A DNA stretch of 64,000 nucleotides from a virus, in the IMG/VR virus record IMGVR_UViG_3300029928_000198. One strand, given 5' to 3'. Every line of letters starts with the position of its first letter. Position 1 is the first letter of the stretch. The notes under the pieces are model-generated. The model saw only the letters and a list, made by a program, of their open reading frames with translations. It ran no database searches and was not told where the DNA came from. Of this stretch, positions 1 to 64,000 are shown in pieces. A program made the position numbers and the translations under genes.

Positions 1-529
1 CTTCCCCGCCGTCCGGTATCGTATGTATCACGAACGACCCGTGACGGCTCATCTTCTCTATCTCTGAAAGCGTGAACGAGCTGGCCAGAACCTGTCTTAT
101 GCGGTCGGCCTCCTCCTTGGGGGCAATGACCGCTATGCGCCTCTGGACCATCTGCTGCTCCTTCGGTAGGGACGATACGTCGTAGATCGACGAATCCTCG
201 TCGTCCAGCCCCGCGATGTCGCATACGGACGGATCAATCCACCAGTCCACGATGTCGTCGGGCGTGAAGGGTCCATACCTCACCGGCACGCCTCCATGCC
301 CCACATCCGCGTCGAAGGCCCCCACCTGCTGGAAACGCTGGGCCAATGCCCACATGGGGACGTGTCCTTCCCTGTCGTAGGGTATCGATACCTCTCCGTA
401 GTCGGTATCGTATACCATGTACCTCATGGAATCGTAGTCCGAAAGGGGGTCCTCGGGCTTCTCGTCCCTGCTAGCGATCTTCCTCTTCCCCTTGCGGATG
501 CCCCTCAGTTTCTCCTTCAATCCGAGCAT
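1..529 (-). CDS. Hypothetical protein, runs off the window start (MLGLKEKLRGIRKG...)
   Basis: Not in the ORF track. Manual translation gives an open frame from ATG 529 to the window edge, with a GGAGG RBS upstream and a start that overlaps the ATPase stop. Confidence 0.75.
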   Translation of the reverse strand, partial: MLGLKEKLRGIRKGKRKIASRDEKPEDPLSDYDSMRYMVYDTDYGEVSIPYDREGHVPMWALAQRFQQVGAFDADVGHGGVPVRYGPFTPDDIVDWWIDPSVCDIAGLDDEDSSIYDVSSLPKEQQMVQRRIAVIAPKEEADRIRQVLASSFTLSEIEKMSRHGSFVIHTIPDGGE

Positions 530-1815
530 CGTCTCGCCTCCTCCGTTGAGCATCTAAGGGGGACGGAACGCATCGGAATCCCGACGTCGTCGGAGCCGCA
601 TCCGTCGGTCTCCTCGTTGACGGAAACGGAGCTTCCGCTACCTTCGATTCCCGCCTTCCGCTTAGAAATATATATAGGGGGTTCGAAACGCCCCCTTTTC
701 CGTCCGTCGTCATCGATGCTGGGTGCATCCTCGTTTTGACGGACTCCGTCATCGTCTTCCGACGTGTTTTCGGGGTCGGAAACGGGCGTTTTCGCAGGGT
801 TCCTCCTGCTATCCTTCCCCCATTCGTCGTTCCATCTTCCCGTGGACTTCAAACGGTCCGTCAAAGTGTTCCTCGGCATGCCGACGATGTACGCGATCGT
901 CTTCCACGGAAGCCCCGTCTCGTCCTTCATGCGCGTCGCGATGTCAAGCACGTTCTCGGACGGGTCGTCCGACTCCTCCTCGGATTCCTCCTTGACCTTC
1001 ATCACGCCGTAGTAGCGTTCTATCGCCGGAAGCAGGTCGATCGATGCCGTTCCGCCGATGTATCTGTTGAAGTCCTCCCAGTCGAAGCCGTCTCCGACAT
1101 GGAATGTGGCGGAAGCCTCGTGGTCGTAGCAGTACTCCCCGGGCCTGATGGCCTCCTTCGTCTTCGTCCACTCGGTTATGGGGACCTTCACCAGTACAGG
1201 CTTGGTCCAGTTGTAGTTCTTCGCGAAAATGAACGCCTTCGGCGAATCCGACAGATTGGCCTTCTTGATGTACTTGGCATTCCAGCCGAGGTCCTTCTTC
1301 CACTCGGCGGTAAGGTTCCCGGGGTACTTCGGGTCGTTTATCCAGTTGCGGAATGCAGGTCCGATGGACTGCTTGCTGGGGCATAGGAACCATACCGCCA
1401 GACGGAACTTGCGTATCGTACCTAGGAACTCCTTCATCATCGCGGACGAGTTGCTGGAGTTGCCGTCTCCGGCTATGAAGTTCTGAGCCTCGTCCAGAAT
1501 CAGCAGGATCGTCACGTCCTTGCCGTTGTCCCGCAGTATCTCGTAGATCTTCCAGAAGGTGTCCCTCATGGTCTCCACGTGGTAGACGCCGTTGGGGCAT
1601 TCCACGACGAGCTTCCCGTTGCCCAGCTTGTGGAAGAAGATGATGTTCGTGAGGACGAACACCTTCCCCACGGCGGGATACATGCCCTTGACCAGCTGCT
1701 CGGAAACGGCGATGGCCGTATGGGTCTTACCTCCGCCGCGGAATCCGGATGTCAGCCATACGGCTCCGGGGAAGAGCATGTCGCCGTAGATCCCCTCGGC
1801 CTGCGACCTGCCCAT
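517..1815 (-). CDS. P-loop ATPase (Zot/FtsK/packaging-like) with C-terminal HTH and low-complexity tail
   Basis: Walker A GFRGGGKT, Walker B ILLILDEAQ, RK motif after Walker B, HTH-like segment LPWKTIAYIVGMPRNTLTDRL. Confidence 0.8.
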   Translation of the reverse strand: MGRSQAEGIYGDMLFPGAVWLTSGFRGGGKTHTAIAVSEQLVKGMYPAVGKVFVLTNIIFFHKLGNGKLVVECPNGVYHVETMRDTFWKIYEILRDNGKDVTILLILDEAQNFIAGDGNSSNSSAMMKEFLGTIRKFRLAVWFLCPSKQSIGPAFRNWINDPKYPGNLTAEWKKDLGWNAKYIKKANLSDSPKAFIFAKNYNWTKPVLVKVPITEWTKTKEAIRPGEYCYDHEASATFHVGDGFDWEDFNRYIGGTASIDLLPAIERYYGVMKVKEESEEESDDPSENVLDIATRMKDETGLPWKTIAYIVGMPRNTLTDRLKSTGRWNDEWGKDSRRNPAKTPVSDPENTSEDDDGVRQNEDAPSIDDDGRKRGRFEPPIYISKRKAGIEGSGSSVSVNEETDGCGSDDVGIPMRSVPLRCSTEEARRCSD

Positions 1816-2177
1816 CGGAATCCCCCCAGATCGACGAGCTGGATGTCATCGTCCTCTTTCGCCAGCTCCAGCGGGGCCTTGTCTATCAGGCCCACGGTGC
1901 GCATTATCTGCTCGTAGACCATGATGTAGTGGCGGTAGACCCTTCCGGAAACCCTCAGGTTGTCATCGTCGTCGGGTAGAGGCTCCATCCGCTGCAGCGC
2001 CTCGTACTCCTCGAACTTCCATAGCATCTGATCGGGACAGCATGGAGAAAGGCATAGCTCGAACGTGCGGAGGTAGGATACGCAGTAGTCGCCCAGCGAA
2101 TATCTCTGGACCATCGTGCGCCATGCGGAGTTCAGGTCCGTGGTCAGGTCCTTGTAGAGCGACGTCTGGGTGGTCAT
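1752..2177 (-). CDS. Hypothetical protein
   Basis: ORF whose start forms an ATGA overlap with the upstream stop (2174-2177). Confidence 0.65.
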   Translation of the reverse strand: MTTQTSLYKDLTTDLNSAWRTMVQRYSLGDYCVSYLRTFELCLSPCCPDQMLWKFEEYEALQRMEPLPDDDDNLRVSGRVYRHYIMVYEQIMRTVGLIDKAPLELAKEDDDIQLVDLGGFRWAGRRPRGSTATCSSPEPYG

Positions 2178-3115
2178 GCGCAAGCCTCCATCAGGAACCA
2201 GTCCATGTCGTCCAGATAGAATCCGTCCAGATCGCGGCGGACGCGGTCGTGGACGGGTCCGGTGACCCAGTCCCTCATCCTTTCAGGCTCATGGTCCTCG
2301 GATTCTCCGGGGGCCTCGGACTTCCAGTACTCCTCGGATGTCGGGTCCTCGGAATCGCTCTCCTCCTTGGCCTCCTCCTTGGCTTCGGCCTCCATCTTCC
2401 CGAAGGCTTCCTCGGCCTCCTTGTAGATCGGTAGCTTCGTTATGTCGAACGGCTCATCCTCGTGCTCGGCCTCGTCCTGACGCTCCATCGCCCTGTTGGG
2501 GTCCATCTCGTCGTCCTTGGCCTTCTTCCAAGCCTCGTACTCCTTGGCGAACTTCTCCTTGGCCTCGTTGTACTCCTTGATGGACATCTCCATCTGCTCG
2601 GCGTCCTGCTCGGCCTTGAGCTTGTCATCGTCCAGAAGCTCCCTCAGCATCTCGTAGTCGATGCGCTCGTTCTTCCCGGAGGTGGCCGCCATCCACATGG
2701 TCTCGGAGATCGTGCTCTTCTCGCGGACCTCCTTCACGTGCTTGTCCACGCCCTTCAGGCGTGCGTACATCTCGTTCTTGGCCCTGCGGACGCTCAGGTC
2801 CCTAAGCGCGGTTCCGCGCTTGATGACCTCTCTGAGCTGGAGCAGGTCCTTCTGCTTTTCAGGCTCGTTGACCAGCGGTCTTCTCGACCATATCATGCTG
2901 GGGCGGTGGTTCACCACGTAGCTGCAGAACTCGACGTCGCGTATCTTGGACATCTCCTCCTTGAGCTGACGGTTGAGTTCGTCCTCCAGCGCATCCCACC
3001 ACCACGTGGCGGATTTTATGAAGGTGTACTCGTCGCCGTAGGTGATGGCCTCGGCGGTGTTGGAATCGGGACGGGTTATCATCACCGACTGCTCGAACGG
3101 CTGGTTCTCAAACAT
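2174..3115 (-). CDS. Acidic coiled-coil protein
   Basis: 313-aa ORF, E/K/D-rich helical composition, overlapped with both neighbours. Confidence 0.8.
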   Translation of the reverse strand: MFENQPFEQSVMITRPDSNTAEAITYGDEYTFIKSATWWWDALEDELNRQLKEEMSKIRDVEFCSYVVNHRPSMIWSRRPLVNEPEKQKDLLQLREVIKRGTALRDLSVRRAKNEMYARLKGVDKHVKEVREKSTISETMWMAATSGKNERIDYEMLRELLDDDKLKAEQDAEQMEMSIKEYNEAKEKFAKEYEAWKKAKDDEMDPNRAMERQDEAEHEDEPFDITKLPIYKEAEEAFGKMEAEAKEEAKEESDSEDPTSEEYWKSEAPGESEDHEPERMRDWVTGPVHDRVRRDLDGFYLDDMDWFLMEACA

Positions 3116-4001
3116 TCTGAGCAGCCTCCGATTCCTGGGCCTCCTTCGTGGCCCTCTTCATCTCCTTGGACTTCTTCTTGCGGTCCACCAGCTCCTCCAT
3201 CTGGACGCCCAGCTCGTCCATGAAGATGGAGCTGGGGTCCTTCGACGCAAGGGCGTTGAGGACCATCGCACCGCCCTTGACCTGAGCGGTCTGGAGGGCG
3301 GTGTGAAGCTCGGCGTTGGCCACCTGAAGCTCCGCGTACTGGGTGAACATCGACTCGTACTCGTTGGAGCGAACGAGGAAATCGTACGGGGAATCGGTGC
3401 AGTTGGGGGACGGGATGTACTTCCTTCCCTGAACATGGAACTTGAACTTCCACTTCTGCACCTCGAAGTCGTTGATCTCCATCCCCGCAAGGTCTATCGT
3501 ATCCGCCTCAAGCTTGAGGAAGACGGACTTCAGGACCACGTGGCGGGTCCTCGATACGGCTGAAAGCTGGAGGGGGTTGTCGATGCCGAAGAAGACTGTC
3601 TTGCAGATCTCCTTGAAGCCCTGAGGCTGCCAGCAGAGCCTCCCCTCCTTGTTGTAATAGCGGACGATCGGCTCGATGTCCTGCCTCATCTCAACGATCT
3701 GGTGGACGCCCACGTAGATGACGTCCTGAGGGTTCATGATGTAGCCCACGAGGTATCCGGACCAGAAGGCCAGCAGCATGAGGATCATCCAGAGCTGGTA
3801 GAACACGTCGGGCGTCGTTCCGGGCCATATCATGTCCCCGATGTACGGACCGAGGGTCAGCAGGAGGACGATGTAGGACAGAGGCTCGTTGAAGGCCACC
3901 ATGGCATGCGTCCTGTTGCGGAACGAGGCTCCGACGATGTGGCCCACGAAGACCAGCAGAACGGCCGGGAAACCCATCACGACCGAGTCAAGAACGCTCA
4001 T
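3108..4001 (-). CDS. Membrane protein (N-terminal TM helices, soluble C-terminal domain)
   Basis: 297-aa ORF with about 3 hydrophobic stretches in the first 90 aa; ATGA-coupled. Confidence 0.8.
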   Translation of the reverse strand: MSVLDSVVMGFPAVLLVFVGHIVGASFRNRTHAMVAFNEPLSYIVLLLTLGPYIGDMIWPGTTPDVFYQLWMILMLLAFWSGYLVGYIMNPQDVIYVGVHQIVEMRQDIEPIVRYYNKEGRLCWQPQGFKEICKTVFFGIDNPLQLSAVSRTRHVVLKSVFLKLEADTIDLAGMEINDFEVQKWKFKFHVQGRKYIPSPNCTDSPYDFLVRSNEYESMFTQYAELQVANAELHTALQTAQVKGGAMVLNALASKDPSSIFMDELGVQMEELVDRKKKSKEMKRATKEAQESEAAQNV

Positions 4002-4237
4002 ACCAGCACCCCCATGACGGTAAGGACCGTCGTGAACAGGAGGATGCCGCTGGCGATGTAGCGTCTGAGTACGGCCGTGACGAACAGGGCGATTATCTGG
4101 CCTGCAAGGAGGACGGTCTCCCAGTTCTCGGTCACGTATTCGAATGCGGCGTCCACGGACTGGCCCTTGGCTATCCAGATCATCAGAAGAAGCCCTCCCA
4201 CCGCCGCACCCACGTAAAGGCCGGTCAGCTTGGACAT
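3998..4237 (-). CDS. Small two-TM membrane protein
   Basis: MSKLTGLYVGAAVGGLLLMIWIA...; two hydrophobic segments; GGAGG RBS before ATG 4237. Confidence 0.75.
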   Translation of the reverse strand: MSKLTGLYVGAAVGGLLLMIWIAKGQSVDAAFEYVTENWETVLLAGQIIALFVTAVLRRYIASGILLFTTVLTVMGVLV

Positions 4238-4527
4238 TGCGCCGCCTCCATCATTCCGCATCTGGGGAACCCGGGTCCGTCACCGCGTATAGCCGTCATT
4301 CGATTCTTCCTCCCGGCCATCGAGCGGTCGGGCGATGGTGAGTGATTCGCGAAATAGCATTTAACCGAGCGATTTTCGATGGGATGCGGTCAGAAGGAAC
4401 GGAGGTGTCATGCGCTGCACGAGTGCAAGGGAACCAAGAAAACGCAACCCCTTAAATACGGAGTCCAGAAGGCCGCATTCCGAGGCTGGAAGGAATCGGG
4501 AATCGGTGCGGTCCAGCATCAACTTTG

Positions 4528-4551
4528 AACTTTGCATCCGAATGCAAAGTT
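4528..4551. repeat. 10-bp inverted repeat (operator or terminator candidate)
   Basis: AACTTTGCAT-ccga-ATGCAAAGTT in an intergenic gap. Confidence 0.5.
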
Positions 4552-4770
4552 GTGCAAAGCTGCACATCCCGAGGTCACGAGAAGACGAGGCGGACTGCGA
4601 TTCCCGATCAGAGGGCATCGGAGGTCAAGGAGAATCGCGCTCCGCTTGATTTGCAGGCATACGTCGAATAACGAATTCGTCAATCGACGTCAGAAATCGA
4701 TGCCGGAAGGCCATGCAGAAACGGAAGCGGAGAAGTAAGGGGTTTCCCGGCTTGCGCCGGTAAGAGGCGA

Positions 4771-7497
4771 TCAGCCGATTACAGCCCTGAACACGAATAC
4801 GATGACGATCAGGGCGACGATGATGATCATCAGGACCTTGAGGATGTCCTTCATATCGAGTTCCTTGTCCTCGGATTCCTTGTCGGGGTCGGCATGGGTG
4901 GCGATCACGTTGATGATGAAGCTCTCCTCCACCGGCTCCCTGTCGCCGTCGGTGACGATCAGGGTCACGTTGAAGCAGCCGTTTACGGCCGCCGTTCCGA
5001 CGATGTGTCCGTCATCGGAGATGGAAAGCCACGAGGGGGATTTGCCGTAGTCGATAGCGACCTTCGCGCCTGCGGGGTCCACCGTCACGGGGATGTCCAG
5101 CTTGTCTCCGACCCTGACGTACTGCGTCTGGATGCTCTTGACGATGATCGAGTCGTACTTGACCTCGCCGTCTCCGGTGACCTTGGTTCCGTCGATGGTT
5201 CCAGTGCGTCCGACCTGAACCTTGGAGCCTGCATCGTTGGCCATTGCGGTCTCGATGACTCCCTGAACCTTCACGGTCCCTGCGTTCCTGATGGTTCCCT
5301 CTCCGAGGATCTTGCCCTCCGCCTCGACCGTGAGGATGGAGGAGGCGGGAACCACGAGGGATGCGCCGTTCAGATTCAGTTCGCCATCGACTTTCGCGAT
5401 TCCGGTGACGGTGATGGTTCCGTCGGAGGATTCCTCGAAGTCTCCGCTGATGACGACGGAGCCTCTTGCGAAGGCAAGGCCCTTCTCTCCTGCGGTCACA
5501 TCGACGAACTCGACGCCGTTGGCCATGTTGGTGTCGAACCAGACCTTCCCATCGACGGAGCCTCCGGCGGGGACCTTCATGAGCCTGTTGACTGCGACGG
5601 TCTTTCCGGCATCCACGGTTCCGGTGATCTCGGCCTCCTCGACCTTGATGACGATGATCCCGACGGTCTTCTCGCCGGTTGCATCGATGGCCGTGTTGGT
5701 GATCAGATCGAATCCGTTGGCAAGCCTGATGCCGAGCATCTTCTCGGTCCCGTCCACGGCCGCACCGTGGAAGCGGACCTCGGTTTCTCCGGAGGAGATG
5801 ATCTCGGCGTCGAAGGACTGAGCGTAGGTCCTGATGGTTCCGTCGGCGTTGGGTGCGCATCCGAAGACGACTGCGGCATCGGTGAACCTGTTGCCGCTCA
5901 TCGTGAGCTTCTTGATGGACCCGGATGCCTCGGACTCGATGTCGTCGGCAACATCATCGGTAAGGCCTGCACCGCCGCGCTGGGCGATGGCGATGTCGGC
6001 GGAGAACTCGGAATCCACGATCTCGATCTTCGCGTTGTCCACTCCGATGATGTTGATGTCCAATGCGGAGCCGAAAACGGACTTCTCGACGAGAAGCGAC
6101 TTGACGTTGGTAAGGCTGAGTCCGAAGGAGCCGTAGCCCTTGATGTCGCAGGATTTGACGATGAGTTCGACGGGGCGAACGTCGCTGGCCAGATTCTTTC
6201 CGGAGATCGCGGATACGACGGTTCCGTCGCCTTCCATCACGAGGTTCCTCAGGACCACCTTGTAGCGTCCCTCCTCGGAACCGCTAGCATCCAGCTCAAA
6301 GGAGCCGGCGAACCTGTGGCCGTTTCCGTCGATGATGATGTCCTTGTCGATGAGGACGGCATCGGTTCCCTTGACATCGTTCAGGATGCCTACGGTGGAC
6401 TCCTTCTTCGCATCGGCGACTGCCGCTGCAAGGGTAGCGTAGTAGGTGCTGTCGATGACTGCCTCGGCGGAGTTCCTGACGATCTCGGGTGCGTCGCCGA
6501 CGAAGGTTGCCTTGTTGAAAACAAGAGTCTTGTCAACATCGATTATATTGCCGTCGAAGGTCCCCCCGTTGATGGTCAGCTTCGATACGATTGTTTTTGT
6601 GAATTCGTTGTAGTTGTAGACATCCCCGGTGAATGTTCCTCCGTTGATGGTGAGGGTTCCGAGGTCGTGGGATGCACCGCATCCGCAGTTGATGACGGAG
6701 TACTTGCTTTCGGCATCGAAGTTTCCGCCTTCGATGGTGCAGACATTATGGTTCTGGACAGCGGCCTGAGTATAGTTGGTGAATGTTCCGTCCTTGATGA
6801 GGATCTTCGCCCCATCGTCGTTCTTTATGGTGTTGATTCCTCCAGTGAATGTTCCTCCGTTGATGGTGAGGGTAGGCTCGGCATGGTTGACCCCCTCGAC
6901 ATACCCCTTCCTCTGGTTGGATTTCTCTCCGTAGCTGTAGTATCCGTTGTCCAGCAGGCTGGAGAAGTGGCCGTTCTGAGTGAACGTTCCGCCGTCGATG
7001 ATCATGATTCCGTGGTTCAGCACCGCATAGTAGGAATTGCCACCGGAATCGGTGTCGCTCTTGCCGTTCTCCTTGGAGCGGTCGAAGGTTCCGCTCATGA
7101 TATTGACAGTTCCGTTGTTGAACAGAGCAGCCTTCCCATGGGTTATGTTATCGACGGTTCCGTTCTCGCCGGAGTCCTTAACCGTAAGCTCGGCTCCGAA
7201 AAGGACCGTAATCGTATCGGATGATACGTTGGTCAGCTTGTGGCCGTTGAGGTCGATGGTTATCTTCTTGTCCGCAGGGATGGTGACATCCTCGGTCACA
7301 TCGCCTGCCAGCTTGAGCACGGCTCCCTCTCCGGCCGCGCTGATCGCGTCCTTCAGGGTGGGGTACCCTTTCTCATCCACGAAGACCACGTTCTCGGCGA
7401 CGCCTTCCTCCGCATCGGTACTGGGCATGCAGACCAGTACCGCAGAGCAGACCAGCATCGCGATTGCGATTATCGCGAAATTGTTCTTCAGTTCCAT
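4771..7497 (-). CDS. Adhesin-like surface protein (beta-helix/GGTF repeats, Ig-like domain, C-terminal TM anchor)
   Basis: Signal peptide; repeated LTINGGTF motifs; two YxTLxxAxxxA units; SWLSI...GT..NG.FNVTL Ig-like domain; hydrophobic C-terminus; start re-called to MELKNN. Confidence 0.85.
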   Translation of the reverse strand: MELKNNFAIIAIAMLVCSAVLVCMPSTDAEEGVAENVVFVDEKGYPTLKDAISAAGEGAVLKLAGDVTEDVTIPADKKITIDLNGHKLTNVSSDTITVLFGAELTVKDSGENGTVDNITHGKAALFNNGTVNIMSGTFDRSKENGKSDTDSGGNSYYAVLNHGIMIIDGGTFTQNGHFSSLLDNGYYSYGEKSNQRKGYVEGVNHAEPTLTINGGTFTGGINTIKNDDGAKILIKDGTFTNYTQAAVQNHNVCTIEGGNFDAESKYSVINCGCGASHDLGTLTINGGTFTGDVYNYNEFTKTIVSKLTINGGTFDGNIIDVDKTLVFNKATFVGDAPEIVRNSAEAVIDSTYYATLAAAVADAKKESTVGILNDVKGTDAVLIDKDIIIDGNGHRFAGSFELDASGSEEGRYKVVLRNLVMEGDGTVVSAISGKNLASDVRPVELIVKSCDIKGYGSFGLSLTNVKSLLVEKSVFGSALDINIIGVDNAKIEIVDSEFSADIAIAQRGGAGLTDDVADDIESEASGSIKKLTMSGNRFTDAAVVFGCAPNADGTIRTYAQSFDAEIISSGETEVRFHGAAVDGTEKMLGIRLANGFDLITNTAIDATGEKTVGIIVIKVEEAEITGTVDAGKTVAVNRLMKVPAGGSVDGKVWFDTNMANGVEFVDVTAGEKGLAFARGSVVISGDFEESSDGTITVTGIAKVDGELNLNGASLVVPASSILTVEAEGKILGEGTIRNAGTVKVQGVIETAMANDAGSKVQVGRTGTIDGTKVTGDGEVKYDSIIVKSIQTQYVRVGDKLDIPVTVDPAGAKVAIDYGKSPSWLSISDDGHIVGTAAVNGCFNVTLIVTDGDREPVEESFIINVIATHADPDKESEDKELDMKDILKVLMIIIVALIVIVFVFRAVIG

Positions 7498-7620
7498 TCT
7501 ACCACCTAGGTTGGTGCGCCATACCATCGGCATGGCATGGGGTAGAGTGCGCCGAGCCTTGTTAAATCGGGGATAAACCGATTTTCAGTGCAATCCATCA
7601 AACCATGATTCCCTGCAAAC

Positions 7621-7645
7621 ACAAGGAACCGAAAACTCTTATAAA
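7621..7645. promoter_or_regulatory. Conserved 25-bp box, copy 1 (ACAAGGAACCGAAAACTCTTATAAA)
   Basis: Related copies at 20052, 32881 and 63007. Confidence 0.65.
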
Positions 7646-7723
7646 GGAAACATAGTCGGAAAACCATCTGGCCATCGCACAACCATTAAATAGCGTCCGG
7701 GTGAGAATCTACCGTCGATAACC

Positions 7724-7939
7724 ATGATGGAGAAGATCGACATCAAGAAGGCCCAGACGATAGCGAAGAAGAAGGGACTCGTCCCCGGAAAGGTCAAGGG
7801 AACGAAGGCCATCCAGTTCACCAAGGGCGGCAACGCCAAGCTGGAAAGCATCACATGGGAAGAGTTCGAGCAGATCCTCAACGAGAAGGGGCTGGCGGTC
7901 TACGAGTCCGCCGGCTTCATGAGGCTCATGAAGGCTTGA
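7724..7939 (+). CDS. Small basic conserved hypothetical protein
   Basis: 71 aa, K-rich, strongly GC3-biased codons, BRE/TATA-like box upstream. Confidence 0.8.
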   Translation: MMEKIDIKKAQTIAKKKGLVPGKVKGTKAIQFTKGGNAKLESITWEEFEQILNEKGLAVYESAGFMRLMKA

Positions 7940-8447
7940 ACACGGCAACGCCGTCGCTGCTCGTCTTGGCATCCATCCCGCAAGAGATGGATTCCATCCG
8001 AGTCGGCGACGGCCCCTTTAACCGCGCGTATTATTACACGCGCGTGCATATACCTACGTGGTCGCGGCCGGAGCACCGCTGCATCTCATTCCTCAATTCC
8101 GGCCCCGAACCTCTACTGTTTTTCGGGACCTCGGACGCGACCTAGAATCCCCGCTAGCGTGGTTTCCTTTGGATTTGACGAACGAACGGGCATATTCCCG
8201 ATACGGAGTTCATACCTGCATTCTGTCGGGGTTTTAGCGATACATTCCGCCGATTCATCAACAAGGAATCGTGTATAATTCATGCTAAAGCATGAATTAA
8301 AACGAGATTTAGGATTGCACAACATGCGATGATGATCATCGAATCAACAATATGTGCGGAAATGAAGAGAAATGGTCCAAAAACCACCGTTTAACCATCA
8401 TGCGGTGGAATCAGAATGATGCATTCCCACCACATCGGGAAAGTTCC

Positions 8448-8484
8448 AAAAAAAAGCGTCGTGCCGATGGTTGCTCCCCATCGG
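8448..8484 (-). terminator. Terminator-like hairpin plus T-tract after the DUF3990/DUF3791 pair
   Basis: CCGATGG-N7-CCATCGG stem followed on the minus strand by a T run. Confidence 0.55.
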
Positions 8485-8508
8485 ACACTACTGTGTTTTC
8501 CAACTGGT

Positions 8509-8748
8509 TCAGCAATATGCGAACGAACCGGTTCTATAAATCCAATCGTGAATGAAATCCACCATGTACGGATACATCCGCGTCATGTACAGGTCCCGTT
8601 CCTCGTCCAATAGATTGTAGACGCCTTTGTCAACGAACAGATCTATAGCATCGTTCAACGAGATTCCATACGTGTTGGCATACTCCATGGTAATGTTCGC
8701 TTTCATGATTTGATATTCCCGTTCTGGGAACTTGACGAATTCAACCAC
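8509..8748 (-). CDS. DUF3791-like small protein
   Basis: EYANTYGISLNDAIDLFVDKGVYNLL pattern; overlaps upstream gene. Confidence 0.6.
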   Translation of the reverse strand: MVEFVKFPEREYQIMKANITMEYANTYGISLNDAIDLFVDKGVYNLLDEERDLYMTRMYPYMVDFIHDWIYRTGSFAYC

Positions 8749-9514
8749 GGAAGTTCATCTCCTGAAGGTACATTTCCATGATGGCATCAGGACCCAATCT
8801 GCACAAAGACTCATCTAGCCTTATTCTCCGGAATGTATCGGAGCGCATGAATTGAGTCAAAGCGTCGTTCTGTGAGATTCCGAATCTTTCGACCAACATC
8901 AATGATATATCTGCTGCAATGTCACCGGGGTCTGGTTCGAATACTACCATGTGATCGCTTGCCTCCACGCTATCGATGAATTCAACGAATCTTAAACTTT
9001 CGCTATTCCCAAACGCAATCTGCAAGCCAATCTTCTTCGGATTTAATTTGTAAATCATTTCCATTTTGATGTCGTCTGGAAGTTCCGACATGGGAATGCC
9101 CATATTTTCGGCCAACTTCTGGTAATCACTAATGATTTTTCCAGTATTGCCATCCATTATATCGCCGATGATCATGTCGTACGGGTTGACCCCGCCGTTC
9201 TCATAAATCTGCAAAATCATGTTCAACCATTCAAGGGGGCTGTCCAATTCTATCATTTGAATATCTGGATCACGTCTGGCGTCACCTGCATGAAAGATGT
9301 ATGAATTGACATATCCTCCACGCTTATGGGACCAAACATCAGATAAACCGTGGCTGAAACTGAAATAAGCCGATTTACCGAAATCTGATTCTCTACGTGC
9401 TAATGAAAATTTGAACTTTTTCGGCCTGACATTCTTCGGTCCACCATGGAATATCGGAATATCATCCAGTTCATGCCTGAATCTACCACGATAATTCCTT
9501 GATAGCCATTTCAT
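8741..9514 (-). CDS. DUF3990 (ADP-ribosyltransferase-like fold) domain with C-terminal DUF3791-like domain
   Basis: FHGG...SDFGKSAYFS...W pattern; PYDMIIGDIMD; Q-I-A-F; tail FGISQNDALTQFMRSDTF; low-GC island. Confidence 0.65.
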   Translation of the reverse strand: MKWLSRNYRGRFRHELDDIPIFHGGPKNVRPKKFKFSLARRESDFGKSAYFSFSHGLSDVWSHKRGGYVNSYIFHAGDARRDPDIQMIELDSPLEWLNMILQIYENGGVNPYDMIIGDIMDGNTGKIISDYQKLAENMGIPMSELPDDIKMEMIYKLNPKKIGLQIAFGNSESLRFVEFIDSVEASDHMVVFEPDPGDIAADISLMLVERFGISQNDALTQFMRSDTFRRIRLDESLCRLGPDAIMEMYLQEMNFRG

Positions 9515-9602
9515 TTAAATCGGATTACTTATCGTCATTCGGCTATTTCTATCCGGTTATAGCAAAAATGAAGGAAAAAGGGGCTATCGACCCCATTTGG
9601 TT

Positions 9603-9917
9603 TTAAGCGGAATCCTGCTCGAACCAGCGATCGAGCGGGGTTATCTTCATGTCGCAGGAAATGGCGTCCTTGACCTGCTCGTATCCGTATCCGGACATCT
9701 TCTGCTGCATGAACTGGAACGATTCGATCATGCCCATCTTCTGCTCCTCGCGGAGGTCCTTGATGCTGGTTGCCAGCCAGAAGACGGCGACGTTCATGAG
9801 TTCGGTCTTGGTGTATCCGGGGGTGACGATGGAGATCTGATCGAGGATGGCCCTAGACCTCTCGGACATCGGATACGTGCGCTGGGTTAGACCCGTGTTG
9901 GTGTTGGAACGAGTCAT
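9603..9917 (-). CDS. Small RHH-like DNA-binding protein
   Basis: RTYPMSERSRAILDQ...TKTELMNVAV beta-helix-helix pattern. Confidence 0.5.
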   Translation of the reverse strand: MTRSNTNTGLTQRTYPMSERSRAILDQISIVTPGYTKTELMNVAVFWLATSIKDLREEQKMGMIESFQFMQQKMSGYGYEQVKDAISCDMKITPLDRWFEQDSA

Positions 9918-9920
9918 CCC

Positions 9921-10352
9921 TCATCCACCTCCGAGAAATCCTCTATCGCAGCCACCGACTGGGGGCGTCCCATCGATGCCAGCATCTCCCTGAACCTCCT
10001 CTCCGATTCGCTCATCGCCGGTCACCATCCCTGCAAGGCGATAAACACGGAACTCAGGTCCGGATTCGTAGTTGACGATGCCTTTCGAATTCAGTCTGTT
10101 CAATGCCCCCACGAGCTGCTGGCGGGTTGCGCGGGGGAAAACGGCCCTCATCTCGGAAACCATGTGTCCAGAGCCGTCCTTCATGTATGAAACGATCGAG
10201 CTGTCCAGCTTTCTGTTGCGTGACGAAAGGCCGCGGCTGGCCCTTCTCGGTTCTTGGCTTACATCTGTCAAGTTCAGGTCGCTGTTGCATGTAGCGGAAA
10301 TCATCGTGACCCAGTCCGGGGCGGCGGCGCGGACAGTAGGGGACGCCACCAT
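9921..10352 (-). CDS. Winged-helix protein
   Basis: ATRQQLVGALNRLNSKGIV...YRL; start uncertain. Confidence 0.55.
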   Translation of the reverse strand: MVASPTVRAAAPDWVTMISATCNSDLNLTDVSQEPRRASRGLSSRNRKLDSSIVSYMKDGSGHMVSEMRAVFPRATRQQLVGALNRLNSKGIVNYESGPEFRVYRLAGMVTGDERIGEEVQGDAGIDGTPPVGGCDRGFLGGG

Positions 10353-10416
10353 CCCCGGAGTAAGTGATTTTTCCCGACCGTATTAATACAGTCGGGAAGA
10401 TGGAACAGGCTGGCAA

Positions 10417-10614
10417 TCAGAGGTCACGTCCCGTGGACTCCCTCGCGACGGAATTGTTCCAGCAAATCTTCGCTTCGTCCTCGGTGTTTCCAAGTGCAAG
10501 TATCCCCCTGCAATCCATGCAGGTGACCCCGAAGAGGCTGTGGGACGATTCCACCGCGTAGCATGTAGGGGCCTTGCGGCAATGGGGACAGAGGGTCAGG
10601 CGTATCGATGTCAT
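10417..10614 (-). CDS. Lar-like (restriction alleviation) zinc-ribbon protein
   Basis: CPHC...VTCMDC...TEDEAKICWN. Confidence 0.65.
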   Translation of the reverse strand: MTSIRLTLCPHCRKAPTCYAVESSHSLFGVTCMDCRGILALGNTEDEAKICWNNSVARESTGRDL

Positions 10615-10657
10615 GAGGGGACCCCCGATGCGGCATCGGCCATATGAAGGGAACCGT

Positions 10658-10903
10658 TCATTCGGCGCACCCCCTGCCGATCACCTTGGCCGTGGTGTAC
10701 GGGGTGCGCTTCCTGAGGGTCGGATTCACTCCGGTAACGGTCGTCAGGACGACGTGCGCGCTGCTGACCGCTATGCCGTCGCATCCCCCGCTGACCATCT
10801 CTCCTGATGACTTGCGGGCATCCTCCGGCGTGGCGCAGTCCTTGACCACCAGAAGCCCGTTGTCCAGATACATGGTAAGACGGTAGAACTCCCAGTCGGT
10901 CAT
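10658..10903 (-). CDS. Hypothetical protein
   Basis: 81 aa, ATGA-coupled, GAGGTGG RBS. Confidence 0.7.
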   Translation of the reverse strand: MTDWEFYRLTMYLDNGLLVVKDCATPEDARKSSGEMVSGGCDGIAVSSAHVVLTTVTGVNPTLRKRTPYTTAKVIGRGCAE

Positions 10904-12057
10904 AGGACCACCTCAACCGAGGACATGTCGGGCGCGAACTCCGCCTTCAGGTACGTCACGGATGTGAAGCGGCTCACGGATTCGAGCTTGGGGATGGTCA
11001 GCGTGTAGTTGCTGCATTCGACGCCCCCGTTCTCGTCCGGAGCTATCCTGATGCGCCTCATATCGCCCGACATCAGGACCCTGTAGCGGTCGGCCACGAA
11101 CCAGTCCGAGCTGATCGTGTGCTCGGAGTCCCTGCGGACGGTAACGCCGGGGCGGAAGACCTGCATGTATGCCGGCAATGACGCTTCTGGGTGGACGGCG
11201 GTCCTCCTGAACTCGGCCAGCTTCCTGCTCAGCGCGTCGATCAGACGCTCCTTCCCCTCCATCTCCTCCGCCTTGCTCTTCAACGCGGAATCCCTCTCCT
11301 CCAATGCAACGGCAAGGGACTTCCGCGATTCCTCCAGCTTCGCTTCCAGCTCCTTCTTCTCCGATTCGCCGGCCGAAGCCATGTCGGAGATCGTCCTGCC
11401 AAGCTCCGAAACCTGCTCCTCCATGCTCTTCCTGACGCCCTCCATCTCGGCGACCTTGGCTTCGGATTCCGTCAATGCCTTCCTCAGCACCTCGACCTCT
11501 TCCCTGTTGGGTTTGACGGACTTCTGGGCCAGCTTCTCCCTGAGCTTCGCTATGTCCGCATCCTTCTGGCGTATGGTGGCGTTGGCGTTGTCCAGCTTCT
11601 GCTTGTACATCGCGGCGACATTGTTCATCTCGCAGTTCATCTGCAAAAGCATCCCGCTCTTGGTCAGCGTCTCGCATAGCTCGGGGGAACACTTCATGAG
11701 GGCGTTGGCCAGCTCTATCGACGGCTTCCCGCCCTTCATGAAGATCCTCTTCAGGAACTCGAAGCGATCGGGAACCGACATCTCCAGAAAGAACTCCGCC
11801 CCGACCTTCTCTATCGGTATGGCGAAGTAGCAGTTCGATTCGATGCGCTTGTCCTTCAGGCGGACGAAGTAGGTCTCCCCGGGCTGGATGCTGACATCTG
11901 ACTGGCGGTCAACGTAGACCGTGACGCCCGAGTACGTGCTCTTCACGGAGCCGCTGCTGTCGCGGACGAAGGTGAGCGGGACGGCTGATGCCAGAGAAAC
12001 GACGGCGGGATCCCTCCTGTCGAATTCGACCTTGGGGCTTTCGGCCTTCGAGGTCAT
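10900..12057 (-). CDS. Coiled-coil protein with beta-rich termini
   Basis: 385-aa ORF with a central heptad region; ATGA-coupled. Confidence 0.8.
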   Translation of the reverse strand: MTSKAESPKVEFDRRDPAVVSLASAVPLTFVRDSSGSVKSTYSGVTVYVDRQSDVSIQPGETYFVRLKDKRIESNCYFAIPIEKVGAEFFLEMSVPDRFEFLKRIFMKGGKPSIELANALMKCSPELCETLTKSGMLLQMNCEMNNVAAMYKQKLDNANATIRQKDADIAKLREKLAQKSVKPNREEVEVLRKALTESEAKVAEMEGVRKSMEEQVSELGRTISDMASAGESEKKELEAKLEESRKSLAVALEERDSALKSKAEEMEGKERLIDALSRKLAEFRRTAVHPEASLPAYMQVFRPGVTVRRDSEHTISSDWFVADRYRVLMSGDMRRIRIAPDENGGVECSNYTLTIPKLESVSRFTSVTYLKAEFAPDMSSVEVVL

Positions 12058-12782
12058 GCAGCTGCCTCCGCCGCATCCTCGGATGTGATGGAAACGATGA
12101 ACGCATCATCGAGGATCGTCACCCTGTCGGCGACCCTGCGCATCTGGACGGCCAGCGAACGCTCGTAGGACATGATCTCGATCCTCTTTCCCAGAGCGCG
12201 GACGTACTCGATGGCCGGGATGAAGTCCCTGTCGCCCGAGATGATGACCGCCGTATCGTAGGAATCGTCCACGGCTCCGGCCATGAGCCGTGCGGCCAAG
12301 GCGACATCCACCTCCTTCTGATGCTCGGTATCGAAGATTTCCCTCAAATCCAGCCCCCAGCCGCTGTGCATCAACACATCGTGGAACGGCTTGGTGGTAT
12401 CCCGCTCTGCCGTGTATATGCGCCCGTCGAAGGCGGTGGCCTCCACCAGATGGCGTCCTGAAACGGCGACGTTCTTCAGCTCCGCGTAGTCGATGAGGAA
12501 TCCGCGCCTGCGGACCTCTTCGAGAACGTTGCGGACATCCAAGAACACGGAAACACGCTCCATATGCGTCCTTCCGGCCATCTCCAGCTCGGCCTTCAGG
12601 GACTCGTTCTCCTCGCGGAGCCTCACGATCTCCTCGGATTCCCCTCCGTCCAGAAACGTTCCGACGATCTCCCTCAGCGCGGCCGCTCTGGACGAGAACC
12701 TTCCGCTCCTGACCATCTCATCTATGGCTTGGGACTGGGCGGAGGTTATGCCGCTCGAAAGGATGCTGGTGCTCTGGTCCAT
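12054..12782 (-). CDS. NYN (LabA/DUF88, PIN-like) ribonuclease with N-terminal RHH domain
   Basis: VFLDVRNV, QKEVDVAL, IISGDRDFIPA motifs; N-terminal IDEMVRSGRFSSRAAALREIV; start re-called to MDQSTS. Confidence 0.85.
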   Translation of the reverse strand: MDQSTSILSSGITSAQSQAIDEMVRSGRFSSRAAALREIVGTFLDGGESEEIVRLREENESLKAELEMAGRTHMERVSVFLDVRNVLEEVRRRGFLIDYAELKNVAVSGRHLVEATAFDGRIYTAERDTTKPFHDVLMHSGWGLDLREIFDTEHQKEVDVALAARLMAGAVDDSYDTAVIISGDRDFIPAIEYVRALGKRIEIMSYERSLAVQMRRVADRVTILDDAFIVSITSEDAAEAAA

Positions 12783-13006
12783 GCTCGGTCCTCCGACGGC
12801 GCGTCGGAATCTGGCAATGTGATCCTGATGTCCACATCGTCGCCCTCCTTCAGATCCATCTTCGCCAAGTACTGTCCGGGAACCGTCACATAATACGACG
12901 ATCCGTTCTTGCGGATGGTACCGGGGAACTGTATCCTCGTGCGCAAGCACTCACCTCCGTTGATCTCGGCGTTATCCGCCGATTTCTCGCTTCTTTCGTT
13001 CTTCAT
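12746..13006 (-). CDS. AbrB/MazE-like DNA-binding protein
   Basis: IRKNGSSYYVTVP...MDLKEGDDVDI; GGGAGG RBS. Confidence 0.8.
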   Translation of the reverse strand: MKNERSEKSADNAEINGGECLRTRIQFPGTIRKNGSSYYVTVPGQYLAKMDLKEGDDVDIRITLPDSDAPSEDRAWTRAPASFRAA

Positions 13007-13231
13007 CTGTGTGCCTCCCATTTTGGGATATGTGGTGTTCAGACCCGATGGGTCAGACGAAGAACGTACATCCTAATATTTAACGAATACCAAAATTCAA
13101 CTTTAGTTGAATAGTATTGAATCGTTCAAAGATTCAACAAACTGGGATTTTTATACGTTCCTAAAGATAGTCAAAAGCCCTGCCAGATTGCTGTGTGAAT
13201 GTGGTGTTCGTCGAATCTGGCGGGGTTCCGG

Positions 13232-13435
13232 TCAACAGAGGACCTTATCGACCCAAGGGCATCTGTCGCCTATGCTGAAGAACGCCACCGGGTCGGATTC
13301 CACCGACAGCACGGAGCCGTCGCACATGGAAAGGGAAAGACAATGCTCCGAAAGTGTAAGGCCCATGACGGAATCCATGCGATACGAGCGATCGCCGCAA
13401 TGGATCCTGTTACCGACTATTGCCGCTTTCTGCAT
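13232..13435 (-). CDS. Small hypothetical protein, probably leaderless
   Basis: 67-aa ORF with a TTTATAAA box about 25 nt upstream of the ATG. Confidence 0.5.
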   Translation of the reverse strand: MQKAAIVGNRIHCGDRSYRMDSVMGLTLSEHCLSLSMCDGSVLSVESDPVAFFSIGDRCPWVDKVLC

Positions 13436-13616
13436 GATTGTACAGTTTGGTGCGGTTTTATAAATGTTTTCCTATAAAGGACAATTTATCACAAAAAGGA
13501 AAAGACGGAAGCAACGAAGATAATGGGGTCCCCGTGCGGAACACGGGGTCTTGCCGGCTCGACACGGCAAGATAGGTTAGGACCATTGGATTGCTTCCGG
13601 AAGGCTATTGCCTCCG

Positions 13617-13911
13617 GACTCTATTTAAGAACCGTGGCGATTGACCGCGCGGCCATTCAATAAGGGACGACCGCGCGGAATGACAAACATCGTCCCGATT
13701 TACAATCGGGCATCGGATTATTTAAGGATTCTATCAAAATTGTGATTCGTGGCCGGACAGCGTCCCATCCTCGTGATGCCGGCCACTGCGATCCGCGATT
13801 GGACAAGAAGGTGCTGCGCACGCACGACAGGTGGTCCAATGCGCAGCGTGTGTCCATGGACACGGACCGAATCCTCAGTTCCCGAGGACTCTATTTAAGC
13901 ACCATGGCGAT
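13617..13911 (+). repeat. Duplicated promoter-like motif GGACTCTATTTAAG.ACCRTGGCGAT
   Basis: Copies at about 13617 and 13886; a third TATTTAAG at about 13728; GACCGCGCGG twice between the first two. Confidence 0.6.
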
Positions 13912-13934
13912 GGGCCTGCTGGACTTCCCGCTCG

Positions 13935-14018
13935 TCACTTGTTCCTCCTCTCATGGTAGATCGTGTAGACGAAAACCCCGAACGTCAATACCGTCATGAA
14001 CACGGTCAGCATGACCAT
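13935..14018 (-). CDS. 27-aa single-TM micropeptide (MVMLTVFMTVLTFGVFVYTIYHERRNK)
   Basis: Manual translation; TGATG overlap with the upstream stop; hydrophobic helix plus basic tail. Confidence 0.55.
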   Translation of the reverse strand: MVMLTVFMTVLTFGVFVYTIYHERRNK

Positions 14019-14524
14019 CAGATACATCGGACCACCTCCACTTCCCAGAAAGGATGCGACCTCGGCGACTCACCGGCGACCCAGCAGACATCGCGGTTCT
14101 CCCCGAACGTCGGTTCCAGATCGACCTTCACCGCCTTCAGATTCGACCTGCTCACCGATTGGTCCGACGCATACCGCGATTTGGCCGACTCCTCGGAGAA
14201 GAGCTTCGCATCGAAGTAGAACACCGAATCCCCCTCGCTGCTGTACATGATGGGATTCGCAGTGCTGATCGGCTTCCACCCCACGGTCAGAGCGGAACCC
14301 GGGGTGAAGAAGTCGGAACCCGGCGGGATGCCGCGCGTCCACATCCCGTCGTCGTTGACGAATCCCACGGAATCGGTTCTGGTCCTTCCCAGACGGTACA
14401 GCTTCGCGCTGAATCCGCAGCGTTTCTCCTGAAGCAGATTGAACGCCCGAACCCTAGCGTCCCTTATCAGGTCGCATTCGGCCAGCGCATGGGTCCCGTC
14501 GGGGAATTCCACGAAGTAAGGCAT
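14018..14524 (-). CDS. Hypothetical protein (MPYFVEFPDG...)
   Basis: Start re-called from the 304-aa track ORF; GGAGG RBS before ATG 14524. Confidence 0.7.
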   Translation of the reverse strand: MPYFVEFPDGTHALAECDLIRDARVRAFNLLQEKRCGFSAKLYRLGRTRTDSVGFVNDDGMWTRGIPPGSDFFTPGSALTVGWKPISTANPIMYSSEGDSVFYFDAKLFSEESAKSRYASDQSVSRSNLKAVKVDLEPTFGENRDVCWVAGESPRSHPFWEVEVVRCI

Positions 14525-14868
14525 CGGTCTTCGCCTCCGGAGGACATCTCGTCCCTCCAAGCCAGCATGGCTTCGAAGGGCGTATCTCCGATCTTCGAGG
14601 ACGCCTTGCACTTCGGACAGATGAAGCAGTACCCCTTGCCGCTGGGAATCCTTTCGGTTCCGAGTACGGGTGAAACCTTGCACCTCCTGCATTCGGCCAT
14701 CGGCCAAGGTATTTCCTTCGGGTCCTCCGCCCACAATCCGGCCGCCTTGCGGAGATTCTGGGCCGATACGGTCCGATGGCATCTCGTGCAGGTCATCCTG
14801 CATCCCGATGCGACATCCAGAGTCATGCGCGACGACCCGCAGTACCTGCAGCACGAGATCTCCGTCAT
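14467..14868 (-). CDS. Tandem Lar-like zinc-ribbon protein
   Basis: CRYC..CTRC..AAGLW and CRRC..CPKC..EAMLAW units; ATGA-coupled. Confidence 0.65.
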   Translation of the reverse strand: MTEISCCRYCGSSRMTLDVASGCRMTCTRCHRTVSAQNLRKAAGLWAEDPKEIPWPMAECRRCKVSPVLGTERIPSGKGYCFICPKCKASSKIGDTPFEAMLAWRDEMSSGGEDRCLTSWNSPTGPMRWPNAT

Positions 14869-15224
14869 CGGAGGGTCCCCCATCTTCTCTCCAAGGCATC
14901 GGCCAGAACCTCGACATGCTCCTTCGGGACATCCATCTTAACCATGGAGCCGTCCGACGATATGCTGGCCACGACCATCCCGTAATCCGACGGGGAAACG
15001 GTCCACGACCGGGTTCCGTTTCCGAACTCGTGGACCCCTTCGCCGTCCTCGATGACGCGCATCATTCCCACGATGTCGGAGATCTGGAGCGATGAGGACG
15101 CATTGATGCAGATTCCGTTGTACAAGCTGCTCAGGTGTATCGCGGCCGAATCGAACTGATCGTCGTAGACAATCCTCAGGTCATCGTCCGTTCCCGCGTA
15201 ATGCCATACATCGACCGTCGCCAT
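14865..15224 (-). CDS. Hypothetical protein
   Basis: 119 aa, GGAGG RBS, first gene of an operon. Confidence 0.7.
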   Translation of the reverse strand: MATVDVWHYAGTDDDLRIVYDDQFDSAAIHLSSLYNGICINASSSLQISDIVGMMRVIEDGEGVHEFGNGTRSWTVSPSDYGMVVASISSDGSMVKMDVPKEHVEVLADALERRWGTLR

Positions 15225-15378
15225 GCGACCGCCCTCCTGATCCGATTCCGTATTCCATTCAGAACCTCCTTCAAGGATGTTCTGACGACGCGGACGGTTG
15301 ATAAGCGATTCAAAAACCAGAGATGCAAGGAATAGTTGAGCTTAAATATCGAATCCGTACGGATTTTGAGTTGATAGC

Positions 15379-15396
15379 CGCCCCCATTCGGGGGCG
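15379..15396 (-). terminator. GC hairpin after the adhesin gene
   Basis: CGCCCCC-attc-GGGGGCG, 12 nt past the stop codon. Confidence 0.55.
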
Positions 15397-15407
15397 TAAG
15401 GTGTTTA

Positions 15408-18400
15408 TCAGAACAGACCGAGCAGGCGGGCCGCCAAGATGAGAACTATCGCGATCACGGCAATCGCGGCAATCGCCTTGATGATGCCCGACATGTCCGA
15501 GGACTCCTCCGATTCCTCGATCGTCACCGAAACCGTATCGGAATGAACCCTGTCGTTCGCGCTGTAGACGGTCAGCTTGACCACGTAGGTTCCGGATTCG
15601 GAGTAGGTGTGCTCGCCCTTGACGTCCCAAGACGATGTGCCGTCTCCGAACGTCCAGAGGACCTTCGCATAACCTCCCGACTCCGAGGCGTCGTAGCTTA
15701 TGGTCTTCCCTTTCACATCGACCTCGGGAACGGCCTTCAGGGTCCCCTCCTTCTCCCAGTAGGCGTACAGGGTGTACTTGCCGTCATCGCCGTAGTACAC
15801 CGTTACGATCTCGCCCGGCTGATGGAGAACCGGCTTGACAAGGCTCTCCGTCCATCCGACGAACGTGTATCCTTCGCGGACCGGCTTTCCCTCAGGAAGC
15901 AGGAAATTGACCGAGCCTTCGGACGATGCCTGCGGCTCCACGGTCGGCGCATCCTTCCCGCCGTTGGGGTCCAGAATCAAGGTGAAGACTCTGGAGTTCT
16001 CTCCCTCCGCCCAAACCGCATATATCGTCCTGACGCCATCCACGCTGTTCTTCGCGGTCACGAAGACGTACGATCCAGCAGTATAGTTCACACCGTCGCC
16101 ATCTTTATGGTCGGACCATCCTAGGAAGGTGAATCCCTTGCGGGTGGGCTTCTCCGTCGGAACCTCGAACTTCGCCGAGTCCCCATAGGTCTTCACCGGA
16201 TTGGCAACGGGGCCGCCCTCCCCTCCGTTGGGGTCGTAGATCAGTCTGAATGTCAGTTCGATGTGAAGCCTCTCCCATACGGCGTAAAGATATGTGGTTC
16301 CGGGTCTCTCTGCCTTGAACTTCGAACCGGGCTGATAATCGGCTGCTCCATCCTCAGCGGTCGCCCAACCCTTGAACCCGTATCCCTCCTTCACGGGAAT
16401 GTCCGCAGGTATCGTGAACTCGTGACCGTCCAATCCGCCGTTCTCGACGAGATCGGACGGCCCGTCGGTACCGTCTATCAGCTTGAATGAAAGCCTGTAC
16501 TCGGTATCGCCCTGCCATACGGCATAGAGCGTCGTTTTCTGAAGGGATGCCTTGTATGAATCCCCGGGCTGATAGGTTGCATCTCCGCCCTTCTCGTCAG
16601 CCCATCCAGCGAAGGAGTATCCCTCCTTCACGGGTATGTCCGCAGGGATCGTGAAGGTGTACTGGCCCCTAGACTTTCCGCTCTGAGGGGTGGGTCCGTT
16701 GGAACCGCCCATGAGGTCGAAGTTCAGCGTGTATGTCACTTCTGGATCGTTCGACCATTTGGCGTAGAGCGTGGTCGTACCGGGCTTCAGGACGATGGAA
16801 TCGCCCGGCTGGTAGGCGACCTTGCCGTTCGGCTCGGTTGCCCACCCTTGGAAGAGTCCTTCTTCGCTCTTCGGGATGCCTGCCGGAACGGTCGTCTTGT
16901 ACTCTCCGCGTCCATAGAACGGACCGATGGCGGAAGGTCCGTCGGTGCCGCCCATGAGGTTGAAGTTCAGGAAGAAGGAATCCTTCGGAGTCTCCTTCCA
17001 TACTGCATGGAGCGTGCTCGTGGGGGACGAGGTCGTGAACTCGCCGCCTGCTGCGATGGATGCTTCGGTCGCGCTCTTGCTCGTGGACCATCCGAGGAAC
17101 ACATGGTCCTCCCAGACGGGTGCATCGTCGGGTATGGCGAACGTATGCGAATATCCGGGGGCCTCCTCGGTGATGGAAGAAGGCTCTCCGGTACCGCCGT
17201 TGGCGTCGAAGTTCAGCGTCCAAGTCTTCTTGTCATCTACCCAGACGGCATAGATGATCGGATTCCTCTCTGAGGTCACGATCGTGGAACCGCCCTTGTA
17301 CTCGGCAATGCCGGACGCATCGGGGTTCTTCGACCAGCCTACGAACAGGCATCCCTCTCTGACCGGAATCTGCGTAGAAACGATGAACGTGCAGGTCTCA
17401 TAGCCCTGCTTGGTGACCGGCTCGGGAACATTCGTCGCATCGGACGCATTACCGTTGTAGGTCAGCATGTACGTAACGGACCTCATGCTCCATACGGCGA
17501 AGAGTTCGGTGGTCGTGGATTTCAGCACGACGTTTGCTTCGCCCTTGGAATAAAGTGGCTGGCTGCTGTCGCTCCTGTCCGACCAGCCGAGGAAGTCGTA
17601 TCCGTCCCTGACGGGTTCCTTGGTGCTCAGGGTGACAGAGGCCTCCTTGCCCTCATCGACGGTGACCGTCTGCTTCTCGGGCGCGTCCTTGCCGCCGTTG
17701 GCGTTGTAGATCAGGGTGTAGGTGATCTTGGCGACATTCTTGGTCCATACGGCGTACAGCGTCGCGCTGTCGCATGTGAACTTACCTCCGGGGCTGTACT
17801 CGACATCCCCGTTGTAGGATGTGGACCATCCCGCGAACGTGTATCCGTCCTTCGTCGGGATGAAATCGGACGGTATGGTGAACGTGTAGCCTCCCGAAGA
17901 GCCGTAGCCTGTCAGCGTCCTGTTCTCCCCGTTCCCGCCGTTGACGTTCAGGATGAGCACGTAGCTCACCTGCTTCCAGACGGCGTAGAGGGTCTTGGTT
18001 CCGGGGGAAAGGGTGATCTTGTCACCTGCGAAGTACCTGACGGTGTCGGTTCCTGCGGATTCGCCCCATCCTCTGAAGTCGAATCCGGCCTTCTTGGGTG
18101 CTCCCTCGGGTATCTCCGTCTCGTAGCTGCGCTTCTCGCTCTTGAAATGTATGTCGCCCGGACCGTCGGTTCCGCCGTCCAGATCGAATTCGAGATTGAA
18201 CTCGTACTCGGTGACGGTCTCCTTCCATACGGCGTAGAGCGTGGTGGGCGTCGAATAGATCGTTATGGAGCCTCCGGGCTGGAACGAGGCCGTAGAGGAC
18301 CCGGACGTCTTGGTCCATCCGAGGAATTCGTATCCCTCCCTGACAGGCTTCGTGCTGCTGATCGTGAAGGTCGCCGAAGCCGCTCCCGAGGTCACCAGCT

Positions 18401-19895
18401 TCTTCTGGGCTGCAGGTGCGTCGGAGCCTTCTCCGGCATCGTAGTACAGGTACCAGTATTCGGTCTGGGCCTTCCAGACCGCGTAGAGCTTGGTGGTTCC
18501 GGGGTACAGCCTTATCGTATCGCCCGGCTTGTAGTCCGCCGACGTGTCAGACGAGCTGGTTGACCACCCGAGGAAGTCATATCCGGACTTGGAGGGCTTG
18601 ACGGTGGATACGGTTGTGTCGTAGTAGCTGTCCGTGGACGAATCCGAGAACGATGTCGGTGCACCGGAGCCTCCGTTGGCGTAGTACTGCAAGGTGAAGC
18701 TGTTGTAGACCACGTCCGTCTTGACGGTTACCGTGAAGGTCTTGGTGACGCCGGAGCCGTCTCTGGCGGTTGCCTTGACGACTGCTGTACCGACTGAAAG
18801 CCCTTTGATCGTGACGGTTCCGCCCGATGTCGTATCGCCGGTGCTGGTTAAGGATATGTGCGAATCCCCGGACGAGATCGTCCAATTGACCCAGCGGTTG
18901 CTTGCCGATGTGGGGGACGATACCGCAGTCAGGACCATCGTGTCGCCGACCTTGACGGAGGAGGAACCGGTGATGGAGATCGATGTCACGGGTTCGTCCT
19001 TCTGCTGCCAGTGGGCGTAAAGCGTGGTATCACGAGTCGGAACATAACTATCGTTCGTAGTACCGACGTAAGTTCCGCCCGAAGCTTGAGTGTACCATCC
19101 GAGGAAGTTCTGGTCTGTGCGTGTCGCTGCGGGAAGGGTGAGATCGTTTCCGCCTTCCTTCCAAACGGCTGATGAAACATTGCACGAACCGCCATTGGCG
19201 TTGTATGTAACGGTGTATGCAGGAAGCACTTCTATCGTAAGTATACAGCGTATTTCGCCATAAGAGACTGCGACATTTGTAAATGTCAATGTTGAGTCGT
19301 AAGTTCCTGTTCTTGTAGGTGTACCGCTCAATGTAACAGTTTCAGAGTTTTTACTGAATGATGCAGAAACTCCCGGCGGCAAATTATCTGAACTGCCCTT
19401 TGAACCATATTTGTATGTCAAACTAACATCTTGCGAAAAATACTGATTCAGATAGACAGTTATCTTGGACGGACTGGTTTCTCCGTCCTGCAATATGCCG
19501 TAAATCGGAAGATCGTATCCGACCCCGGGAACCATCACCAGCGTGATCGTCTTCCCGTCGATCGTCATCTCCGTTGTCTTCTCCAGCACCCCGTATACCT
19601 CCGAGGTCCTGAAGTTCACGATCAGCCCCGAGCCTGCAAGCATGACCTCCAAGCCCTTGCCGTCATGGCCTTGGAAGTCTATCGAGACCGCTCCTTTCTC
19701 TATGACGTAGTAGTACGCGCCGTCCTCAAGGGCATCCCACGGTACTGTCACCCCTCCGTACGGAAGGGTGGCGGAGCCGTAGGACACAGGTTCCGCGTCC
19801 GCCTCGGCGACGGAATCCGCTATGAGGATTCCTGCCACGGACAGGACGGAGAACAGGGCCAGCGCGAACGCCAAGCGTCTTCTCTCTTTCTCCAT
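15408..19895 (-). CDS. Large adhesin-like protein with many Listeria-Bacteroides (InlB B/Flg_new) repeats, Ig-like domains, PKD and TM anchor
   Basis: More than ten YDANGG...P.REGY.F.GW...LYAVW repeats; VTSISITG Ig group 2; WTFGDG PKD; C-terminal TM; start re-called to MEKERRR. Confidence 0.92.
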   Translation of the reverse strand: MEKERRRLAFALALFSVLSVAGILIADSVAEADAEPVSYGSATLPYGGVTVPWDALEDGAYYYVIEKGAVSIDFQGHDGKGLEVMLAGSGLIVNFRTSEVYGVLEKTTEMTIDGKTITLVMVPGVGYDLPIYGILQDGETSPSKITVYLNQYFSQDVSLTYKYGSKGSSDNLPPGVSASFSKNSETVTLSGTPTRTGTYDSTLTFTNVAVSYGEIRCILTIEVLPAYTVTYNANGGSCNVSSAVWKEGGNDLTLPAATRTDQNFLGWYTQASGGTYVGTTNDSYVPTRDTTLYAHWQQKDEPVTSISITGSSSVKVGDTMVLTAVSSPTSASNRWVNWTISSGDSHISLTSTGDTTSGGTVTIKGLSVGTAVVKATARDGSGVTKTFTVTVKTDVVYNSFTLQYYANGGSGAPTSFSDSSTDSYYDTTVSTVKPSKSGYDFLGWSTSSSDTSADYKPGDTIRLYPGTTKLYAVWKAQTEYWYLYYDAGEGSDAPAAQKKLVTSGAASATFTISSTKPVREGYEFLGWTKTSGSSTASFQPGGSITIYSTPTTLYAVWKETVTEYEFNLEFDLDGGTDGPGDIHFKSEKRSYETEIPEGAPKKAGFDFRGWGESAGTDTVRYFAGDKITLSPGTKTLYAVWKQVSYVLILNVNGGNGENRTLTGYGSSGGYTFTIPSDFIPTKDGYTFAGWSTSYNGDVEYSPGGKFTCDSATLYAVWTKNVAKITYTLIYNANGGKDAPEKQTVTVDEGKEASVTLSTKEPVRDGYDFLGWSDRSDSSQPLYSKGEANVVLKSTTTELFAVWSMRSVTYMLTYNGNASDATNVPEPVTKQGYETCTFIVSTQIPVREGCLFVGWSKNPDASGIAEYKGGSTIVTSERNPIIYAVWVDDKKTWTLNFDANGGTGEPSSITEEAPGYSHTFAIPDDAPVWEDHVFLGWSTSKSATEASIAAGGEFTTSSPTSTLHAVWKETPKDSFFLNFNLMGGTDGPSAIGPFYGRGEYKTTVPAGIPKSEEGLFQGWATEPNGKVAYQPGDSIVLKPGTTTLYAKWSNDPEVTYTLNFDLMGGSNGPTPQSGKSRGQYTFTIPADIPVKEGYSFAGWADEKGGDATYQPGDSYKASLQKTTLYAVWQGDTEYRLSFKLIDGTDGPSDLVENGGLDGHEFTIPADIPVKEGYGFKGWATAEDGAADYQPGSKFKAERPGTTYLYAVWERLHIELTFRLIYDPNGGEGGPVANPVKTYGDSAKFEVPTEKPTRKGFTFLGWSDHKDGDGVNYTAGSYVFVTAKNSVDGVRTIYAVWAEGENSRVFTLILDPNGGKDAPTVEPQASSEGSVNFLLPEGKPVREGYTFVGWTESLVKPVLHQPGEIVTVYYGDDGKYTLYAYWEKEGTLKAVPEVDVKGKTISYDASESGGYAKVLWTFGDGTSSWDVKGEHTYSESGTYVVKLTVYSANDRVHSDTVSVTIEESEESSDMSGIIKAIAAIAVIAIVLILAARLLGLF

Positions 19896-20051
19896 TTCAA
19901 TCTTCTCCGAAGGAGCGTCGGGTCCCTTCGGAGATGGGATCCCGCGCCCCCGATTCGATGTCCGCATGTGAGCGGACGCGGAGTGAATCGATGGAACGGC
20001 CACTTAACTTGGAGAAAACCTTGGGAAGCATCGGAGATTGGGATTGGAGAT

Positions 20052-20076
20052 ACAAGGAATCGAAACCGCTTAAATA
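20052..20076. promoter_or_regulatory. Conserved 25-bp box, copy 2 (ACAAGGAATCGAAACCGCTTAAATA)
   Basis: See copies at 7621, 32881 and 63007. Confidence 0.65.
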
Positions 20077-20217
20077 TCGATACATGAAGTGGATGGAATA
20101 TGGCGATGCGTTCATCTGACGGGATCGGAATGAGTGTTGCATAATCCGTCGTTTCCGATTCATGGATTTCGCCAGCATGGGCTAAGGTTTGATAACCTTT
20201 GAAATGATTCCATCAGC

Positions 20218-22299
20218 GTGGACATGAACGAGACGGCGGTACGAAACGGTGCTTCGCAGATGGCCGATCTGACATTATTCATCGAACGGGATGCCGGGAT
20301 GCCCGAACGGGGCCTAATAGACCTAACATCCGAGCACGTACGGAACGTGCTTCCTTCGCTGCTGAAGGACAGGACCACCAAGGGCAATATCGTCTGGGGG
20401 ACGGATGCGTACGCGGACCTCGGGTACGGGTGCTCCGACTTCATCTCACCCGAGGCCTTCAGAACAGGAATCCCCGTCCGCCTCAAGGCCAGAACGGAGA
20501 AGACCGACTCCGAGCAGCTTTCCAGAACCCGCGGGAAGGCCGAGGTCTTCACGCCCGGATGGATCTGCAACAGGATGAACAACCACTGCGATTCCGAATG
20601 GTTCGGACGCGAAGACGTCTTCAATGTCGATAACGGCGACGGGACTTGGACCGCCACCGAGGGGAAGATCGCATTCCCGGAGGGGAAGACATGGAAGGAA
20701 TACGTCGATTCCCGCCGCTTGGAGATCACCTGCGGGGAAGCACCGTTCCTCGTTTCAAGGTACGACGCATCCACCGGCGAACCCATCCTTCTAGGCATGC
20801 GCATCGGGATGTTCGACAGGAAGATGAGGGTGGTTGACGAGAACGCGACCTCCGAGGAGGAGTGGATGGAGTGGGCCGTCAGAGCACTCCAGTCCTGCTA
20901 CGGCTACGAGTTCCAAGGAGACAGCCTGCTGATCGCCAGAGTGAACCTTCTGGAATCATTCGTCGATTACTGCATGGACCGCCTCGGGCATGCGCCCGAC
21001 GAGAAGACGGTTTCGCATATTGCCAACATAATCTCGTGGAACCTCTGGCAGATGGACGGGCTTAGGTATTGCCCGCCGTATGCGGTCATGCCCGCGGTTC
21101 AGTTCGACCTTTCGATGTTCGGTCCGGATTCGGGAACGGCCTCGAACGAGAAGGTCCCGTTCCATTCTAAGATATACGATTGGAGACGCGACAATTCGGT
21201 CGCTTTCATCAAATGCAGAAAGAGGGGGAAAATGGACAGGAAGCTATTCGACTATGTGATTGGAAATCCGCCGTATCAGGAGACTCAAAAGGATACTAGC
21301 GATATACCGATTTACAATTTCTTTATGGACGCAGCCTATGATGTAGGAGATCATGTAATTCTAATCACGCCGGGACGCTTCCTTTTTGGTGCTGGAAAAA
21401 CCCCGAAAAGCTGGAACCAAAAAATGCTATCAGACTCGCACTTGAAAGTACTAAAATATGCATCTGATTCAAAATCCGTATTTCCAGCGAATGATATTAA
21501 AGGGGGCGTCGCAATAACATACCGCGACTCACACAGAACTATTGGCCCCATAGGTATCTTCACGGCTTTTCCCGAACTCAACTCGATTTGTAAAAAAGTA
21601 ACTTCCAGCAATGGCTTCAAATCCTTTTCCGATTTGATTTATGCTCCTGAAAGTTACAAATTCTCAAATAAAATGCTGGAAGATTACCCCGAGATATTGT
21701 ACAAAGACGATGGCAACGGAAACAACTTGGGAATATTGAGCGAAGGACATGACAACGACCTTGTAACTAACATTTTTGATAAACTTGAGGGAATTGTTTT
21801 CTTTAGTTCTGTTATCGACTCGAATCATTCCTATGTTCGTATAATCGGAAGGAAAAACAATACAAGAACGAGTATGTTTATCGACAGGGACTATGTAATC
21901 GGTCCAAATAATTTTCCATCATACAAGGTCATCTTACCTAAATCCAATGGTTCTGGCGCAATCGGAGAAGTGCTTAGTACACCCCTGATCGGGGAACCCC
22001 TGATCGGACATACTCAAACATTCATAAGCATAGGTAATTTTGCTACCAGATTAGAAGCAGAAAATGCAATAAAGTATATCAAGTCAAAATTCGCAAGAGT
22101 GATGCTGGGAATAAAAAAAGTCACTCAGGACAATAAGAAAGATGTGTGGGTTTTTGTTCCCGTTCAGGACTTTACAAACAACTCCGACATAGATTGGTCC
22201 GACAGCATCCGTGGCATCGACCTCCAGCTCTACCGCAAGTACAACCTTACCCCGGATGAGGTAAAATTCATCGAATCCCACGTGAAGGAGATGGATTGA
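20218..22299 (+). CDS. Eco57I-like N6-adenine DNA methyltransferase with low-GC target-recognition region
   Basis: EVFTP, LEITCGEAPFL (motif I), IGNPPY (motif IV), ITPGRF. Confidence 0.9.
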   Translation: MDMNETAVRNGASQMADLTLFIERDAGMPERGLIDLTSEHVRNVLPSLLKDRTTKGNIVWGTDAYADLGYGCSDFISPEAFRTGIPVRLKARTEKTDSEQLSRTRGKAEVFTPGWICNRMNNHCDSEWFGREDVFNVDNGDGTWTATEGKIAFPEGKTWKEYVDSRRLEITCGEAPFLVSRYDASTGEPILLGMRIGMFDRKMRVVDENATSEEEWMEWAVRALQSCYGYEFQGDSLLIARVNLLESFVDYCMDRLGHAPDEKTVSHIANIISWNLWQMDGLRYCPPYAVMPAVQFDLSMFGPDSGTASNEKVPFHSKIYDWRRDNSVAFIKCRKRGKMDRKLFDYVIGNPPYQETQKDTSDIPIYNFFMDAAYDVGDHVILITPGRFLFGAGKTPKSWNQKMLSDSHLKVLKYASDSKSVFPANDIKGGVAITYRDSHRTIGPIGIFTAFPELNSICKKVTSSNGFKSFSDLIYAPESYKFSNKMLEDYPEILYKDDGNGNNLGILSEGHDNDLVTNIFDKLEGIVFFSSVIDSNHSYVRIIGRKNNTRTSMFIDRDYVIGPNNFPSYKVILPKSNGSGAIGEVLSTPLIGEPLIGHTQTFISIGNFATRLEAENAIKYIKSKFARVMLGIKKVTQDNKKDVWVFVPVQDFTNNSDIDWSDSIRGIDLQLYRKYNLTPDEVKFIESHVKEMD

Positions 22300-22300
22300 C

Positions 22301-25300
22301 ATGCCCGCGATCCCCATCGATCCTGTATGCGTACGCCATCCGATGATCTACGCCTATACGACGCCCGGAGTCGCCAACAACGACGGATGGGTCAAGATAG
22401 GCTACACCGACCGCGACCCCGACCAGCGCATCAGAGAGCAGACGCACACCGCAGGCATCGTCGCCAAGAGGGAATGGTCCAGCACAGCCATCTACGATTC
22501 CCAATGGAAGCCTTTCAGGGACACCGACTTCCACAGATACCTCCGCTGCAAGGGCGTGGAGCAGCGCGCGGGGACCGAATGGTTCAGGATGGCTCCAGAT
22601 GTCGCCAAATAGTGTCTGAGACACTTCAAGGACAAGGACGGATGCGCCACGGGCGACGGCCCCGCGCCGTACACGCTACGCAAGGAGCAGCAGGCGGCGG
22701 TGGATGCCGCCGAGAGGTACTTCGAATCCAACGAGCATGGCCAGTTCCTCTGGAATGCCAAGCCCCGCTTCGGGAAGACCTTGGCATCCTACGACCTATG
22801 CAAGACCCTCGATGCCAAGAAGGTCCTCATAGTCACCAACCGTCCGGCGATAGCCGATTCATGGTACAGCGACTACGAGAAGTTCCTCGGCCCGTCATCC
22901 GGATACACGTTCGTATCCACCATCAACGGAATCAGAGGCTGCAGATATGTCAGGGACACGGCCGATTTTCCGAACCCCGATTCCAAGATCATCAACTTCG
23001 TCAGCCTTCAGGACCTCAAAGGTTCGCTCCACTTCGGCGGGAATTACGACAAGCTCCGGTACATCAAGGATACGGCATGGGACCTCCTAATCATCGACGA
23101 GGCCCACGAGGGCGTGGACACGTTCAAGACCGACGTCGCCTTCGATCGGATAGACCGCAGATGGACCCTACATCTTTCCGGTACGCCCTTCAAGGCCATC
23201 GCCAGCGACAAGTTCGGTAAGGACGCGGTCTTCAACTGGACCTACGCGGACGAGCAGGAGGCGAAGAGGGAATGGGAAGAGAACTCCGAGAGCTGCAACC
23301 CGTACGGGAATCTTCCGGAACTAACCATGTTCACCTACCGCATGTCGGACATGATAGCCGACAAGGTCGGAGCCGGCATACCGATCGACGGAGAGAACAC
23401 GGACTACGCCTTCGACCTCAACGAGTTCTTCGCCACCGACGGGAAGGGAAGCTTCATCCACGATTCCGATGTGGACAGATTCCTCGATGCGCTGACGACT
23501 CAGGACAGATACCCCTATTCCACGGAGGAACTCAGGGACAAGATGGCCCATACGCTATGGCTGATGGACCGCGTGGATGGGGCTAAGAGGCTGGCCTCGA
23601 AGCTTAGGAACCACCCCGTGTTCGGACAATATACGATCGTCGAAGCGGTCGGCGACTTCAACGACGACGGAAGCAGGGCCAAGAGCGCACTGGAGAAGGT
23701 CCGCAAGGCTATCAGGAACAGCAACAGGACCATAACCCTCACCGTGGGCCAGCTCACCACCGGAGTCACCGTCCCCGAATGGACGGGCGTTCTGATGCTT
23801 TCCAACGTGAAGAGCGCATCCCTGTACATGCAGACCGCATTCAGGGCGCAGACGCCTTGGGAATTCCAAACGAAGGACGGCGTATGCAGGAAGGAGAACG
23901 CCTATGTCTTCGACTTCGACCCGGCAAGGACGCTGGACATCTACGAGCAGTTCGCAAACGACCTGTACAGCGACACCTCCGCAGGAAGAGGGGATTCCGG
24001 CAAGAGGAAGGAGAACGTCCGCAAGCTGCTGAACTTCTTCCCCGTCATAGGAGAGGACGAGGACGGGGCGATGATCGAGCTGGATGCCGAGAAGGTCCTT
24101 TCCATCCCCCGTGCGCTCCGCTCCAAGCAGGTGGTCCGCAGGGGATTCATATGCGACTTCCTCTTCCAGAACGTCACCAACGTCTTCCATGCGTCTCCGA
24201 AGGTATGGGACATCATCGGGATGATGCCCGCAGTGAGCAGGGACGAGGCCCTTAACCTAGATCGCACGGATGCCATGTCGGTCGATCTGGACGAGAACGG
24301 GGAAGTCGTCGTCGATAAGGCGGGCGTGATAGGCCTTTCCAAGGAGCTTTTCGGCGACAAGATATACGAGACCGATGCCGACGACCTTTTCCGGATACTC
24401 GAAGAGAAGGCCGACGGCCCCAAGTCCGCCGAAGACGTCAGGCTTGAGAAGATAATGGATTGCTTCCATCGGGACGTCACCGCCCCGATGATCGACATAG
24501 CCTCGGAGAAGTTCGAGAAGGATCTGAACAGGAGGACCAAGGGCCATCTGGAGAAATACATCGACCTGCAAGCCGAGAACCGCTTCCGCAAGGCCCTGAA
24601 GGAGCATTCCATCAACGAGCGCACGCTCAATTCAGAGATGGAGAAGGAGATCGACTCCGCCCGCGGCGATTCCGCCAAGGAGGAGGTCCGGCGCAGATAC
24701 GACGAACTCATCAAGGAGAACAATCGCAACTTCACCGATGCCGCCAACGAGATATGGAACTCGGCGGCGGAGGATGCCGGGAACTGCATCGTGGAGAAGG
24801 TGGAGACCGACAGGAAGGAGAAGACCAAGAAGGAGGTCAGCGAAGGCATCAGGAACCACCTCAGGGGCTTCAGCAGGACGATACCGTCCTTCCTGATGGC
24901 CTACGGCTCCGAAGCGGACATAACGCTGGCCAACATCGATACGATCGTCCCTCCGGATGTCTTCAAGGAGGTGGCATCCATCTCGGTGGAGGACTTCCGC
25001 CTGCTGCGCGACGGAGGAGAGATGATCGGGGATGACGGGATGTCGGAGCATTTCGACGGGCATCTCTTCGACGAAACGGTGTTCAACGACTCCGTGAAGG
25101 AGTTCATGGCCCTCAGGATACGTCTGGCCGATTACTTCGCCAACGATGCGGAGGACATCTTCGACTACATCCCTCCGCAGAGGAACAACCAGATATTCAC
25201 CCCCAAGCACGTGGTGAAGCAGATGGTCGATATGCTGGAGAAGGAGAATCCCGGGTGCTTCGACGACGATTCCGCCACATTCGCGGACCTGTACATGAAA

Positions 25301-25585
25301 TCGGGCCTGTATGTGGCGGAGATAGTCCGCAGGCTGTACAACAGCCCCGGGATCGCAAGGAAGCACCCTGACAGAGAGGAAAGGCTGAGGCATATATTCG
25401 CCCATCAGGTGTTCGGTCTGGCTCCTTCGGAGATCATCCATAGGATCGTGCTGTCGTATGTTCTAGGGTTCGCGGAGAACGGGAAGAGGATGGAGCACAA
25501 CCTCCGGCGGGGGGACCTGCTGGCCATGGGATCGGGGGAAGAACTCAGGAAGAATCTGATCGAGATGTTCCCCGCATTGAAGTAA
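22301..25585 (+). CDS. Restriction endonuclease-helicase (GIY-YIG/T5orf172 + SF2 DEAD helicase + MTase-like C-terminal fragment), one ORF interrupted by an in-frame TAG at 22610-22612
   Basis: Track ORFs 22301-22612 and 22700-25585 share a frame; only the TAG separates them; the intervening codons encode YTLRKEQ; Walker A AKPRFGKT, DEAH. Confidence 0.85.
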
Positions 25586-25687
25586 GGAGCAGCCTATCCG
25601 CTGCGCCCGGCCGTGCTGGATGGGGCGTGGCGGTCTTTTGTAAACATGGTGCAGAAGAGCCATCCCCAGAAGGGGATGCAAAAGGTT

Positions 25688-26527
25688 TCAACTGCGGTAA
25701 TCGAAGACGGTCAAGACATCATACCCGTTGTACTTCTGCATATAGCCTGCAAGCGTTCCATCCTTGAGGAGGTAGTAGACGTTCCCGTTCGAATCCTCGA
25801 AACCATAGCCTTGAACCTGTCCGCTGGAGAGCTTGATGTACATGTCGTTACAGTCCTTCATGCTCTGCAAGAAAGGATTGTGGGCGGCCATGCTTTCCTT
25901 GACGCTCATGTAGCCCGGCATCGGTACTGGATCGGGTACTACGATCTCTTCTCCGCCGTTAATGTGTATCGTCGGACGCTTGATCGTCACTCCTGAACCC
26001 CAGTCCTCATTCGGTTCCTTGACCGTGGTGTTCGAGTTCTTGTTCACCAGCCTTCCGTCGTCGAATGTTATCTGGGCTTCAGTCCAGTACTCTGTTCCGT
26101 CATCGAGCTTGATGCCGCCGGAGAGATGATAGATTCCATCGAGGGCTTTGGCGTTGACCTTGTCTATCTTGCCGTTATCGCTCCTCCCATCATCTCTATC
26201 GCCATAGTCGGTGAGCACTCCCGAATAGCATACCAGCACTATGACGAGAGCAAGTACGACGCAAACGGCGAATCCCTTCTTCATCGTCGCAGTCAATTCA
26301 TTCATCGGTACGGAGTTGCTGGTCGCGACCTCAGGAGCCGGCTTCAGTGAAGCGGCGGCTCCGAACTTCCTTCCGCATTTATCGCAGAATTTGGCGTCGG
26401 AAAGATTCTCGGTACCGCAGATGGGACAGGTTATCTTCTCCTCGACGGGATCTAGACGCGCACCGCATTCGCGACACATCGTGGCATCGTCGCGGTTGTC
26501 CCTCCCGCATTTCGGACAATTCTTCAT
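25688..26527 (-). CDS. Double zinc-ribbon membrane protein, paralog A
   Basis: CPKC..CREC and CPIC..CDKC, central TM helix, extracellular domain. Confidence 0.85.
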   Translation of the reverse strand: MKNCPKCGRDNRDDATMCRECGARLDPVEEKITCPICGTENLSDAKFCDKCGRKFGAAASLKPAPEVATSNSVPMNELTATMKKGFAVCVVLALVIVLVCYSGVLTDYGDRDDGRSDNGKIDKVNAKALDGIYHLSGGIKLDDGTEYWTEAQITFDDGRLVNKNSNTTVKEPNEDWGSGVTIKRPTIHINGGEEIVVPDPVPMPGYMSVKESMAAHNPFLQSMKDCNDMYIKLSSGQVQGYGFEDSNGNVYYLLKDGTLAGYMQKYNGYDVLTVFDYRS

Positions 26528-26576
26528 TTATCCACCTTATTCTAAGGATGTTGAACTTTCGATTTAAGCGCTGCGA
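26514..26576. repeat. 63-bp perfect direct repeat (promoter, RBS and first codons), copy 1
   Basis: Identical to 27493-27555. Confidence 0.9.
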
Positions 26577-26654
26577 CATGAATGCTGGTCATTAAGTAAA
26601 ACAAAAAACGAAAGGAAAACATCCCTGATGGGATGTAAGGTGTTTTAGAAGCAA

Positions 26655-27506
26655 TCAGCCCTTGCGGTCATAAATTGTTGTGATTTTCACGTTCTCGTAA
26701 CTGAATGTGTAAGCCAGAAGCCTTCCGTCCTTGTTTACATAGTACTTGTTTCCATCCGAATCCTGGAATCCATACGCTTCCAGAGTGGAATAGTCATTGA
26801 TCTTGACCAGCTTGTCACCGCAGTGACTCATTCTGGAAAGGAACGGATTGTGATCGATGATGCTATCCATTGTAGAAACATGACCGGGATTCGGAGGCTC
26901 GGAGATCACATATTCCGTCCCATCGTGCATCGTGACGATGGGACGTGTGATGTCTATTCCGGATTCCCATTGTCCGTTAGGCTCCTTCACAGATGTGCTT
27001 ATATTCTTCTCTACGAGCTTGCCGTTGTCGAACTCGATTATTGCATTGGACCAGTATTCTGTTCCATCCTCAGCTCTGACACCGCCTGAAAGATAAAATG
27101 ATCCATCCAATGGCTTTGCATTCACGGTATCAATCAGACCAGAGCCGCCCCCATTCGAATCATCATCAGACCCGTTGGACAACATGCCTGAACCGAGTAT
27201 GGCTGCCAAGGCCAGAATAACAACCGCCACGACAGCAATCGCAACCCCGTTTTTACTTTCCTTACCGGCGTTGGGGGCCGAATCACGCTTCTGTTGTTGA
27301 GTTTCGTTCTTTTCCGTGACTGCGACATTCGGAGTGTTGAACGATTTACCGCATTTATCACAGAACTTCGATCCAGCGACATTTTCAGTTCCGCAAGATG
27401 AACAGATTAGCCGCTTCTCCGATGGAGATTCAAATTTGATTCCGCATTCGCGACACATGATTGCATCGTCGCGGTTCTCCCCTCCACATTTGGGACAATT
27501 CTTCAT
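26655..27506 (-). CDS. Double zinc-ribbon membrane protein, paralog B
   Basis: Same N-terminus MKNCPKCG and same layout as paralog A; lower GC. Confidence 0.85.
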   Translation of the reverse strand: MKNCPKCGGENRDDAIMCRECGIKFESPSEKRLICSSCGTENVAGSKFCDKCGKSFNTPNVAVTEKNETQQQKRDSAPNAGKESKNGVAIAVVAVVILALAAILGSGMLSNGSDDDSNGGGSGLIDTVNAKPLDGSFYLSGGVRAEDGTEYWSNAIIEFDNGKLVEKNISTSVKEPNGQWESGIDITRPIVTMHDGTEYVISEPPNPGHVSTMDSIIDHNPFLSRMSHCGDKLVKINDYSTLEAYGFQDSDGNKYYVNKDGRLLAYTFSYENVKITTIYDRKG

Positions 27507-27555
27507 TTATCCACCTTATTCTAAGGATGTTGAACTTTCGATTTAAGCGCTGCGA
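27493..27555. repeat. 63-bp perfect direct repeat, copy 2
   Basis: GGACAATTCTTCAT...TTTAAGCGCTGCGA. Confidence 0.9.
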
Positions 27556-27587
27556 TATAAGAGGTTTGGAAGAAGTTTGTCGAACGG

Positions 27588-29510
27588 TCACAGCCAGCCG
27601 AACGGCTTCAGATCGCTCCAAGTGAAGGTTCCCAGTATCAGCGACGATACGGCTTGAGGGATGATTATTCCGATCAAGAGAACAATCACGCCAGCAGATA
27701 ACAAAATGGAGGCCCCAGTAATTCTTCCTAGGAGGATGAGGATTATTCCGGCCTCTATGAGGATGATGGCCCAGAGATAAGACGCATTGAATACCTTCGG
27801 CATTTGAGGGGGCGTCGGATCATCATCCTCGGTCCCATCGTGCATCTTTATCGTCTGACGAGTGATGTCAATCGATTGGACTTCTTTTCCATCGGAAATC
27901 ATTTTCTTCAGTTCCAAGGAATAGTTCGCATCCAGTGGATAGTGCTTAGCAGCTGCGGTCATGGAACCATCCCAATCAGAAAATGAATCCACAGAATCCC
28001 ATATCACAATCGATCCCTTTCCACTGACATTATTGGTACCGATTTCCAGATGCTGATCCGTCGTGTAAAGATAGGGCGTGAAGACAGCATTCTCTATCCA
28101 TAGATTTCCGTTCAGATACAGGTCTCCATAACATATCAGCCCCTGCCCCTCTTCGTTGTAATTAAACTGGATGTTCTCAAGATCAGATTGATTGTTGACA
28201 TAGTAGTCTTTGAGCTGAGCCATCATGTTGATTGTCTGATTCACCTTCTCCACTGTTGACAATGTCTGACCAATCTTATTCACAGGAAGAGCTGAAGGAT
28301 GAACGTATGGAGATGATTCCTCTACCTCATCGAATATATTCCATGTTGCTTTCCCAGTACTGTAGGTATTGTCAGCGATTCTGTTGAATGACTGAACCAT
28401 GTCATCCCAGAAATATGTCAGATTATGAGCTTCTGACAACAGAGCAATCTTTTTCGTCTGAGATCCAGCAGTAACCACTACATCCAGCGAATTGCTTGTC
28501 CATTCCTTACCATCTGATGATTCTATACGAACCGAAGAATTGGATTCCGAAGATACTATATAAAAATCAGAATCTTTTTTCAGGACTAGCACTCCGTTTA
28601 CATGCTCAGACGAATCGCCTATCACCGAAATGATGGGTCCAACGTATGATGCTCCTGCTGGTAATTTGTAAATGCCCTTGGGCAATGAGGAAACATTATT
28701 TTCACCCACATTCAAGGTAAAATTAGCACCAGTGTCCATATTTTGTATCGTCTTCGATGCAGAGGTATCGCAGAGATAGATGACTTTCGAAATGGAAGAG
28801 TAATTGTCTCCCTCATTGGAGGGGTCAATATACACTAGAACATCACGGGTTGCAGTAATCTTTTGAGCCAATGCAAAAGCCAACATATCTGTTGAACTTC
28901 CATTTGTTGCCGTGATTGTCTTTCCATTCCATTCGTACGACATCGACAATTTGTCCGCATAACTCAGGTCAGAATCCCAATAATTGGATTGCTCCAAAAC
29001 ATGGGACATTGCATAGCCTAGAGCATTTGCCCATGTTGTCAGATAATTGTTCTCTGCTGCAAGGAAACCTGTTCCAGCCAGCATCTCCTTACAGTATTCG
29101 TCATACTTGCCGATATTCTCCTTGGTCCACATATCGTAGACCTGATACTCCATAGCCTGATCCCAATAGTTCTGGGTGAAGAATATCATGTCCGCATCGG
29201 AAGGCATTACTGTACATGCCAAGTTCATGATGGAGTTGGTGGCTAGCTCAACCTTGCTTATCTCCGCTTCTGCTAAAGCCTGTTTCAAACTGTCAACCAT
29301 TACAGCACTATCATCATCCGACGGAGCATCTATCACATAATGCGTGAACAGCGCACCTATGGCAAAACCGAGAGCCAATCCGACGATGAAGCCTCCCATG
29401 GGGGTCACGCCTTCGGACTCGTCGTCCTCGTCCAGAACCACCACGGGCGCGAATGCCATGGCCAGCACCAGCATTGAGCAGGCGATGGCCGCAATCTGCG
29501 TCTTCCTCAT
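27588..29510 (-). CDS. 640-aa secreted membrane-anchored protein with a spike/fusogen-like layout
   Basis: Signal peptide, then hydrophobic GGFIVGLALGFAIGALF, helical region, beta-rich region and C-terminal TM helices; start re-called to MRKTQ (ATGA overlap at 29507-29510). Confidence 0.8.
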   Translation of the reverse strand: MRKTQIAAIACSMLVLAMAFAPVVVLDEDDESEGVTPMGGFIVGLALGFAIGALFTHYVIDAPSDDDSAVMVDSLKQALAEAEISKVELATNSIMNLACTVMPSDADMIFFTQNYWDQAMEYQVYDMWTKENIGKYDEYCKEMLAGTGFLAAENNYLTTWANALGYAMSHVLEQSNYWDSDLSYADKLSMSYEWNGKTITATNGSSTDMLAFALAQKITATRDVLVYIDPSNEGDNYSSISKVIYLCDTSASKTIQNMDTGANFTLNVGENNVSSLPKGIYKLPAGASYVGPIISVIGDSSEHVNGVLVLKKDSDFYIVSSESNSSVRIESSDGKEWTSNSLDVVVTAGSQTKKIALLSEAHNLTYFWDDMVQSFNRIADNTYSTGKATWNIFDEVEESSPYVHPSALPVNKIGQTLSTVEKVNQTINMMAQLKDYYVNNQSDLENIQFNYNEEGQGLICYGDLYLNGNLWIENAVFTPYLYTTDQHLEIGTNNVSGKGSIVIWDSVDSFSDWDGSMTAAAKHYPLDANYSLELKKMISDGKEVQSIDITRQTIKMHDGTEDDDPTPPQMPKVFNASYLWAIILIEAGIILILLGRITGASILLSAGVIVLLIGIIIPQAVSSLILGTFTWSDLKPFGWL

Positions 29511-32500
29511 AGCACGTACCTCCTTATCAGGATAAGAGCGGCGATTCCGATGAGCAGCGCGCACGCCGCGTACCTTATGACATCGTTGGAATCCTCGGAT
29601 TCCTCCGGAACCCATACCGCGTACAGATCGAGCTTGCCCTCGGGCGAAACCTCGTCGCCGGCCTTGTAGGTGGTTCCCTTGAGGTCGGGGGACGTGTTCC
29701 AATACTTGCAGGTCATGCCCTCCCTGACGAACTTGCACTCTTGGATGGTGTACTTCTTGGAACCCGTCTGGGCATCCATCGTCCCCTGACCGCCGTTGGC
29801 GTGATAGACGATGGAGGGTCCTTCGGACGAGGACAGATCGACGTTCACGGTGAACTCCCTCTGAGAAGGAGTCCCGTCGGTGGAGGTCCATGTCCAGACC
29901 ATCGAAACCGAATACTTGCCCTTCGAGGAGTACTCGTGAGTGAACTCGGCCGATGCGGCGTCCCTGCTGAGGTTGCTGCCGTCGCCCCAATCTACCATCA
30001 GGCGCATGGACGACTTGTTGGGTACGATGTCCGTAAGCGTGACCACAAGCCCGTTCGCCTTGTATTTGGCGGATGCCTCGATCTTCACGTCGTCCGGGTC
30101 TGACTGGGCGTAGACGGTGGCCTTCCACGTCTCCACGGGGGTGGAGCCGTTGCTAAGGAGGAACGTGACCTCCTTCCCGACGAGTCCGATCTCGTTGCAG
30201 GTTCCGGTGACGACGTAGATGTACGTCTTGTCGTCCGTAAGGGTGCTCTTGTTCAGCTTGAAGCAGTCCAGAGTCCTTCCGTCGCATGTCGCCTTCAGCG
30301 TCAGGTTGCTGTATAAGGATTTGATGGCCTTGGACTGATACATGGAGCCGATGTTGATGATGTCCGAGGCATCGACCGAGGGTTCGTCCAGAGTCTCCAG
30401 AATCACGAATGCCTCGGCGGTTCCGACATTGTTCTTGGCCGTGCACTTGACGGTGTATGCGCCGATGACCTTGAAGGTGTGAACCACCTCCACTTTGGTT
30501 GTCGGCTCCGTCTCCCCGTCTCCGAAATCCCATATCAGGGTATCGTAGTTCGCTACTCCGAAGGCGGAGAAGTAGTAGGTGTTGGGTTCGGCGGGGTTGT
30601 CGTCGGATGCCCCCGCATATCTGGTCGCCTTGATGGAAGAGATGGTGGGCTTCTCCTTGTACTCCCCGGGTGGTTCTGCGCGGAGCGTTATTGTCTTGAT
30701 TGCAGAGGATGTAATGGTTGAATCGACAACCAGATCTATCGTGTATATCCCCTCCTCCTTGCAGACTATGTAGAATCCCTTGTTGCCCGACTTTCCGGCA
30801 TCGTACTGGTTCGGCTTGGCGGTCTCATTGTTGAACTTGACCGTGTAGGACACGATGTACGCATCGTTGGGCCTCAGAGTGAGATTGACAGTCCACTTCT
30901 CGCCGATGATGGCTTTCGCATCTATGGGTTCAAGCACCACCGTGGACATCTCGATGATGAAATCCTGCGTTGCGGAATTGTAGCCGTTCTTCGTGACCTT
31001 TATCTGGACAGTGTAGGTCGCCGGGATCAGGTCTTTCAATGTTCCATTGATATTGTTCCCGATTCCACGGAGGCATTCCGTCGGGTCTTTGACTATCTCG
31101 ACCTTGAAGTCGGTAATATTCTCAAGAGTGATCGAATCCCTGACATACGGCGTGTAGTTTATCGTCAGACCGTTCACAGCAGCGCGCCACGTGTATTCTG
31201 GATCCAACACCAGCGACGGAACGTCCCAATGCGCGTAGAGCGTGATGTCTCCGCTGGGGGCGTATTCGGCTCCTGCGCTGCCGATGAAGTTTCCGCCTTC
31301 CTTGGCGTCGTACCATCCGGAGAACTTGGAGCTGTCCTTGATTGCAACAGGCAAACGGATGGTGCCAGTGGTAGTCTCCGTCTTGGTGCTCTGACCGTCT
31401 ACCGAACCTCCGTTGGCGTCGAAGGTGATAGTGGATTCCCTGACGAGGGTGAGGGTTCCGCTATCTGTACCATATGCGCCATAACTGTCCACCCACTGCA
31501 ATTCCGTTTCTCCCGCCTTGGGAATCAGAACGTAGTTGTGGTCGGTGGTCTTGCCGGCAATCGTACCAACACCATCGGGCATGTTTACCAGATAGGTTTC
31601 TATGTTCGGGTTGCCAGTGATGAAGCGACCTTTCAGAATCAACAGATTCACGTCAGAGTCCAGACTCAATGACTCGTTTCCATTGATGTGATCCTTCAGC
31701 TCTATTGTTTTGACGTTGATGTCGGCATCGGATACCGAGATGGTTTTGGATGCAGACACGTTGGAGCCGTCCTTGGATTTGGCGGTGATTTCTATATCTC
31801 CTTCCGATACACCGATGATTACAAGATCCCCGTTCCCATCGACATAATATCCGCCATGACCTTGGCTGGAGATGGTCCAAGAAACTTCTTTGAAAGCAGC
31901 ATCTGATGGCGTCACATCCGCATGAACAGTAATCGTGGAACCCATCTTCACGGAATCTTCGCTGCGTATCGATATGCTTGATGCGAATTTTCCGCCATCC
32001 GTGCAAATCAGAGTGCCTGTCTTCTCGGTAACAACCTTTGTTGATTTGTTGTTGTACTGGATCTTAGCCGTTACCACTCCGGCCTTGTTCAGTTTCCCCG
32101 AGATGCTTCCATCATCGGTAATCGAAAGGCCGAAGCCTTCGGTGACGGATAGAGCGGTAATTTCCACACTGAGCATCGATGTGCTTTCAAAATTCACTTG
32201 AGAACCAGGTTTCACAAAAAATGTCTGATATGCCAAATTGCTTAATTGGGCATCTACGCTTGAAACAGGGTCTTCAATCGTACCGTAATTCACCTTCCCA
32301 TAGATCGGAAGATCGGATCCATAAATCGTCGTAGAGACCAGATTTACTGTCTTACCATCCAGAGTTATCGTGGAATTCGAGTGCAGATTGCCGTATATCG
32401 ACGAATCCTCGGGACTGACGGCGAAATCCGTTCCGCCAGCGAAGGCGATGCCGTTCATCGACTTCCCCTCGAACGTTATCAGGACCTCCCCGCCAGCCAC

Positions 32501-32713
32501 GACGTAGTAGTCCGCCCCGTCCGTCAGCTCGGACCAGTCGGCGTACAGGCCCCCGTAGGGTTCCGTACCCGATCCGTACGACGCGGCGTCGGAGTCGCAG
32601 TCCCCCGAGCCGACCAGAAGGAACGCAGATGCCAGCACGAAGGCGAACAGAGCCATCGCCGGGATCGCGACCCTCGGATGCGGATCGGAAGGACGTTTTC
32701 TTTCTCTTTCCAT
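29507..32713 (-). CDS. Adhesin-like surface protein (Ig-like, InlB B-repeat, two PKD, TM anchor)
   Basis: FDANGG...FSGWY...LYAHW; WDFGDG; VDWGDG; C-terminal TM; start re-called to MERERK. Confidence 0.88.
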   Translation of the reverse strand: MERERKRPSDPHPRVAIPAMALFAFVLASAFLLVGSGDCDSDAASYGSGTEPYGGLYADWSELTDGADYYVVAGGEVLITFEGKSMNGIAFAGGTDFAVSPEDSSIYGNLHSNSTITLDGKTVNLVSTTIYGSDLPIYGKVNYGTIEDPVSSVDAQLSNLAYQTFFVKPGSQVNFESTSMLSVEITALSVTEGFGLSITDDGSISGKLNKAGVVTAKIQYNNKSTKVVTEKTGTLICTDGGKFASSISIRSEDSVKMGSTITVHADVTPSDAAFKEVSWTISSQGHGGYYVDGNGDLVIIGVSEGDIEITAKSKDGSNVSASKTISVSDADINVKTIELKDHINGNESLSLDSDVNLLILKGRFITGNPNIETYLVNMPDGVGTIAGKTTDHNYVLIPKAGETELQWVDSYGAYGTDSGTLTLVRESTITFDANGGSVDGQSTKTETTTGTIRLPVAIKDSSKFSGWYDAKEGGNFIGSAGAEYAPSGDITLYAHWDVPSLVLDPEYTWRAAVNGLTINYTPYVRDSITLENITDFKVEIVKDPTECLRGIGNNINGTLKDLIPATYTVQIKVTKNGYNSATQDFIIEMSTVVLEPIDAKAIIGEKWTVNLTLRPNDAYIVSYTVKFNNETAKPNQYDAGKSGNKGFYIVCKEEGIYTIDLVVDSTITSSAIKTITLRAEPPGEYKEKPTISSIKATRYAGASDDNPAEPNTYYFSAFGVANYDTLIWDFGDGETEPTTKVEVVHTFKVIGAYTVKCTAKNNVGTAEAFVILETLDEPSVDASDIINIGSMYQSKAIKSLYSNLTLKATCDGRTLDCFKLNKSTLTDDKTYIYVVTGTCNEIGLVGKEVTFLLSNGSTPVETWKATVYAQSDPDDVKIEASAKYKANGLVVTLTDIVPNKSSMRLMVDWGDGSNLSRDAASAEFTHEYSSKGKYSVSMVWTWTSTDGTPSQREFTVNVDLSSSEGPSIVYHANGGQGTMDAQTGSKKYTIQECKFVREGMTCKYWNTSPDLKGTTYKAGDEVSPEGKLDLYAVWVPEESEDSNDVIRYAACALLIGIAALILIRRYVL

Positions 32714-32880
32714 TTTCTTTCCTCCGAATCGGGGCGGCGGAGCCTGATTCGGAGATTCGATTGGACTCCGCACCCCGTTCATCCGCCGATGATAGGTGGG
32801 CGGACGGTCGGGTAAATCGCATCAGGAACGACTTAATGGGGTCAAAATCTTGGAATCCGCCTGATATTCGGAAGAGGAAC

Positions 32881-32905
32881 ACAAGGAATCGAAATCCTTT
32901 AAATA
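32881..32905. promoter_or_regulatory. Conserved 25-bp box, copy 3 (ACAAGGAATCGAAATCCTTTAAATA)
   Basis: See copies at 7621, 20052 and 63007. Confidence 0.65.
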
Positions 32906-32919
32906 ATCCAAGACCGCCG

Positions 32920-33492
32920 ATGCGACTGGTATTTGATGCGACAGCCGTTCGTGCGGCCATGGGGAAGCTGAAGGCTCTGGATGCCGCCGACTTCATCGCG
33001 GAAGCTTGCATCCTTTCGGGGAAATCCGCCACACATCGGAGATTGCAGAACCTTCTATACCGCGCGTGGATCGGATACTATGAGGAGCATGGCGGAAGCC
33101 TGTTCGAGGAGGAGTTCCGCGCGGAAGCTACAGGCCCCCGTCTGGAAAGCGTCCGCAGAAGGTACGCGGCATTCGCCGGCGTGGAGGTCTTCTTCGTCCG
33201 GAAGCGCGAAGACCGCAAGCTCCCCGGCCGTGTGGAAGCGGCGTTCCTGAAGGATCTGGTCGATTCGCTGAAGGACACGTCCACATGTGAGCTTCATAGG
33301 ATGAACACGTCTTGCGGCGGGGCTTGGTCGCGCATATACGGAAGGGACGGCTCCGGGAACGGCGATTCCATCCCGTACGCGGAGGTCGTCCTGACGGAGT
33401 GCGTGCGGCTCCGACGATTGGGCGGACGGTCGGGAACCTATTATATCGCTGAGACAAATCATAAGAGTCGATGTCAGCAGCGGAAAGCATAA
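32920..33492 (+). CDS. Panacea/SocA (DUF4065)-like antitoxin domain protein
   Basis: RLQNLLYRAWIGYYEEHGGSLFEEEFRAEATGPRLESV resembles KLQKLLY...LF.E.F.AW..GPV. Confidence 0.7.
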   Translation: MRLVFDATAVRAAMGKLKALDAADFIAEACILSGKSATHRRLQNLLYRAWIGYYEEHGGSLFEEEFRAEATGPRLESVRRRYAAFAGVEVFFVRKREDRKLPGRVEAAFLKDLVDSLKDTSTCELHRMNTSCGGAWSRIYGRDGSGNGDSIPYAEVVLTECVRLRRLGGRSGTYYIAETNHKSRCQQRKA

Positions 33493-33794
33493 GAGGCTAC
33501 TGCGTCGAATGGTTCTCCGAAGCCCACGGCATCACCACCGAAGAGACCGAGGAACTTTTCGCCAGATGCGATCTCAACGACTATATCAGACGGGACTTCC
33601 TCGTATTCGGCCACAAGGGAAGGAACACAAGCATCAGGGTTTGCAGGAACCATCTCAAGCGCAACGGCATAGACGTTCCCGATCTGATCGAGGATGTTTC
33701 GGACCCCGTTTACGAAAGGCTGAAGAAGGTCGCATCCGGATTCCGATCGGACCCTCTTCTTCCTTCCTGCATATTTTCCCGATCATCTGCCTGA
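33471..33794 (+). CDS. DUF3791-like protein
   Basis: CVEWFSEAHGITTEETEELFARCDLNDYI pattern. Confidence 0.5.
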   Translation: MSAAESIRGYCVEWFSEAHGITTEETEELFARCDLNDYIRRDFLVFGHKGRNTSIRVCRNHLKRNGIDVPDLIEDVSDPVYERLKKVASGFRSDPLLPSCIFSRSSA

Positions 33795-33866
33795 AAAAGG
33801 CCTGCGGACTGTTATAATTAGAGCGATTGCGATTACATCCCTAGCCTCAGGCTAGGAGAACGAACG

Positions 33867-34241
33867 ATGACGAACACCACCGCATCTTACGGAAGATCGG
33901 CCAGCAACGCCGAGCTGAAAGCGAAGAAGGTCGGTCTTTCTTGGATGATAGCCCGCTTCGTGGAGGATTACGACCCATACGGATTCATCAACGAGGTTGT
34001 GGACTGCGACATAGATGGGGATGAGCGCGAAGAGGTGGAGCAGGGCATCGCCAAGTACGCGGCGGAAATGCTCCAGCTGATGAACCGGCGCGAATACGAC
34101 TATCTCGAAGAGATCCTGCACGAGTTCGACGATGAAGACAACGATCCCAGAACAGCGGATAATCTCAGGCATATACTTGCCGAACTCGAAGAGATCAGGA
34201 TGCTGGACGAAGAGGGTAGAACCCTTTATGCCGACCCCTGA
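33867..34241 (+). CDS. Acidic helical hypothetical protein
   Basis: 124 aa, AGGAG RBS. Confidence 0.75.
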   Translation: MTNTTASYGRSASNAELKAKKVGLSWMIARFVEDYDPYGFINEVVDCDIDGDEREEVEQGIAKYAAEMLQLMNRREYDYLEEILHEFDDEDNDPRTADNLRHILAELEEIRMLDEEGRTLYADP

Positions 34242-34449
34242 TACCGTAAAGAGCGATTGCATCGCATTCTTCTCGGATGCCTATGCCGTACCCCGTAACG
34301 AGATGAAAGGACTATTCGACAGGACGGGGCTTTCATCCCTCATAGAAAGCTGCTATCTCGTCGTGATAAGGTATTCGCGCAAGGAATACGACGGAAGAGA
34401 ATCGAACTACATTTCTGTACAGACCGCGTGCGGACATAGGGATTGTTGA
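34228..34449 (+). CDS. DUF3791-like small protein
   Basis: CIAFFSDAYAVPRNEMKGLFDRTGLSSLIESCY; overlaps upstream stop. Confidence 0.45.
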   Translation: MPTPDTVKSDCIAFFSDAYAVPRNEMKGLFDRTGLSSLIESCYLVVIRYSRKEYDGRESNYISVQTACGHRDC

Positions 34450-35146
34450 AATATCCGCATGCGGTCCCCGTCTTGCCGGACCTCGAAAGCATCCCCGACG
34501 GGTCTTTCTTGTCATGGGGTCTGGCTCGCCTGCGCCTTCTTATGACGACCTCGACGTCGTCGCCCACGGACAATCCCAGCCTGTCGCAAATCTGGCTTAT
34601 CCTGAGGACCGCGCTGTTCCCCGACTTGGCTATCCTCAGCGTTCCCGACCATGCGCCCTCGTTGAACATCTCGGGGTCGGAGACCCATAGGCATGACTCC
34701 CACTCGTGGGAAACGGGGAAGTCGTCCCTTATCTCGCACGCCATGACCGTGCATGCGGAACGCTCGTCGTCGGCCATGGAATCCCAGATGCGCATCGCTT
34801 CCTCCACCGCGCCGTCGGGATCGTCCGTGTAGCCCGTCGGGGGCATCAGCTCCGATTCGGCGGAGAAGACGGCCACGGCGTACCTGCGGATGCGCCACTC
34901 GGAGTCCGAAGGTACGGCGCAATCCGGGCGGACGGGAACCGGCCATAGGCCCTCGGGGGAATCCGTTGGACATATCCCCGCATCGAGGGACCTCTTGATC
35001 TCCGCGATCCTCTTGGTATCGTCAACGGGTACGGTCTGGACCGAATGCCCTCCGTCGTCGGAGAACATTATCCGGAAAACCCTCATGCGGGGCATCCAGA
35101 GGACCTTCAGGCCGTCGAAGGTCCACTGCATCCTTCTGGAGGACAT
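34340..35146 (-). CDS. Hypothetical protein with AbrB/SpoVT-like C-terminal domain
   Basis: RIAKSGNSAVLRI...LGLSVGDDVEVVI; AAGGAG RBS. Confidence 0.7.
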   Translation of the reverse strand: MSSRRMQWTFDGLKVLWMPRMRVFRIMFSDDGGHSVQTVPVDDTKRIAEIKRSLDAGICPTDSPEGLWPVPVRPDCAVPSDSEWRIRRYAVAVFSAESELMPPTGYTDDPDGAVEEAMRIWDSMADDERSACTVMACEIRDDFPVSHEWESCLWVSDPEMFNEGAWSGTLRIAKSGNSAVLRISQICDRLGLSVGDDVEVVIRRRRRARPHDKKDPSGMLSRSGKTGTACGYFNNPYVRTRSVQKCSSILFRRIPCANTLSRRDSSFL

Positions 35147-35162
35147 CGTCGCTCCTTGCGCC

Positions 35163-35456
35163 CTACAGGCGCGAATCCGTGGCGATAAGGGTCCGCATCG
35201 GGAACGGGCATCGGAGGTACAGCTCCTTCATGCATTCCAGCATCTCCTTCTCCTCGCGGTTCACCTTCGCCCAGTCGATCGGCTCGAATCTGGGGCATTG
35301 CCCCGCGTTCATCAGATCGATCTCGTCATCGGACATCGATTCCCATTCGGGACAGTCGAAATCGTCTATTCCCCCGTACCCCGAATCGACCTTGACCGTT
35401 CCGACGCATACCTTCGCGCAGTTCTCGCAGCACCTGTCCCCAATCATCCTTGCCAT
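35163..35456 (-). CDS. Cys-rich hypothetical protein
   Basis: CCENCAKVC...CP..CP; operon context. Confidence 0.7.
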   Translation of the reverse strand: MARMIGDRCCENCAKVCVGTVKVDSGYGGIDDFDCPEWESMSDDEIDLMNAGQCPRFEPIDWAKVNREEKEMLECMKELYLRCPFPMRTLIATDSRL

Positions 35457-35707
35457 CGGTCCTCACCCAGCTTGAAAATGTCGTCTACATCTTCGTAGAC
35501 ATTCACGAAATCGTTTCCGTGACAGCGGCCGCATCCCGAGCGCATGGCCGCGTCAATCGAACCCTCCTCGGGATACGTTGCTCCGCATCCGGTGCATACG
35601 ATGCCGCGGAACCTGCAAAGCCTCGATACGCTGCGGGCGGTCACGACCTCGTAGAGCCTTCCCTCGCGCATCACCGCGTATCTGCGCGGTTCGGTCGCCT
35701 TCATCAT
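35444..35707 (-). CDS. Zinc-ribbon protein
   Basis: CTGCG...CGRCHG; ATGA-coupled. Confidence 0.65.
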   Translation of the reverse strand: MMKATEPRRYAVMREGRLYEVVTARSVSRLCRFRGIVCTGCGATYPEEGSIDAAMRSGCGRCHGNDFVNVYEDVDDIFKLGEDRWQG

Positions 35708-36381
35708 CGGGCCTCCGTCGCGATCTCCTGAAGGACGGCGGATTCCGCCATTTCGGAGAAGACGGCCTTCAGCACCCATCCCTCCATCAGGGCATCGTCC
35801 AACGCCCTGTGCTTCTGTCCGCCGCGAAGCCCCATGGGGTCTTCGGGACAGAGCGCATCATAGGCGTCCTGACATCTCACCCATCTCCCGGGATCGGCAA
35901 GCTGCTGGGCCATGAGCCTTTCCTGTAGGCCCTTATCCGCTATGGAGCCTGACCTAGCCATCCTCATGGCCTTCTCGGTGGCCAGATCGATGATGTCGTA
36001 GGCGGACGCGGTTATCCAGCGGAGGCCCCAAGGCTCGTGGTAGAGGAATCTTCCGAAGTCGAATCCCGTGTTGTATGCGGTCACGGCCCTTCCGCGAACG
36101 ATGCTTCTGACCTCCTCGGCGACGGCTTCCAAGTCCTTCTCCGCGTTCAGGGTGTCCTCAACGGTCATATCGGTGTTCCGGTAGACCCATAGCCCCTTCG
36201 AGCCGTCGGGATTGAGGTACTTCGAATCGAACTCCGTGATGTCGTCGTAGCGGATGAGTTCGGAGTAGATCGGGGAAATCCTCCCCGACAGCTCGTCGAA
36301 CTCGGCTATCCCGACCTCCAGAACCCTGTCCATGGGGTATCCCTGCAAGCCGGACGTTTCCGTGTCGATTATCAGCACCAT
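35704..36381 (-). CDS. DEDDh (DnaQ-like) 3'-5' exonuclease
   Basis: ExoI IDTETSG, ExoII AYNTGFD, ExoIII HRALDDA. Confidence 0.9.
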   Translation of the reverse strand: MVLIIDTETSGLQGYPMDRVLEVGIAEFDELSGRISPIYSELIRYDDITEFDSKYLNPDGSKGLWVYRNTDMTVEDTLNAEKDLEAVAEEVRSIVRGRAVTAYNTGFDFGRFLYHEPWGLRWITASAYDIIDLATEKAMRMARSGSIADKGLQERLMAQQLADPGRWVRCQDAYDALCPEDPMGLRGGQKHRALDDALMEGWVLKAVFSEMAESAVLQEIATEAR

Positions 36382-36550
36382 GCAGTTCTCCTCCTTCCGC
36401 CTCATAGGTTGTATGCCCATGATATGTGAATGAATGTATTCCATTTATAACTAGTTATCGGCTCATTTAATATAATACTAAAATTCGGCATCCATCGATA
36501 CGGAAGACCGAAAACGCCGGGATCGATGATGGGAAGGAATGGGAACGGGC

Positions 36551-37387
36551 CTAAGGCCCGCAGTATGTGGAAACAGAATGCAATGAGAACGGCCGTCGGG
36601 ATACTTCCTGACGAACGAATGGGTCGAACGACTCCAAGGACGACTTGAGGGGCCTAGCCTCGGAAACCCTCTTCAGGGCCGTTGCATGGTACCCGGGATC
36701 GACCTCGAAGCCGATGTAGTGCACGCCCAGCTGGACGCACGCCACGGCGGTGGTCCCCGTACCTATGAACGGGTCCAGAACCGTGAACCGCCCCCCCCCG
36801 TCGGGGCCTATGTGGTTCCCTATAAGGGTGCGGACGATGTCCAGAGGCTTCACCGTGGGGTGGCCGTAGAGTTCGCGGTCCGCGCGGTTCACCCCCGTGG
36901 CCCACCACTTCTTCTTGGTGGCGTAGCTCCCGTACAGCGTGACCCCCTTCCCGCGTATGAAGACGATGTACTCGGTGTCGGACAGGTACTTGTTGGAGCA
37001 GGTGGGGACGGGGTTGGTCTTATGCCACGCAAGGATGTCCCATGTGCATCCGTGGGATTCGGCGAAGCGGATGTACTGCAGGATCTGCGACTTGCTGCAG
37101 AACGCATACATGACGATGCGCTTCATTTTCGATGCGATCTTCTCCAACAGGGCGTCTGAAAGGCCGTCGGACATTTTCCCGAGCTCGTCGAAGTAGCGGC
37201 GGTTGGCGTTTCCGAAGGCTCCCGCCCCTTGGGTCCCCATCTTGTAGGGCGGGTCCATGAGGACCATGTCCACGGAGCCGTCGGGGACGAGATCGAGGCC
37301 TTCGGAGCAATCCATGTTGAGGATGGAATCCATCATGCCCGCGTCGTTGCAGGCTTCGAGCAGTCTTTCCAGCTCCGCCTCGCTCAT
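36551..37387 (-). CDS. Site-specific N4/N6 DNA methyltransferase (beta class, orphan)
   Basis: DPPY, HPTVKP, VLDPFIGTGTT. Confidence 0.92.
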   Translation of the reverse strand: MSEAELERLLEACNDAGMMDSILNMDCSEGLDLVPDGSVDMVLMDPPYKMGTQGAGAFGNANRRYFDELGKMSDGLSDALLEKIASKMKRIVMYAFCSKSQILQYIRFAESHGCTWDILAWHKTNPVPTCSNKYLSDTEYIVFIRGKGVTLYGSYATKKKWWATGVNRADRELYGHPTVKPLDIVRTLIGNHIGPDGGGRFTVLDPFIGTGTTAVACVQLGVHYIGFEVDPGYHATALKRVSEARPLKSSLESFDPFVRQEVSRRPFSLHSVSTYCGP

Positions 37388-37598
37388 CGACGACGGCCTC
37401 CCAGACGGTGGCGACGTTCCCGGGGTTGACCATGACGGTCCCGATCGGGCGTATCATACCCCACTTCCTGAGCTGCTTTATCTTGCGGTATACGGCCAGA
37501 CGGTCCCTGTCCTCGTTCCCCGAAAGACCTGCGGCTATGTCGGTGGCCGTATGGGGGCCGTTGGCCTTCAGGTAGCCGAACACGTCGTCCTGATTCAT
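37020..37598 (-). CDS. Winged-helix protein (about 70-aa domain; the frame runs on into the MTase gene)
   Basis: VFGYLKANGPHTATDIA...VYRKIKQLRKWGMI; true end uncertain. Confidence 0.6.
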   Translation of the reverse strand: MNQDDVFGYLKANGPHTATDIAAGLSGNEDRDRLAVYRKIKQLRKWGMIRPIGTVMVNPGNVATVWEAVVDERGGAGKTARSLQRRGHDGFHPQHGLLRRPRSRPRRLRGHGPHGPALQDGDPRGGSLRKRQPPLLRRARENVRRPFRRPVGEDRIENEAHRHVCVLQQVADPAVHPLRRIPRMHMGHPCVA

Positions 37599-38389
37599 TC
37601 CGCTCCCCCCGTCGTCCATCTCTCTTCAGGAGATGACCGGAAGACTATGCCGTAGCAGTAGACTTCCGCACCTTCCATGATGCGGAACTCCGAATGGGGG
37701 ATGGCGGTCCTGTAGACCCATGAGGTCCCCTGCTCCTCGGGCGGGTTCCAGTCGGCCTTCACCGTCCATCCTCTGGTGCTGGTTGCGACGCATCCGCCGA
37801 ACGCTCCGAACTCCTCGGAGAAGACGCCACTGAACTCCATCATGTCGTTCGATGAGCCGTAGACGACCTCCAGCCCCTTCTTGGAAAGCTCGTCGATGTC
37901 CTTGCGGCCTATGAACAGAGGGTAGTTCGACCCATCGAGGAGCTTGGCCGCCCTGTCTATCTCGGGGTCGCCGCACATGACGGGTTCATGCCCTATCTCC
38001 ACCTTCTTCCAGAGCTTTCCCAAATCGATAGGATCGACGAAGCTGCGGACCCATTCGCCGTCTATCAGCGTCAGGAAGCCCTGAAGGCCGAAGCCCATCA
38101 GGGTCCCCGTCTCCGACTTGGCGAATCCTCCTGCGGCGACCACGCCCATGGCCTCCTCGTAAACCAAGTCGTAGTCGTCCTTGAGGATCCTGTAGCCCTC
38201 CTCCCCGTTGAGATCGAACATCCGCACCTTCGAGTAGCCTTCCCTTCTGGAATCGCTTTCGTACAGGTTCCCGTCGGCGAAGAATCTGAACCTTTCCAGA
38301 CGCGAATTCACCAGCGTCCTCCCATCGACGAGGGCCTTCATCCAGTGATACGGCGTGGAGGGCCTTCCTGCGTTGTTGCCGGAATCCAT
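37595..38389 (-). CDS. Virus-like hypothetical protein
   Basis: C-terminal VVYGSSNDMMEF...W.YRTAIPHSEFRIMEG..YCYGIVF is a pattern I recall from phage hypotheticals; start re-called to MDSGNN. Confidence 0.7.
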   Translation of the reverse strand: MDSGNNAGRPSTPYHWMKALVDGRTLVNSRLERFRFFADGNLYESDSRREGYSKVRMFDLNGEEGYRILKDDYDLVYEEAMGVVAAGGFAKSETGTLMGFGLQGFLTLIDGEWVRSFVDPIDLGKLWKKVEIGHEPVMCGDPEIDRAAKLLDGSNYPLFIGRKDIDELSKKGLEVVYGSSNDMMEFSGVFSEEFGAFGGCVATSTRGWTVKADWNPPEEQGTSWVYRTAIPHSEFRIMEGAEVYCYGIVFRSSPEERWTTGGAE

Positions 38390-38391
38390 GC

Positions 38392-38775
38392 TTAACCGCC
38401 TCCTATGATGAATGGTCTGATGCCGCGGAGGGATGACCCTCGCGGCGTGTTCAGGCCTCGGTATCTCCTCCAGTCCTTGGCGGTCAGGTCGTCCAAGCAA
38501 GGATTCCATGGGATGTGCACCTCGCCCTTGGAGATGTGGATCGGGAAGGAATCGTCGCGCTCGTAGCGTTTTATCCCCGATGCGGAGATGGACCAGCCCT
38601 CCTTCCAGACATCGCGGCGGAAGCTGGCATCGCGGTCTCCCAGCATCCCCCCGACGACCTGAGCGAAGGTGAGGCCGTCTTCTGAATCGGGGGTCCGGGG
38701 GGACCCTTCCAGCATCTCGGCGACCAGCGGATCGTCGGAGAAGGTGTCCAGAAGGGCATCTGCGATGGGGTCCAT
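38392..38775 (-). CDS. DUF2829 (MW1434/Tad2)-like protein
   Basis: LTFAQVV...FRRDVW...PWNPCLDDLTAKDW resembles TF.EA...V.R..W...PW.P...D..A.DW. Confidence 0.6.
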   Translation of the reverse strand: MDPIADALLDTFSDDPLVAEMLEGSPRTPDSEDGLTFAQVVGGMLGDRDASFRRDVWKEGWSISASGIKRYERDDSFPIHISKGEVHIPWNPCLDDLTAKDWRRYRGLNTPRGSSLRGIRPFIIGGG

Positions 38776-39287
38776 CACTTCCCCTCCGCCATGAGCTTCG
38801 TAAGGATGTCCGTGCATCTGTTGATCGTATCCGCATCGATCCTCGCCACATCGGGTCCGAGCCTCCTGAACAGCTGCTCTATGGGATCGGGCTGGCTGTC
38901 GGGACGCTTCTGCTCCTTCTTCTCGGATGCAGGGTCCTCCCCGGTTGCGCCTTCCGCCTTCTTGGGCGCGTCCTCCGCCTTCTTCGGAGCCTCCTTCGGG
39001 GATTCCCCGGGATCGCGCCTGTCGGCCTTGGGGGCGGTGCTGACGGGATGCGCGGATATGGCGCAAACGGTAGGTCTGAGCAGGGACAGCTCCTTGTCCA
39101 GCCTTTCTCTGGCTTCGAGCAGCGCGGCGTACCTCTGCATCGGGTCCACGTTGACGGAGTCGCGGACGGACTCCAACGCCTTGCCCATGTTGTATGACAG
39201 ATGCCATGCATCGCACACATCGTCCACGCTCACGACGACGGCCCTTCCCGCCATGGGAAGGATCGGTCTGATGTTCACACGGCTCAT
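38775..39287 (-). CDS. Degenerate DUF3310-like domain plus low-complexity linker
   Basis: DVCDAWHLSYNMGKAL...LLEARERLDKEL. Confidence 0.45.
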   Translation of the reverse strand: MSRVNIRPILPMAGRAVVVSVDDVCDAWHLSYNMGKALESVRDSVNVDPMQRYAALLEARERLDKELSLLRPTVCAISAHPVSTAPKADRRDPGESPKEAPKKAEDAPKKAEGATGEDPASEKKEQKRPDSQPDPIEQLFRRLGPDVARIDADTINRCTDILTKLMAEGK

Positions 39288-39748
39288 GCGGCCGCCTCCT
39301 CGGAACCGTTTCCGGCATCGGGCGATTCATCCGCGCCCTCAAGCCTCCTCATGACCGAAACGATCTTGTTCTGCGCCACGACGAGGTCGTCGTAGTCGGA
39401 GTCTTCGAGGGATGAGGAAAGCCACTTGTCCTGAAGAAGCTCGGTTATCTGCGCACCCATCTGATTCAGCGCGTAATCCACGATGCTGACGGCCACGATC
39501 CGGGAATCTGGGGCGGCCGAGCCTCCTTCGGAAGGGGCCTCCGCATGGGATTCGGACTCCTGACTCCCGTTGCCCGTCATCGAGAAGAGGAAGGTCTCGC
39601 CCTTGGCCATCATGCGGTTGAACGACCTGATGTACGAGGCAGCCTCGCCGAGGGTCTCGAAGTCCGAGGACATGATCTCGTTGGGGGTGGCGCGGGGTTT
39701 ACCCTCGTCCCCTATGGCCGTACGGTATCCGGTGACGTGGATCGTCAC
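39284..39748 (-). CDS. Hypothetical protein
   Basis: 154 aa, GGAGGTG RBS before GTG. Confidence 0.75.
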   Translation of the reverse strand: MTIHVTGYRTAIGDEGKPRATPNEIMSSDFETLGEAASYIRSFNRMMAKGETFLFSMTGNGSQESESHAEAPSEGGSAAPDSRIVAVSIVDYALNQMGAQITELLQDKWLSSSLEDSDYDDLVVAQNKIVSVMRRLEGADESPDAGNGSEEAAA

Positions 39749-39839
39749 GATAGCACCTCCGTTGTTGCAAACTCCATTGGAATTCCTCCGAGGACCAAGG
39801 GTAGCGATAGGGTGATGCCAGAGGCGTAGGATAGAAGTT

Positions 39840-39880
39840 CTATGGTCCTATGGACCATAGAAGAGCGGCGTCTATATAAA
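39840..39880 (-). promoter_or_regulatory. TATA box (TTTATATAGA) with a downstream operator-like palindrome
   Basis: CTATGGTCC-tat-GGACCATAG at 39840-39860; TATA at 39880-39871. Confidence 0.6.
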
Positions 39881-40200
39881 GACCGTAGTTCGAAGGACCG
39901 GCCATCCGCGACAATGGCTGCGGAATGGATCGCAGGAACGGAACGCTCATTTCGGAAGCATACGAGGGAAAGCGACGGAAACACGTGCAGACGGGCCGTT
40001 TCGGAGAAAAAGGTATTCCGATACCATCCGAAGGCCGTTCGCCCGTCTACGGCCCGTCCAATGGAGCGGAATCGCCCGTCCGTTCACTTCGGAGATGCGG
40101 ATTCCTTCGAACCTATGCTCCGGACCCAGTTCGAATGTCGTTGGACCGTCGAACCTTAGACCCGACTGTATAAACTATGCCGAAGAAGAATCACGTACTC

Positions 40201-40476
40201 ATGAGCAACGAATCCAAGGTCTTCGAGGTTTTGGAAGAGAAGCACGTCATGAAGACCATCCTGTACCTTTACAGGAACGGCCCCTCGACGAAGATGGACA
40301 TCTACAACGGGGTATCCGCGAATCCGCGCATGCCCGATAAGCTGATGGCGATGAAGACCATCGGACTGGTGATGAGGGTCAAGCCCGACGGCAAGAGCAG
40401 GGCGCAGGTCCTAGCACTCACGGAGAAGGGCCAGCGCGTGGGTGAGGAGCTGGAGAAGCTGATTGGACTGATATGA
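40201..40476 (+). CDS. wHTH (HxlR/MarR-like) transcriptional regulator, divergent, probably leaderless
   Basis: KTILYLYRNGPSTKMDIY...LTEKGQRV; GTATAAA about 30 nt upstream. Confidence 0.85.
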   Translation: MSNESKVFEVLEEKHVMKTILYLYRNGPSTKMDIYNGVSANPRMPDKLMAMKTIGLVMRVKPDGKSRAQVLALTEKGQRVGEELEKLIGLI

Positions 40477-40499
40477 TTCATCAGCCCGAAGATGCCGAG

Positions 40500-40826
40500 T
40501 CACCACACCTCGTATACCCCGTATCCCTGATCGAGATACGAAATATCCAGATTTCCGACCCAAACCCCTTCCACTGGTTCTCCGATGCGGGCGTAGAGCC
40601 TCGCGGCGTTCTCGTTATCCGGGGCGAAGTAGAGCTTCCAGAAATCCTGTTTGATGTCGGCTATCGCCGCGGTACCGATCCCCCGTCCGCGATAACCTTC
40701 ATCGACATCGATCCTCTCGACGTATCCGCAATCGTCATCGAGTTCGAGAACAACGGCGGTCACGTGATCGCCGTAGTATGTGCGGAAAGTCCCCTCATCC
40801 TCGTCCTCGTAAACCGTATACTCCAT
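40500..40826 (-). CDS. GNAT-family acetyltransferase
   Basis: IDVDEGYRGRGIGT motif A; NENAARLY motif B. Confidence 0.85.
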   Translation of the reverse strand: MEYTVYEDEDEGTFRTYYGDHVTAVVLELDDDCGYVERIDVDEGYRGRGIGTAAIADIKQDFWKLYFAPDNENAARLYARIGEPVEGVWVGNLDISYLDQGYGVYEVW

Positions 40827-40934
40827 CTGCGACAATCTGTGAACCCTCCGATAGATTGGTGATGATGTTCTAGGGATAAGGGATTGTTGTCCTAAACCTA
40901 TGGTTAAAATGTCTGCGGACGGGGTAGAATGAGG

Positions 40935-40961
40935 GTCGGACGGGCCGTCCACCCGTCCGTT
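40935..40961. repeat. 27-bp direct repeat (hairpin), copy 1
   Basis: GTCGGACGGGCCGTCCACCCGTCCGTT, identical to 42774-42800. Confidence 0.9.
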
Positions 40962-40982
40962 AAAGAAATTTTCAGCAATCTG

Positions 40983-41417
40983 TCATGAGTACTCGCATAG
41001 GCCCATCCTCAAGGATTCAGCATCCTCTTCGCCTTTCATGTAATTCGCATACCAAGTGAGGTATGAGGGGTACGGCTTCACGTCGAAAAGAGCTGCGATG
41101 GATGTCTTGATGGCCGTTATGAGCGAACAGCCCTCATTTTCCATGATTTTTCCTATCATGGTCAAGCAGATGTCCGCCCTGTCGCGCGGCATCCACGTTT
41201 TGAAGTCCAAGCCGTCGGACGTCCATAGATAGAGGTCCTTCTCATCCCTGTGGATCCAGATCCCCCTGCGGAATCCCTCGGGTCTAACTGCTTCCCTCAA
41301 CCCGTGGACCCTGTACTCCCCTATGTGGATAGTGGTTGCGAAAGGCCCGTGCACATCCGCATCCATGTCCGAGTAGCGGTCTTCGACCTTCAGGATCCTG
41401 TTGTCTTGGCATGTCAT
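40983..41417 (-). CDS. Hypothetical protein sharing its first 28 aa with the 42319-42666 product
   Basis: MTCQDNRILKVEDRYSDMDADVHGPFAT. Confidence 0.7.
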   Translation of the reverse strand: MTCQDNRILKVEDRYSDMDADVHGPFATTIHIGEYRVHGLREAVRPEGFRRGIWIHRDEKDLYLWTSDGLDFKTWMPRDRADICLTMIGKIMENEGCSLITAIKTSIAALFDVKPYPSYLTWYANYMKGEEDAESLRMGLCEYS

Positions 41418-41464
41418 ATTCTGTCCTCCTCTTGCAGATTATCCCTGCATTTACCATATGGTAG

Positions 41465-41917
41465 TTATTCATCGAGCTTGTCACGAGCCAAGGTCAGATA
41501 CTTGGCGACAGCCTGAACACTGATCCTGCGTCCTGTCTTGCAACTCATAATGTTTGCCGCCTCCGCATTGGATGAGGTGCGACGACGTACAACGTAAGCT
41601 AGGGCCTCCATCGGCGACAGCCCATCGTCAAGAATCTTGTGCGTCATATCTATTCGGATAACCGCATCTGTCTCGGCGTCCGTCCGGTCCACGGGTGCGA
41701 CGTCGAAGCTTCCGCGCTCCGCGATGCCCTCGATGCTGTCGATGATCTCGTCATCGCTCGGAAGGCGGTCGCCGAAGCTCCTGCCGAGGTGAAGGTCCAG
41801 CTTGGAACCGTCCTCGGCGGTCATCTGCACGATGTCGCCTTCCGGGTCGGTGATGCCGCCAGTCACATCTCCCGTTTCTAGGAGCCTTCTGATCTCATCA
41901 ATGGTCCTTATCAGCAT
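41465..41917 (-). CDS. Protein with C-terminal HTH
   Basis: SNAEAANIMS...SVQAVAKYLTLARDKL. Confidence 0.7.
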   Translation of the reverse strand: MLIRTIDEIRRLLETGDVTGGITDPEGDIVQMTAEDGSKLDLHLGRSFGDRLPSDDEIIDSIEGIAERGSFDVAPVDRTDAETDAVIRIDMTHKILDDGLSPMEALAYVVRRRTSSNAEAANIMSCKTGRRISVQAVAKYLTLARDKLDE

Positions 41918-41919
41918 CG

Positions 41920-42318
41920 TCAGGCCTCCCATACTGCCGCGATCTCGACCGGCTCGCAGTAATCGCCGAAGAGAATGACCTCATCCTCGTCGTTGCCGTA
42001 CTCCGCATCATATGAGTGAAGCAATGCGAAACGACCTGAGTAAGATCTCGCCTCACTCATGGCGCGTGCGATGCTCTCGACGTCCTCGGGGTCGTCGATA
42101 CCAATGCTGCATATGCCTGCCTTGTAGCCACCTCTGTACTCCTGTCCCATGGTCAGACCGTCAGTATGGTACCGGGAACAGTCGTTCGCCATATCCCACT
42201 CGTAGGACTCGCGGATGTCCCCTCCGACGACGTACTGCTCGTCGTCGCATAGTCCACGGATGCCCCATGCGCCGTCCGTCCTGTCGCCTATGATGTCTCT
42301 TATCTGCCGCGCGTCCAT
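41920..42318 (-). CDS. Acidic hypothetical protein
   Basis: 132-aa ORF, operon context. Confidence 0.75.
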   Translation of the reverse strand: MDARQIRDIIGDRTDGAWGIRGLCDDEQYVVGGDIRESYEWDMANDCSRYHTDGLTMGQEYRGGYKAGICSIGIDDPEDVESIARAMSEARSYSGRFALLHSYDAEYGNDEDEVILFGDYCEPVEIAAVWEA

Positions 42319-42666
42319 TTACTCCCAGTCCTCCTCTTCATCCTCATCGTCGTCGCCGACCCATGCGCGGGACCTCTCGCGGCAACACTTCGCGGGAAGG
42401 CGTCCGCTCTCCTCGACGACATCGATGAGTTCGCCGATCAGGGGGTCGCCGCCCTCGTCGTCCTCGTCGGGGACGCGGTCGTATTCGCAGACGACGATCT
42501 GTCTTCCGCCTGTCCTGCGCATGAGGTCGGAGCGCGTGCATCTGTCTAGAATATCGAGCGCAGCAGCCTTCGCCTCGCCGAAGGTCGCGAACGGTCCGAT
42601 CACGTCCGTATCCATGTCCGAGTAGCGGTCTTCGACCATCAGTATCCTCTTGTCTTGGTATGCCAT
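42319..42666 (-). CDS. Acidic hypothetical protein
   Basis: 115 aa, GAGGAGG RBS, AT-rich promoter region upstream. Confidence 0.75.
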   Translation of the reverse strand: MAYQDKRILMVEDRYSDMDTDVIGPFATFGEAKAAALDILDRCTRSDLMRRTGGRQIVVCEYDRVPDEDDEGGDPLIGELIDVVEESGRLPAKCCRERSRAWVGDDDEDEEEDWE

Positions 42667-42773
42667 TAGTTATCCTCCTCTTGCAGGACTCATCCCCTGC
42701 AATTACTACATGGTAAATTATTTATTTAAATGCTCTTACTATATGGTAATAAGAATTAAAATCTGTTAAAAAT

Positions 42774-42800
42774 GTCGGACGGGCCGTCCACCCGTCCGTT
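42774..42800. repeat. 27-bp direct repeat (hairpin, terminator-like), copy 2
   Basis: Followed on the minus strand by ATTTTT. Confidence 0.9.
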
Positions 42801-42810
42801 CAAAATGTTT

Positions 42811-43074
42811 TCAGATTCCTTCGGATTCGACCGCATCCATCCGGGAAGAGAAGACCCCTCCCGGGATCGCATCGCTCAGCATGTATGAGCAGAGTCCGTT
42901 CGGATCCATCGGACGTATCACGACGACGATCCCCTTTCCACGGAGCCTTATCAAACTCCCCCTCACCTTCTGAGTGGAGTATCTGGGCAACGAGGAGCGG
43001 ACGTCCGATACCGTCCAGACGGGGGCCGTCTGCATCAGACGGACGATCTGGGAATCTATGAGCTGGCCCCTCAT
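42811..43074 (-). CDS. Winged-helix protein
   Basis: WTVSDVRSSLPRYSTQKVRGSLIRLRGKGIV. Confidence 0.65.
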   Translation of the reverse strand: MRGQLIDSQIVRLMQTAPVWTVSDVRSSLPRYSTQKVRGSLIRLRGKGIVVVIRPMDPNGLCSYMLSDAIPGGVFSSRMDAVESEGI

Positions 43075-43253
43075 CCCTTAGCCTCCTCATTCCTCAAGGG
43101 GCATCTCCGGTCTATGCGTCCGCTCGACGCGGCGGTGTAGATCTCCCTTCCGCCCTTGATGAGCGGGTGCTGACAGCGGTAGGCGTATCTCACTGGGCAA
43201 GTGCTGCATGAAGACACCTGAACGAGCGTCCCGTCAATCTCGATGACCCTCAT
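43071..43253 (-). CDS. Small Cys-rich virus-like protein
   Basis: SCSTCP...CQHP...CPL; ATGA-coupled at both ends. Confidence 0.65.
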   Translation of the reverse strand: MRVIEIDGTLVQVSSCSTCPVRYAYRCQHPLIKGGREIYTAASSGRIDRRCPLRNEEAKG

Positions 43254-43423
43254 TCCTCCGCCCCCGTCTCCGTCAGGCAAGCCTGTTCCGGACGATCCAG
43301 AGCCTTCAGCAGCTCGGCGAACATCCTCTGCATCTCGGGGTCGAAGCCCTCCACGTTCCTCACGTGCAGGCGGACGGAGGCCCCCGTCTCCGGGTTCCTC
43401 TTCGCTACGCGGAGGTCGGTCAT
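43250..43423 (-). CDS. Small hypothetical protein
   Basis: MTDLRVAKRNP..., ATGA-coupled. Confidence 0.6.
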   Translation of the reverse strand: MTDLRVAKRNPETGASVRLHVRNVEGFDPEMQRMFAELLKALDRPEQACLTETGAEE

Positions 43424-43698
43424 GCCGACCCCTCCGACCCGGAGCCTTCGTCTTCCACCGGCCTGAAGATGCTGTCGCACCCGGTGGCCTTCAGGAACGT
43501 CCTCATGGTGGAATCGGGGACCCCGTAGACCCTTGCGACCGATGCCACGGAAAGCCCCGTGCTCGACAGGATGACGAGGTTCGGACGCTGGATGACGATG
43601 GTGTATCCGGGACGGTAGTTGGGGACGGATTCCTCCTCCCCCTTCAGGACAAGACGCCTAGGGCGTCCCGGAGGCCTTCCCGTAGGGATGTATGGCAT
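43420..43698 (-). CDS. AT-hook plus HTH protein
   Basis: TGRPPGRPRR; LSVASVARVYGVPDSTMRTFL. Confidence 0.65.
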   Translation of the reverse strand: MPYIPTGRPPGRPRRLVLKGEEESVPNYRPGYTIVIQRPNLVILSSTGLSVASVARVYGVPDSTMRTFLKATGCDSIFRPVEDEGSGSEGSA

Positions 43699-43982
43699 CG
43701 GTCCGCCTCCAGAAGCTCAGTCTGGACGCGCCAGAACACGGCTTTGCGCCCTGTCGCGGGATCGGTCTTCTTCCCTGCGCGGTAGATCATCCCCATCTCT
43801 GCAAGCTCGTTGGTGCGCGGGGTGATCGTGTTGATCTCTCTCCTGAGGTATCTCGCGATGTCCTTGTTGGAGGGGTCCACGAGGATGACGACCGCCCTCA
43901 GGACCTCGCCTTGCAGGCGCGATACGCCACCCTCGGCCTCGAAGTCTAGGAATGCTTCAACGGAAGTCTGGGCGACGGTCAT
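43644..43982 (-). CDS. Virus-type winged-helix protein
   Basis: SNKDIARYLRREINTITPRTNELAEMG...TGRKAVFW. Confidence 0.75.
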   Translation of the reverse strand: MTVAQTSVEAFLDFEAEGGVSRLQGEVLRAVVILVDPSNKDIARYLRREINTITPRTNELAEMGMIYRAGKKTDPATGRKAVFWRVQTELLEADRCHTSLREGLRDALGVLS

Positions 43983-44596
43983 TCCTGATGCCTCCTATTG
44001 GCTTCTTGGGCGAATCCCTTCAGCCACGAGGGATCCTTCAGGTCGAAGGTGTTGTCCAACCATAGCGTGTACCCGCATCCGCATTCGATGCCGATGCACC
44101 TGACGCTGGACAGCATCTCTTCGGGGTCCTGTCCGATGTCCGCGAAGACGTCCCTGTCGAAGGAGCCGTCGGATTTCAGGGTGTACCTCATATCCTCCAG
44201 CGTCGCCTCGCAGTCGCAGAAGGTGATGAACCTGTACGTGATCTGCTTCCCGCATACGGGGCAAGGCCTGAAAAGCCCGGAGGAATCGCTCGCCGCCGCC
44301 CTCCTGTTGGCCCCATCCGCGAATTCCCTCAGCCACGAGGGATCCTTCAGGTCGAAACTGTCGTTCGGCCAGTAGGCGTATCCGCACGGACAGAGCAGGC
44401 CGACGAAGTACACCCATGAAAGCAGGTCGTCAAGCTCCTCGCCGCGTCCTCTTATCGGGGCCTCGTCGAAGGAGCCGTCCTCCCTGAGGGCTTCGTCCAA
44501 GTCGTGGAACAGGTCCTCCTCGTCAGCGAACCTGATGCCCTTGTAGGACAATCCGCGCCCGCATATAGGGCAAGGCCTGAAGGTCACGGCGGTCAC
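43979..44596 (-). CDS. Protein with two tandem Lar-like zinc-ribbon domains
   Basis: FRPCPxCG...CxCGY...FDLKDPSWL...ANRR twice; GTG start 44596. Confidence 0.7.
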   Translation of the reverse strand: MTAVTFRPCPICGRGLSYKGIRFADEEDLFHDLDEALREDGSFDEAPIRGRGEELDDLLSWVYFVGLLCPCGYAYWPNDSFDLKDPSWLREFADGANRRAAASDSSGLFRPCPVCGKQITYRFITFCDCEATLEDMRYTLKSDGSFDRDVFADIGQDPEEMLSSVRCIGIECGCGYTLWLDNTFDLKDPSWLKGFAQEANRRHQE

Positions 44597-45219
44597 CGTA
44601 CCACCTTCTTCCCCACATTGAGGATGGAGTCCGTGTCCAGCGAATAGTACGCCGTCCTCCTTCCGGGCTTCCCGTTCCTGTCCCCGTCTATCCATCCGGC
44701 CGCCTTGGTACCCTCCGGGATCAGGAACATCGCCTGAAGGTCCTTCAGAGGGATCTGCGAAAGCAGGTACAGCTGGCGTCCGGTCGCCCCTCTAGCCTTG
44801 GCTCCCTTGAGGATGTGCGACTTGGTCCAATGCCTCATGGAGTATGGGCCGAAGTACCCGGGATCGGGATCGACGCCGAACTCCCAAGACTCCACCGCTC
44901 CCGAGTAGTACTCCAGAGTGGGGTATTTCTCGCACCCTTTGACGACCTGCTCCCTGCAAACGTGCTCCAGACGCCCCTCCAGCGGGATCGTCGTGCGGAT
45001 GCCGACGTTCATGACGAACTCGTGGGTGGACCTGACGGAGGCGACGAACTCCTTGTCGCCTTCGAACCCGACCGACCCGACCGTCGGCCTGTACTCGTGG
45101 AGCGCGCATCCGACGATGTCCGGAAGGCTACCCTCCACGACCTCCTGAGGGAAGTTGTCGGGGTCCTTGTAGAGCAGCGTGGACGCGAAGACGACGGTGA
45201 CGCGCCTGAGGTCGGTCAT
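44593..45219 (-). CDS. Hypothetical protein
   Basis: Start re-called to MTDLRR (ATGA overlap). Confidence 0.7.
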   Translation of the reverse strand: MTDLRRVTVVFASTLLYKDPDNFPQEVVEGSLPDIVGCALHEYRPTVGSVGFEGDKEFVASVRSTHEFVMNVGIRTTIPLEGRLEHVCREQVVKGCEKYPTLEYYSGAVESWEFGVDPDPGYFGPYSMRHWTKSHILKGAKARGATGRQLYLLSQIPLKDLQAMFLIPEGTKAAGWIDGDRNGKPGRRTAYYSLDTDSILNVGKKVVR

Positions 45220-45641
45220 GCGGATTCCCCCTCCAGAAGCCTGTCGTACACCCCGTCGCCGAGGATGGCGAAGGACTGGGGGGCGGTCCTGACCCCGACA
45301 TCGGCCAGCGCGTAGGGGCTGGCGAACCTGTGGACCCCTTCTATGACGATGCCGTAGGTCGGACTGCCGGCCGCATATCCTTCGAACTCCTCGGGTCCGA
45401 TGCAGGTGCCGGAAAGGTCCGGGTCGGAAGGGTCTATGACCCTGTATCCGTCCGAAAGGAAGCATCCCGTTATCCCCCTCTTCCCCGTCTCGTAGACGAG
45501 GACCCTCAGGGAAGTGCGCCCCGAGGTCCTGTACTGGTAGGGGATCCTCCTGCGGACCTCGACGGTCTTCTCCCCCGAGTAGATCATCTCGGCCCACTTG
45601 GGCTTCAGGGCAAGGATGATGTCGATGCTCCTGACGCTCAT
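45216..45641 (-). CDS. ASCH/PUA-like domain protein
   Basis: LALKPKWAEMIYSGEKTVEVRR; APQSF. Confidence 0.85.
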   Translation of the reverse strand: MSVRSIDIILALKPKWAEMIYSGEKTVEVRRRIPYQYRTSGRTSLRVLVYETGKRGITGCFLSDGYRVIDPSDPDLSGTCIGPEEFEGYAAGSPTYGIVIEGVHRFASPYALADVGVRTAPQSFAILGDGVYDRLLEGESA

Positions 45642-46516
45642 TGCATCACCTCCTCGGACGGCTCGCAGCCCGTCTGTTGGGGTTCGGACGGGTTTAGACG
45701 GACTTCGGCGGATGTTTGGTACTCGGATACGTCCGAAGCCCCTTCGTCGATTCTAGAGGGCTTCTCGACATTGTTCTCGGACTCCGCGCACTTCATGAGG
45801 TGCAGCGGATCGTAGGGCGAAGACTCGACGTAATCGAGGATCGCGCGGCGGACGAGGACCATGACGTCCCTTCCCTCGCACAACGCCCTTCCGCGAAGCT
45901 CCATGTCCATCTCCTCGGACATGTACCACGACAGGCGGATGGTCTGGTCCCTCATCATCCCGAGCGGAAGGTAGGGGCGCGGCTCGTGGTTCGTTTTCTG
46001 AAGGAGCTGCTTTATCGCTTCCTCGACCACGGCGGTCATCTTCCGCCTTTCGAGATCGGCGACGACCTTGACGCGGTCCCTCAGCTCCCTGTCGATGCGG
46101 ACGAGTCCGTTCACGCGGGGTTCTGTCCTCTTCGAGTCTCCGGGACAGATGAGGTCGGTGCCTTCGAACCTGTAGCCCTCGGGAAGCCTGTTGTAGTCGG
46201 GACCGTACCTCGAAGCATCATCGGTCGCGTCTTGAGCGTCGGCGACCTCGGCGACGGCATCCGATGCTTCCGAGGATGCTCCATGCCCTTCGGTGCTTGG
46301 GGATGCAATCTTGGTGTTCGCTCCGTCCACGGGTTCGCTAGCATCATCCGCGACATCATCGATGTACTCCGCGCCTTCCTCCGATGCTCCGCGCACGCTT
46401 CCGTATGCTTCAAGTCCGCTTCCTGTCCTCGGTTCGTCGTTTGCGTACTCGTAGGCATCTTCGGTGTTCGTAAAGTCGGCTTCCGCCGTCGCAAAGGGTT
46501 CCCTTTCCGAACGCAT
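45638..46516 (-). CDS. Acidic protein with tandem RHH-like domains
   Basis: VRIDRELRDRVKVVA...VVEEAI; WYMSEEMDMELR...LVRRAI. Confidence 0.7.
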   Translation of the reverse strand: MRSEREPFATAEADFTNTEDAYEYANDEPRTGSGLEAYGSVRGASEEGAEYIDDVADDASEPVDGANTKIASPSTEGHGASSEASDAVAEVADAQDATDDASRYGPDYNRLPEGYRFEGTDLICPGDSKRTEPRVNGLVRIDRELRDRVKVVADLERRKMTAVVEEAIKQLLQKTNHEPRPYLPLGMMRDQTIRLSWYMSEEMDMELRGRALCEGRDVMVLVRRAILDYVESSPYDPLHLMKCAESENNVEKPSRIDEGASDVSEYQTSAEVRLNPSEPQQTGCEPSEEVMQ

Positions 46517-46587
46517 CAAACCTCACCCCTTTCCGAACGGTTTTCGGGGGTTTTTTGACCCCTTTCCGAACATACCCCTTTCCGAAC
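46501..46587. repeat. Four copies of CCCTTTCCGAAC
   Basis: At 46501, 46527, 46560 and 46576. Confidence 0.9.
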
Positions 46588-47394
46588 GCTTATCGCATCG
46601 TTGTAGAGGCGCATGTATTCGCTGTAACGGTCCTTCGTTCCCTTGTAGCGGTAGTACTCGACGGGTTCCCCGTCCTTGTTGTAGCGGATGGTCGGCTCGT
46701 CCTCCCTCTTCTTGAGTTCGGCGATGAATGCGGAGGTGGACATGCCGAGGATGTTCTCCGCGACGAAAGACAAGGACTTGCCCGCACGGGCGAAGTTGAA
46801 GATCATGTCCTCGGAGTAGATCTTCGTGGTGCGCCCGTCCTTGGTCTTGGCGGGGTCCAGAACGACGCGGCCCTTGGGGAACTTGTCCACATCCTCGGCG
46901 AAGGCGAAGCGGACGGGACGGCTGCAGTACTTGCCGTCCAGCTTGCGCGTGTACATGCCCGATTTGGTGTTGGCCTTGAGCTTGACGCGCTCCTCCTGTC
47001 CCGCCCAAGTCTTGATGTTGTTGAACACCTGACCGATTCCTGTCTCGGGGGTGCTGGATGAGTTCACGTAGCGAATCATGACCCCTCTGTCGCCCAGACG
47101 CTTGACGATGGTGTTCATGTCGTCAACATCCCTAGAGATACGGGACTCGTCTCTGGCCACGACCATGGTTATCCCCTCGTCGCCCTCGAAGATGGTGCCC
47201 ATGAGTGCTCTCCACTGGGTGCGCTTGGTGTTCCCTGCGGACATCTTCTCGATGAAGACATCGACGATGGTGACGTCGTGCTCCTCGCACCATGCCCTCA
47301 TCTGACGGACTTGAGTTTCAGGGTCCTGATCCTTGTCGTCGGTGGAAACCCTAGCGTAGAGGAGTGCTCTTGCTCCGGTGTACTTCTCGACCAT
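46516..47394 (-). CDS. Serine recombinase (resolvase/integrase family)
   Basis: YARVST catalytic Ser, Q..Q, SAG...R, SRISRD. Confidence 0.92.
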   Translation of the reverse strand: MVEKYTGARALLYARVSTDDKDQDPETQVRQMRAWCEEHDVTIVDVFIEKMSAGNTKRTQWRALMGTIFEGDEGITMVVARDESRISRDVDDMNTIVKRLGDRGVMIRYVNSSSTPETGIGQVFNNIKTWAGQEERVKLKANTKSGMYTRKLDGKYCSRPVRFAFAEDVDKFPKGRVVLDPAKTKDGRTTKIYSEDMIFNFARAGKSLSFVAENILGMSTSAFIAELKKREDEPTIRYNKDGEPVEYYRYKGTKDRYSEYMRLYNDAISVRKGVCSERGQKTPENRSERGEV

Positions 47395-47903
47395 CGCTCG
47401 TCCCCTCCGTCGGACTCGGAGGAATCCGCTCTGATGCGCGTTTCCCCTAGGTTCTCGTCTTCGTTTTGCGGTTCGGCGGAGGGTTCGTCGGAAACGGCGT
47501 TCTCCGAGGGTTCGGGTTCGCAGATGGTGGTCTGTACCATCTCGGCGTCGGTCGGGGTTTTAGCGACCGCTTCCGCGTCGTCCTCCGCCTTCTCGTCCCC
47601 TTCCTCGGGGACGATGCGGAATCCGAACTCCTTGTCGGGTTCCGATTCCCACATCGAAGCCACGAGGGAAAGTGCGTCGAAGAGCGATCTCCCCCTGTCG
47701 GAGATTGAGCAGTACACCTTGTTGCTGTACGGTACGGGGGATACGGAAACGAATCCCTTCTCTATCAGGATGTCCAGCTTCCTCTTCGAGCTGGTGTTGG
47801 AGTATATGGCGGTCTTGGATGCTCCATGCACATCGTGCAGTGCGCCGAGCAAAGAAAGCATACACGTGTCGCATGGCGTCAGGGTGTTCGGACTCTGCTT
47901 CAT
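47298..47903 (-). CDS. wHTH protein with acidic tail
   Basis: SKTAIY...KRKLDILIEKGFV...ISDRGR. Confidence 0.7.
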   Translation of the reverse strand: MKQSPNTLTPCDTCMLSLLGALHDVHGASKTAIYSNTSSKRKLDILIEKGFVSVSPVPYSNKVYCSISDRGRSLFDALSLVASMWESEPDKEFGFRIVPEEGDEKAEDDAEAVAKTPTDAEMVQTTICEPEPSENAVSDEPSAEPQNEDENLGETRIRADSSESDGGDERWSRSTPEQEHSSTLGFPPTTRIRTLKLKSVR

Positions 47904-48124
47904 GCCCTCCCCTCCATGAATCCGCTTCCGAAGCCGTCCGACCCCTCATAGGCCTCTTCGAGGGCGGGCATTTCGCGGGCGTAAATCGCCATGCGGTCTC
48001 CGTCCACGATGATCTGGGCGTTGGGGTGCTCTGCCTTGTATCCGTCGATGATCCTCTTTATCTCCGGGACGGTATCGCGGAATGTCGCAAGGATCGTTTC
48101 GCGTGTGGTGTTCGTCGCAGTCAT
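47900..48124 (-). CDS. Small hypothetical protein
   Basis: 74 aa, ATGA-coupled, AGGAGG RBS. Confidence 0.7.
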   Translation of the reverse strand: MTATNTTRETILATFRDTVPEIKRIIDGYKAEHPNAQIIVDGDRMAIYAREMPALEEAYEGSDGFGSGFMEGRA

Positions 48125-49350
48125 TGCGTTACCTCCTGTGTTTTCTCTTCATGGGAAGGGGTTTCGGAATCGGTTTTCGCGTCGCCTTGGGGCTGCGCGG
48201 TCTTCTTGGACCTGCCGGCGGAGGTCTTCCTCGCGCCTGCGCGTCCGGTGGACTTCGATGCCTTCTTGGCTCCGACCTTCTTCTTAGAAGCCCCCGTGCT
48301 TTTCGTGGCCGTCCTGCCGGCCTTCTTCCTGACGGCGGCAATCACCTCGGATGCCTTGTCGGCGATCTCCGCAAGGCGTGCGGGGTCCTCCGCAAGCGGC
48401 TGAGGGTTGTCGGGCTGGTCGTACTGGTCGTAGCCGAAAAGACCCGCATAGTCCTCTTCCGACTGGCTGCGGATTTCAGAATGATGGGCGACTGCTTCGT
48501 TCCCCTTGGGGCCGGGAATCTGCTCCACGGCCCTGCGCCCTGCGTTGCGGGGTACGATGGGGCGTATCGCTTCGCGGGTCCCCAAGGGGATGATGCTGGG
48601 CCTAGGCTCGCGGAAGTTCGAATCGTCCTCGTCGGTCACGGGGATGATTATCGGCTCGTCCTCGGGGATGTCGTCGGACGTGTCCAGAGGCTCATCGATC
48701 TCGTCGTCCTCGGGAATGTCATCCTCGGACATCTGGTCCTGAGGGGTCTGAGAATAGAGGCTCTTGAGGTCTTCCAGCTGCTTGCGGAGCGCGTCGATCT
48801 CGTCCTTCAGGCCAGCCGTCTCGTCGTCTTGGAGGTAGTCGGCATAATCGCCTTCCTCAGGCTCTTCCTCGACGTCTTCGTGCTCCTCTTCTTCAGGCTC
48901 CTCGTCTTCGGAATCCGCGTTGGAATCCTCGAATCCCCCTTCGACGCCCATCTCCTCGTAGTAGGGGTTCAGGGCGTCCGCAAGCATCGAAACGTAGTCG
49001 TCCTTGGACAGGATGGCGTTGCGGATGGACGTGTCGCATAGCTCAAGGTCCTCAAGTGTGGATTCGCACCATTGGCCGTGGAGGTCAATGTCGTCCGTCA
49101 TGGTCTTCGGAAGCGCAGGCTCCTTCAGGATCTTCCGAGTGGTCATCAGGGAATTCTGGACTACGGGTTTGGCAAGTCCGATCATCCTTGCGACCTGCTC
49201 AAGCAGGACGGTATCGGATTCTCCGGAAGGCGCGATGGACTCCTTGTACTGGTGGAGCGCGGAGTTGACCATCACCACATGGATGTGGGCCTTGAATGCG
49301 TCACCCAGAAAGCGTGCAAGGATGGGCGTCCCCCTCTTGGCCTCGGTCAC
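48121..49350 (-). CDS. Protein with helical N-terminus, long acidic region and K-rich tail
   Basis: GTG start 49350 with AAGGAGGT RBS and GTGA overlap. Confidence 0.75.
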   Translation of the reverse strand: MTEAKRGTPILARFLGDAFKAHIHVVMVNSALHQYKESIAPSGESDTVLLEQVARMIGLAKPVVQNSLMTTRKILKEPALPKTMTDDIDLHGQWCESTLEDLELCDTSIRNAILSKDDYVSMLADALNPYYEEMGVEGGFEDSNADSEDEEPEEEEHEDVEEEPEEGDYADYLQDDETAGLKDEIDALRKQLEDLKSLYSQTPQDQMSEDDIPEDDEIDEPLDTSDDIPEDEPIIIPVTDEDDSNFREPRPSIIPLGTREAIRPIVPRNAGRRAVEQIPGPKGNEAVAHHSEIRSQSEEDYAGLFGYDQYDQPDNPQPLAEDPARLAEIADKASEVIAAVRKKAGRTATKSTGASKKKVGAKKASKSTGRAGARKTSAGRSKKTAQPQGDAKTDSETPSHEEKTQEVTQ

Positions 49351-49526
49351 TGGAAGACCTCCTTGGTTCTCAGGGGAATCATGGACCATCCGCTTCCAGC
49401 CATGAATCCGCTGGCCCTGTATCCGCACTCGAAGCATCTGAACGTCCCCATGAAGGGGTTGCGGGGGTGGATGGACATCTCGCCCACGGCCTTGCAGCAG
49501 GGGCAAACGATGATGTTTCCGCTCAC
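49347..49526 (-). CDS. Small zinc-finger protein
   Basis: CPCC...CFECG; GTGA overlaps at both ends. Confidence 0.6.
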   Translation of the reverse strand: MSGNIIVCPCCKAVGEMSIHPRNPFMGTFRCFECGYRASGFMAGSGWSMIPLRTKEVFQ

Positions 49527-50140
49527 TGGACCGCCCCCTCGATGGGAATGAGGAAGACGCACCTGTCCGTGTCGATGCGGAGGACATCCCCTAGGATGGA
49601 AGCGGAGGATATGTCGAAGATTCCCGAAGTTTCGGAGCAGTCAGACACTTCGACCCACGATTCGGAGCAGTCGGTGCAAATCGACAGGCCGCATCCCGCA
49701 TCCATGCGGAAGTAGTCCATGTCGTCCTCTCCGTCGATTCCTTCGGCATCGACCTTGACAAATCCATCGGGCGAATCGATCCATGTCATCTCGACGGCCG
49801 AAACGATCCTCTCGGCTTCCGATGCCGAAATCGAAGAGATGCATCCCGATCCGACTGAGAAAGGCTCGCACTCCATCTCGAATGTGGGGAATGCCACCAT
49901 GAAGCCGTCAATGCAGTAGACAACGGCCATCCTGTCCTCAATCTCTATGACGGAAACCCCGTCGTAGCGGAGGATGTCGCCGGGTTCGTCGTCGCAAGGG
50001 ATGCGGAGGACGGAGCCGTTCTGACAGGGAAGCGAAATGTCCTGCCAGACGTAGCGTCCCAAGGAGCAAAGGACGTCGTGGTACTCCGTGGATATGGCGT
50101 CGCATATCTCCATCAGGCCCGAGGCATGACCGAAGTTCAT
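49523..50140 (-). CDS. Acidic beta-rich hypothetical protein
   Basis: 205-aa ORF, ATGA-coupled. Confidence 0.7.
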   Translation of the reverse strand: MNFGHASGLMEICDAISTEYHDVLCSLGRYVWQDISLPCQNGSVLRIPCDDEPGDILRYDGVSVIEIEDRMAVVYCIDGFMVAFPTFEMECEPFSVGSGCISSISASEAERIVSAVEMTWIDSPDGFVKVDAEGIDGEDDMDYFRMDAGCGLSICTDCSESWVEVSDCSETSGIFDISSASILGDVLRIDTDRCVFLIPIEGAVQ

Positions 50141-50397
50141 AGGCTCAGCCTCATTATCTCGGCGGACAGTGTGTCCAGAAGCGTCACTCCAGACTCGATG
50201 AGTCCAATGGTGGAATCCCTCATCCTGACGAGTTCCGCCAGCTCATCGACGTCCTCGAAGCCGTTCAGGCAACGGTAGTGCTTGTTGATGCGGTCGGAGC
50301 AGAGCGAAACCCTCTGGGCCGCGTTGTACATCTCCTTGGACAGATTCCTGATCTTGGGATACGGATTGTAGCTCTCGTAAGGCATTAGCTCGTTCAT
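50137..50397 (-). CDS. Small helical hypothetical protein
   Basis: 86 aa, ATGA-coupled. Confidence 0.7.
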   Translation of the reverse strand: MNELMPYESYNPYPKIRNLSKEMYNAAQRVSLCSDRINKHYRCLNGFEDVDELAELVRMRDSTIGLIESGVTLLDTLSAEIMRLSL

Positions 50398-51641
50398 TGA
50401 TAGCCCTCCAATGGGTGAACTGCTGTCTCCTTGGGGTGGGCCTTGGCGGTCTGCTGACTAGCCTCGGCAAAAGAATCAAGGGACATCTGGGTGCGCATCA
50501 TCTGGGCGTTGGTGTCGTTGGACTGAACCTTCAGGAGGTTCGCGCTGATCTGCACCTGCCTAGCCGAGAAGTCCAGCTGCATCTGCTGAGCGCGGGACAT
50601 GACGGCCATGGTGGAGATCATCTCGTCCATGACGGCCCTCAGTCCGTGAAGCTCTTCGAAGAGCTGTTGGGTCGAAATCTCCTGACTCGCGGCCTTGGAC
50701 TCGATGTCCATGATGCGTGTCGGAAGGTTCGACATAATGCGCAGCTTCTCGTTGAAAAGCGGGTCCTCGGAGTGCTCCATCTCCAGCTCGGGCTGGCCCT
50801 TGGAGGTATCGACGATGAGGTCCGCGTTTGGGTCGTACTGTTCGATGTCGAAGTGCTTGCAGAGCGGGTGGTTCTCCCACGCGATGTGCAGGCGTCCGTT
50901 GAAGTTCTCGTTCGGGGTGAGAACCCATCCGTTGATGGCTAGGGCGTACTCGATGTACTCCGCACGCTGGCGGAAAAGGTCCATGATCTCGGCCTTGGTC
51001 GTGTACACCGAAGGGTCGTAGTAGAGGCGTCCGGGGCTGAGGTAGAGGTACTGGCTTCCGGTGGAGGGGAACCAGCGGTAAGAGAATGCGACCTCCTGAC
51101 CGAACATCCTGAGGCTTCCGCGCCTCTGAAGTCCGGACCTGAGGACCTTCTTGACCTCGTCGCTGACGTATCCGAGGGTGTAGCCATCGGGGTCGGCTAT
51201 GCGATCCATCTCTCCTACGGCATTCACCGTATAGGCGAACGTCCCATCGAGATGGGCTTCGGCGAATCCGTCGGGGCATTCTTTAGCGACCGAAATGCCG
51301 TGGGTTTCTAGGCTCGGAGGGGCCGTCCGACCCCTCATTGATGCAAAGGGGGCCTCTTTCTCAGCCGTCCGCTTTTCTGACCCCCCTTTAGGGGGGTCAG
51401 CCTTCGTGGTCTTGATAGAGTCGGACGGAACGCGGAAAAGACGGGGGTTGTACGCCTTAGGCCGTCCGTTCTCGATGTAATAGTCCTCGACCAACTCGCC
51501 GAAGACGATCAGATTGTCGATGATCTTGTTGACCTTCGACTTGCCGATACTGAGCTTGCTGGCCGTCCATGTTACGCTCTTTCCGGAAAGGAGCCAATTG
51601 CGTACCTGCACCTCTTCCGAGGTAAGCGCACGGTGCACCAA
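50394..51641 (-). CDS. wHTH-containing putative replication initiator
   Basis: N-terminal wHTH, repeat-rich linker, AHL..., HIAWENHPL, DTSKGQPELE, C-terminal coiled coil; next to an iteron-like array. The CDS is solid; the function is inferred. Confidence 0.5.
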   Translation of the reverse strand: MVHRALTSEEVQVRNWLLSGKSVTWTASKLSIGKSKVNKIIDNLIVFGELVEDYYIENGRPKAYNPRLFRVPSDSIKTTKADPPKGGSEKRTAEKEAPFASMRGRTAPPSLETHGISVAKECPDGFAEAHLDGTFAYTVNAVGEMDRIADPDGYTLGYVSDEVKKVLRSGLQRRGSLRMFGQEVAFSYRWFPSTGSQYLYLSPGRLYYDPSVYTTKAEIMDLFRQRAEYIEYALAINGWVLTPNENFNGRLHIAWENHPLCKHFDIEQYDPNADLIVDTSKGQPELEMEHSEDPLFNEKLRIMSNLPTRIMDIESKAASQEISTQQLFEELHGLRAVMDEMISTMAVMSRAQQMQLDFSARQVQISANLLKVQSNDTNAQMMRTQMSLDSFAEASQQTAKAHPKETAVHPLEGYQ

Positions 51642-51828
51642 TCAAAGCACCTCCGGGCGGTTGCTAACACCACTGGTACCCGTCCGTCCGAAAGAGGCCC
51701 CCTCATTGACCCTCTTTAGGGCCTCATTAGCCTCTTTCGTCCGAGCGGTTTTTCCTATTACGTAGTAATAGGAAGGGGCCGTCCGAAGGCCGTCCGTTAA
51801 GCCGTCCGAGCGGACGGATAGCGGACGG
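51319..51828. repeat. Iteron-like (G)CCGTCCG array with two perfect hairpins (origin candidate)
   Basis: At least 10 copies in both orientations; 11-bp stem at 51377-51400; 10-bp AT-rich stem at 51752-51774. Confidence 0.65.
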
Positions 51829-52384
51829 GCTGTTTCGGACATGAAAATGAAGGGCGTCCGGCTCGAAAAAACGGAAATGGGATGCTCGAAATCTGTCGCC
51901 GGAACGCCCTTGTGAAGACGCGAAATCGTCTGCTTGTATTCGACGATTGACGGATTGCTTTGGGTGATAAAAAACGAATCGAACCCAAGCAGACTTGAGC
52001 AGGCGACCTCGCATACGCTGTGAGATCCGCCGAATGGGAATGTCGGCGAAGTGGTGTTGCGTAGGTTCCGAGGGTTCATCCTGTCGTGTCTCCACGACAA
52101 ACAGACTCACGCCTCAGTCAGTTCGAGGACTGGAATTGGGATTTTCCAGTCAGATTAACAATTGTTTGTAGATTGCTTACCCCGTGATTCGGAAATTAAT
52201 AGAGCCCTATGAGTCCTGACGGTGTCCCACGGTCCGGGCGCAGAGATGCGCTCATGGACCGTTATCGATCCTACAGCCCAAATGTGACCTATCCATTCCG
52301 AGTCACGGCTCCGCAACCCGTGCATCCAATCATTGCCGAGCCGTACCAAAGCGTTTGATGTTTGTCGGAACATAAATCAGCCAA

Positions 52385-52479
52385 GGGGTTTTTAACCCTT
52401 TCCGAACACTTCGGACCAATGGCCACATAGAATGACGAACAACCCCTTTCCGAACACTCCGATGATGTCGGAAAGGGGG
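52385..52479. repeat. Second CCCTTTCCGAAC cluster
   Basis: Direct copies at 52396 and 52444, inverted partial copy at 52467-52479. Confidence 0.85.
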
Positions 52480-52496
52480 CAAACGGTTTGAAAATC

Positions 52497-54071
52497 TCAA
52501 GCCGTCAAGACCTTGCGCATCCTGCCGCCGATGCGCTCCTGCGCCTTCAGGATCCGCTGCGTGTTGACATTGATGTACCTGTTGAGGGTCGTATCGAGCT
52601 TCACATGCCTCATCATTATGCGAATCATGTTCTGGTCAACGCCGTCCTCGTAGAGGGATGTCGCGTAATATCTCCGGAAGCAGTGGCATGAGAAGCGGAA
52701 TCCCAACCTATCCGAGAACCGCCTTATCATCGACGCTATGCCCTCCGGAGTGAACGGCTTGCCAGCATTGGTTCCGCTGTCGCAAACGATCAGACGTCCG
52801 TACGAGAAATCCCCGCATCCCTCCAAGACCCCTGCCCTGTATTCGAGGTACTGGTCAATGAAGTACCTCGTATCCTCGTCCAGCATCAGCTCCGATTCCT
52901 TGCCGCTATGCCCATGGCCCTTCCCGCAAACGTGGAGCGTCCTGTCACCCACATCCGAAACCATGAGGTTCACCATCTCGGACTTGCGGAGGCCCATGAG
53001 CGACCCGAGAACAACGACGATCCGTTCTGTAGGGTCCGCATTCTGGACGATCTCGGCCCACTGGTCATCGGATAGGAAAATCCTCGACTGTACTATGCCC
53101 TCGTTCCACCGCATCAGACGGTCGGAGTAGGGATTCCTCCCTATCGCATGCAGACAGAACTGGCCGAAGACGGTAAGGTAGGTCCTCAGCGTCAGCTCGG
53201 ACACCCGATCCTGCTCGTAGCGCACATCCCTCAGGTCCTCCACTGTAATGTCCTCCAGCTCGAAATCGCCGATAACGGATTCGATAACCCTTATCGCGTA
53301 CACGACGGAGTTGACTTGGGACTGACAGGTGGACGGACGGTAGCGGAATTCGATCATGTGGTCGTAGTAGCTCCGTATCCTGTCGCCGAACTTGCCCGAG
53401 AAGACGCGCGAAGACCAGATGCCGAACGTGCGGAGGTCGTGGAACTGAGCCTGAACGGCCCCTGCGCCGCTCCATTCGGCGAAACGGGCAAGGGAATTCG
53501 CCACCTTGTTCCCGCATCCCGGGTCCCTGCCGACCTGCTCCGAAACCTCCAGAATGTGGTCGGCTCCGATGTCCGACGGAACGATGCCGGGGTGCGTGCG
53601 AAGCAGATGGAGGAGACCTCTTCTGGCCAGCCCCCGATGGGTTCCGGCATTCATCGGACCCATCCCGTGGGAAACCATCCATTCGGCCCAGTCGTCCAGC
53701 TCATCATCGTAAGGACAACCGATGCCGGATGTGTCGCATTCCCCGCGGCATACCGATTCGTATTCGCGGTAGACGTCGCGTCCCGTCAGGAATCCGATGA
53801 AATCGCCGAAGTATCTGAGGTACCGCTGCTTGTTCATCTCCGTTGACGGGGGAAGCTCGCCGTAGACGGTGTCAAGGTCTTCCGTGACAACCCCCTCGGG
53901 GTCGTACCTTCCCAGAAGCTCGAAGCACGTTCTGGCGCATCTGACCTTCAGCCGCACCGTCGATGGCGCATTGTCGCGCCGAAGCCGTTCAGCCCATCCA
54001 TACAAATCTGCGTCGATCTGACAGTCTGCCGTGTGAATCCCTCCAAGGGGTTTCCGGAGCAGGCGTCCCAT
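52497..54071 (-). CDS. Tyrosine recombinase/integrase with an extended, repeated N-terminal region
   Basis: GLRKSE (R), CGKG (K), HCFRR (HxxR), MRH (H), RYI (Y). Confidence 0.92.
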   Translation of the reverse strand: MGRLLRKPLGGIHTADCQIDADLYGWAERLRRDNAPSTVRLKVRCARTCFELLGRYDPEGVVTEDLDTVYGELPPSTEMNKQRYLRYFGDFIGFLTGRDVYREYESVCRGECDTSGIGCPYDDELDDWAEWMVSHGMGPMNAGTHRGLARRGLLHLLRTHPGIVPSDIGADHILEVSEQVGRDPGCGNKVANSLARFAEWSGAGAVQAQFHDLRTFGIWSSRVFSGKFGDRIRSYYDHMIEFRYRPSTCQSQVNSVVYAIRVIESVIGDFELEDITVEDLRDVRYEQDRVSELTLRTYLTVFGQFCLHAIGRNPYSDRLMRWNEGIVQSRIFLSDDQWAEIVQNADPTERIVVVLGSLMGLRKSEMVNLMVSDVGDRTLHVCGKGHGHSGKESELMLDEDTRYFIDQYLEYRAGVLEGCGDFSYGRLIVCDSGTNAGKPFTPEGIASMIRRFSDRLGFRFSCHCFRRYYATSLYEDGVDQNMIRIMMRHVKLDTTLNRYINVNTQRILKAQERIGGRMRKVLTA

Positions 54072-54159
54072 CTCGCCTTTACCGATGTGGTGTATGTTGT
54101 CAAATGTATTCCATTTATTTGTACTTTGCGGCTGTTATTATATACTTGTAATTTTCAGG

Positions 54160-54181
54160 CGAATTGCATATATGCAATTCG
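54160..54181. repeat. Perfect 22-bp palindrome
   Basis: CGAATTGCATATATGCAATTCG. Confidence 0.85.
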
Positions 54182-54263
54182 GCAAGCTCGGAGAAGCGTA
54201 AAAGAGGGGTTAAAGGGGGCCGACGCAAGACTGCGCCGACCTGCGTTTACCGCGCGAAATCCT

Positions 54264-56528
54264 TCAGAGGACTCTGCGCACGATTGCTGCTATGAGGACG
54301 ATTCCGACGATCGCGACAACCACGATTCCGATGATGCCGCGTCCGGAATCCTCTTCCTTCTCCTCTTCTCCGGCTCCGACATCGATGCCGTATTCGGCGG
54401 TCGAAACGTCGCCGTAGATGTTGGTGATCCTCAGGGTCACCTTGTAGTGTCCCGGCTCGGTATAGGTGTTGTATGCGATGGCATCCTCGGAGGTGTTGCC
54501 GTCGCCGAAGTCCCATTCGATCTTGTACTTCCCCTGAGAATCCGTCGCATCGAAGTAGTACAGCCCGTTGGAGTCAACGGACGTGATCGTAGCGGATGCG
54601 GTCGGAACCGAGGTGAATTCGAGCGGGGGGACGCCCTTGGCGTAGAGCGTCACATCTGCATCCAGCTTCTTGGACGAGTCGTACTTCTGGGTGAAGGCCG
54701 CGTCGTAGAACCATCCCTCGAAGACGCCTTCCACTATGATCGGGGTGTAGACGACTCCGCATGACCCTTTGGGGACCGACAGCGTGGAATGCTCCTGACC
54801 CTCGACCACGAATGTGATCGTAATCTGGGGGACGACCCATGCGGAGTACGCGGTATGGGTCGCCTCATGCTTCACCTTCTCGCCGATCTGAACGAATTTG
54901 CCGTCCACATACCATCCGATGTGCTTGTAGCCCGCCTTGATGGACGGATTGTCGGTGTACGTGTTAAGGTCGGGATAGGTGGTGTTCGCATCGACGATCT
55001 TCAGAGTCGAAGGCAATCCATCGACGCTTCCGCCGATGTCTTTCAATGCCGAATGGTCGAAAATGATGTTCTTCGGCGCGACCCAGAGAGCTTTGGCCGT
55101 ATGCGAATCGGTGGTGGCAACCTTGGCTCCGATGGCGTATTCCGTACCATTCACCATCCAACCTATGTGCTTCCAGCCCGCCTTGATCGAGGGGTTGCTG
55201 GAGTATGTGTTAAGGTCGGGGTATGTGGTGTTGGCGTCCTCTATTTTTATTTTCGCGGGCAAGCCCGTTGCATCTCCTCCTGCGCCGGTAAGGTCGCTGT
55301 AGTCAAAGGTTAAGGTACTGGCCGACGCCGGATCGGCGTCGAATAAAAAGGACAGGCGAGACCCAAGGTAGCTGTAGCCCCCACCGTAGCCGGCGAACAG
55401 AAAGGACAGCCCCGCGTCGGCCCCGTAGCTCCAGTCGCCGCCCACTATGAGCGCGCCGTCGGAGCTTTGGCTGTAGATATAATCTGGACCTCCTGATCCA
55501 GTATTTTCTGGAAGCCCCCACGAATCGAGCTGAGTGGAATAAGGGTATGTTCCATATCCATTGAGGCCCGAGGTCACGGAGGTCTTGGTCTTGTTCAATG
55601 TGTTCGATGTCGGATTGACATTCTGACCTGCATAAAGACCATTGGACCACCAAGCATCATCCACATATTCATATAACGAACCCCAAACATTCTCTATGAA
55701 CAGCTTTGCTCCTGTCGAACTAGCAGAACTGGTACCATAGTAAGGTCCCATGGAATCCATCCCGCCTGTTTTTGATGAGCTACTGCCACTTGCATTACCG
55801 TATCCGATCTGCGCCTGTGAATCGAAGTTCTCCATGACGCCGAGCGAGCACATCCTGTAGAGCTGATACATGTGGTAGTTCCAAAGAAGTGCCTGCCCCC
55901 CTTCCACCTTGGTATTGTGTGCATAGGTCCTGTAATCAGCCAAACTCGTAGACGCTTTCGGAGTCTGACCGGACTGAGAACCCAATGCCGATCCGCCAAG
56001 CGTTGCTTCGTATACAGCGATGCCCAGGAAATTGTACGATGTTCTGTTGACAGTGTAAGCCGATGCAAGAGTTCCGTCGGAACTATTGCTGGACATGGTA
56101 AGCGTGCTACCGTTATCGCTCGTCTTGAGATAGATCTTGGGGATACACCACATGATGTTGTAGCCCTTGCCGTCGATGCTGTCTCCGTCAATGGATTTCT
56201 TCAGATTCGACGGGTCAAGATGGCATACCATCTTTCCTGTTGAATCGAATGCCGCATAGAACGAATTGAAAGGTCCGTAGCCATTGCTATCGAACGCCCA
56301 TGATCCGCTGCTCTTGTTGATTCCGTTGACCGGAGTCGTATCGGTCAATGTCGAACCGCCCTTGGCGTACTTCGTCGTGATCGTCGAATTACTGACGGTT
56401 ATCGTGCATTTCCAATCATCCGATGCGGCATCGGACTCTTCGGAAAAGCCGATAATCGATGATGCTGAAAGCATCATGACGAGAACCGCCGTAATGGCGA
56501 ATATTCTCTTATTCGTTGAATTTTTCAT
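54264..56528 (-). CDS. DGR target: surface protein with CLec/FGE-like domain, internal VR, tandem repeats, InlB B-repeat, PKD and TM anchor
   Basis: Signal peptide; GSLYEYVDD; VGGDW...GSRL CLec end; WDFGDG; C-terminal TM; start 56528 (TGATG overlap with the RT stop). Confidence 0.9.
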   Translation of the reverse strand: MKNSTNKRIFAITAVLVMMLSASSIIGFSEESDAASDDWKCTITVSNSTITTKYAKGGSTLTDTTPVNGINKSSGSWAFDSNGYGPFNSFYAAFDSTGKMVCHLDPSNLKKSIDGDSIDGKGYNIMWCIPKIYLKTSDNGSTLTMSSNSSDGTLASAYTVNRTSYNFLGIAVYEATLGGSALGSQSGQTPKASTSLADYRTYAHNTKVEGGQALLWNYHMYQLYRMCSLGVMENFDSQAQIGYGNASGSSSSKTGGMDSMGPYYGTSSASSTGAKLFIENVWGSLYEYVDDAWWSNGLYAGQNVNPTSNTLNKTKTSVTSGLNGYGTYPYSTQLDSWGLPENTGSGGPDYIYSQSSDGALIVGGDWSYGADAGLSFLFAGYGGGYSYLGSRLSFLFDADPASASTLTFDYSDLTGAGGDATGLPAKIKIEDANTTYPDLNTYSSNPSIKAGWKHIGWMVNGTEYAIGAKVATTDSHTAKALWVAPKNIIFDHSALKDIGGSVDGLPSTLKIVDANTTYPDLNTYTDNPSIKAGYKHIGWYVDGKFVQIGEKVKHEATHTAYSAWVVPQITITFVVEGQEHSTLSVPKGSCGVVYTPIIVEGVFEGWFYDAAFTQKYDSSKKLDADVTLYAKGVPPLEFTSVPTASATITSVDSNGLYYFDATDSQGKYKIEWDFGDGNTSEDAIAYNTYTEPGHYKVTLRITNIYGDVSTAEYGIDVGAGEEEKEEDSGRGIIGIVVVAIVGIVLIAAIVRRVL
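55323..55341 (-). other. DGR target-recognition hairpin/cruciform candidate
   Basis: CGACGCCG-gat-CGGCGTCG, 8 nt downstream of the VR. Confidence 0.7.
55350..55457 (-). repeat. DGR variable repeat (VR)
   Basis: 108-nt alignment to the TR; 20 mismatches, all opposite TR adenines. Confidence 0.95.
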
Positions 56529-58003
56529 CAAATCACCCTTTTTTCCACGAGTGCAATGTAATCGCACCATGCCCTGAGTCCACGTGCCAATCTCTTGTCA
56601 TTCTCCACGCTGCGGATAAGAGGCGATACGGTGACTTTTTTCAGTCCACGCGAATCGCACCATTTCAGAATTCCATAATAGGACCAAACCGTCCCCTGTT
56701 GGGATCTGTTGAGAGAATAACCCTCATCGACGAGGATCTGGAGATTTGCACAAGCCCGCTTCATCTTCTTCTTGGTTCTCGTCCGAAGTAGCACCTTGTT
56801 GCGATAGATGCGGTAACCGACAAAATCAATTCCACGATCATCTATCGGATACACCTGCCAGTTCTCCTTCATGGTCAAGCCATATTCCTCAAACTGAGCG
56901 GCCATTATCCTGCGCATCTTGTGAAGCCATGGTTTGGAATAGCCTAGAATCAGAATATCGTCCATGTAGCGGACATAGTAGTGGCAATGGTGGATTTCCT
57001 TCATAGGATGGTCCACCGCATATGACAGGACAAGATTCGCAATATCAGGACTCAAACGGTTTCCAAGAGGGATTCCGGGAAGCTCGTAGTCATCGACGAT
57101 TTTATCGATGAACCATAGGACGTCAGGGTCCTTTATCACTCTGCGGACAGCTTCTTTGGCAACCGTTTTGGGCATTGAGGGGAAACACTTCCTCACATCG
57201 ACCTGCAACGCATAGCGGATTCTGGCATCGTTCTGGATGTACTTCTGAACATCCGCAATAGCCGTATGTGTGCCGTGTCCCTTCCTCGATGCATGTGTTT
57301 GTGGTATCAAACGTCTCTGGATGTATGGTTCGACGACCAATGCCACCGCCCAATGAGCTATCCTGTCAGGGTAGAGCGGAAGGTCGGAAACCAATCTGTT
57401 CTTGCCGTTCTCATTCTTCTCGAAGATACGGTATTCTGACGTTTCGTATGTATGATAGATGAGACTGTTCTGCAACCTCCTCAGATTGGAGTCCCGATTC
57501 TCCAAAAACTGCAAGACTTCTTCCATGTTCTTTCTAGATGAACAAGCCTTCTTAGCGGCGACCTCCAGATTCTCTATGGATGTCACCTTGGACCATAAAT
57601 TTCCAATACGCTTCATTGAAAATGCCTTGTCCTTTAACCCATGTCCGACGGTCTCACCATGCATCCCCGCACAGGATACTAGCCGGAACTGATTTTGTTT
57701 AACTGTTTCACACTCTGGTGAGGTCGAAATCACTATGAATTTTGGTGAATGATCGGGTTCGTTCAGGCGAGACCCATTGTTGCTGTTGCCCCCATCGTTG
57801 TCGTTGTTCAGATAGGACAGCCCCGCGTTGGCCCCGTTGTTCCAGTTGCCGCCCACTATGAGCGCGTTGCCGGAGCGCACGAAGAGGAAAGGGTCTGAAT
57901 GTGAATCGACCTGTCCAATTAAGGACTGTAAAGAAGTGAGGTGGGGAAGGCCTGTCGCCTCCGCTATCGCTAAGATGCCGTGGGTCTTCCCCAGAGAGGT
58001 CAT
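56528..58003 (-). CDS. DGR reverse transcriptase (core starts MKRIGNL at 57616; frame open from 58003 through the TR)
   Basis: GIPLGNRLS, YVRYMDD, IDFVGY, DRIAH; no group II intron X or endonuclease domain. Confidence 0.92.
   Translation of the reverse strand: MTSLGKTHGILAIAEATGLPHLTSLQSLIGQVDSHSDPFLFVRSGNALIVGGNWNNGANAGLSYLNNDNDGGNSNNGSRLNEPDHSPKFIVISTSPECETVKQNQFRLVSCAGMHGETVGHGLKDKAFSMKRIGNLWSKVTSIENLEVAAKKACSSRKNMEEVLQFLENRDSNLRRLQNSLIYHTYETSEYRIFEKNENGKNRLVSDLPLYPDRIAHWAVALVVEPYIQRRLIPQTHASRKGHGTHTAIADVQKYIQNDARIRYALQVDVRKCFPSMPKTVAKEAVRRVIKDPDVLWFIDKIVDDYELPGIPLGNRLSPDIANLVLSYAVDHPMKEIHHCHYYVRYMDDILILGYSKPWLHKMRRIMAAQFEEYGLTMKENWQVYPIDDRGIDFVGYRIYRNKVLLRTRTKKKMKRACANLQILVDEGYSLNRSQQGTVWSYYGILKWCDSRGLKKVTVSPLIRSVENDKRLARGLRAWCDYIALVEKRVI
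57761..57868 (-). repeat. DGR template repeat (TR)
   Basis: AAC-rich (12 AAY codons, 30 adenines); reads NALIVGGNWNNGANAGLSYLNNDNDGGNSNNGSRLN. Confidence 0.95.
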
Positions 58004-58107
58004 TGCTTGTGCCTCCCGTCGTCAAAAAGCTGTTTCTCATTCAGGTATTGGACATCGGAAACGGATGCTCCCCGTACGTTTCCGAATCTCATCTCTATGC
58101 ATTCCAT
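58000..58107 (-). CDS. 35-aa ORF coupled to the TR-RT frame
   Basis: MECIEMRFGNVRGASVSDVQYLNEKQLFDDGRHKQ; GAGGA RBS; ATGA overlap at 58000-58003. Confidence 0.4.
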   Translation of the reverse strand: MECIEMRFGNVRGASVSDVQYLNEKQLFDDGRHKQ

Positions 58108-58116
58108 GTCGATTCC

Positions 58117-59583
58117 TCAGTACAGATACGTCAGCACGGACAGTAAGGCGAATAAACCTGCCAGAATCAGCACGATCGGAGCGGGGTAGAGGACCGCGTA
58201 CACAACGACGCATAGCAACGCCAGAACAGCGAACAGCAGGAAGAGCCATCCGTGCTTCTCGAAGAATCCCTCGGAAGGCTCGTCTTCCTCGACGATCTCG
58301 AATTCTCTGGTGGATGTGTCGTATCTGATGTAGCAGCACTTCGAACCCGCATCGTTCTGCGCTTCCAGAACGATGGTGTACCTTCCGTCCTTGGAGAAGA
58401 CGTGGGATGCGCTGTACCTGTCGGACCCGTCGAAATCGGGCGTCGATGTCGCGCCGTCCCTCCAATCGATCGTGATGCTCTTGGCATCCTTCACGACTGC
58501 GGACAGAAGGATCTTCTTGGAATCCGCCGGGTCGGGCATCACGGTGACGTCGGAAACCGACGGGACCGTGGTATAGACCATATCGGCGAAGACCTTGAGA
58601 ACGACCTTCTTGGAGGCTTCGACGGCCTGACCGTCGGCCAGACCCTTCACTGTCACGGTGAAGGCGAACTCCTTCACCGCGTCATCGCCTGCAGCTCCTG
58701 CGGGGAAATCCACCACTGAGGGGTCGAAAACGATGCTCTGGCCGTCGATGGACTTGACAAGACCCTCGGGAAGCCCAGACGTATCGAAGGTGCATTCAGT
58801 GACGGTCAGACCTGAAGCAGTGTCGGCATTGGTCTTCACAGTGTAGGTGTTCTTGGCGGGGTCGGCTTCGGATTGCTTGGTCTCGATGACATCGTCGGAG
58901 ATGATCATCAGACCGCTTCCGATGACGATGCTGACGGTAACGGCGACGGACTCCTCCTTCAGGGTGCTTCCCGAATCAACGGCCCTGTTGACCGCCGATA
59001 TGACCGGCGACATCGTAGATGACGCGACATCGACCGGGACATCCTTCTTCAGGAAGAGCCTCTTCTCGTTTTCGTCCCAACCGACCCACTCGTTCTCGAT
59101 GATGCTGCAGGAAACCTCGGTGGCGGTTCCTGCGGATGCTTCCGAAACCTCGGGCTGGTAGACGATAGTTCCTGCTTTCGCACCTCCGATGATTCCGCGC
59201 ACGATCTCCTTGGACGATGAGCCGTCCACGGTGACGTGGGGGTGGACCATGAAGGCAATGCGCTGGGATGCGACCTGACTGAGGCTTCCCTCTTCGGAGG
59301 TCCATCTGGCCGTTATCGTCGTGGCCAGCGAACCGGTCAGATCGACCGCGTCGAAGGATGCAGTCATGATTCCGTCGGTGAAGGTCATCCCCTCAAGCGC
59401 AGAAGCAGTGATGACGCTGTCCAGATTGGTCTTGGGTTCATACGTGAACGTGTCGCCCGTGCGCATGTCCACGACATAGCTGTCGCTCGGCTCCGCATCG
59501 CTCGGCTGAGCCGTAACCAAGGCGCATGCCAGCATGACCAGAACGGCCATGACGGCGAATGTCCCCTTCGATCTTCCTTTCAT
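58117..59583 (-). CDS. Surface protein (Ig-like/PKD) with C-terminal TM hairpin
   Basis: Signal peptide, MRTGDTFTYEPKTNL, IDWRDG PKD-like, FFEKHGWLFLLF tail; start re-called to MKGRSK. Confidence 0.85.
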   Translation of the reverse strand: MKGRSKGTFAVMAVLVMLACALVTAQPSDAEPSDSYVVDMRTGDTFTYEPKTNLDSVITASALEGMTFTDGIMTASFDAVDLTGSLATTITARWTSEEGSLSQVASQRIAFMVHPHVTVDGSSSKEIVRGIIGGAKAGTIVYQPEVSEASAGTATEVSCSIIENEWVGWDENEKRLFLKKDVPVDVASSTMSPVISAVNRAVDSGSTLKEESVAVTVSIVIGSGLMIISDDVIETKQSEADPAKNTYTVKTNADTASGLTVTECTFDTSGLPEGLVKSIDGQSIVFDPSVVDFPAGAAGDDAVKEFAFTVTVKGLADGQAVEASKKVVLKVFADMVYTTVPSVSDVTVMPDPADSKKILLSAVVKDAKSITIDWRDGATSTPDFDGSDRYSASHVFSKDGRYTIVLEAQNDAGSKCCYIRYDTSTREFEIVEEDEPSEGFFEKHGWLFLLFAVLALLCVVVYAVLYPAPIVLILAGLFALLSVLTYLY

Positions 59584-61127
59584 GCAAAAACCCTCCCGGC
59601 CGCTATGGCCAGAACAATGATCGCCAGAATCGCCACAAGAGCCGACTTGAAGCCGTCTCCATCGTCTTCCTCGACAGGAGCCTCCTCCTCGGTGGTCTCC
59701 ACCGTCCATCCCGATGCGCCGTACCTCAGCTCGTAATCCGTCGCTCCGGATTCCTCGGAATCCGAAACTATCACGGTAACGGTCTGGACGGCGTGCTGCT
59801 CGGGTCCGACCGTGGAAACGGCGTCCAGAACAACGGTGTACGTCCCGGCCCTGTCGGCGATACCCGACAGGATGCCGGATTCCGCATCGAACGTCAGGAA
59901 GGACAGTCCGCTTCCGGATGCCGTGATGGTCGAACTCAGGTTGGTCATCGGACGGTAGCAGAACGAATCGCCCACATGCATGCGGACCGCAGGCGGGTTG
60001 GACCAGTCGTCGCCGAAGATGGTTCCTCCGACGGACGAAACCTGTCCTCCGCTGATGGCCAGCGTGGGTCCCGCCTCGAATACCCCGTCCTTGCAGGAGA
60101 TCGCGGTCCATTTCCCGTCGGCTATGCTGTAGCTTGCGGAAAGGGTGCCGAGATACGGGTGGTAGCCGTCTATCTTGGACGGGTCAACAGCAGTCTCCGC
60201 GTAGGCGTACGTCACCCCATCGACGATGAAGGTGGCCGTGGAAGCTCCTATGACGGATGCTCCGTCCTTCAGGGCTACCGCCACGGACATGTGACCCGTA
60301 CCGTTGGTACCCCAGCGGTCGTGCTCGAACATGACGAAGCCGCAATCCAGACCCATCGCGGATGCGATGGAAACGTAGAGCGTGGCGGTGTCCTCGCAGT
60401 CGCCGTATCCGGAGTACAGCGTCTCCATCGGCGTGGTCCAGAACTCCTCCGAACCGTACTGATCGATGTCGGTCTGGTAGTCGATGGCATCCTGAACGAA
60501 TGCAAGAACGACGATGGCCTTCTGGAGGTCGGTCATCCCCTTGGTGCATCCTTCCAGCATCGATGCGACAGATGCTACGGGACCGTCGGCCTGACAGAGC
60601 CTGACCGGCGACGGTACGGAGAACGTCGCGCACCTCTGGACGGAGGCATCGCGGATGGAGGCCCTGTAGTCCTCCTCCTTCAGAGTCACCGAGATTGTCT
60701 CGGACCGGGGATAGGAAACGGAGCCGTCGGAGCCGAAAACTGGCGGACTCCACGAGAACTCCTTGGAGATTATGCCTGCTTCGGCGAAGACCGCCGTGGC
60801 TATCCTGTCGCGGTCGGCCTCGAAGGTCATGACGCTGCTCTTCTCCGCGACGTTGCCCTCGGAATCGGTCCAGCAGACGAATCTGTAGCCGTCGTTGGCC
60901 ACTGCGCGGTATTTTATGGTGTTGTTCGCCGTATCGAGGGATTTCTCCACGACCACGACGTATCCCATCCTGATGTCGTTGACATCCGGACCCATGTAGA
61001 TGGCGTCGGTCTTCCCGCCTTCGGGGTCGGGGTCCCCTCCGTTGGAATCCGAGGGTGCTCCGACCATCATCACGGCCACTATCGCGGCCACGACGATGCC
61101 GAAAAGCAGGATGTGCTGTATCCTCAT
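59580..61127 (-). CDS. Membrane-anchored transglutaminase-like cysteine protease with Ig-like domains
   Basis: FVQDAIDY...EFW..PMETL...GDCED; GHM; C-terminal TM. Confidence 0.85.
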   Translation of the reverse strand: MRIQHILLFGIVVAAIVAVMMVGAPSDSNGGDPDPEGGKTDAIYMGPDVNDIRMGYVVVVEKSLDTANNTIKYRAVANDGYRFVCWTDSEGNVAEKSSVMTFEADRDRIATAVFAEAGIISKEFSWSPPVFGSDGSVSYPRSETISVTLKEEDYRASIRDASVQRCATFSVPSPVRLCQADGPVASVASMLEGCTKGMTDLQKAIVVLAFVQDAIDYQTDIDQYGSEEFWTTPMETLYSGYGDCEDTATLYVSIASAMGLDCGFVMFEHDRWGTNGTGHMSVAVALKDGASVIGASTATFIVDGVTYAYAETAVDPSKIDGYHPYLGTLSASYSIADGKWTAISCKDGVFEAGPTLAISGGQVSSVGGTIFGDDWSNPPAVRMHVGDSFCYRPMTNLSSTITASGSGLSFLTFDAESGILSGIADRAGTYTVVLDAVSTVGPEQHAVQTVTVIVSDSEESGATDYELRYGASGWTVETTEEEAPVEEDDGDGFKSALVAILAIIVLAIAAGRVFA

Positions 61128-61227
61128 CGAAAATCACCCCTCGGGGCAATATCCCACGTCGGTGCCGGATTGAGGGGGCTTGCGCCCCCATGGTGATTTC
61201 CGGCAAACGTACCGACGCAGGGGTCGA

Positions 61228-62889
61228 TCAGAGCTTGTCCTTCACCGCGTCGATGAGTCCTCCGATGTCGTTGTAGACGAAGCAGAGCACGGCAAGAGCG
61301 GCGAACACGATCATCACGATGATGACGTACGGACTCTGGATTCCGAAGTAGAAGAACGCGACGGCGCAGAGGATGGCCAGAATCGCGAATACGAGGAACT
61401 GGAATCCGTGCTCGTCGAAGAAGGACTTCTCCTCGGATTCGGCGGGCTGCTCGGGGTTCTCAGGGGTTGCGGGGGTCTCGGGGATCTCCACGCCCTCGGC
61501 GGAGTGGAAGACCTGAGCGGTCGTGGTTCCCTGATCGTTGGTGGCGTAGATGGTGATGGTGTAGTTACCGGCCTTCGCATAGGAGTGGTATGCGCTGTAG
61601 GTGGTCTCGGTCCTGCTTCCGTTGTCCATGGAGGAGGTCTGGGTTCCGTCTCCCCAGTCGTAGACGACCTTGTAAGCTCCGACGATGTAGGAGGACAGGC
61701 TGATGCCGGTTCCTGCGGAGGTCAGGACATTGGTGCTGACGCTGTTGACGGTAGGGGCGGTGGCGAAGGCCAGAGCCTTGTAGACGGTGAGGGTGGTGGA
61801 AGCGGTCTCCTCCACACTCGTCTCATTCTGATTGCCGCTTGTGACGGTACCTGTCGCCTTGAGGGTAACGGTATAGACGGCCTTGGTGGCGTCGCCTTTG
61901 ACGATGGTTTCGATTCCGGCGTCGGAAACTCCCTCGACCGTAGCGACAGTGCTGTTGGCATTGGCAATCGTGATGACATCCTTCAGAGCGTTGGTATCTT
62001 TGGTGGCGGTAAGCTCGTAGGAGATGGACTGCGCTCCGGTGACTTTATCCCAGTTGGTGCTGAACTTGATCTCGGTAGGAGCGTTCTTGTCGCCCTCGTA
62101 GGTGTAGTCGGCTGCAGGCGCAACGATCGCAACGGTTTCGAAGACCTGATACTTGACATTGACAGAGGCGGTGTCGGGGTTGTCGGGGTTCTTGAGGGTG
62201 ACCTTGAATCCGTAAGTCGCTTCATTGTTCTTGACATCGTCCTTGGGGGTGATGACGAGCTTTCCATCGGCGATCGCAGCAGTGAAGAGCTCGGAACCGT
62301 CGGTCAGCTTCTCATCGCCCGTTCCGGCATAGGTGCCGATGGTAATGTTCACATTGGAAGGTCCGCCGTAGCTGATCTCGATAGCATTCTGGGCCTTGCC
62401 CTTGATTCCGTATCCGGTGACGTCGGTGGGAAGCTCGATCTTCTCCACGACAGTGAAAACGAACTTCTGGGTCGCAGTCTGGGTTAGGTTCTTGTCGGTG
62501 TTGTGGGTCCACTTGGCGGTTATGGTATAGACGTATGTACCAGTCGTGGAGAAAGTGATCTCGAACTTCTTTCCGGAGTTCGAGCCATCGGTGAAAGTAG
62601 GGGTAGCTGTAGCCGTGTTTCCGGTTCCGGCAGGAGCACCGGTGATCTCAACGGTACCATCAGCACTATCGAGGTTCGTCTTGATATTGTCGTAGGTGAA
62701 CTTCTGACCGATGGCCATGTTCACGGCGTAGACCTGATTGATCTTGTCTCCCGTGTTGTCGCTGACGCCTCCATAGACGCCGGCGTCCGAATCGGACGGG
62801 ATGCACACCGCGAAGGCGCAGATGGCGAACATCGCCACGATGGCCATGGCCAGAGCTTTCTGGCCCTTGAATGCAGTAGCATTTTTCAT
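61228..62889 (-). CDS. Surface protein (Ig-like/PKD) with C-terminal TM hairpin, paralog of 58117-59583
   Basis: MAIGQKFTY...KTNL, YDWGDG, FFDEHGFQFLVF tail. Confidence 0.88.
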   Translation of the reverse strand: MKNATAFKGQKALAMAIVAMFAICAFAVCIPSDSDAGVYGGVSDNTGDKINQVYAVNMAIGQKFTYDNIKTNLDSADGTVEITGAPAGTGNTATATPTFTDGSNSGKKFEITFSTTGTYVYTITAKWTHNTDKNLTQTATQKFVFTVVEKIELPTDVTGYGIKGKAQNAIEISYGGPSNVNITIGTYAGTGDEKLTDGSELFTAAIADGKLVITPKDDVKNNEATYGFKVTLKNPDNPDTASVNVKYQVFETVAIVAPAADYTYEGDKNAPTEIKFSTNWDKVTGAQSISYELTATKDTNALKDVITIANANSTVATVEGVSDAGIETIVKGDATKAVYTVTLKATGTVTSGNQNETSVEETASTTLTVYKALAFATAPTVNSVSTNVLTSAGTGISLSSYIVGAYKVVYDWGDGTQTSSMDNGSRTETTYSAYHSYAKAGNYTITIYATNDQGTTTAQVFHSAEGVEIPETPATPENPEQPAESEEKSFFDEHGFQFLVFAILAILCAVAFFYFGIQSPYVIIVMIVFAALAVLCFVYNDIGGLIDAVKDKL

Positions 62890-63006
62890 TTACATACCTC
62901 CGCACGGCCGTGAAGACCGTGGGCGGTAGGGCAATCCCTGTTCTACGAATTTAATCAGGATAAAAACCAGAAGATGAGGCTTCCATCGTATCATCCCCAG
63001 AGATTA

Positions 63007-63031
63007 ACAAGGAACCGAAATCGCTTAAATA
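63007..63031. promoter_or_regulatory. Conserved 25-bp box, copy 4 (ACAAGGAACCGAAATCGCTTAAATA)
   Basis: See copies at 7621, 20052 and 32881. Confidence 0.65.
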
Positions 63032-63134
63032 TCATATCAAGAGGAACGACGGAATTCCATTCGGAGCATGCTGAATCGCTGGAATGACTGAGAAGAGAAG
63101 GGGGACATCCCCGAGGGATGCCCCGAAAATGGTT

Positions 63135-64000
63135 TCAAATGAGGTAACGGACGACCAGTGCGACCACGAGGACAGCGACGATCAGGAAGATCGCGATGCT
63201 CTTGAGGTCGATGGAGGACGGTTCCTCTATGGTTATGGTCTCGGCGTGGACGGATTCCACGCCGTAGTCATTCACGAGCTTGACCTGAACCTCGTACTTC
63301 CCGTATTCCATGAACTGGTAGGTCATGTACGGTCCCGTAGACTCGTAGATCGCCTCGCCGCCCTTGAGAACGGTCCACGAGGTGATCTTGGCGGAGGACT
63401 CGTAGTCCTTCGATACTGTCGCATCGAAGAGATACGTCGTTGCGGAAACCTTGGTAACCTTGCAGTCGGCCACGGGGTCGGTGATGAAGTAGAAGTCGGG
63501 CTTCCATCCGGCATAGAGCGTCATGTCCTTGGTCGCCTTCGAGGAGGAATCCCATTTCTTCGTCAATCCCTCATCCGTGAACCATCCGACGAACGTGCTG
63601 TCCGCCTTCGTAAGATTCGACGGAAGGGTCGGGACCGCGCCCCTTCTGACGACCCTCTTCTCGTAAACGGTATCGCCGTCCATCAGCGTCACCGTGACCG
63701 TGTCCTCGGCCCAGATGGCGTACAGGGTGGTGGCTTCTCCGGCTGGAACGGATATGCTCGCTCCGGGCTGGATGAGATTAGTGGTGTCGGAAAGGGACTT
63801 GGACCATCCCTTGAAGACGAATCCGTCGCGCTTCATGTCCTTGGCATCGGATACGGTCATGGCGACGTACCCCAACTGAGTCTCGGACGAAACGCTCTTC
63901 TCCGTAGAAGACGAAGGGCCACCTGAACCTTCATTGAGATCGTATTTCAGCTCGGTGGTGTAGTCGTAAACAAGGGTGGCATTGAATTTCACATCAACCC
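63135..64000 (-). CDS. Adhesin-like protein, 3' part (InlB B-repeats, PKD-like, TM); begins beyond the window
   Basis: YDLNEG...RDGFVFKGW...LYAIW; frame open to base 64000. Confidence 0.88.
   Translation of the reverse strand, partial: VDVKFNATLVYDYTTELKYDLNEGSGGPSSSTEKSVSSETQLGYVAMTVSDAKDMKRDGFVFKGWSKSLSDTTNLIQPGASISVPAGEATTLYAIWAEDTVTVTLMDGDTVYEKRVVRRGAVPTLPSNLTKADSTFVGWFTDEGLTKKWDSSSKATKDMTLYAGWKPDFYFITDPVADCKVTKVSATTYLFDATVSKDYESSAKITSWTVLKGGEAIYESTGPYMTYQFMEYGKYEVQVKLVNDYGVESVHAETITIEEPSSIDLKSIAIFLIVAVLVVALVVRYLI

What the first reader, a model, noticed from the sequence alone, without database searches (positions are those of the whole stretch)
22301..25585. In-frame amber codon inside the restriction endonuclease-helicase: candidate pyrrolysine-dependent defence gene
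Seen: one TAG (codon 104, 22610-22612) separates the GIY-YIG/T5orf172 domain from the helicase in the same frame. The 29 codons after it are sense and encode YTLRKEQ, the helicase Q-motif-like segment missing from the 961-aa ORF, giving a 1094-aa protein. Only 2 of about 65 stop codons I checked in the window are TAG. Known: Methanomassiliicoccales decode UAG as pyrrolysine, including in non-methylamine genes. Inference: full-length nuclease production depends on Pyl supply, so restriction would be host-restricted or metabolically gated while the MTase is made regardless. The pyl genes are not in this window.
Basis: partly seen in the sequence, partly recalled or inferred. Interest (0 to 1): 0.8.

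Follow-up and report, generated by a model that had tools for sequence, protein, structure and literature searches.

The report
Amber codon inside archaeal restriction nuclease
A restriction enzyme gene on a mobile element of a gut methanogen carries one conserved in-frame TAG, which is most likely read as pyrrolysine as in other genes of these archaea, so it is a real but fairly ordinary example of a known genetic-code quirk.

Summary
A single TAG (22610-22612, codon 104) interrupts a 1094-codon frame. About 130 full-length relatives, nearly all bacterial, align across that position without a gap or a stop. The stop is not a read error. The same 103/104-aa and 961-971-aa pieces recur on dozens of independent metagenome contigs, and no near-identical uninterrupted form is on record. 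The gene is not decaying: variation within the lineage avoids family-invariant residues (3 of 79 sites against 25 expected, p=5.5e-10). The first restart codon (GTG 22700) would remove the helicase Q motif.

The host could not be read because no genome is held. Three window proteins point to Thermoplasmatota or Methanomethylophilaceae. GC is 56.2%, and TAG ends only about 2 of 61 credible genes, which resembles Methanomethylophilus alvus. Published proteomics shows that this organism reads TAG as pyrrolysine (Genetic Code 34).

The best reading is therefore pyrrolysine read-through at a permissive surface position, fixed by drift. The idea of metabolic gating has no support. The pyl genes, the stop codon used in other strains, and the protein itself remain untested. 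This is a new member of a known kind. Earlier notes of this scan described the same restriction-enzyme family in bacterial genomes.

The parts
20218..22299 (+). N6-adenine DNA methyltransferase of the restriction-modification pair (693 aa, NPPY at residue 350). Its TGA stop lies one base before the nuclease ATG.
   Evidence: Pfam Eco57I 3e-16. PADLOC MTase_II 2.7e-91 and REase_MTase_IIG positions 1011-1359. NPPY motif. A methyltransferase lies immediately upstream on the same strand in 116 of 124 relatives' loci.
22301..25585 (+). Whole nuclease-helicase reading frame: 1094 codons plus TAA, with one internal TAG.
   Evidence: Translation. Full-length relatives of 1103-1140 aa at 50-61% identity align colinearly.
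22301..22609 (+). Part before the TAG (103 aa): GIY-YIG-type T5orf172 nuclease domain, lacking the end of its last helix.
   Evidence: Pfam T5orf172 3.1e-7 and MUG113 1.8e-6. The same ORF, ending in DVAK, occurs in 7 variants on 83 contigs. Best codon-model frame. AlphaFold helix 99-111.
22610..22612 (+). In-frame amber codon, codon 104; proposed pyrrolysine.
   Evidence: Sequence. The aligned position holds 14 different residues and never a stop in 129 relatives, and 22 of those codons are one substitution from TAG.
22613..22699 (+). 29 sense codons between the TAG and the first restart codon. They cover the end of the nuclease helix, the linker and the helicase Q motif (Y124, L126, R127, E129, Q130).
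   Evidence: All eight family-invariant residues of this stretch are kept. Codon-model score is best in this frame, 0.19. The profile alignment to UvrB covers the Q-motif region and pairs family-invariant Q130 with a UvrB glutamine; that this is UvrB's Q-motif Gln is my own knowledge. Variants P0128 and P0135 encode the same LRKEQQAAV.
22700..25585 (+). Remainder of the frame, which is the 961-aa ORF under the standard code: SF2 helicase core (GKT at 158, DEAH at 266) and a long C-terminal region.
   Evidence: Pfam ResIII 4.1e-14. Motifs. Foldseek matches to Snf2-type ATPases and to Type ISP LlaGI 5ffj and LlaBIII 4xqk. Forty intact variants are in the protein collection.

Best explanation
This is one gene, not two. 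It encodes the nuclease-motor subunit of a two-gene, ATP-dependent restriction-modification system: an Eco57I-type methyltransferase followed by a GIY-YIG/T5orf172 nuclease fused to an SF2 helicase. The family is very common in gut and rumen bacteria, and here it is carried as cargo on a mobile element of a Methanomethylophilaceae-type gut methanogen. In that host TAG is read by tRNA-Pyl, so codon 104 is translated as pyrrolysine and the 1094-aa enzyme is made. The TAG most likely arose by a single substitution at a hypervariable position that I infer to be surface-exposed, in the last helix of the nuclease domain. It was then kept because, in a cell that reads TAG as an amino acid, it is nearly neutral. 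One consequence follows, though nothing shows it is an adaptation: the nuclease can be made whole only in a Pyl-decoding cell, whereas the methyltransferase has no such dependence. Shown here: the TAG, the colinear homology, the recurrence of the stop among strains, purifying selection, and the loss of the Q motif if translation restarts. Inferred: host identity, Pyl decoding, neutrality and surface exposure.
For: The TAG and the single frame are in the sequence. Full-length relatives align across it without gaps, and the flanks of the TAG carry family-invariant residues on both sides. None of 129 relatives has a stop there. The stop at this codon is fixed in the lineage: the 103/104-aa N-part occurs on 83 contigs, the 961-971-aa C-part occurs in 40 variants up to 5% divergent, and no near-identical uninterrupted protein was found among proteins of 601-1915 aa. 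Within-lineage variable sites avoid family-invariant positions, 3 of 79 against 25.2 expected, p=5.5e-10. Pfam places the start of ResIII at residue 124, ten residues before the only restart codon. The profile alignment to UvrB covers the Q-motif region and pairs Q130 with a UvrB glutamine. Both the N-part and the 29-codon stretch score as coding in this frame. Host signals: the nearest named relatives of the reverse transcriptase are Candidatus Methanomethylophilaceae MAGs. The nearest Atlas clusters of the integrase and of the Zot-like ATPase are archaeal, with Thermoplasmatota commonest. GC is 56.2%, against 55.6% for M. alvus (PMC4153887). TAG ends about 2 of 61 credible genes, which fits 1.6-4.5% and fits poorly with 11.3% (p=0.026) or 20% (p<2e-4). 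Literature: M. alvus has 1.6% TAG stops and 16 predicted non-methyltransferase Pyl proteins, including Cas1 and a prophage helicase (PMC4153887). Kivenson et al. propose that Methanomethylophilus reads all TAG codons as Pyl, and their proteomics found Pyl in proteins of M. alvi not previously known to contain it (bioRxiv 10.1101/2024.09.30.615893).
Against: The host genome is not held, so pylT and pylSBCD could not be looked for. Host assignment rests on 50-52% named hits and on cluster taxa. DNA of the near-identical copies could not be fetched, so I do not know whether their stop is always TAG. Two other credible genes in the window end in TAG. For one of them (35163-35456, minus strand), read-through would add 46 residues and overlap the next ORF out of frame by 125 nt. 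That fits TAG being a stop at least sometimes. The selection test is powered mainly by the C-part. The N-part alone has 7 variable sites, none at invariant positions against 1.5 expected, which is not significant. An AGGAG lies 12 nt upstream of GTG 22700, similar to the one 10 nt upstream of ATG 22301. No other convincing internal TAG gene is in this window.
Confidence: 0.7

Rival explanations
1. Dosage valve or host lock. The TAG is kept by selection because competition between release factor and tRNA-Pyl lowers nuclease output relative to the methyltransferase, or silences the nuclease in any cell that cannot make Pyl. This is essentially the first reader's gating idea.
For: The TAG is in the toxic partner only, and the methyltransferase ends in TGA and has no internal TAG. 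The stop is conserved in every known strain. Ambiguous amber decoding is reported for Methanosarcina (PMC12626013, title and significance statement only). Two TAG-terminated genes in the window suggest that TAG is not purely a sense codon here.
Against: Position 104 is hypervariable in the family, as expected for a neutral hit. One internal TAG in about 62 genes matches the background rate published for M. alvus, 20 of 1653. Kivenson et al. found that the incidence of Pyl in Cas proteins was no different from random mutation. Pyl machinery is inferred to be constitutive in M. alvus-type archaea. No structured element follows the TAG, z=-0.65.
Confidence: 0.1
2. Functional split enzyme. TAG terminates translation, giving a free 103-aa nuclease fragment. 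The helicase is translated separately from GTG 22700, and the two assemble non-covalently.
For: Both pieces are intact in all strains. The C-part is under purifying selection. An AGGAG lies 12 nt upstream of the GTG.
Against: The restart product would lack Y124, L126, R127, E129 and Q130, which are invariant in the family and form the Q-motif region. The 103-aa product would end in the middle of a helix. The 29 codons in between remain in frame, free of stops, coding-like, and keep all eight invariant residues. All 129 relatives that span the position are fused. The AGGAG is itself the Lys-Glu of the conserved LRKEQ motif.
Confidence: 0.1
3. Nonsense pseudogene. The nuclease was knocked out by a stop, leaving an orphan methyltransferase that is tolerated or favoured on the element.
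For: Loss of the nuclease with retention of the methyltransferase is common for restriction systems (general knowledge). The host pyl genes are unverified.
Against: No second lesion appears in any of the 15 C-part variants that I compared (of 40 in the cluster) or in any of 7 N-part variants, despite up to 5% amino-acid divergence. Substitutions avoid invariant sites, p=5.5e-10. Note that gene-caller ascertainment hides badly broken copies.
Confidence: 0.08
4. Sequencing or assembly error, or read-through by another code such as phage-type TAG=Gln with a suppressor tRNA carried by the element.
For: None specific. TAG=Gln recoding exists in gut phages (bioRxiv 10.1101/2022.01.06.475225, title and abstract only).
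Against: The same stop position is seen on 83 independent contigs. No tRNA gene is in the window. There is only one internal TAG gene rather than many. The element's proteins point to an archaeal host.
Confidence: 0.02

Closest known systems
Predicted and proteomically confirmed non-methylamine Pyl proteins of Methanomethylophilus alvus/alvi and other Genetic Code 34 archaea (Borrel et al. 2014, PMC4153887; Kivenson et al. 2024, bioRxiv 10.1101/2024.09.30.615893)
   Same: There is a single internal TAG with homology on both sides to one protein, which is their 'Category 1'. The TAG lies at a non-conserved position in a horizontally mobile or defence-type gene, as with Cas1, a prophage helicase, a methyltransferase and transposases in their lists. 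The background shows TAG scarcity and TGA dominance.
   Different: Here the gene is the nuclease-motor subunit of a restriction-modification system on a large mobile element. The word 'restriction' in the enzyme sense does not occur in the main text of either paper, and their supplementary tables were not available. Host identity and Pyl incorporation are inferred here, not shown.
Type ISP restriction-modification enzymes LlaGI and LlaBIII (PDB 5ffj, 4xqk)
   Same: Both have an SF2/Snf2-like translocating ATPase joined to a nuclease and working with an N6-adenine methyltransferase and target-recognition module. The nuclease protein and the methyltransferase both hit the same PADLOC model, REase_MTase_IIG, at its opposite ends. 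Foldseek matches lobe 1 to LlaGI and LlaBIII.
   Different: This system is split into two genes instead of one polypeptide. It has a GIY-YIG/T5orf172 nuclease instead of an Mrr-type nuclease. Sequence similarity to solved structures is too weak for phmmer. No biochemistry is known for this family.
Bacterial members of the same two-gene family (about 50-61% identity; Clostridia, Actinomycetota, Bacteroides and others, plus one Methanosphaera MAG)
   Same: Same domain order, same length, the same methyltransferase-then-nuclease operon (116 of 124 loci), and the same invariant motifs.
   Different: None has a stop at the aligned codon. The window's lineage is separated from them by a gap from 99% to 61% identity.

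Membership tests
Internal-TAG ('Category 1') Pyl gene of a Code 34 archaeon (criteria of Kivenson et al.) | [quoted passage not shown] | tested here: met
   50-61% identity to full-length relatives on both sides, in single alignments across the position
Internal-TAG ('Category 1') Pyl gene of a Code 34 archaeon (criteria of Kivenson et al.) | Read-through extends the protein by more than 15 residues without an out-of-frame overlap | tested here: met
   The extension is 990 residues, ends at TAA 25583-25585, and overlaps no other credible gene
Internal-TAG ('Category 1') Pyl gene of a Code 34 archaeon (criteria of Kivenson et al.) | Host genome encodes tRNA-Pyl, PylS and PylBCD | not testable with these tools
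   No genome is held for the window. No handle to any Thermoplasmatota genome could be obtained. There is no tRNA in the window.
Internal-TAG ('Category 1') Pyl gene of a Code 34 archaeon (criteria of Kivenson et al.) | Host belongs to a Pyl-decoding lineage (Methanomethylophilaceae) | tested here: inconclusive
   The nearest named reverse-transcriptase hits are Methanomethylophilaceae MAGs at 50-52%. Atlas clusters for the integrase and the ATPase are Thermoplasmatota. GC is 56.2%. These signals agree but are indirect.
Internal-TAG ('Category 1') Pyl gene of a Code 34 archaeon (criteria of Kivenson et al.) | TAG rare as a gene end and no large out-of-frame overlaps on read-through ('Category 4') | tested here: inconclusive
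   About 2 of 61 credible genes end in TAG. One of them would overlap the next ORF by 125 nt on read-through. Only 64 kb could be examined.
Internal-TAG ('Category 1') Pyl gene of a Code 34 archaeon (criteria of Kivenson et al.) | Pyl residue detected in the protein | not testable with these tools
   This needs mass spectrometry.
Type ISP restriction-modification enzymes | SF2 ATPase with Q motif, Walker A and DEAH box | tested here: met
   ResIII 4.1e-14. GKT at 158 and DEAH at 266. Q130 pairs with a UvrB glutamine in the Q-motif region. Foldseek matches LlaGI and LlaBIII.
Type ISP restriction-modification enzymes | Nuclease, motor, methyltransferase and target-recognition domain in one polypeptide | tested here: not met
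   There are two genes, with the methyltransferase at 20218-22299 separate from the nuclease-motor. The system works like Type ISP but is not a member.
Type ISP restriction-modification enzymes | Mrr/PD-(D/E)xK nuclease domain | tested here: not met
   The N-terminal domain is T5orf172/GIY-YIG-type.
Nonsense pseudogene | Relaxed constraint and secondary lesions in copies that share the stop | tested here: not met
   There are no further stops or frameshifts in the variants I compared, 15 of the 40 C-part members and all 7 N-part variants. Variable sites avoid invariant positions, p=5.5e-10.

The most novel reading that the evidence does not exclude
The amber codon acts as a selected safety catch on the toxic half of a restriction system that travels on a virus-like element. 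Nuclease output is set by competition between tRNA-Pyl and release factor, so it is tied to the cell's Pyl charging state. The nuclease is also silent in any host that lacks the Pyl machinery, while the methyltransferase is always made. That would be the first case of a genetic-code expansion used to control a defence system.
Probability: 0.08. Interest if true: 0.65.

Novelty: new member of a known kind. Interest (0 to 1): 0.3.

Why it matters
If the reading is right, standard-code annotation cuts a working restriction enzyme into a 103-aa 'hypothetical protein' and a 961-aa 'helicase' on dozens of gut metagenome contigs. The defence repertoire of Methanomethylophilaceae and their mobile elements is then under-counted unless genes are called with TAG as a sense codon. 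It also shows that a gene family otherwise found almost entirely in gut and rumen bacteria, here carried by an archaeal mobile element, has drifted into dependence on the host's expanded code. That makes the gene a one-way passenger. It adds a defence nuclease to the published list of Pyl-containing proteins and offers a convenient non-essential reporter for amber read-through efficiency in these archaea. It does not change current understanding of pyrrolysine or of restriction systems.

Tried and rejected
1. Whole-genome search for pyl genes was impossible. No genome is held. The only archaeal handle I could reach was a Methanosphaera genome, and the control genomes give no handles.

The exact-pattern scan of metagenome contigs found nothing. 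Protein-guided scans of metagenome, genome and viral contigs returned only relatives at 45-62%. Megablast against phages and plasmids found nothing.

3. A search for related elements through the spike-like protein found nothing in viral contigs.

4. I tested other possible internal-TAG genes. Read-through ORFs 37595-39220 and 48121-49767 (minus strand) looked like analogues, but the upstream segments code in a different frame and no domain spans the TAG. Both were rejected.

5. A PYLIS-like hairpin after the TAG is not supported, z=-0.65.

6. Names for the closer reverse-transcriptase and integrase relatives were not available.

7. The C-terminal 227 residues gave no Pfam hit even at E=10. The resemblance of the NQIFTP block to methyltransferase motif X therefore stays an untested impression.

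8. My first codon-model run had an off-frame training gene. I corrected it.

9. The same-strand-only TAG scan was contaminated by frames antisense to real genes. I replaced it with the six-frame test.

10. The Medvedeva et al. virus compendium could not be read because it is not held.
Full report
**What is in the sequence**

The frame that opens at ATG 22301 runs to TAA 25583-25585. It contains exactly one stop, TAG at 22610-22612, which is codon 104. Reading TAG as an amino acid gives a 1094-residue protein. Pfam places a T5orf172/MUG113 (GIY-YIG-type) nuclease domain at residues 16-102 and a ResIII SF2 helicase domain beginning at residue 124. The next in-frame start-like codon after the TAG is GTG 22700, codon 134.

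Directly upstream lies a 693-aa Eco57I-type N6-adenine methyltransferase with NPPY at residue 350. It ends one base before the ATG.

**It is one gene by homology**

A search of 5.8 billion proteins found thousands of relatives of about 1100-1140 aa at up to 61% identity. Those that carry a name come from gut and rumen bacteria. Fifteen of them align with the read-through protein from end to end, with invariant residues on both sides of the TAG: E93, W94 and F95 before it, and F109, G114, Y124, L126, R127, E129, Q130 and A133 after it.

In 146 fetched loci, the methyltransferase lies immediately upstream on the same strand in 116 of the 124 loci where it was found. This is a conserved two-gene operon. 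The aligned codon in 129 relatives encodes 14 different amino acids and is never a stop. Twenty-two of those codons are one substitution away from TAG. Codon 104 is therefore a permissive, hypervariable position.

**Where the TAG sits in the fold**

An AlphaFold model of residues 1-330 (30-sequence alignment, mean pLDDT 80.6) puts residue 104 inside the last helix of the nuclease domain, helix 99-111. A low-confidence linker follows at 112-127, and the helicase starts at helix 128-143. A product ending at residue 103 would therefore be clipped within a helix.

A product restarting at V134 would lose the first ten positions of the ResIII domain. A family profile aligns the YxLRxEQ block to the YQPQGDQ region of UvrB, pairing Q130 with a UvrB glutamine. 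I recognise that region as the Q motif from my own knowledge.

**Not an error and not decaying**

By exact look-up, the 103/104-aa N-terminal ORF, always ending in DVAK, exists in 7 variants on 83 contigs. The C-terminal ORF exists in 40 variants of 961-971 aa. The variants I compared differ from the window at 1 to 51 positions, and all are intact. No near-identical uninterrupted protein appeared among proteins of 601-1915 aa. The stop at this codon is therefore shared by every known strain.

Two variants happen to start at residue 125 and encode the same LRKEQQAAV. Across the lineage, 79 variable sites hit only 3 positions that are invariant in the 14 distant homologues, where 25.2 are expected under a uniform distribution (p=5.5e-10). 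That is purifying selection.

Three caveats apply:
- The power of this test comes mainly from the C-part.
- Gene-caller ascertainment hides badly broken copies.

**Who is the host?**

No whole genome is held, and I could not get a handle on any Thermoplasmatota genome. The pyl genes are therefore untested. The indirect evidence agrees:
- The nearest named relatives of the window's reverse transcriptase are Candidatus Methanomethylophilaceae MAG proteins at 50-52% identity.
- The nearest Atlas clusters of the integrase and of the Zot-like ATPase are archaeal, with Thermoplasmatota the commonest phylum.
- GC is 56.2%, against 55.6% for Ca. M. alvus.
- Stop usage among 64 coding-like ORFs is TGA 54, TAA 5 and TAG 5.

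Of the five TAG cases, one is the nuclease N-part and two are weak ORFs, which leaves about 2 of 61. That count fits the published 1.6% for M. alvus or 4-5% for Methanosarcina. It fits poorly with 11.3% for M. luminyensis (p=0.026) and with the 20-30% of Pyl bacteria (p<2e-4). Earlier notes of this scan also call this a mobile element of gut Methanomassiliicoccales. I used them only as leads.

**What is already known**

Borrel et al. 2014 predicted 16 non-methyltransferase Pyl proteins in M. alvus, including Cas1, a prophage helicase and a methyltransferase. They argued that with constitutive tRNA-Pyl an in-frame amber mutation becomes a stable mutation.

Kivenson et al. 2024 defined Genetic Code 34, in which all TAG codons are Pyl. 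They list Methanomethylophilus among the recoded genera and confirmed Pyl by proteomics in M. alvi proteins. They predict over a thousand Pyl proteins, including helicases, Cas proteins and transposases. They also note that the incidence in Cas proteins is no different from random mutation.

By their criteria this gene is a textbook 'Category 1' case. One internal TAG in about 62 genes also matches the M. alvus background of 20 in 1653.

**Most likely mechanism and what remains open**

Read-through as pyrrolysine gives the full-length nuclease-motor. The TAG was fixed by drift at a tolerant site. I put this at about 0.7.

No structure follows the TAG (z=-0.65). The site is permissive. Pyl supply is inferred to be constitutive in this clade. 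Host restriction of nuclease production is a logical consequence, not a demonstrated function.

Three points speak against too much confidence:
- Two credible genes in the window end in TAG. The N6/N4 methyltransferase at 36551-37387 would gain 27 residues on read-through. ORF 35163-35456 would gain 46 residues and overlap the next ORF out of frame by 125 nt. TAG may therefore sometimes terminate here.
- An AGGAG lies 12 nt before GTG 22700, although it is also the Lys-Glu of the conserved motif.
- No second internal-TAG gene was found in the window. Two candidates were rejected on frame evidence.

**System type**

The nuclease protein and the methyltransferase hit opposite ends of the same PADLOC model, REase_MTase_IIG. 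Foldseek matches the motor lobe to Snf2-type ATPases and to Type ISP LlaGI and LlaBIII. The system therefore works like a Type ISP enzyme. It fails two defining features, however: it is split into two proteins, and its nuclease is GIY-YIG-type rather than Mrr-type. Earlier notes of this scan reached the same description for bacterial members of the family.

**Verdict**

This is a new member of a known kind. Interest is modest (0.3). The main practical point is that annotating these elements with the standard code splits and hides a functional defence gene.

Noticed in passing
window 36467-37387 (-): The N6_N4 DNA methyltransferase gene ends in TAG at 36551-36553. If TAG is read through, it gains a 27-residue tail up to TAA 36467. 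The tail does not look like coding sequence (codon score -0.26).
   Followed up: partly
window 35022-35456 (-): A 97-aa coding-like ORF ends in TAG at 35163-35165. Read-through would add 46 residues and overlap the next ORF (34340-35146) out of frame by 125 nt. This is the kind of case that argues for TAG still acting as a stop.
   Followed up: partly
window, all coding-like ORFs: TGA dominates strongly as the stop codon (54 of 64). Nearly all genes are on the minus strand, except the restriction-modification operon at 20218-25585.
   Followed up: yes
window 56528-58003 (-) and 54264-56570 (-): A reverse transcriptase lies next to a PKD/Flg_new surface protein, which looks like a diversity-generating retroelement. 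The reverse-transcriptase ORF is 491 aa, whereas most relatives are about 363 aa.
   Followed up: partly
window 20001-22000 versus 22001-26000: GC is 49.8% over the methyltransferase gene but 56-57% over the nuclease gene. The methyltransferase's identity to relatives is also patchy, with matches often starting at residue 344, just before NPPY. This suggests that the specificity module was exchanged.
   Followed up: no
window 25150-25250 (+), residues about 955-1000 of the nuclease: A family-invariant block (PPQ..NQIFTP..V..M....NPGC) near the C-terminus resembles methyltransferase motif X, but the last 227 residues give no Pfam hit even at E=10.
   Followed up: partly
window 25688-26527 (-) and 26655-27506 (-): Two paralogous double-zinc-ribbon proteins matching DUF7577 and DUF7129 lie directly downstream of the restriction-modification operon.
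   Followed up: no
window 46516-47394 (-) and 52497-54071 (-): A serine recombinase (resolvase) and a tyrosine integrase lie within 6 kb of each other. Relatives of the integrase are few (9 hits) and all unnamed.
   Followed up: partly
relatives' loci L001-L146: Two internal stops occur among 129 full-length alignments of the mostly bacterial relatives. Broken copies of this nuclease are therefore rare but do exist. One locus, L031, comes from a Methanosphaera MAG, which shows the family has entered other gut archaea.
   Followed up: no

Follow-up and report, generated by a model that had tools for sequence, protein, structure and literature searches.

An accessory-free DGR with a candidate in-frame homing hairpin in the gene of a predicted methanogen surface protein

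The window analysed here is a stretch of 64,000 nt (IMG/VR virus record IMGVR_UViG_3300029928_000198), and the features discussed below all lie on its minus strand (Table 1). A TR, a 147-nt spacer, a reverse transcriptase (RT) gene and a target gene follow one another in this order, no accessory gene being found, and the RT stop codon overlaps the target start codon (TGATG); both the gene order and the coupling proposed in the preliminary description of this DNA are borne out. Genes for surface proteins precede the cassette, and a tyrosine integrase gene and a Rep-like module come after the target.

Table 1. Position and basis of the features at the locus.
Feature	Position	Strand	Description or basis
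Genes for surface proteins upstream of the cassette (PKD, transglutaminase-like, PKD)	58117..62889	-	Pfam
TR	57764..57876	-	113 nt, 28 mutable adenines; alignment to VR
TR-to-RT spacer	57617..57763	-	147 nt; presumably belongs to the DGR RNA
DGR RT	56528..57616	-	362 aa; YMDD box; motif 4 IPLGNRLSP; Pfam RVT_1
Target gene	54264..56528	-	754-aa type-I surface protein; ATG at 56528
N-terminal head	55338..56420	-	Residues 37-397; CLec fold of DGR variable-protein type
VR	55353..55465	-	Residues 356-392; 16 diversified codons
In-frame GC hairpin	55323..55341	-	8-bp stem, 3-nt loop; candidate element for DGR target recognition
Stalk, three beta-rich Flg_new-like repeats	54630..55316	-	Residues 405-633
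PKD domain	54378..54590	-	Residues 647-717; PF18911 E 1.9e-10, PF00801 3.2e-7
C-terminal TM helix, then RRVL tail	54270..54338	-	Kyte-Doolittle peak 3.4, residues 726-754
Tyrosine integrase	52497..54071	-	Pfam Phage_integrase 1.6e-15; context, outside the DGR

The preliminary description had paired 57761-57868 with 55350-55457 as a TR and VR of 108 nt with 20 mismatches, all at TR adenines, and re-alignment on the minus strand reproduced this exactly, as an ungapped match in which 20 of the 30 TR adenines are altered in the VR. The probability that 20 random mismatches would all fall on A is ~0.278^20 (~1e-11 by our own arithmetic). The core pair therefore stands, but its limits shift slightly. 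The final codon (AAC in the TR, TCC in the VR) lies outside the true homology, its Ser being constant in 16 population variants, and 8 further nt match upstream with a single G>A difference, so the repeat runs over 57764-57876 and 55353-55465. These 113 nt hold 19 mismatches, 18 of them at TR adenines (28 of which fall within the mutable part), the sole non-adenine difference being the G>A at 55459. The GC-rich 3' end GGGTCTCGCCTG is common to TR and VR, and a search for further VRs, which had been suggested, found no second one in the window. Enumeration of all TR codons gave none that could become a stop codon by substitution at A, as previously claimed; stop-free AAY-type TR codons are, however, a general trait of DGRs and no special adaptation of internal VRs.

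The RT start is placed at the ATG at 57616 because its relatives all align from residue 1-3. Its closest PDB relative is 8ub7_A, a 328-aa chain titled 'Reverse transcriptase' (E 3e-33; query residues 2-325 aligned to chain residues 3-315), which we take, from its length, to be the Bordetella phage bRT, and group II RTs match more weakly (E 1e-12). Together with a conserved equivalent of Arg74, this comparison supports a DGR-type, bRT-like enzyme. The hallmark of motif 4 in DGR RTs is SQ, and the motif [LIV]GxxxSQ reads LGNRLSP, with SP for SQ, both here and in about 49 nearest relatives. No Avd-like ORF was found in 52-64 kb of the window, nor any other accessory gene, and PF05635 turned up in none of the three related genomes searched. 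Avd is present in 74% of DGRs and is not universal, but BPP-1 needs it, and the cDNA synthesis step may therefore differ here. Most of the related loci that were compared have a TR-to-RT spacer of 114-180 nt, and in a few it reaches 248 nt. The spacer contains conserved stretches and a small hairpin in which compensatory changes occur, and by analogy with BPP-1 it may have a role in priming.

The target protein consists of a signal peptide, a CLec head, three Flg_new-like repeats, a PKD domain and a C-terminal TM helix. At E <= 0.01 Pfam recognizes only PKD and Flg_new in it and gives no FGE-sulfatase or DUF1566-type match, so the head belongs to the CLec class by fold. A structure model, which the preliminary description had recommended as the means of recognizing a CLec fold, supports one of the DGR variable-protein kind (AF2 pLDDT 94.4 and pTM 0.93 for the head; pLDDT 85.5 for the full-length target). 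The modelled head aligns with Thermus aquaticus TaqVP (5vf4) with a Z of 22.7 and an rmsd of 3.3 Å over 255 residues, with TvpA at Z 13.9, with Mtd at Z about 13 and with FGEs at Z 11-12 (all VIA-align), and with gut-phage tail collar fibre proteins at TM 0.75-0.77. The VIA-align alignments stop at head-model residue 360-367 (head residue 1 being protein residue 37), just past the VR. TaqVP, which is the best structural match to the whole head, shares 17% identity with it, and the alignment with it runs as far as the final CLec strand, the point at which the VR ends; the TaqVP chain (378-381 aa) terminates with the CLec domain, whereas here the stalk and the TM anchor follow. The translation confirms the earlier placement of the VR, at residues 358-392 with ~360 residues after it (362 by our count), away from the extreme C-terminus. 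It is thus internal relative to the whole protein, as had been claimed, but it still terminates the CLec domain, as in classical targets.

Beyond the head, the third stalk repeat matches Pfam PF09479 (29.1 bits; cut-off 27), the two earlier repeats of about 82 aa each are visible in the sequence and in the model, and the PKD region is modelled as a beta-sandwich. By hydropathy, residues 8-30 and 726-754 are the only hydrophobic segments; the model shows helices at both termini, the TM one at 733-753. Pfam, hydropathy and the model all agree with the membrane-anchored protein with stalk repeats and PKD that had been described, and the target is predicted to be secreted and anchored in the membrane with its head membrane-distal; the label 'adhesin' is a guess at function from the domains. 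The adenine-only mismatches of the core pair, the DGR-type RT and the CLec target together mark the locus as a genuine DGR, as first proposed.

Variation among natural relatives suggests that the system is in use. In 16 near-identical proteins of one 90% cluster, hypervariable columns occur only at the 16 A-bearing TR codons, with 2-9 alleles each (at least 4 in 14 of the 16 columns). Codons with a single A yield only the residues predicted from A-to-N substitution (I/V/L/F/M from ATA, G/D/A/V from GAC and GAT). Strain L056 is 98.4% identical to the window over 10.2 kb and its TR and RT are 100% identical, but 22 differences separate the two VRs, 21 of which are at TR adenines. From this between-strain variation the DGR looks active in nature, and we infer present-day activity in the window strain because the VR varies between strains. 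The one non-adenine difference of the window VR, the G>A at 55459, would fit a recently inactivated relic whose VR diversity stems from past activity only. We consider such a relic very unlikely in the face of an intact RT ORF with its catalytic YMDD, an intact hairpin after the VR, the 21 adenine positions at which two strains with identical TR and RT differ, and the distinct VR variant carried by each of the 16 cluster members examined.

The hairpin in question lies inside the ORF, 11 nt downstream of the VR, and codes for part of a linker, F-D-A-D-P-A-S. Its DNA fold has an energy of -10.7 kcal/mol (z -4.3), which none of 200 shuffles equalled, and DNA folding gave no such hairpin in the TR flank, the TR copy being without the 3' arm. 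Among 17 distinct loci 98% of cells are paired and three pairs show compensatory changes, a covariation score attained by 0 of 500 shuffles. In one of the covarying pairs both bases are codon third positions (GCC..CCG; GCG..CCC or GCC; GCT..CCA); the Ala codon is always changed synonymously and its partner codon in part of the loci. All 15 RT-adjacent internal-VR loci have the hairpin, and about 38 hairpin-less paralogues have no RT nearby. Its position, covariation and association with the RT point to a candidate cis element for homing, which is written into coding sequence because the VR tip sits mid-gene. Alternatively, the pairing could follow from conservation of the D-A-D-P-A-S peptide, or be a signal in RNA or for transcription that has nothing to do with homing: many members of the family have F-D-A-D-P, among them paralogues that lack a DGR, and 5 of the 9 stem pairs never vary. 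This appears most unlikely, since RT-less paralogues such as L010, L012, L057 and L074 keep F-D-A-D-P without the stem, one pair covaries at third positions, on which the amino-acid sequence imposes little constraint, the 3' arm is gone from the TR copy, and viral relatives carry a GC hairpin at the equivalent spot, right after the stop codon.

These relatives on viral contigs (L050, L052 and L042; 33-36% identity) have their own TR/VR pairs and, like the gut-phage and crAss-like 'tail collar fibre' DGR targets, which share the head fold, they differ from the present target in that their head is at the C-terminus, no more than 4-6 residues come after the VR, and the TR-RT unit lies downstream of the target. 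The hairpin of L042 and L050 has a 5-bp stem and a 4-nt loop, and L052 has none of at least 5 bp. Across the loci compared, layout tracks VR position perfectly: an upstream TR goes with 270-970 aa after the VR, and a downstream TR with the 4-6 aa of the viral relatives.

The closest named relatives of both RT and target are MAGs of Methanomethylophilaceae and Methanomassiliicoccales; several bins are titled bacterial. These relatives support the archaeal origin proposed earlier, and the probable taxon given here rests on them. Flg_new is a feature that the target shares with the Flg_new-bearing adhesin-like proteins of host-associated Methanomassiliicoccales. Could the target instead act as a receptor-binding spike, carried by an archaeal virus with a membrane, by a vesicle or by an integrated element, whose tropism the DGR would switch? 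The head is nearest to the gut-phage tail collar fibre proteins and the viral-contig relatives, the tyrosine integrase and Rep-like module follow the target, and the RTs of two sister loci have been placed in a cluster whose targets come under a 'Phage_struct' protein cluster (Roux et al., 2021). The window, L056 and L001 are the only loci in which the integrase comes directly after the target. L002-L005 have homologous transglutaminase-like and 61228-type PKD genes upstream of the TR/RT-target unit as well; their 58117-type PKD gene is downstream of the target, unlike that of the window. The first two of these surface-protein genes, however, are neighbours of the cassette in four other species or more, where its contigs measure 57-169 kb (11 kb in one case) and the stretch examined showed no integrase. 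The head family is moreover a large paralogous one, with at least 25 copies in a single 2.1-Mb genome, and neither capsid genes nor genes for other virion parts were recognized beside the cassette. A spike is therefore quite unlikely, and a cellular surface protein is preferred.

Our data suggest that the locus is very probably an accessory-free TR-RT DGR of a Methanomethylophilaceae-like, host-associated methanogen, which hypermutates the 16 codons that end the CLec head of a surface protein. By analogy with BPP-1, the RT would copy an RNA that spans TR and 147-nt spacer into cDNA, misincorporating opposite template adenines. The later steps find support in the present locus: the cDNA would then replace the VR, its 3' boundary being fixed by the common GC-rich end, and the 8-bp GC hairpin or cruciform would mark the VR, rather than the hairpin-free TR, as the recipient. 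Because the ORF runs on for another 360 codons, the hairpin is read in frame, as the D-A-D-P-A-S linker joining head and stalk. The TR-RT unit stands upstream of the target, not downstream. Up to about 1e16 head variants could thus be displayed on the cell surface, presumably for the binding of ligands that change, for example partner microbes, viruses, or glycans from host or diet. The locus resembles BPP-1 (mtd-avd-TR-brt) in its adenine-specific transfer from TR to VR, its CLec target, its spacer (about 140 nt from TR to RT), a GC-rich VR 3' end with a GC hairpin after it that has no counterpart at the TR and, if 8ub7_A is bRT, full-length homology of the RT (E 3e-33). It differs in having no Avd, the order TR-RT-target, SP instead of SQ in RT motif 4, a 3-nt hairpin loop, an archaeal host, a membrane-anchored target and 360 residues after the VR, hence a coding hairpin.

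Internal VRs, accessory-free cassettes and DGRs in Euryarchaeota are already in the literature, and the case is less unprecedented than first thought. A TR-RT core without an accessory gene (Architecture A) accounts for 29% of DGRs, and internal VRs were described for 9 of 34 Ig1, 9 of 10 Ig2 and one CLec2 DGR, with the remark that coding sequence must then constrain the IMH (Wu et al., 2018, PMC5758913). Those cases are mostly of Ig type, whereas here a CLec head, a methanogen lineage and a coding hairpin with measurable covariation are combined. Archaeal hosts and CLec-fold targets are shared with the DGRs of Nanoarchaeota/DPANN and an ANME virus, according to the passages of PMC8144416 that cite Paul et al. 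(2015, 2017). Archaeal clade-5 targets are typically without a recognisable TM or other domains (Roux et al., PMC8144416), in contrast to the signal peptide, Flg_new, PKD and TM anchor of this target from relatives of animal-gut methanogens. The RTs of two sister loci appear in the bulk catalogue tables of Roux et al. (2021), who argued that VRs are C-terminal because cis elements need intergenic space. In the present locus and its relatives this constraint appears to be met otherwise, the hairpin doubling as a linker peptide and its pairing being kept partly through third positions, which provides a natural series of stem variants for the study of recipient-site recognition. An Avd-free RT with an SP-type motif 4 may likewise serve as a probe of what adenine mutagenesis requires.

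Surface display of a DGR-diversified CLec domain also links the target to Legionella LdtA and other membrane-bound cellular targets. LdtA-type targets have an N-terminal anchor and a VR at the extreme C-terminus, and their polarity is inverted here, with an N-terminal head and a C-terminal anchor. In the accessory genomes of gut methanogens adhesin-like proteins predominate; diversification of the tip of one of them by a DGR would mark that tip as a ligand-binding surface under fluctuating selection, and VR variants across hosts, or libraries of head variants, could give a handle on what these archaea bind. We tentatively suggest, as a scenario that is plausible but falls a little short of probable, that gut and rumen methanogens took a phage tail-fibre-type DGR head and mounted it inverted on an archaeal stalk with a C-terminal anchor, as an Avd-independent programmable receptor for the adaptive recognition of partner cells, host glycans or viruses, the hairpin being recoded as a linker and one TR serving further paralogues. 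L026, a paralogue with the hairpin but no RT, has a matching TR on a different contig of its genome, and 17 of the 24 mismatches between the two are at A.

The two repeats of the cassette align without gaps on the minus strand (57761-57868 against 55350-55457, 108 nt) and differ at 20 positions, all at adenines of the template repeat (TR), with 20 of its 30 adenines changed in the variable repeat (VR). The preliminary description had given the pair this 108-nt extent; its mismatch counts were borne out but its limits were not, as comparison of the window with itself under an adenine-bias filter returned a 113-nt pair with 19 mismatches, 18 of them at A. The last codon of the 108-nt alignment (AAC in the TR, TCC in the VR) falls outside the exchanged segment, since its serine is invariant in all 16 population variants. 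At the upstream end, 8 more bases match between the repeats with one difference, a G>A at 55459 that is the only non-adenine difference of the window's VR from its TR, replaces Gly with Asp before the first variable codon and is common to three of the 16 cluster members. The VR codes for residues 356-392 of the target, which is 754 aa long. The TR can give rise to about 7e16 different DNA sequences and about 1e16 different protein sequences; no stop codon is possible among them, as had been claimed for every substitution of a TR adenine. Further VRs had been proposed for search; in the window, no other stretch was found to match the TR at its non-A positions.

At 90% identity the target falls in a cluster of 34 members; 15 of these were aligned with the window protein. 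Outside the VR these 16 proteins carry at most three alleles per column, tracking two or three lineages; inside it 16 columns vary, 14 with four to nine alleles and two with two or three, and they coincide one for one with the 16 adenine-bearing TR codons. Restricted codons yield the predicted residues only, ATA giving I/V/L/F/M, TAT giving F/Y/C, GAC and GAT giving G/D/A/V and AGC giving S/G, with no others seen. A metagenome contig (L056) shares 98.4% identity with the window across 10.2 kb. It shows zero differences at 56600-58100, so TR, spacer and reverse transcriptase (RT) gene are identical in the two, and its VR differs at 22 of 113 positions, 21 of them at TR adenines. Hypervariability is thus confined to TR-adenine sites, as anticipated, and this is a real DGR which, judging from these sequences, has evidently been diversifying in nature.

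Only two segments of the target are hydrophobic, residues 8-30, which are signal-like and preceded by a basic n-region, and residues 726-754, which are followed by RRVL; hydropathy and the full-length model (pLDDT 85.5) agree on the membrane-anchored protein proposed earlier, in which stalk repeats, a PKD domain and a TM segment come after the VR. The isolated head (residues 37-413, head-model residue 1 being protein residue 37) was modelled with an alignment of 36 relatives and reached pLDDT 94.4 and pTM 0.93. A Foldseek search of the PDB with this head placed DGR variable proteins at the top, with TaqVP first (5vf4, E 2e-8), followed by Mtd variants, TvpA and formylglycine-generating enzymes. 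VIA-align gave Z 22.7 and an rmsd of 3.3 A over 255 residues for TaqVP (head-model residues 43-360), 13.9 for TvpA and about 13 for Mtd, and this score for TaqVP together with the confidence of the AF2 model upholds the CLec fold for the VR-bearing domain, for which structure prediction had been named as the check. Since the alignments to DGR variable proteins end where the VR ends, the VR lies at the usual C-terminal edge of the CLec domain, and in the model it is this domain that is the N-terminal, membrane-distal end of a predicted type-I surface protein.

Features of the cassette (nucleotide positions in the window) and of the target protein (residues, full-length model)
Feature	Position	Strand	Remarks
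TR	57764-57876	minus	refined limits
VR	55353-55465	minus	refined limits
TR-to-RT spacer	57617-57763	minus	conserved blocks and small hairpin in related loci
RT	56528-57616	minus	362 aa, start Met at 57616
GC hairpin	55341-55323	minus	CGACGCCG-ATC-CGGCGTCG, eleven bases after VR
Signal helix	N-terminus of target		
Head	residues 39-396		
Three beta-rich repeats	residues 405-633		third is Flg_new by Pfam
PKD domain	residues 647-717		
Acidic linker	between PKD and TM helix		low confidence
TM helix	residues 733-753		

The GC hairpin that follows the VR is translated in frame within F-D-A-D-P-A-S, at the start of the linker to the stalk. Folded as single-stranded DNA it has an energy of -10.7 kcal/mol (z -4.3), which none of 200 shuffles equalled; the same DNA folding gave no fold for the equivalent stretch after the TR, where a remnant of the 5' arm and the loop are kept without the 3' arm. 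Relatives were drawn from species-representative genomes, metagenomes and viral contigs and screened for adenine-biased repeats, and the stem is present in every locus in which an RT adjoins an internal-VR target, with 8-9 bp in most; loci L033 and L001 have the same stem with one mismatch. The arms vary in sequence (TCGCCGCCG/CGGCGGCGA, CGACGCGG/CCGCGTCG, TCGACGCTG/CAGCGTCGA), and across 17 distinct aligned sequences pairing in the 9-pair helix is 98%, falling to 24-59% when its register is slid. Three of its pairs show compensatory changes (8 cells), and the covariation score was reached by 0 of 500 shuffles. One covarying pair consists of the third positions of two codons, where the change in the Ala codon is always synonymous and that in the partner codon (Pro, Ala or Ser) is synonymous in part of the loci, which protein selection alone would be hard-pressed to explain. 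None of about 38 paralogues without the stem has an RT nearby, and several of them keep F-D-A-D-P. The hairpin is a candidate recipient-site element recoded as a linker, covarying partly at synonymous sites.

The layout of the cassette obeys a strict rule across about 16 non-redundant loci. Targets that continue for 270-970 residues beyond the VR have their TR about 2.5 kb upstream, in the order TR-RT-target; those that end 4-6 residues past the VR have it 150-300 nt downstream, in the order target-TR-RT, as in viral contigs L050 and L052-L055 and in locus L042. L042 and L050 have a short GC stem (4-nt loop) past the stop codon; in L052-L055 no stem as long as 5 bp was found there. The window has the TR-RT-target order already described, with every gene on the minus strand, its RT stop overlapping the target start codon as TGATG at 56528.

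Five hairpin-bearing copies have no adjoining RT. For L026 a matching TR lies on a different contig of its genome, with 17 of the 24 mismatches at A, and for L024 the matching TR is that of a related species, with 22 of 26 at A; by these matches both look like remote targets. The TR of L100 matches its adjoining target L035 as well as the remote hairpin-bearing paralogue L026. L014, L031 and L036 carry a post-VR-type hairpin of 9-10 bp (L014:2569-2628, L031:7237-7296, L036:7345-7404), with no RT or TR located within the fetched DNA, and are candidate remote DGR targets. At least 25 head-family paralogues and two DGR-type RTs are found in one genome of 2.1 Mb (G001, comprising L006-L028, L035, L099 and L100); remote targeting of these roughly 25 paralogues in general was rejected, as a TR match was found in L026 only. 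The head family comprises 529 representatives at 50% identity (E <= 1e-3), most with an N-terminal head and a long C-terminal part. The head is at the extreme C-terminus in about 15 of the top 150 members, and a few giant members have four heads (P0219, 4156 aa; P0223, 5182 aa).

The RT ORF is readable from 58003, and its start was placed at the Met at 57616 because the alignments of all relatives begin there. The protein matches Pfam RVT_1, and by far its best solved relative is 8ub7_A, a 328-aa reverse transcriptase that aligns end to end (E 3e-33), against 1e-12 to 1e-10 for group II intron and retron RTs. The entry is titled 'Reverse transcriptase' and nothing more; going by the chain length, we take it to be the Bordetella phage bRT. 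The window RT has YMDD and the equivalent of bRT Arg74, with Leu in place of Ile181, both residues being reportedly important in bRT. Motif 4 (56950-57010) reads IPLGNRLSP, the usual form being IGxxxSQ or [LIV]GxxxSQ; among RT relatives (P0086-P0204) the SP form occurs in about 49 of the nearest (identity roughly 50% or more) and the SQ form, IGNxTSQ, in more distant ones. Adenine-specific mutagenesis evidently persists without the motif 4 Gln. As for the accessory protein Avd, there was no suitable ORF at 52-64 kb of the window, an NCBIfam search of a 110-aa ORF was empty and a search of three related genomes for PF05635 found none.

In most loci the stretch separating TR and RT, the spacer, measures 114-180 nt; it reaches up to 248 nt in three loci in which the contig ends within the VR. 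In the window and its equivalents in L002-L061 it contains a ATCACAGTGAT-like block and a hairpin of the CCTCACC-N4-GGTGAAA type, with compensatory changes at all four pairs; RNAalifold recovers only this 4-pair hairpin, and Rfam at gathering scores returned nothing in the window, which has no tRNAs. On this conservation the spacer may be a DGR RNA element. The window has an open frame that begins with an ATG at 58003, crosses the TR and enters the RT (57616-58003), but an RT fused to a TR-encoded N-terminal extension was rejected as a conserved feature because about half of the related lineages do not share this frame, among them L004 (the second-closest lineage), L023, L033, L037, L038 and L044, in which it is closed or out of frame. 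The open frame is probably a side effect, the TR being itself a copy of coding sequence. In L003 the through-TR frame starts at an ATG on the last base of a transglutaminase-like ORF (4499), an overlap that suggests a single operon.

Loci L002-L005, from four other species, have a transglutaminase-like gene and a 61228-type PKD gene upstream of the TR/RT-target cassette. Their 58117-type PKD gene is downstream of the cassette; in the window that gene is upstream, where 58117-62889 holds the surface-protein genes. A tyrosine integrase, a 415-aa Rep-like gene and a 488-aa gene come after the target in the window (46500-54071), L001 and L056 and are missing from that position in L002-L005; this region is probably an inserted mobile element. 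Among predicted viral structures, the matches to the head are gut-phage and crAss-like 'tail collar fibre' proteins, at TM-score 0.75-0.77. We read the locus as that of a cellular surface protein, next to which a mobile element has inserted; that the target is instead a particle-borne spike is less probable. The nearest named relatives of RT and target are Methanomethylophilaceae and Methanomassiliicoccales MAGs, with a few from other Euryarchaeota, in keeping with the archaeal origin first proposed, and the overall interpretation as a DGR acting on a membrane-anchored archaeal surface protein is supported. Several bins with bacterial titles hold the same archaeal cassette and are probably mis-binned; G001, titled Ruminococcus sp. 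CAG:579, looks like a mis-binned or mislabelled archaeal genome.

Every single principle seen here has precedent, and the novelty is in the combination. Cassettes made up of a TR-RT core without an accessory gene (Architecture A) account for 29% of DGRs, and internal VRs have been described in 9 of 34 Ig1, 9 of 10 Ig2 and one CLec2 DGR, the internal position meaning that the cis element IMH is constrained by coding sequence (Wu et al., 2018; PMC5758913). A C-terminal VR leaves room for intergenic cis elements, which is the likely reason why that position is favoured; archaeal clade-5 targets are usually without TM or other domains, and DGRs occur in 'various members of the Euryarchaeota' (Roux et al., 2021 and supplementary note; PMC8144416). 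The combination consists of the host-associated methanogen lineage, a phage-type CLec head joined in inverted polarity to an archaeal stalk and anchor, a candidate recipient-site hairpin serving as linker with covariation partly at synonymous sites, and an accessory-free RT with an SP-type motif 4. Our literature search found no specific description of a DGR in Methanomassiliicoccales, Methanomethylophilaceae, methanogen adhesin-like proteins or the archaeome. Two sister cassettes with internal VRs, L068 (contig Ga0172378_1000379812) and L067 (Ga0172377_100113368), appear by contig name in an RT cluster table with their targets under 'Phage_struct:PC_00002' (Roux et al., 2021; PMC8144416), so their RTs had already been catalogued in bulk.
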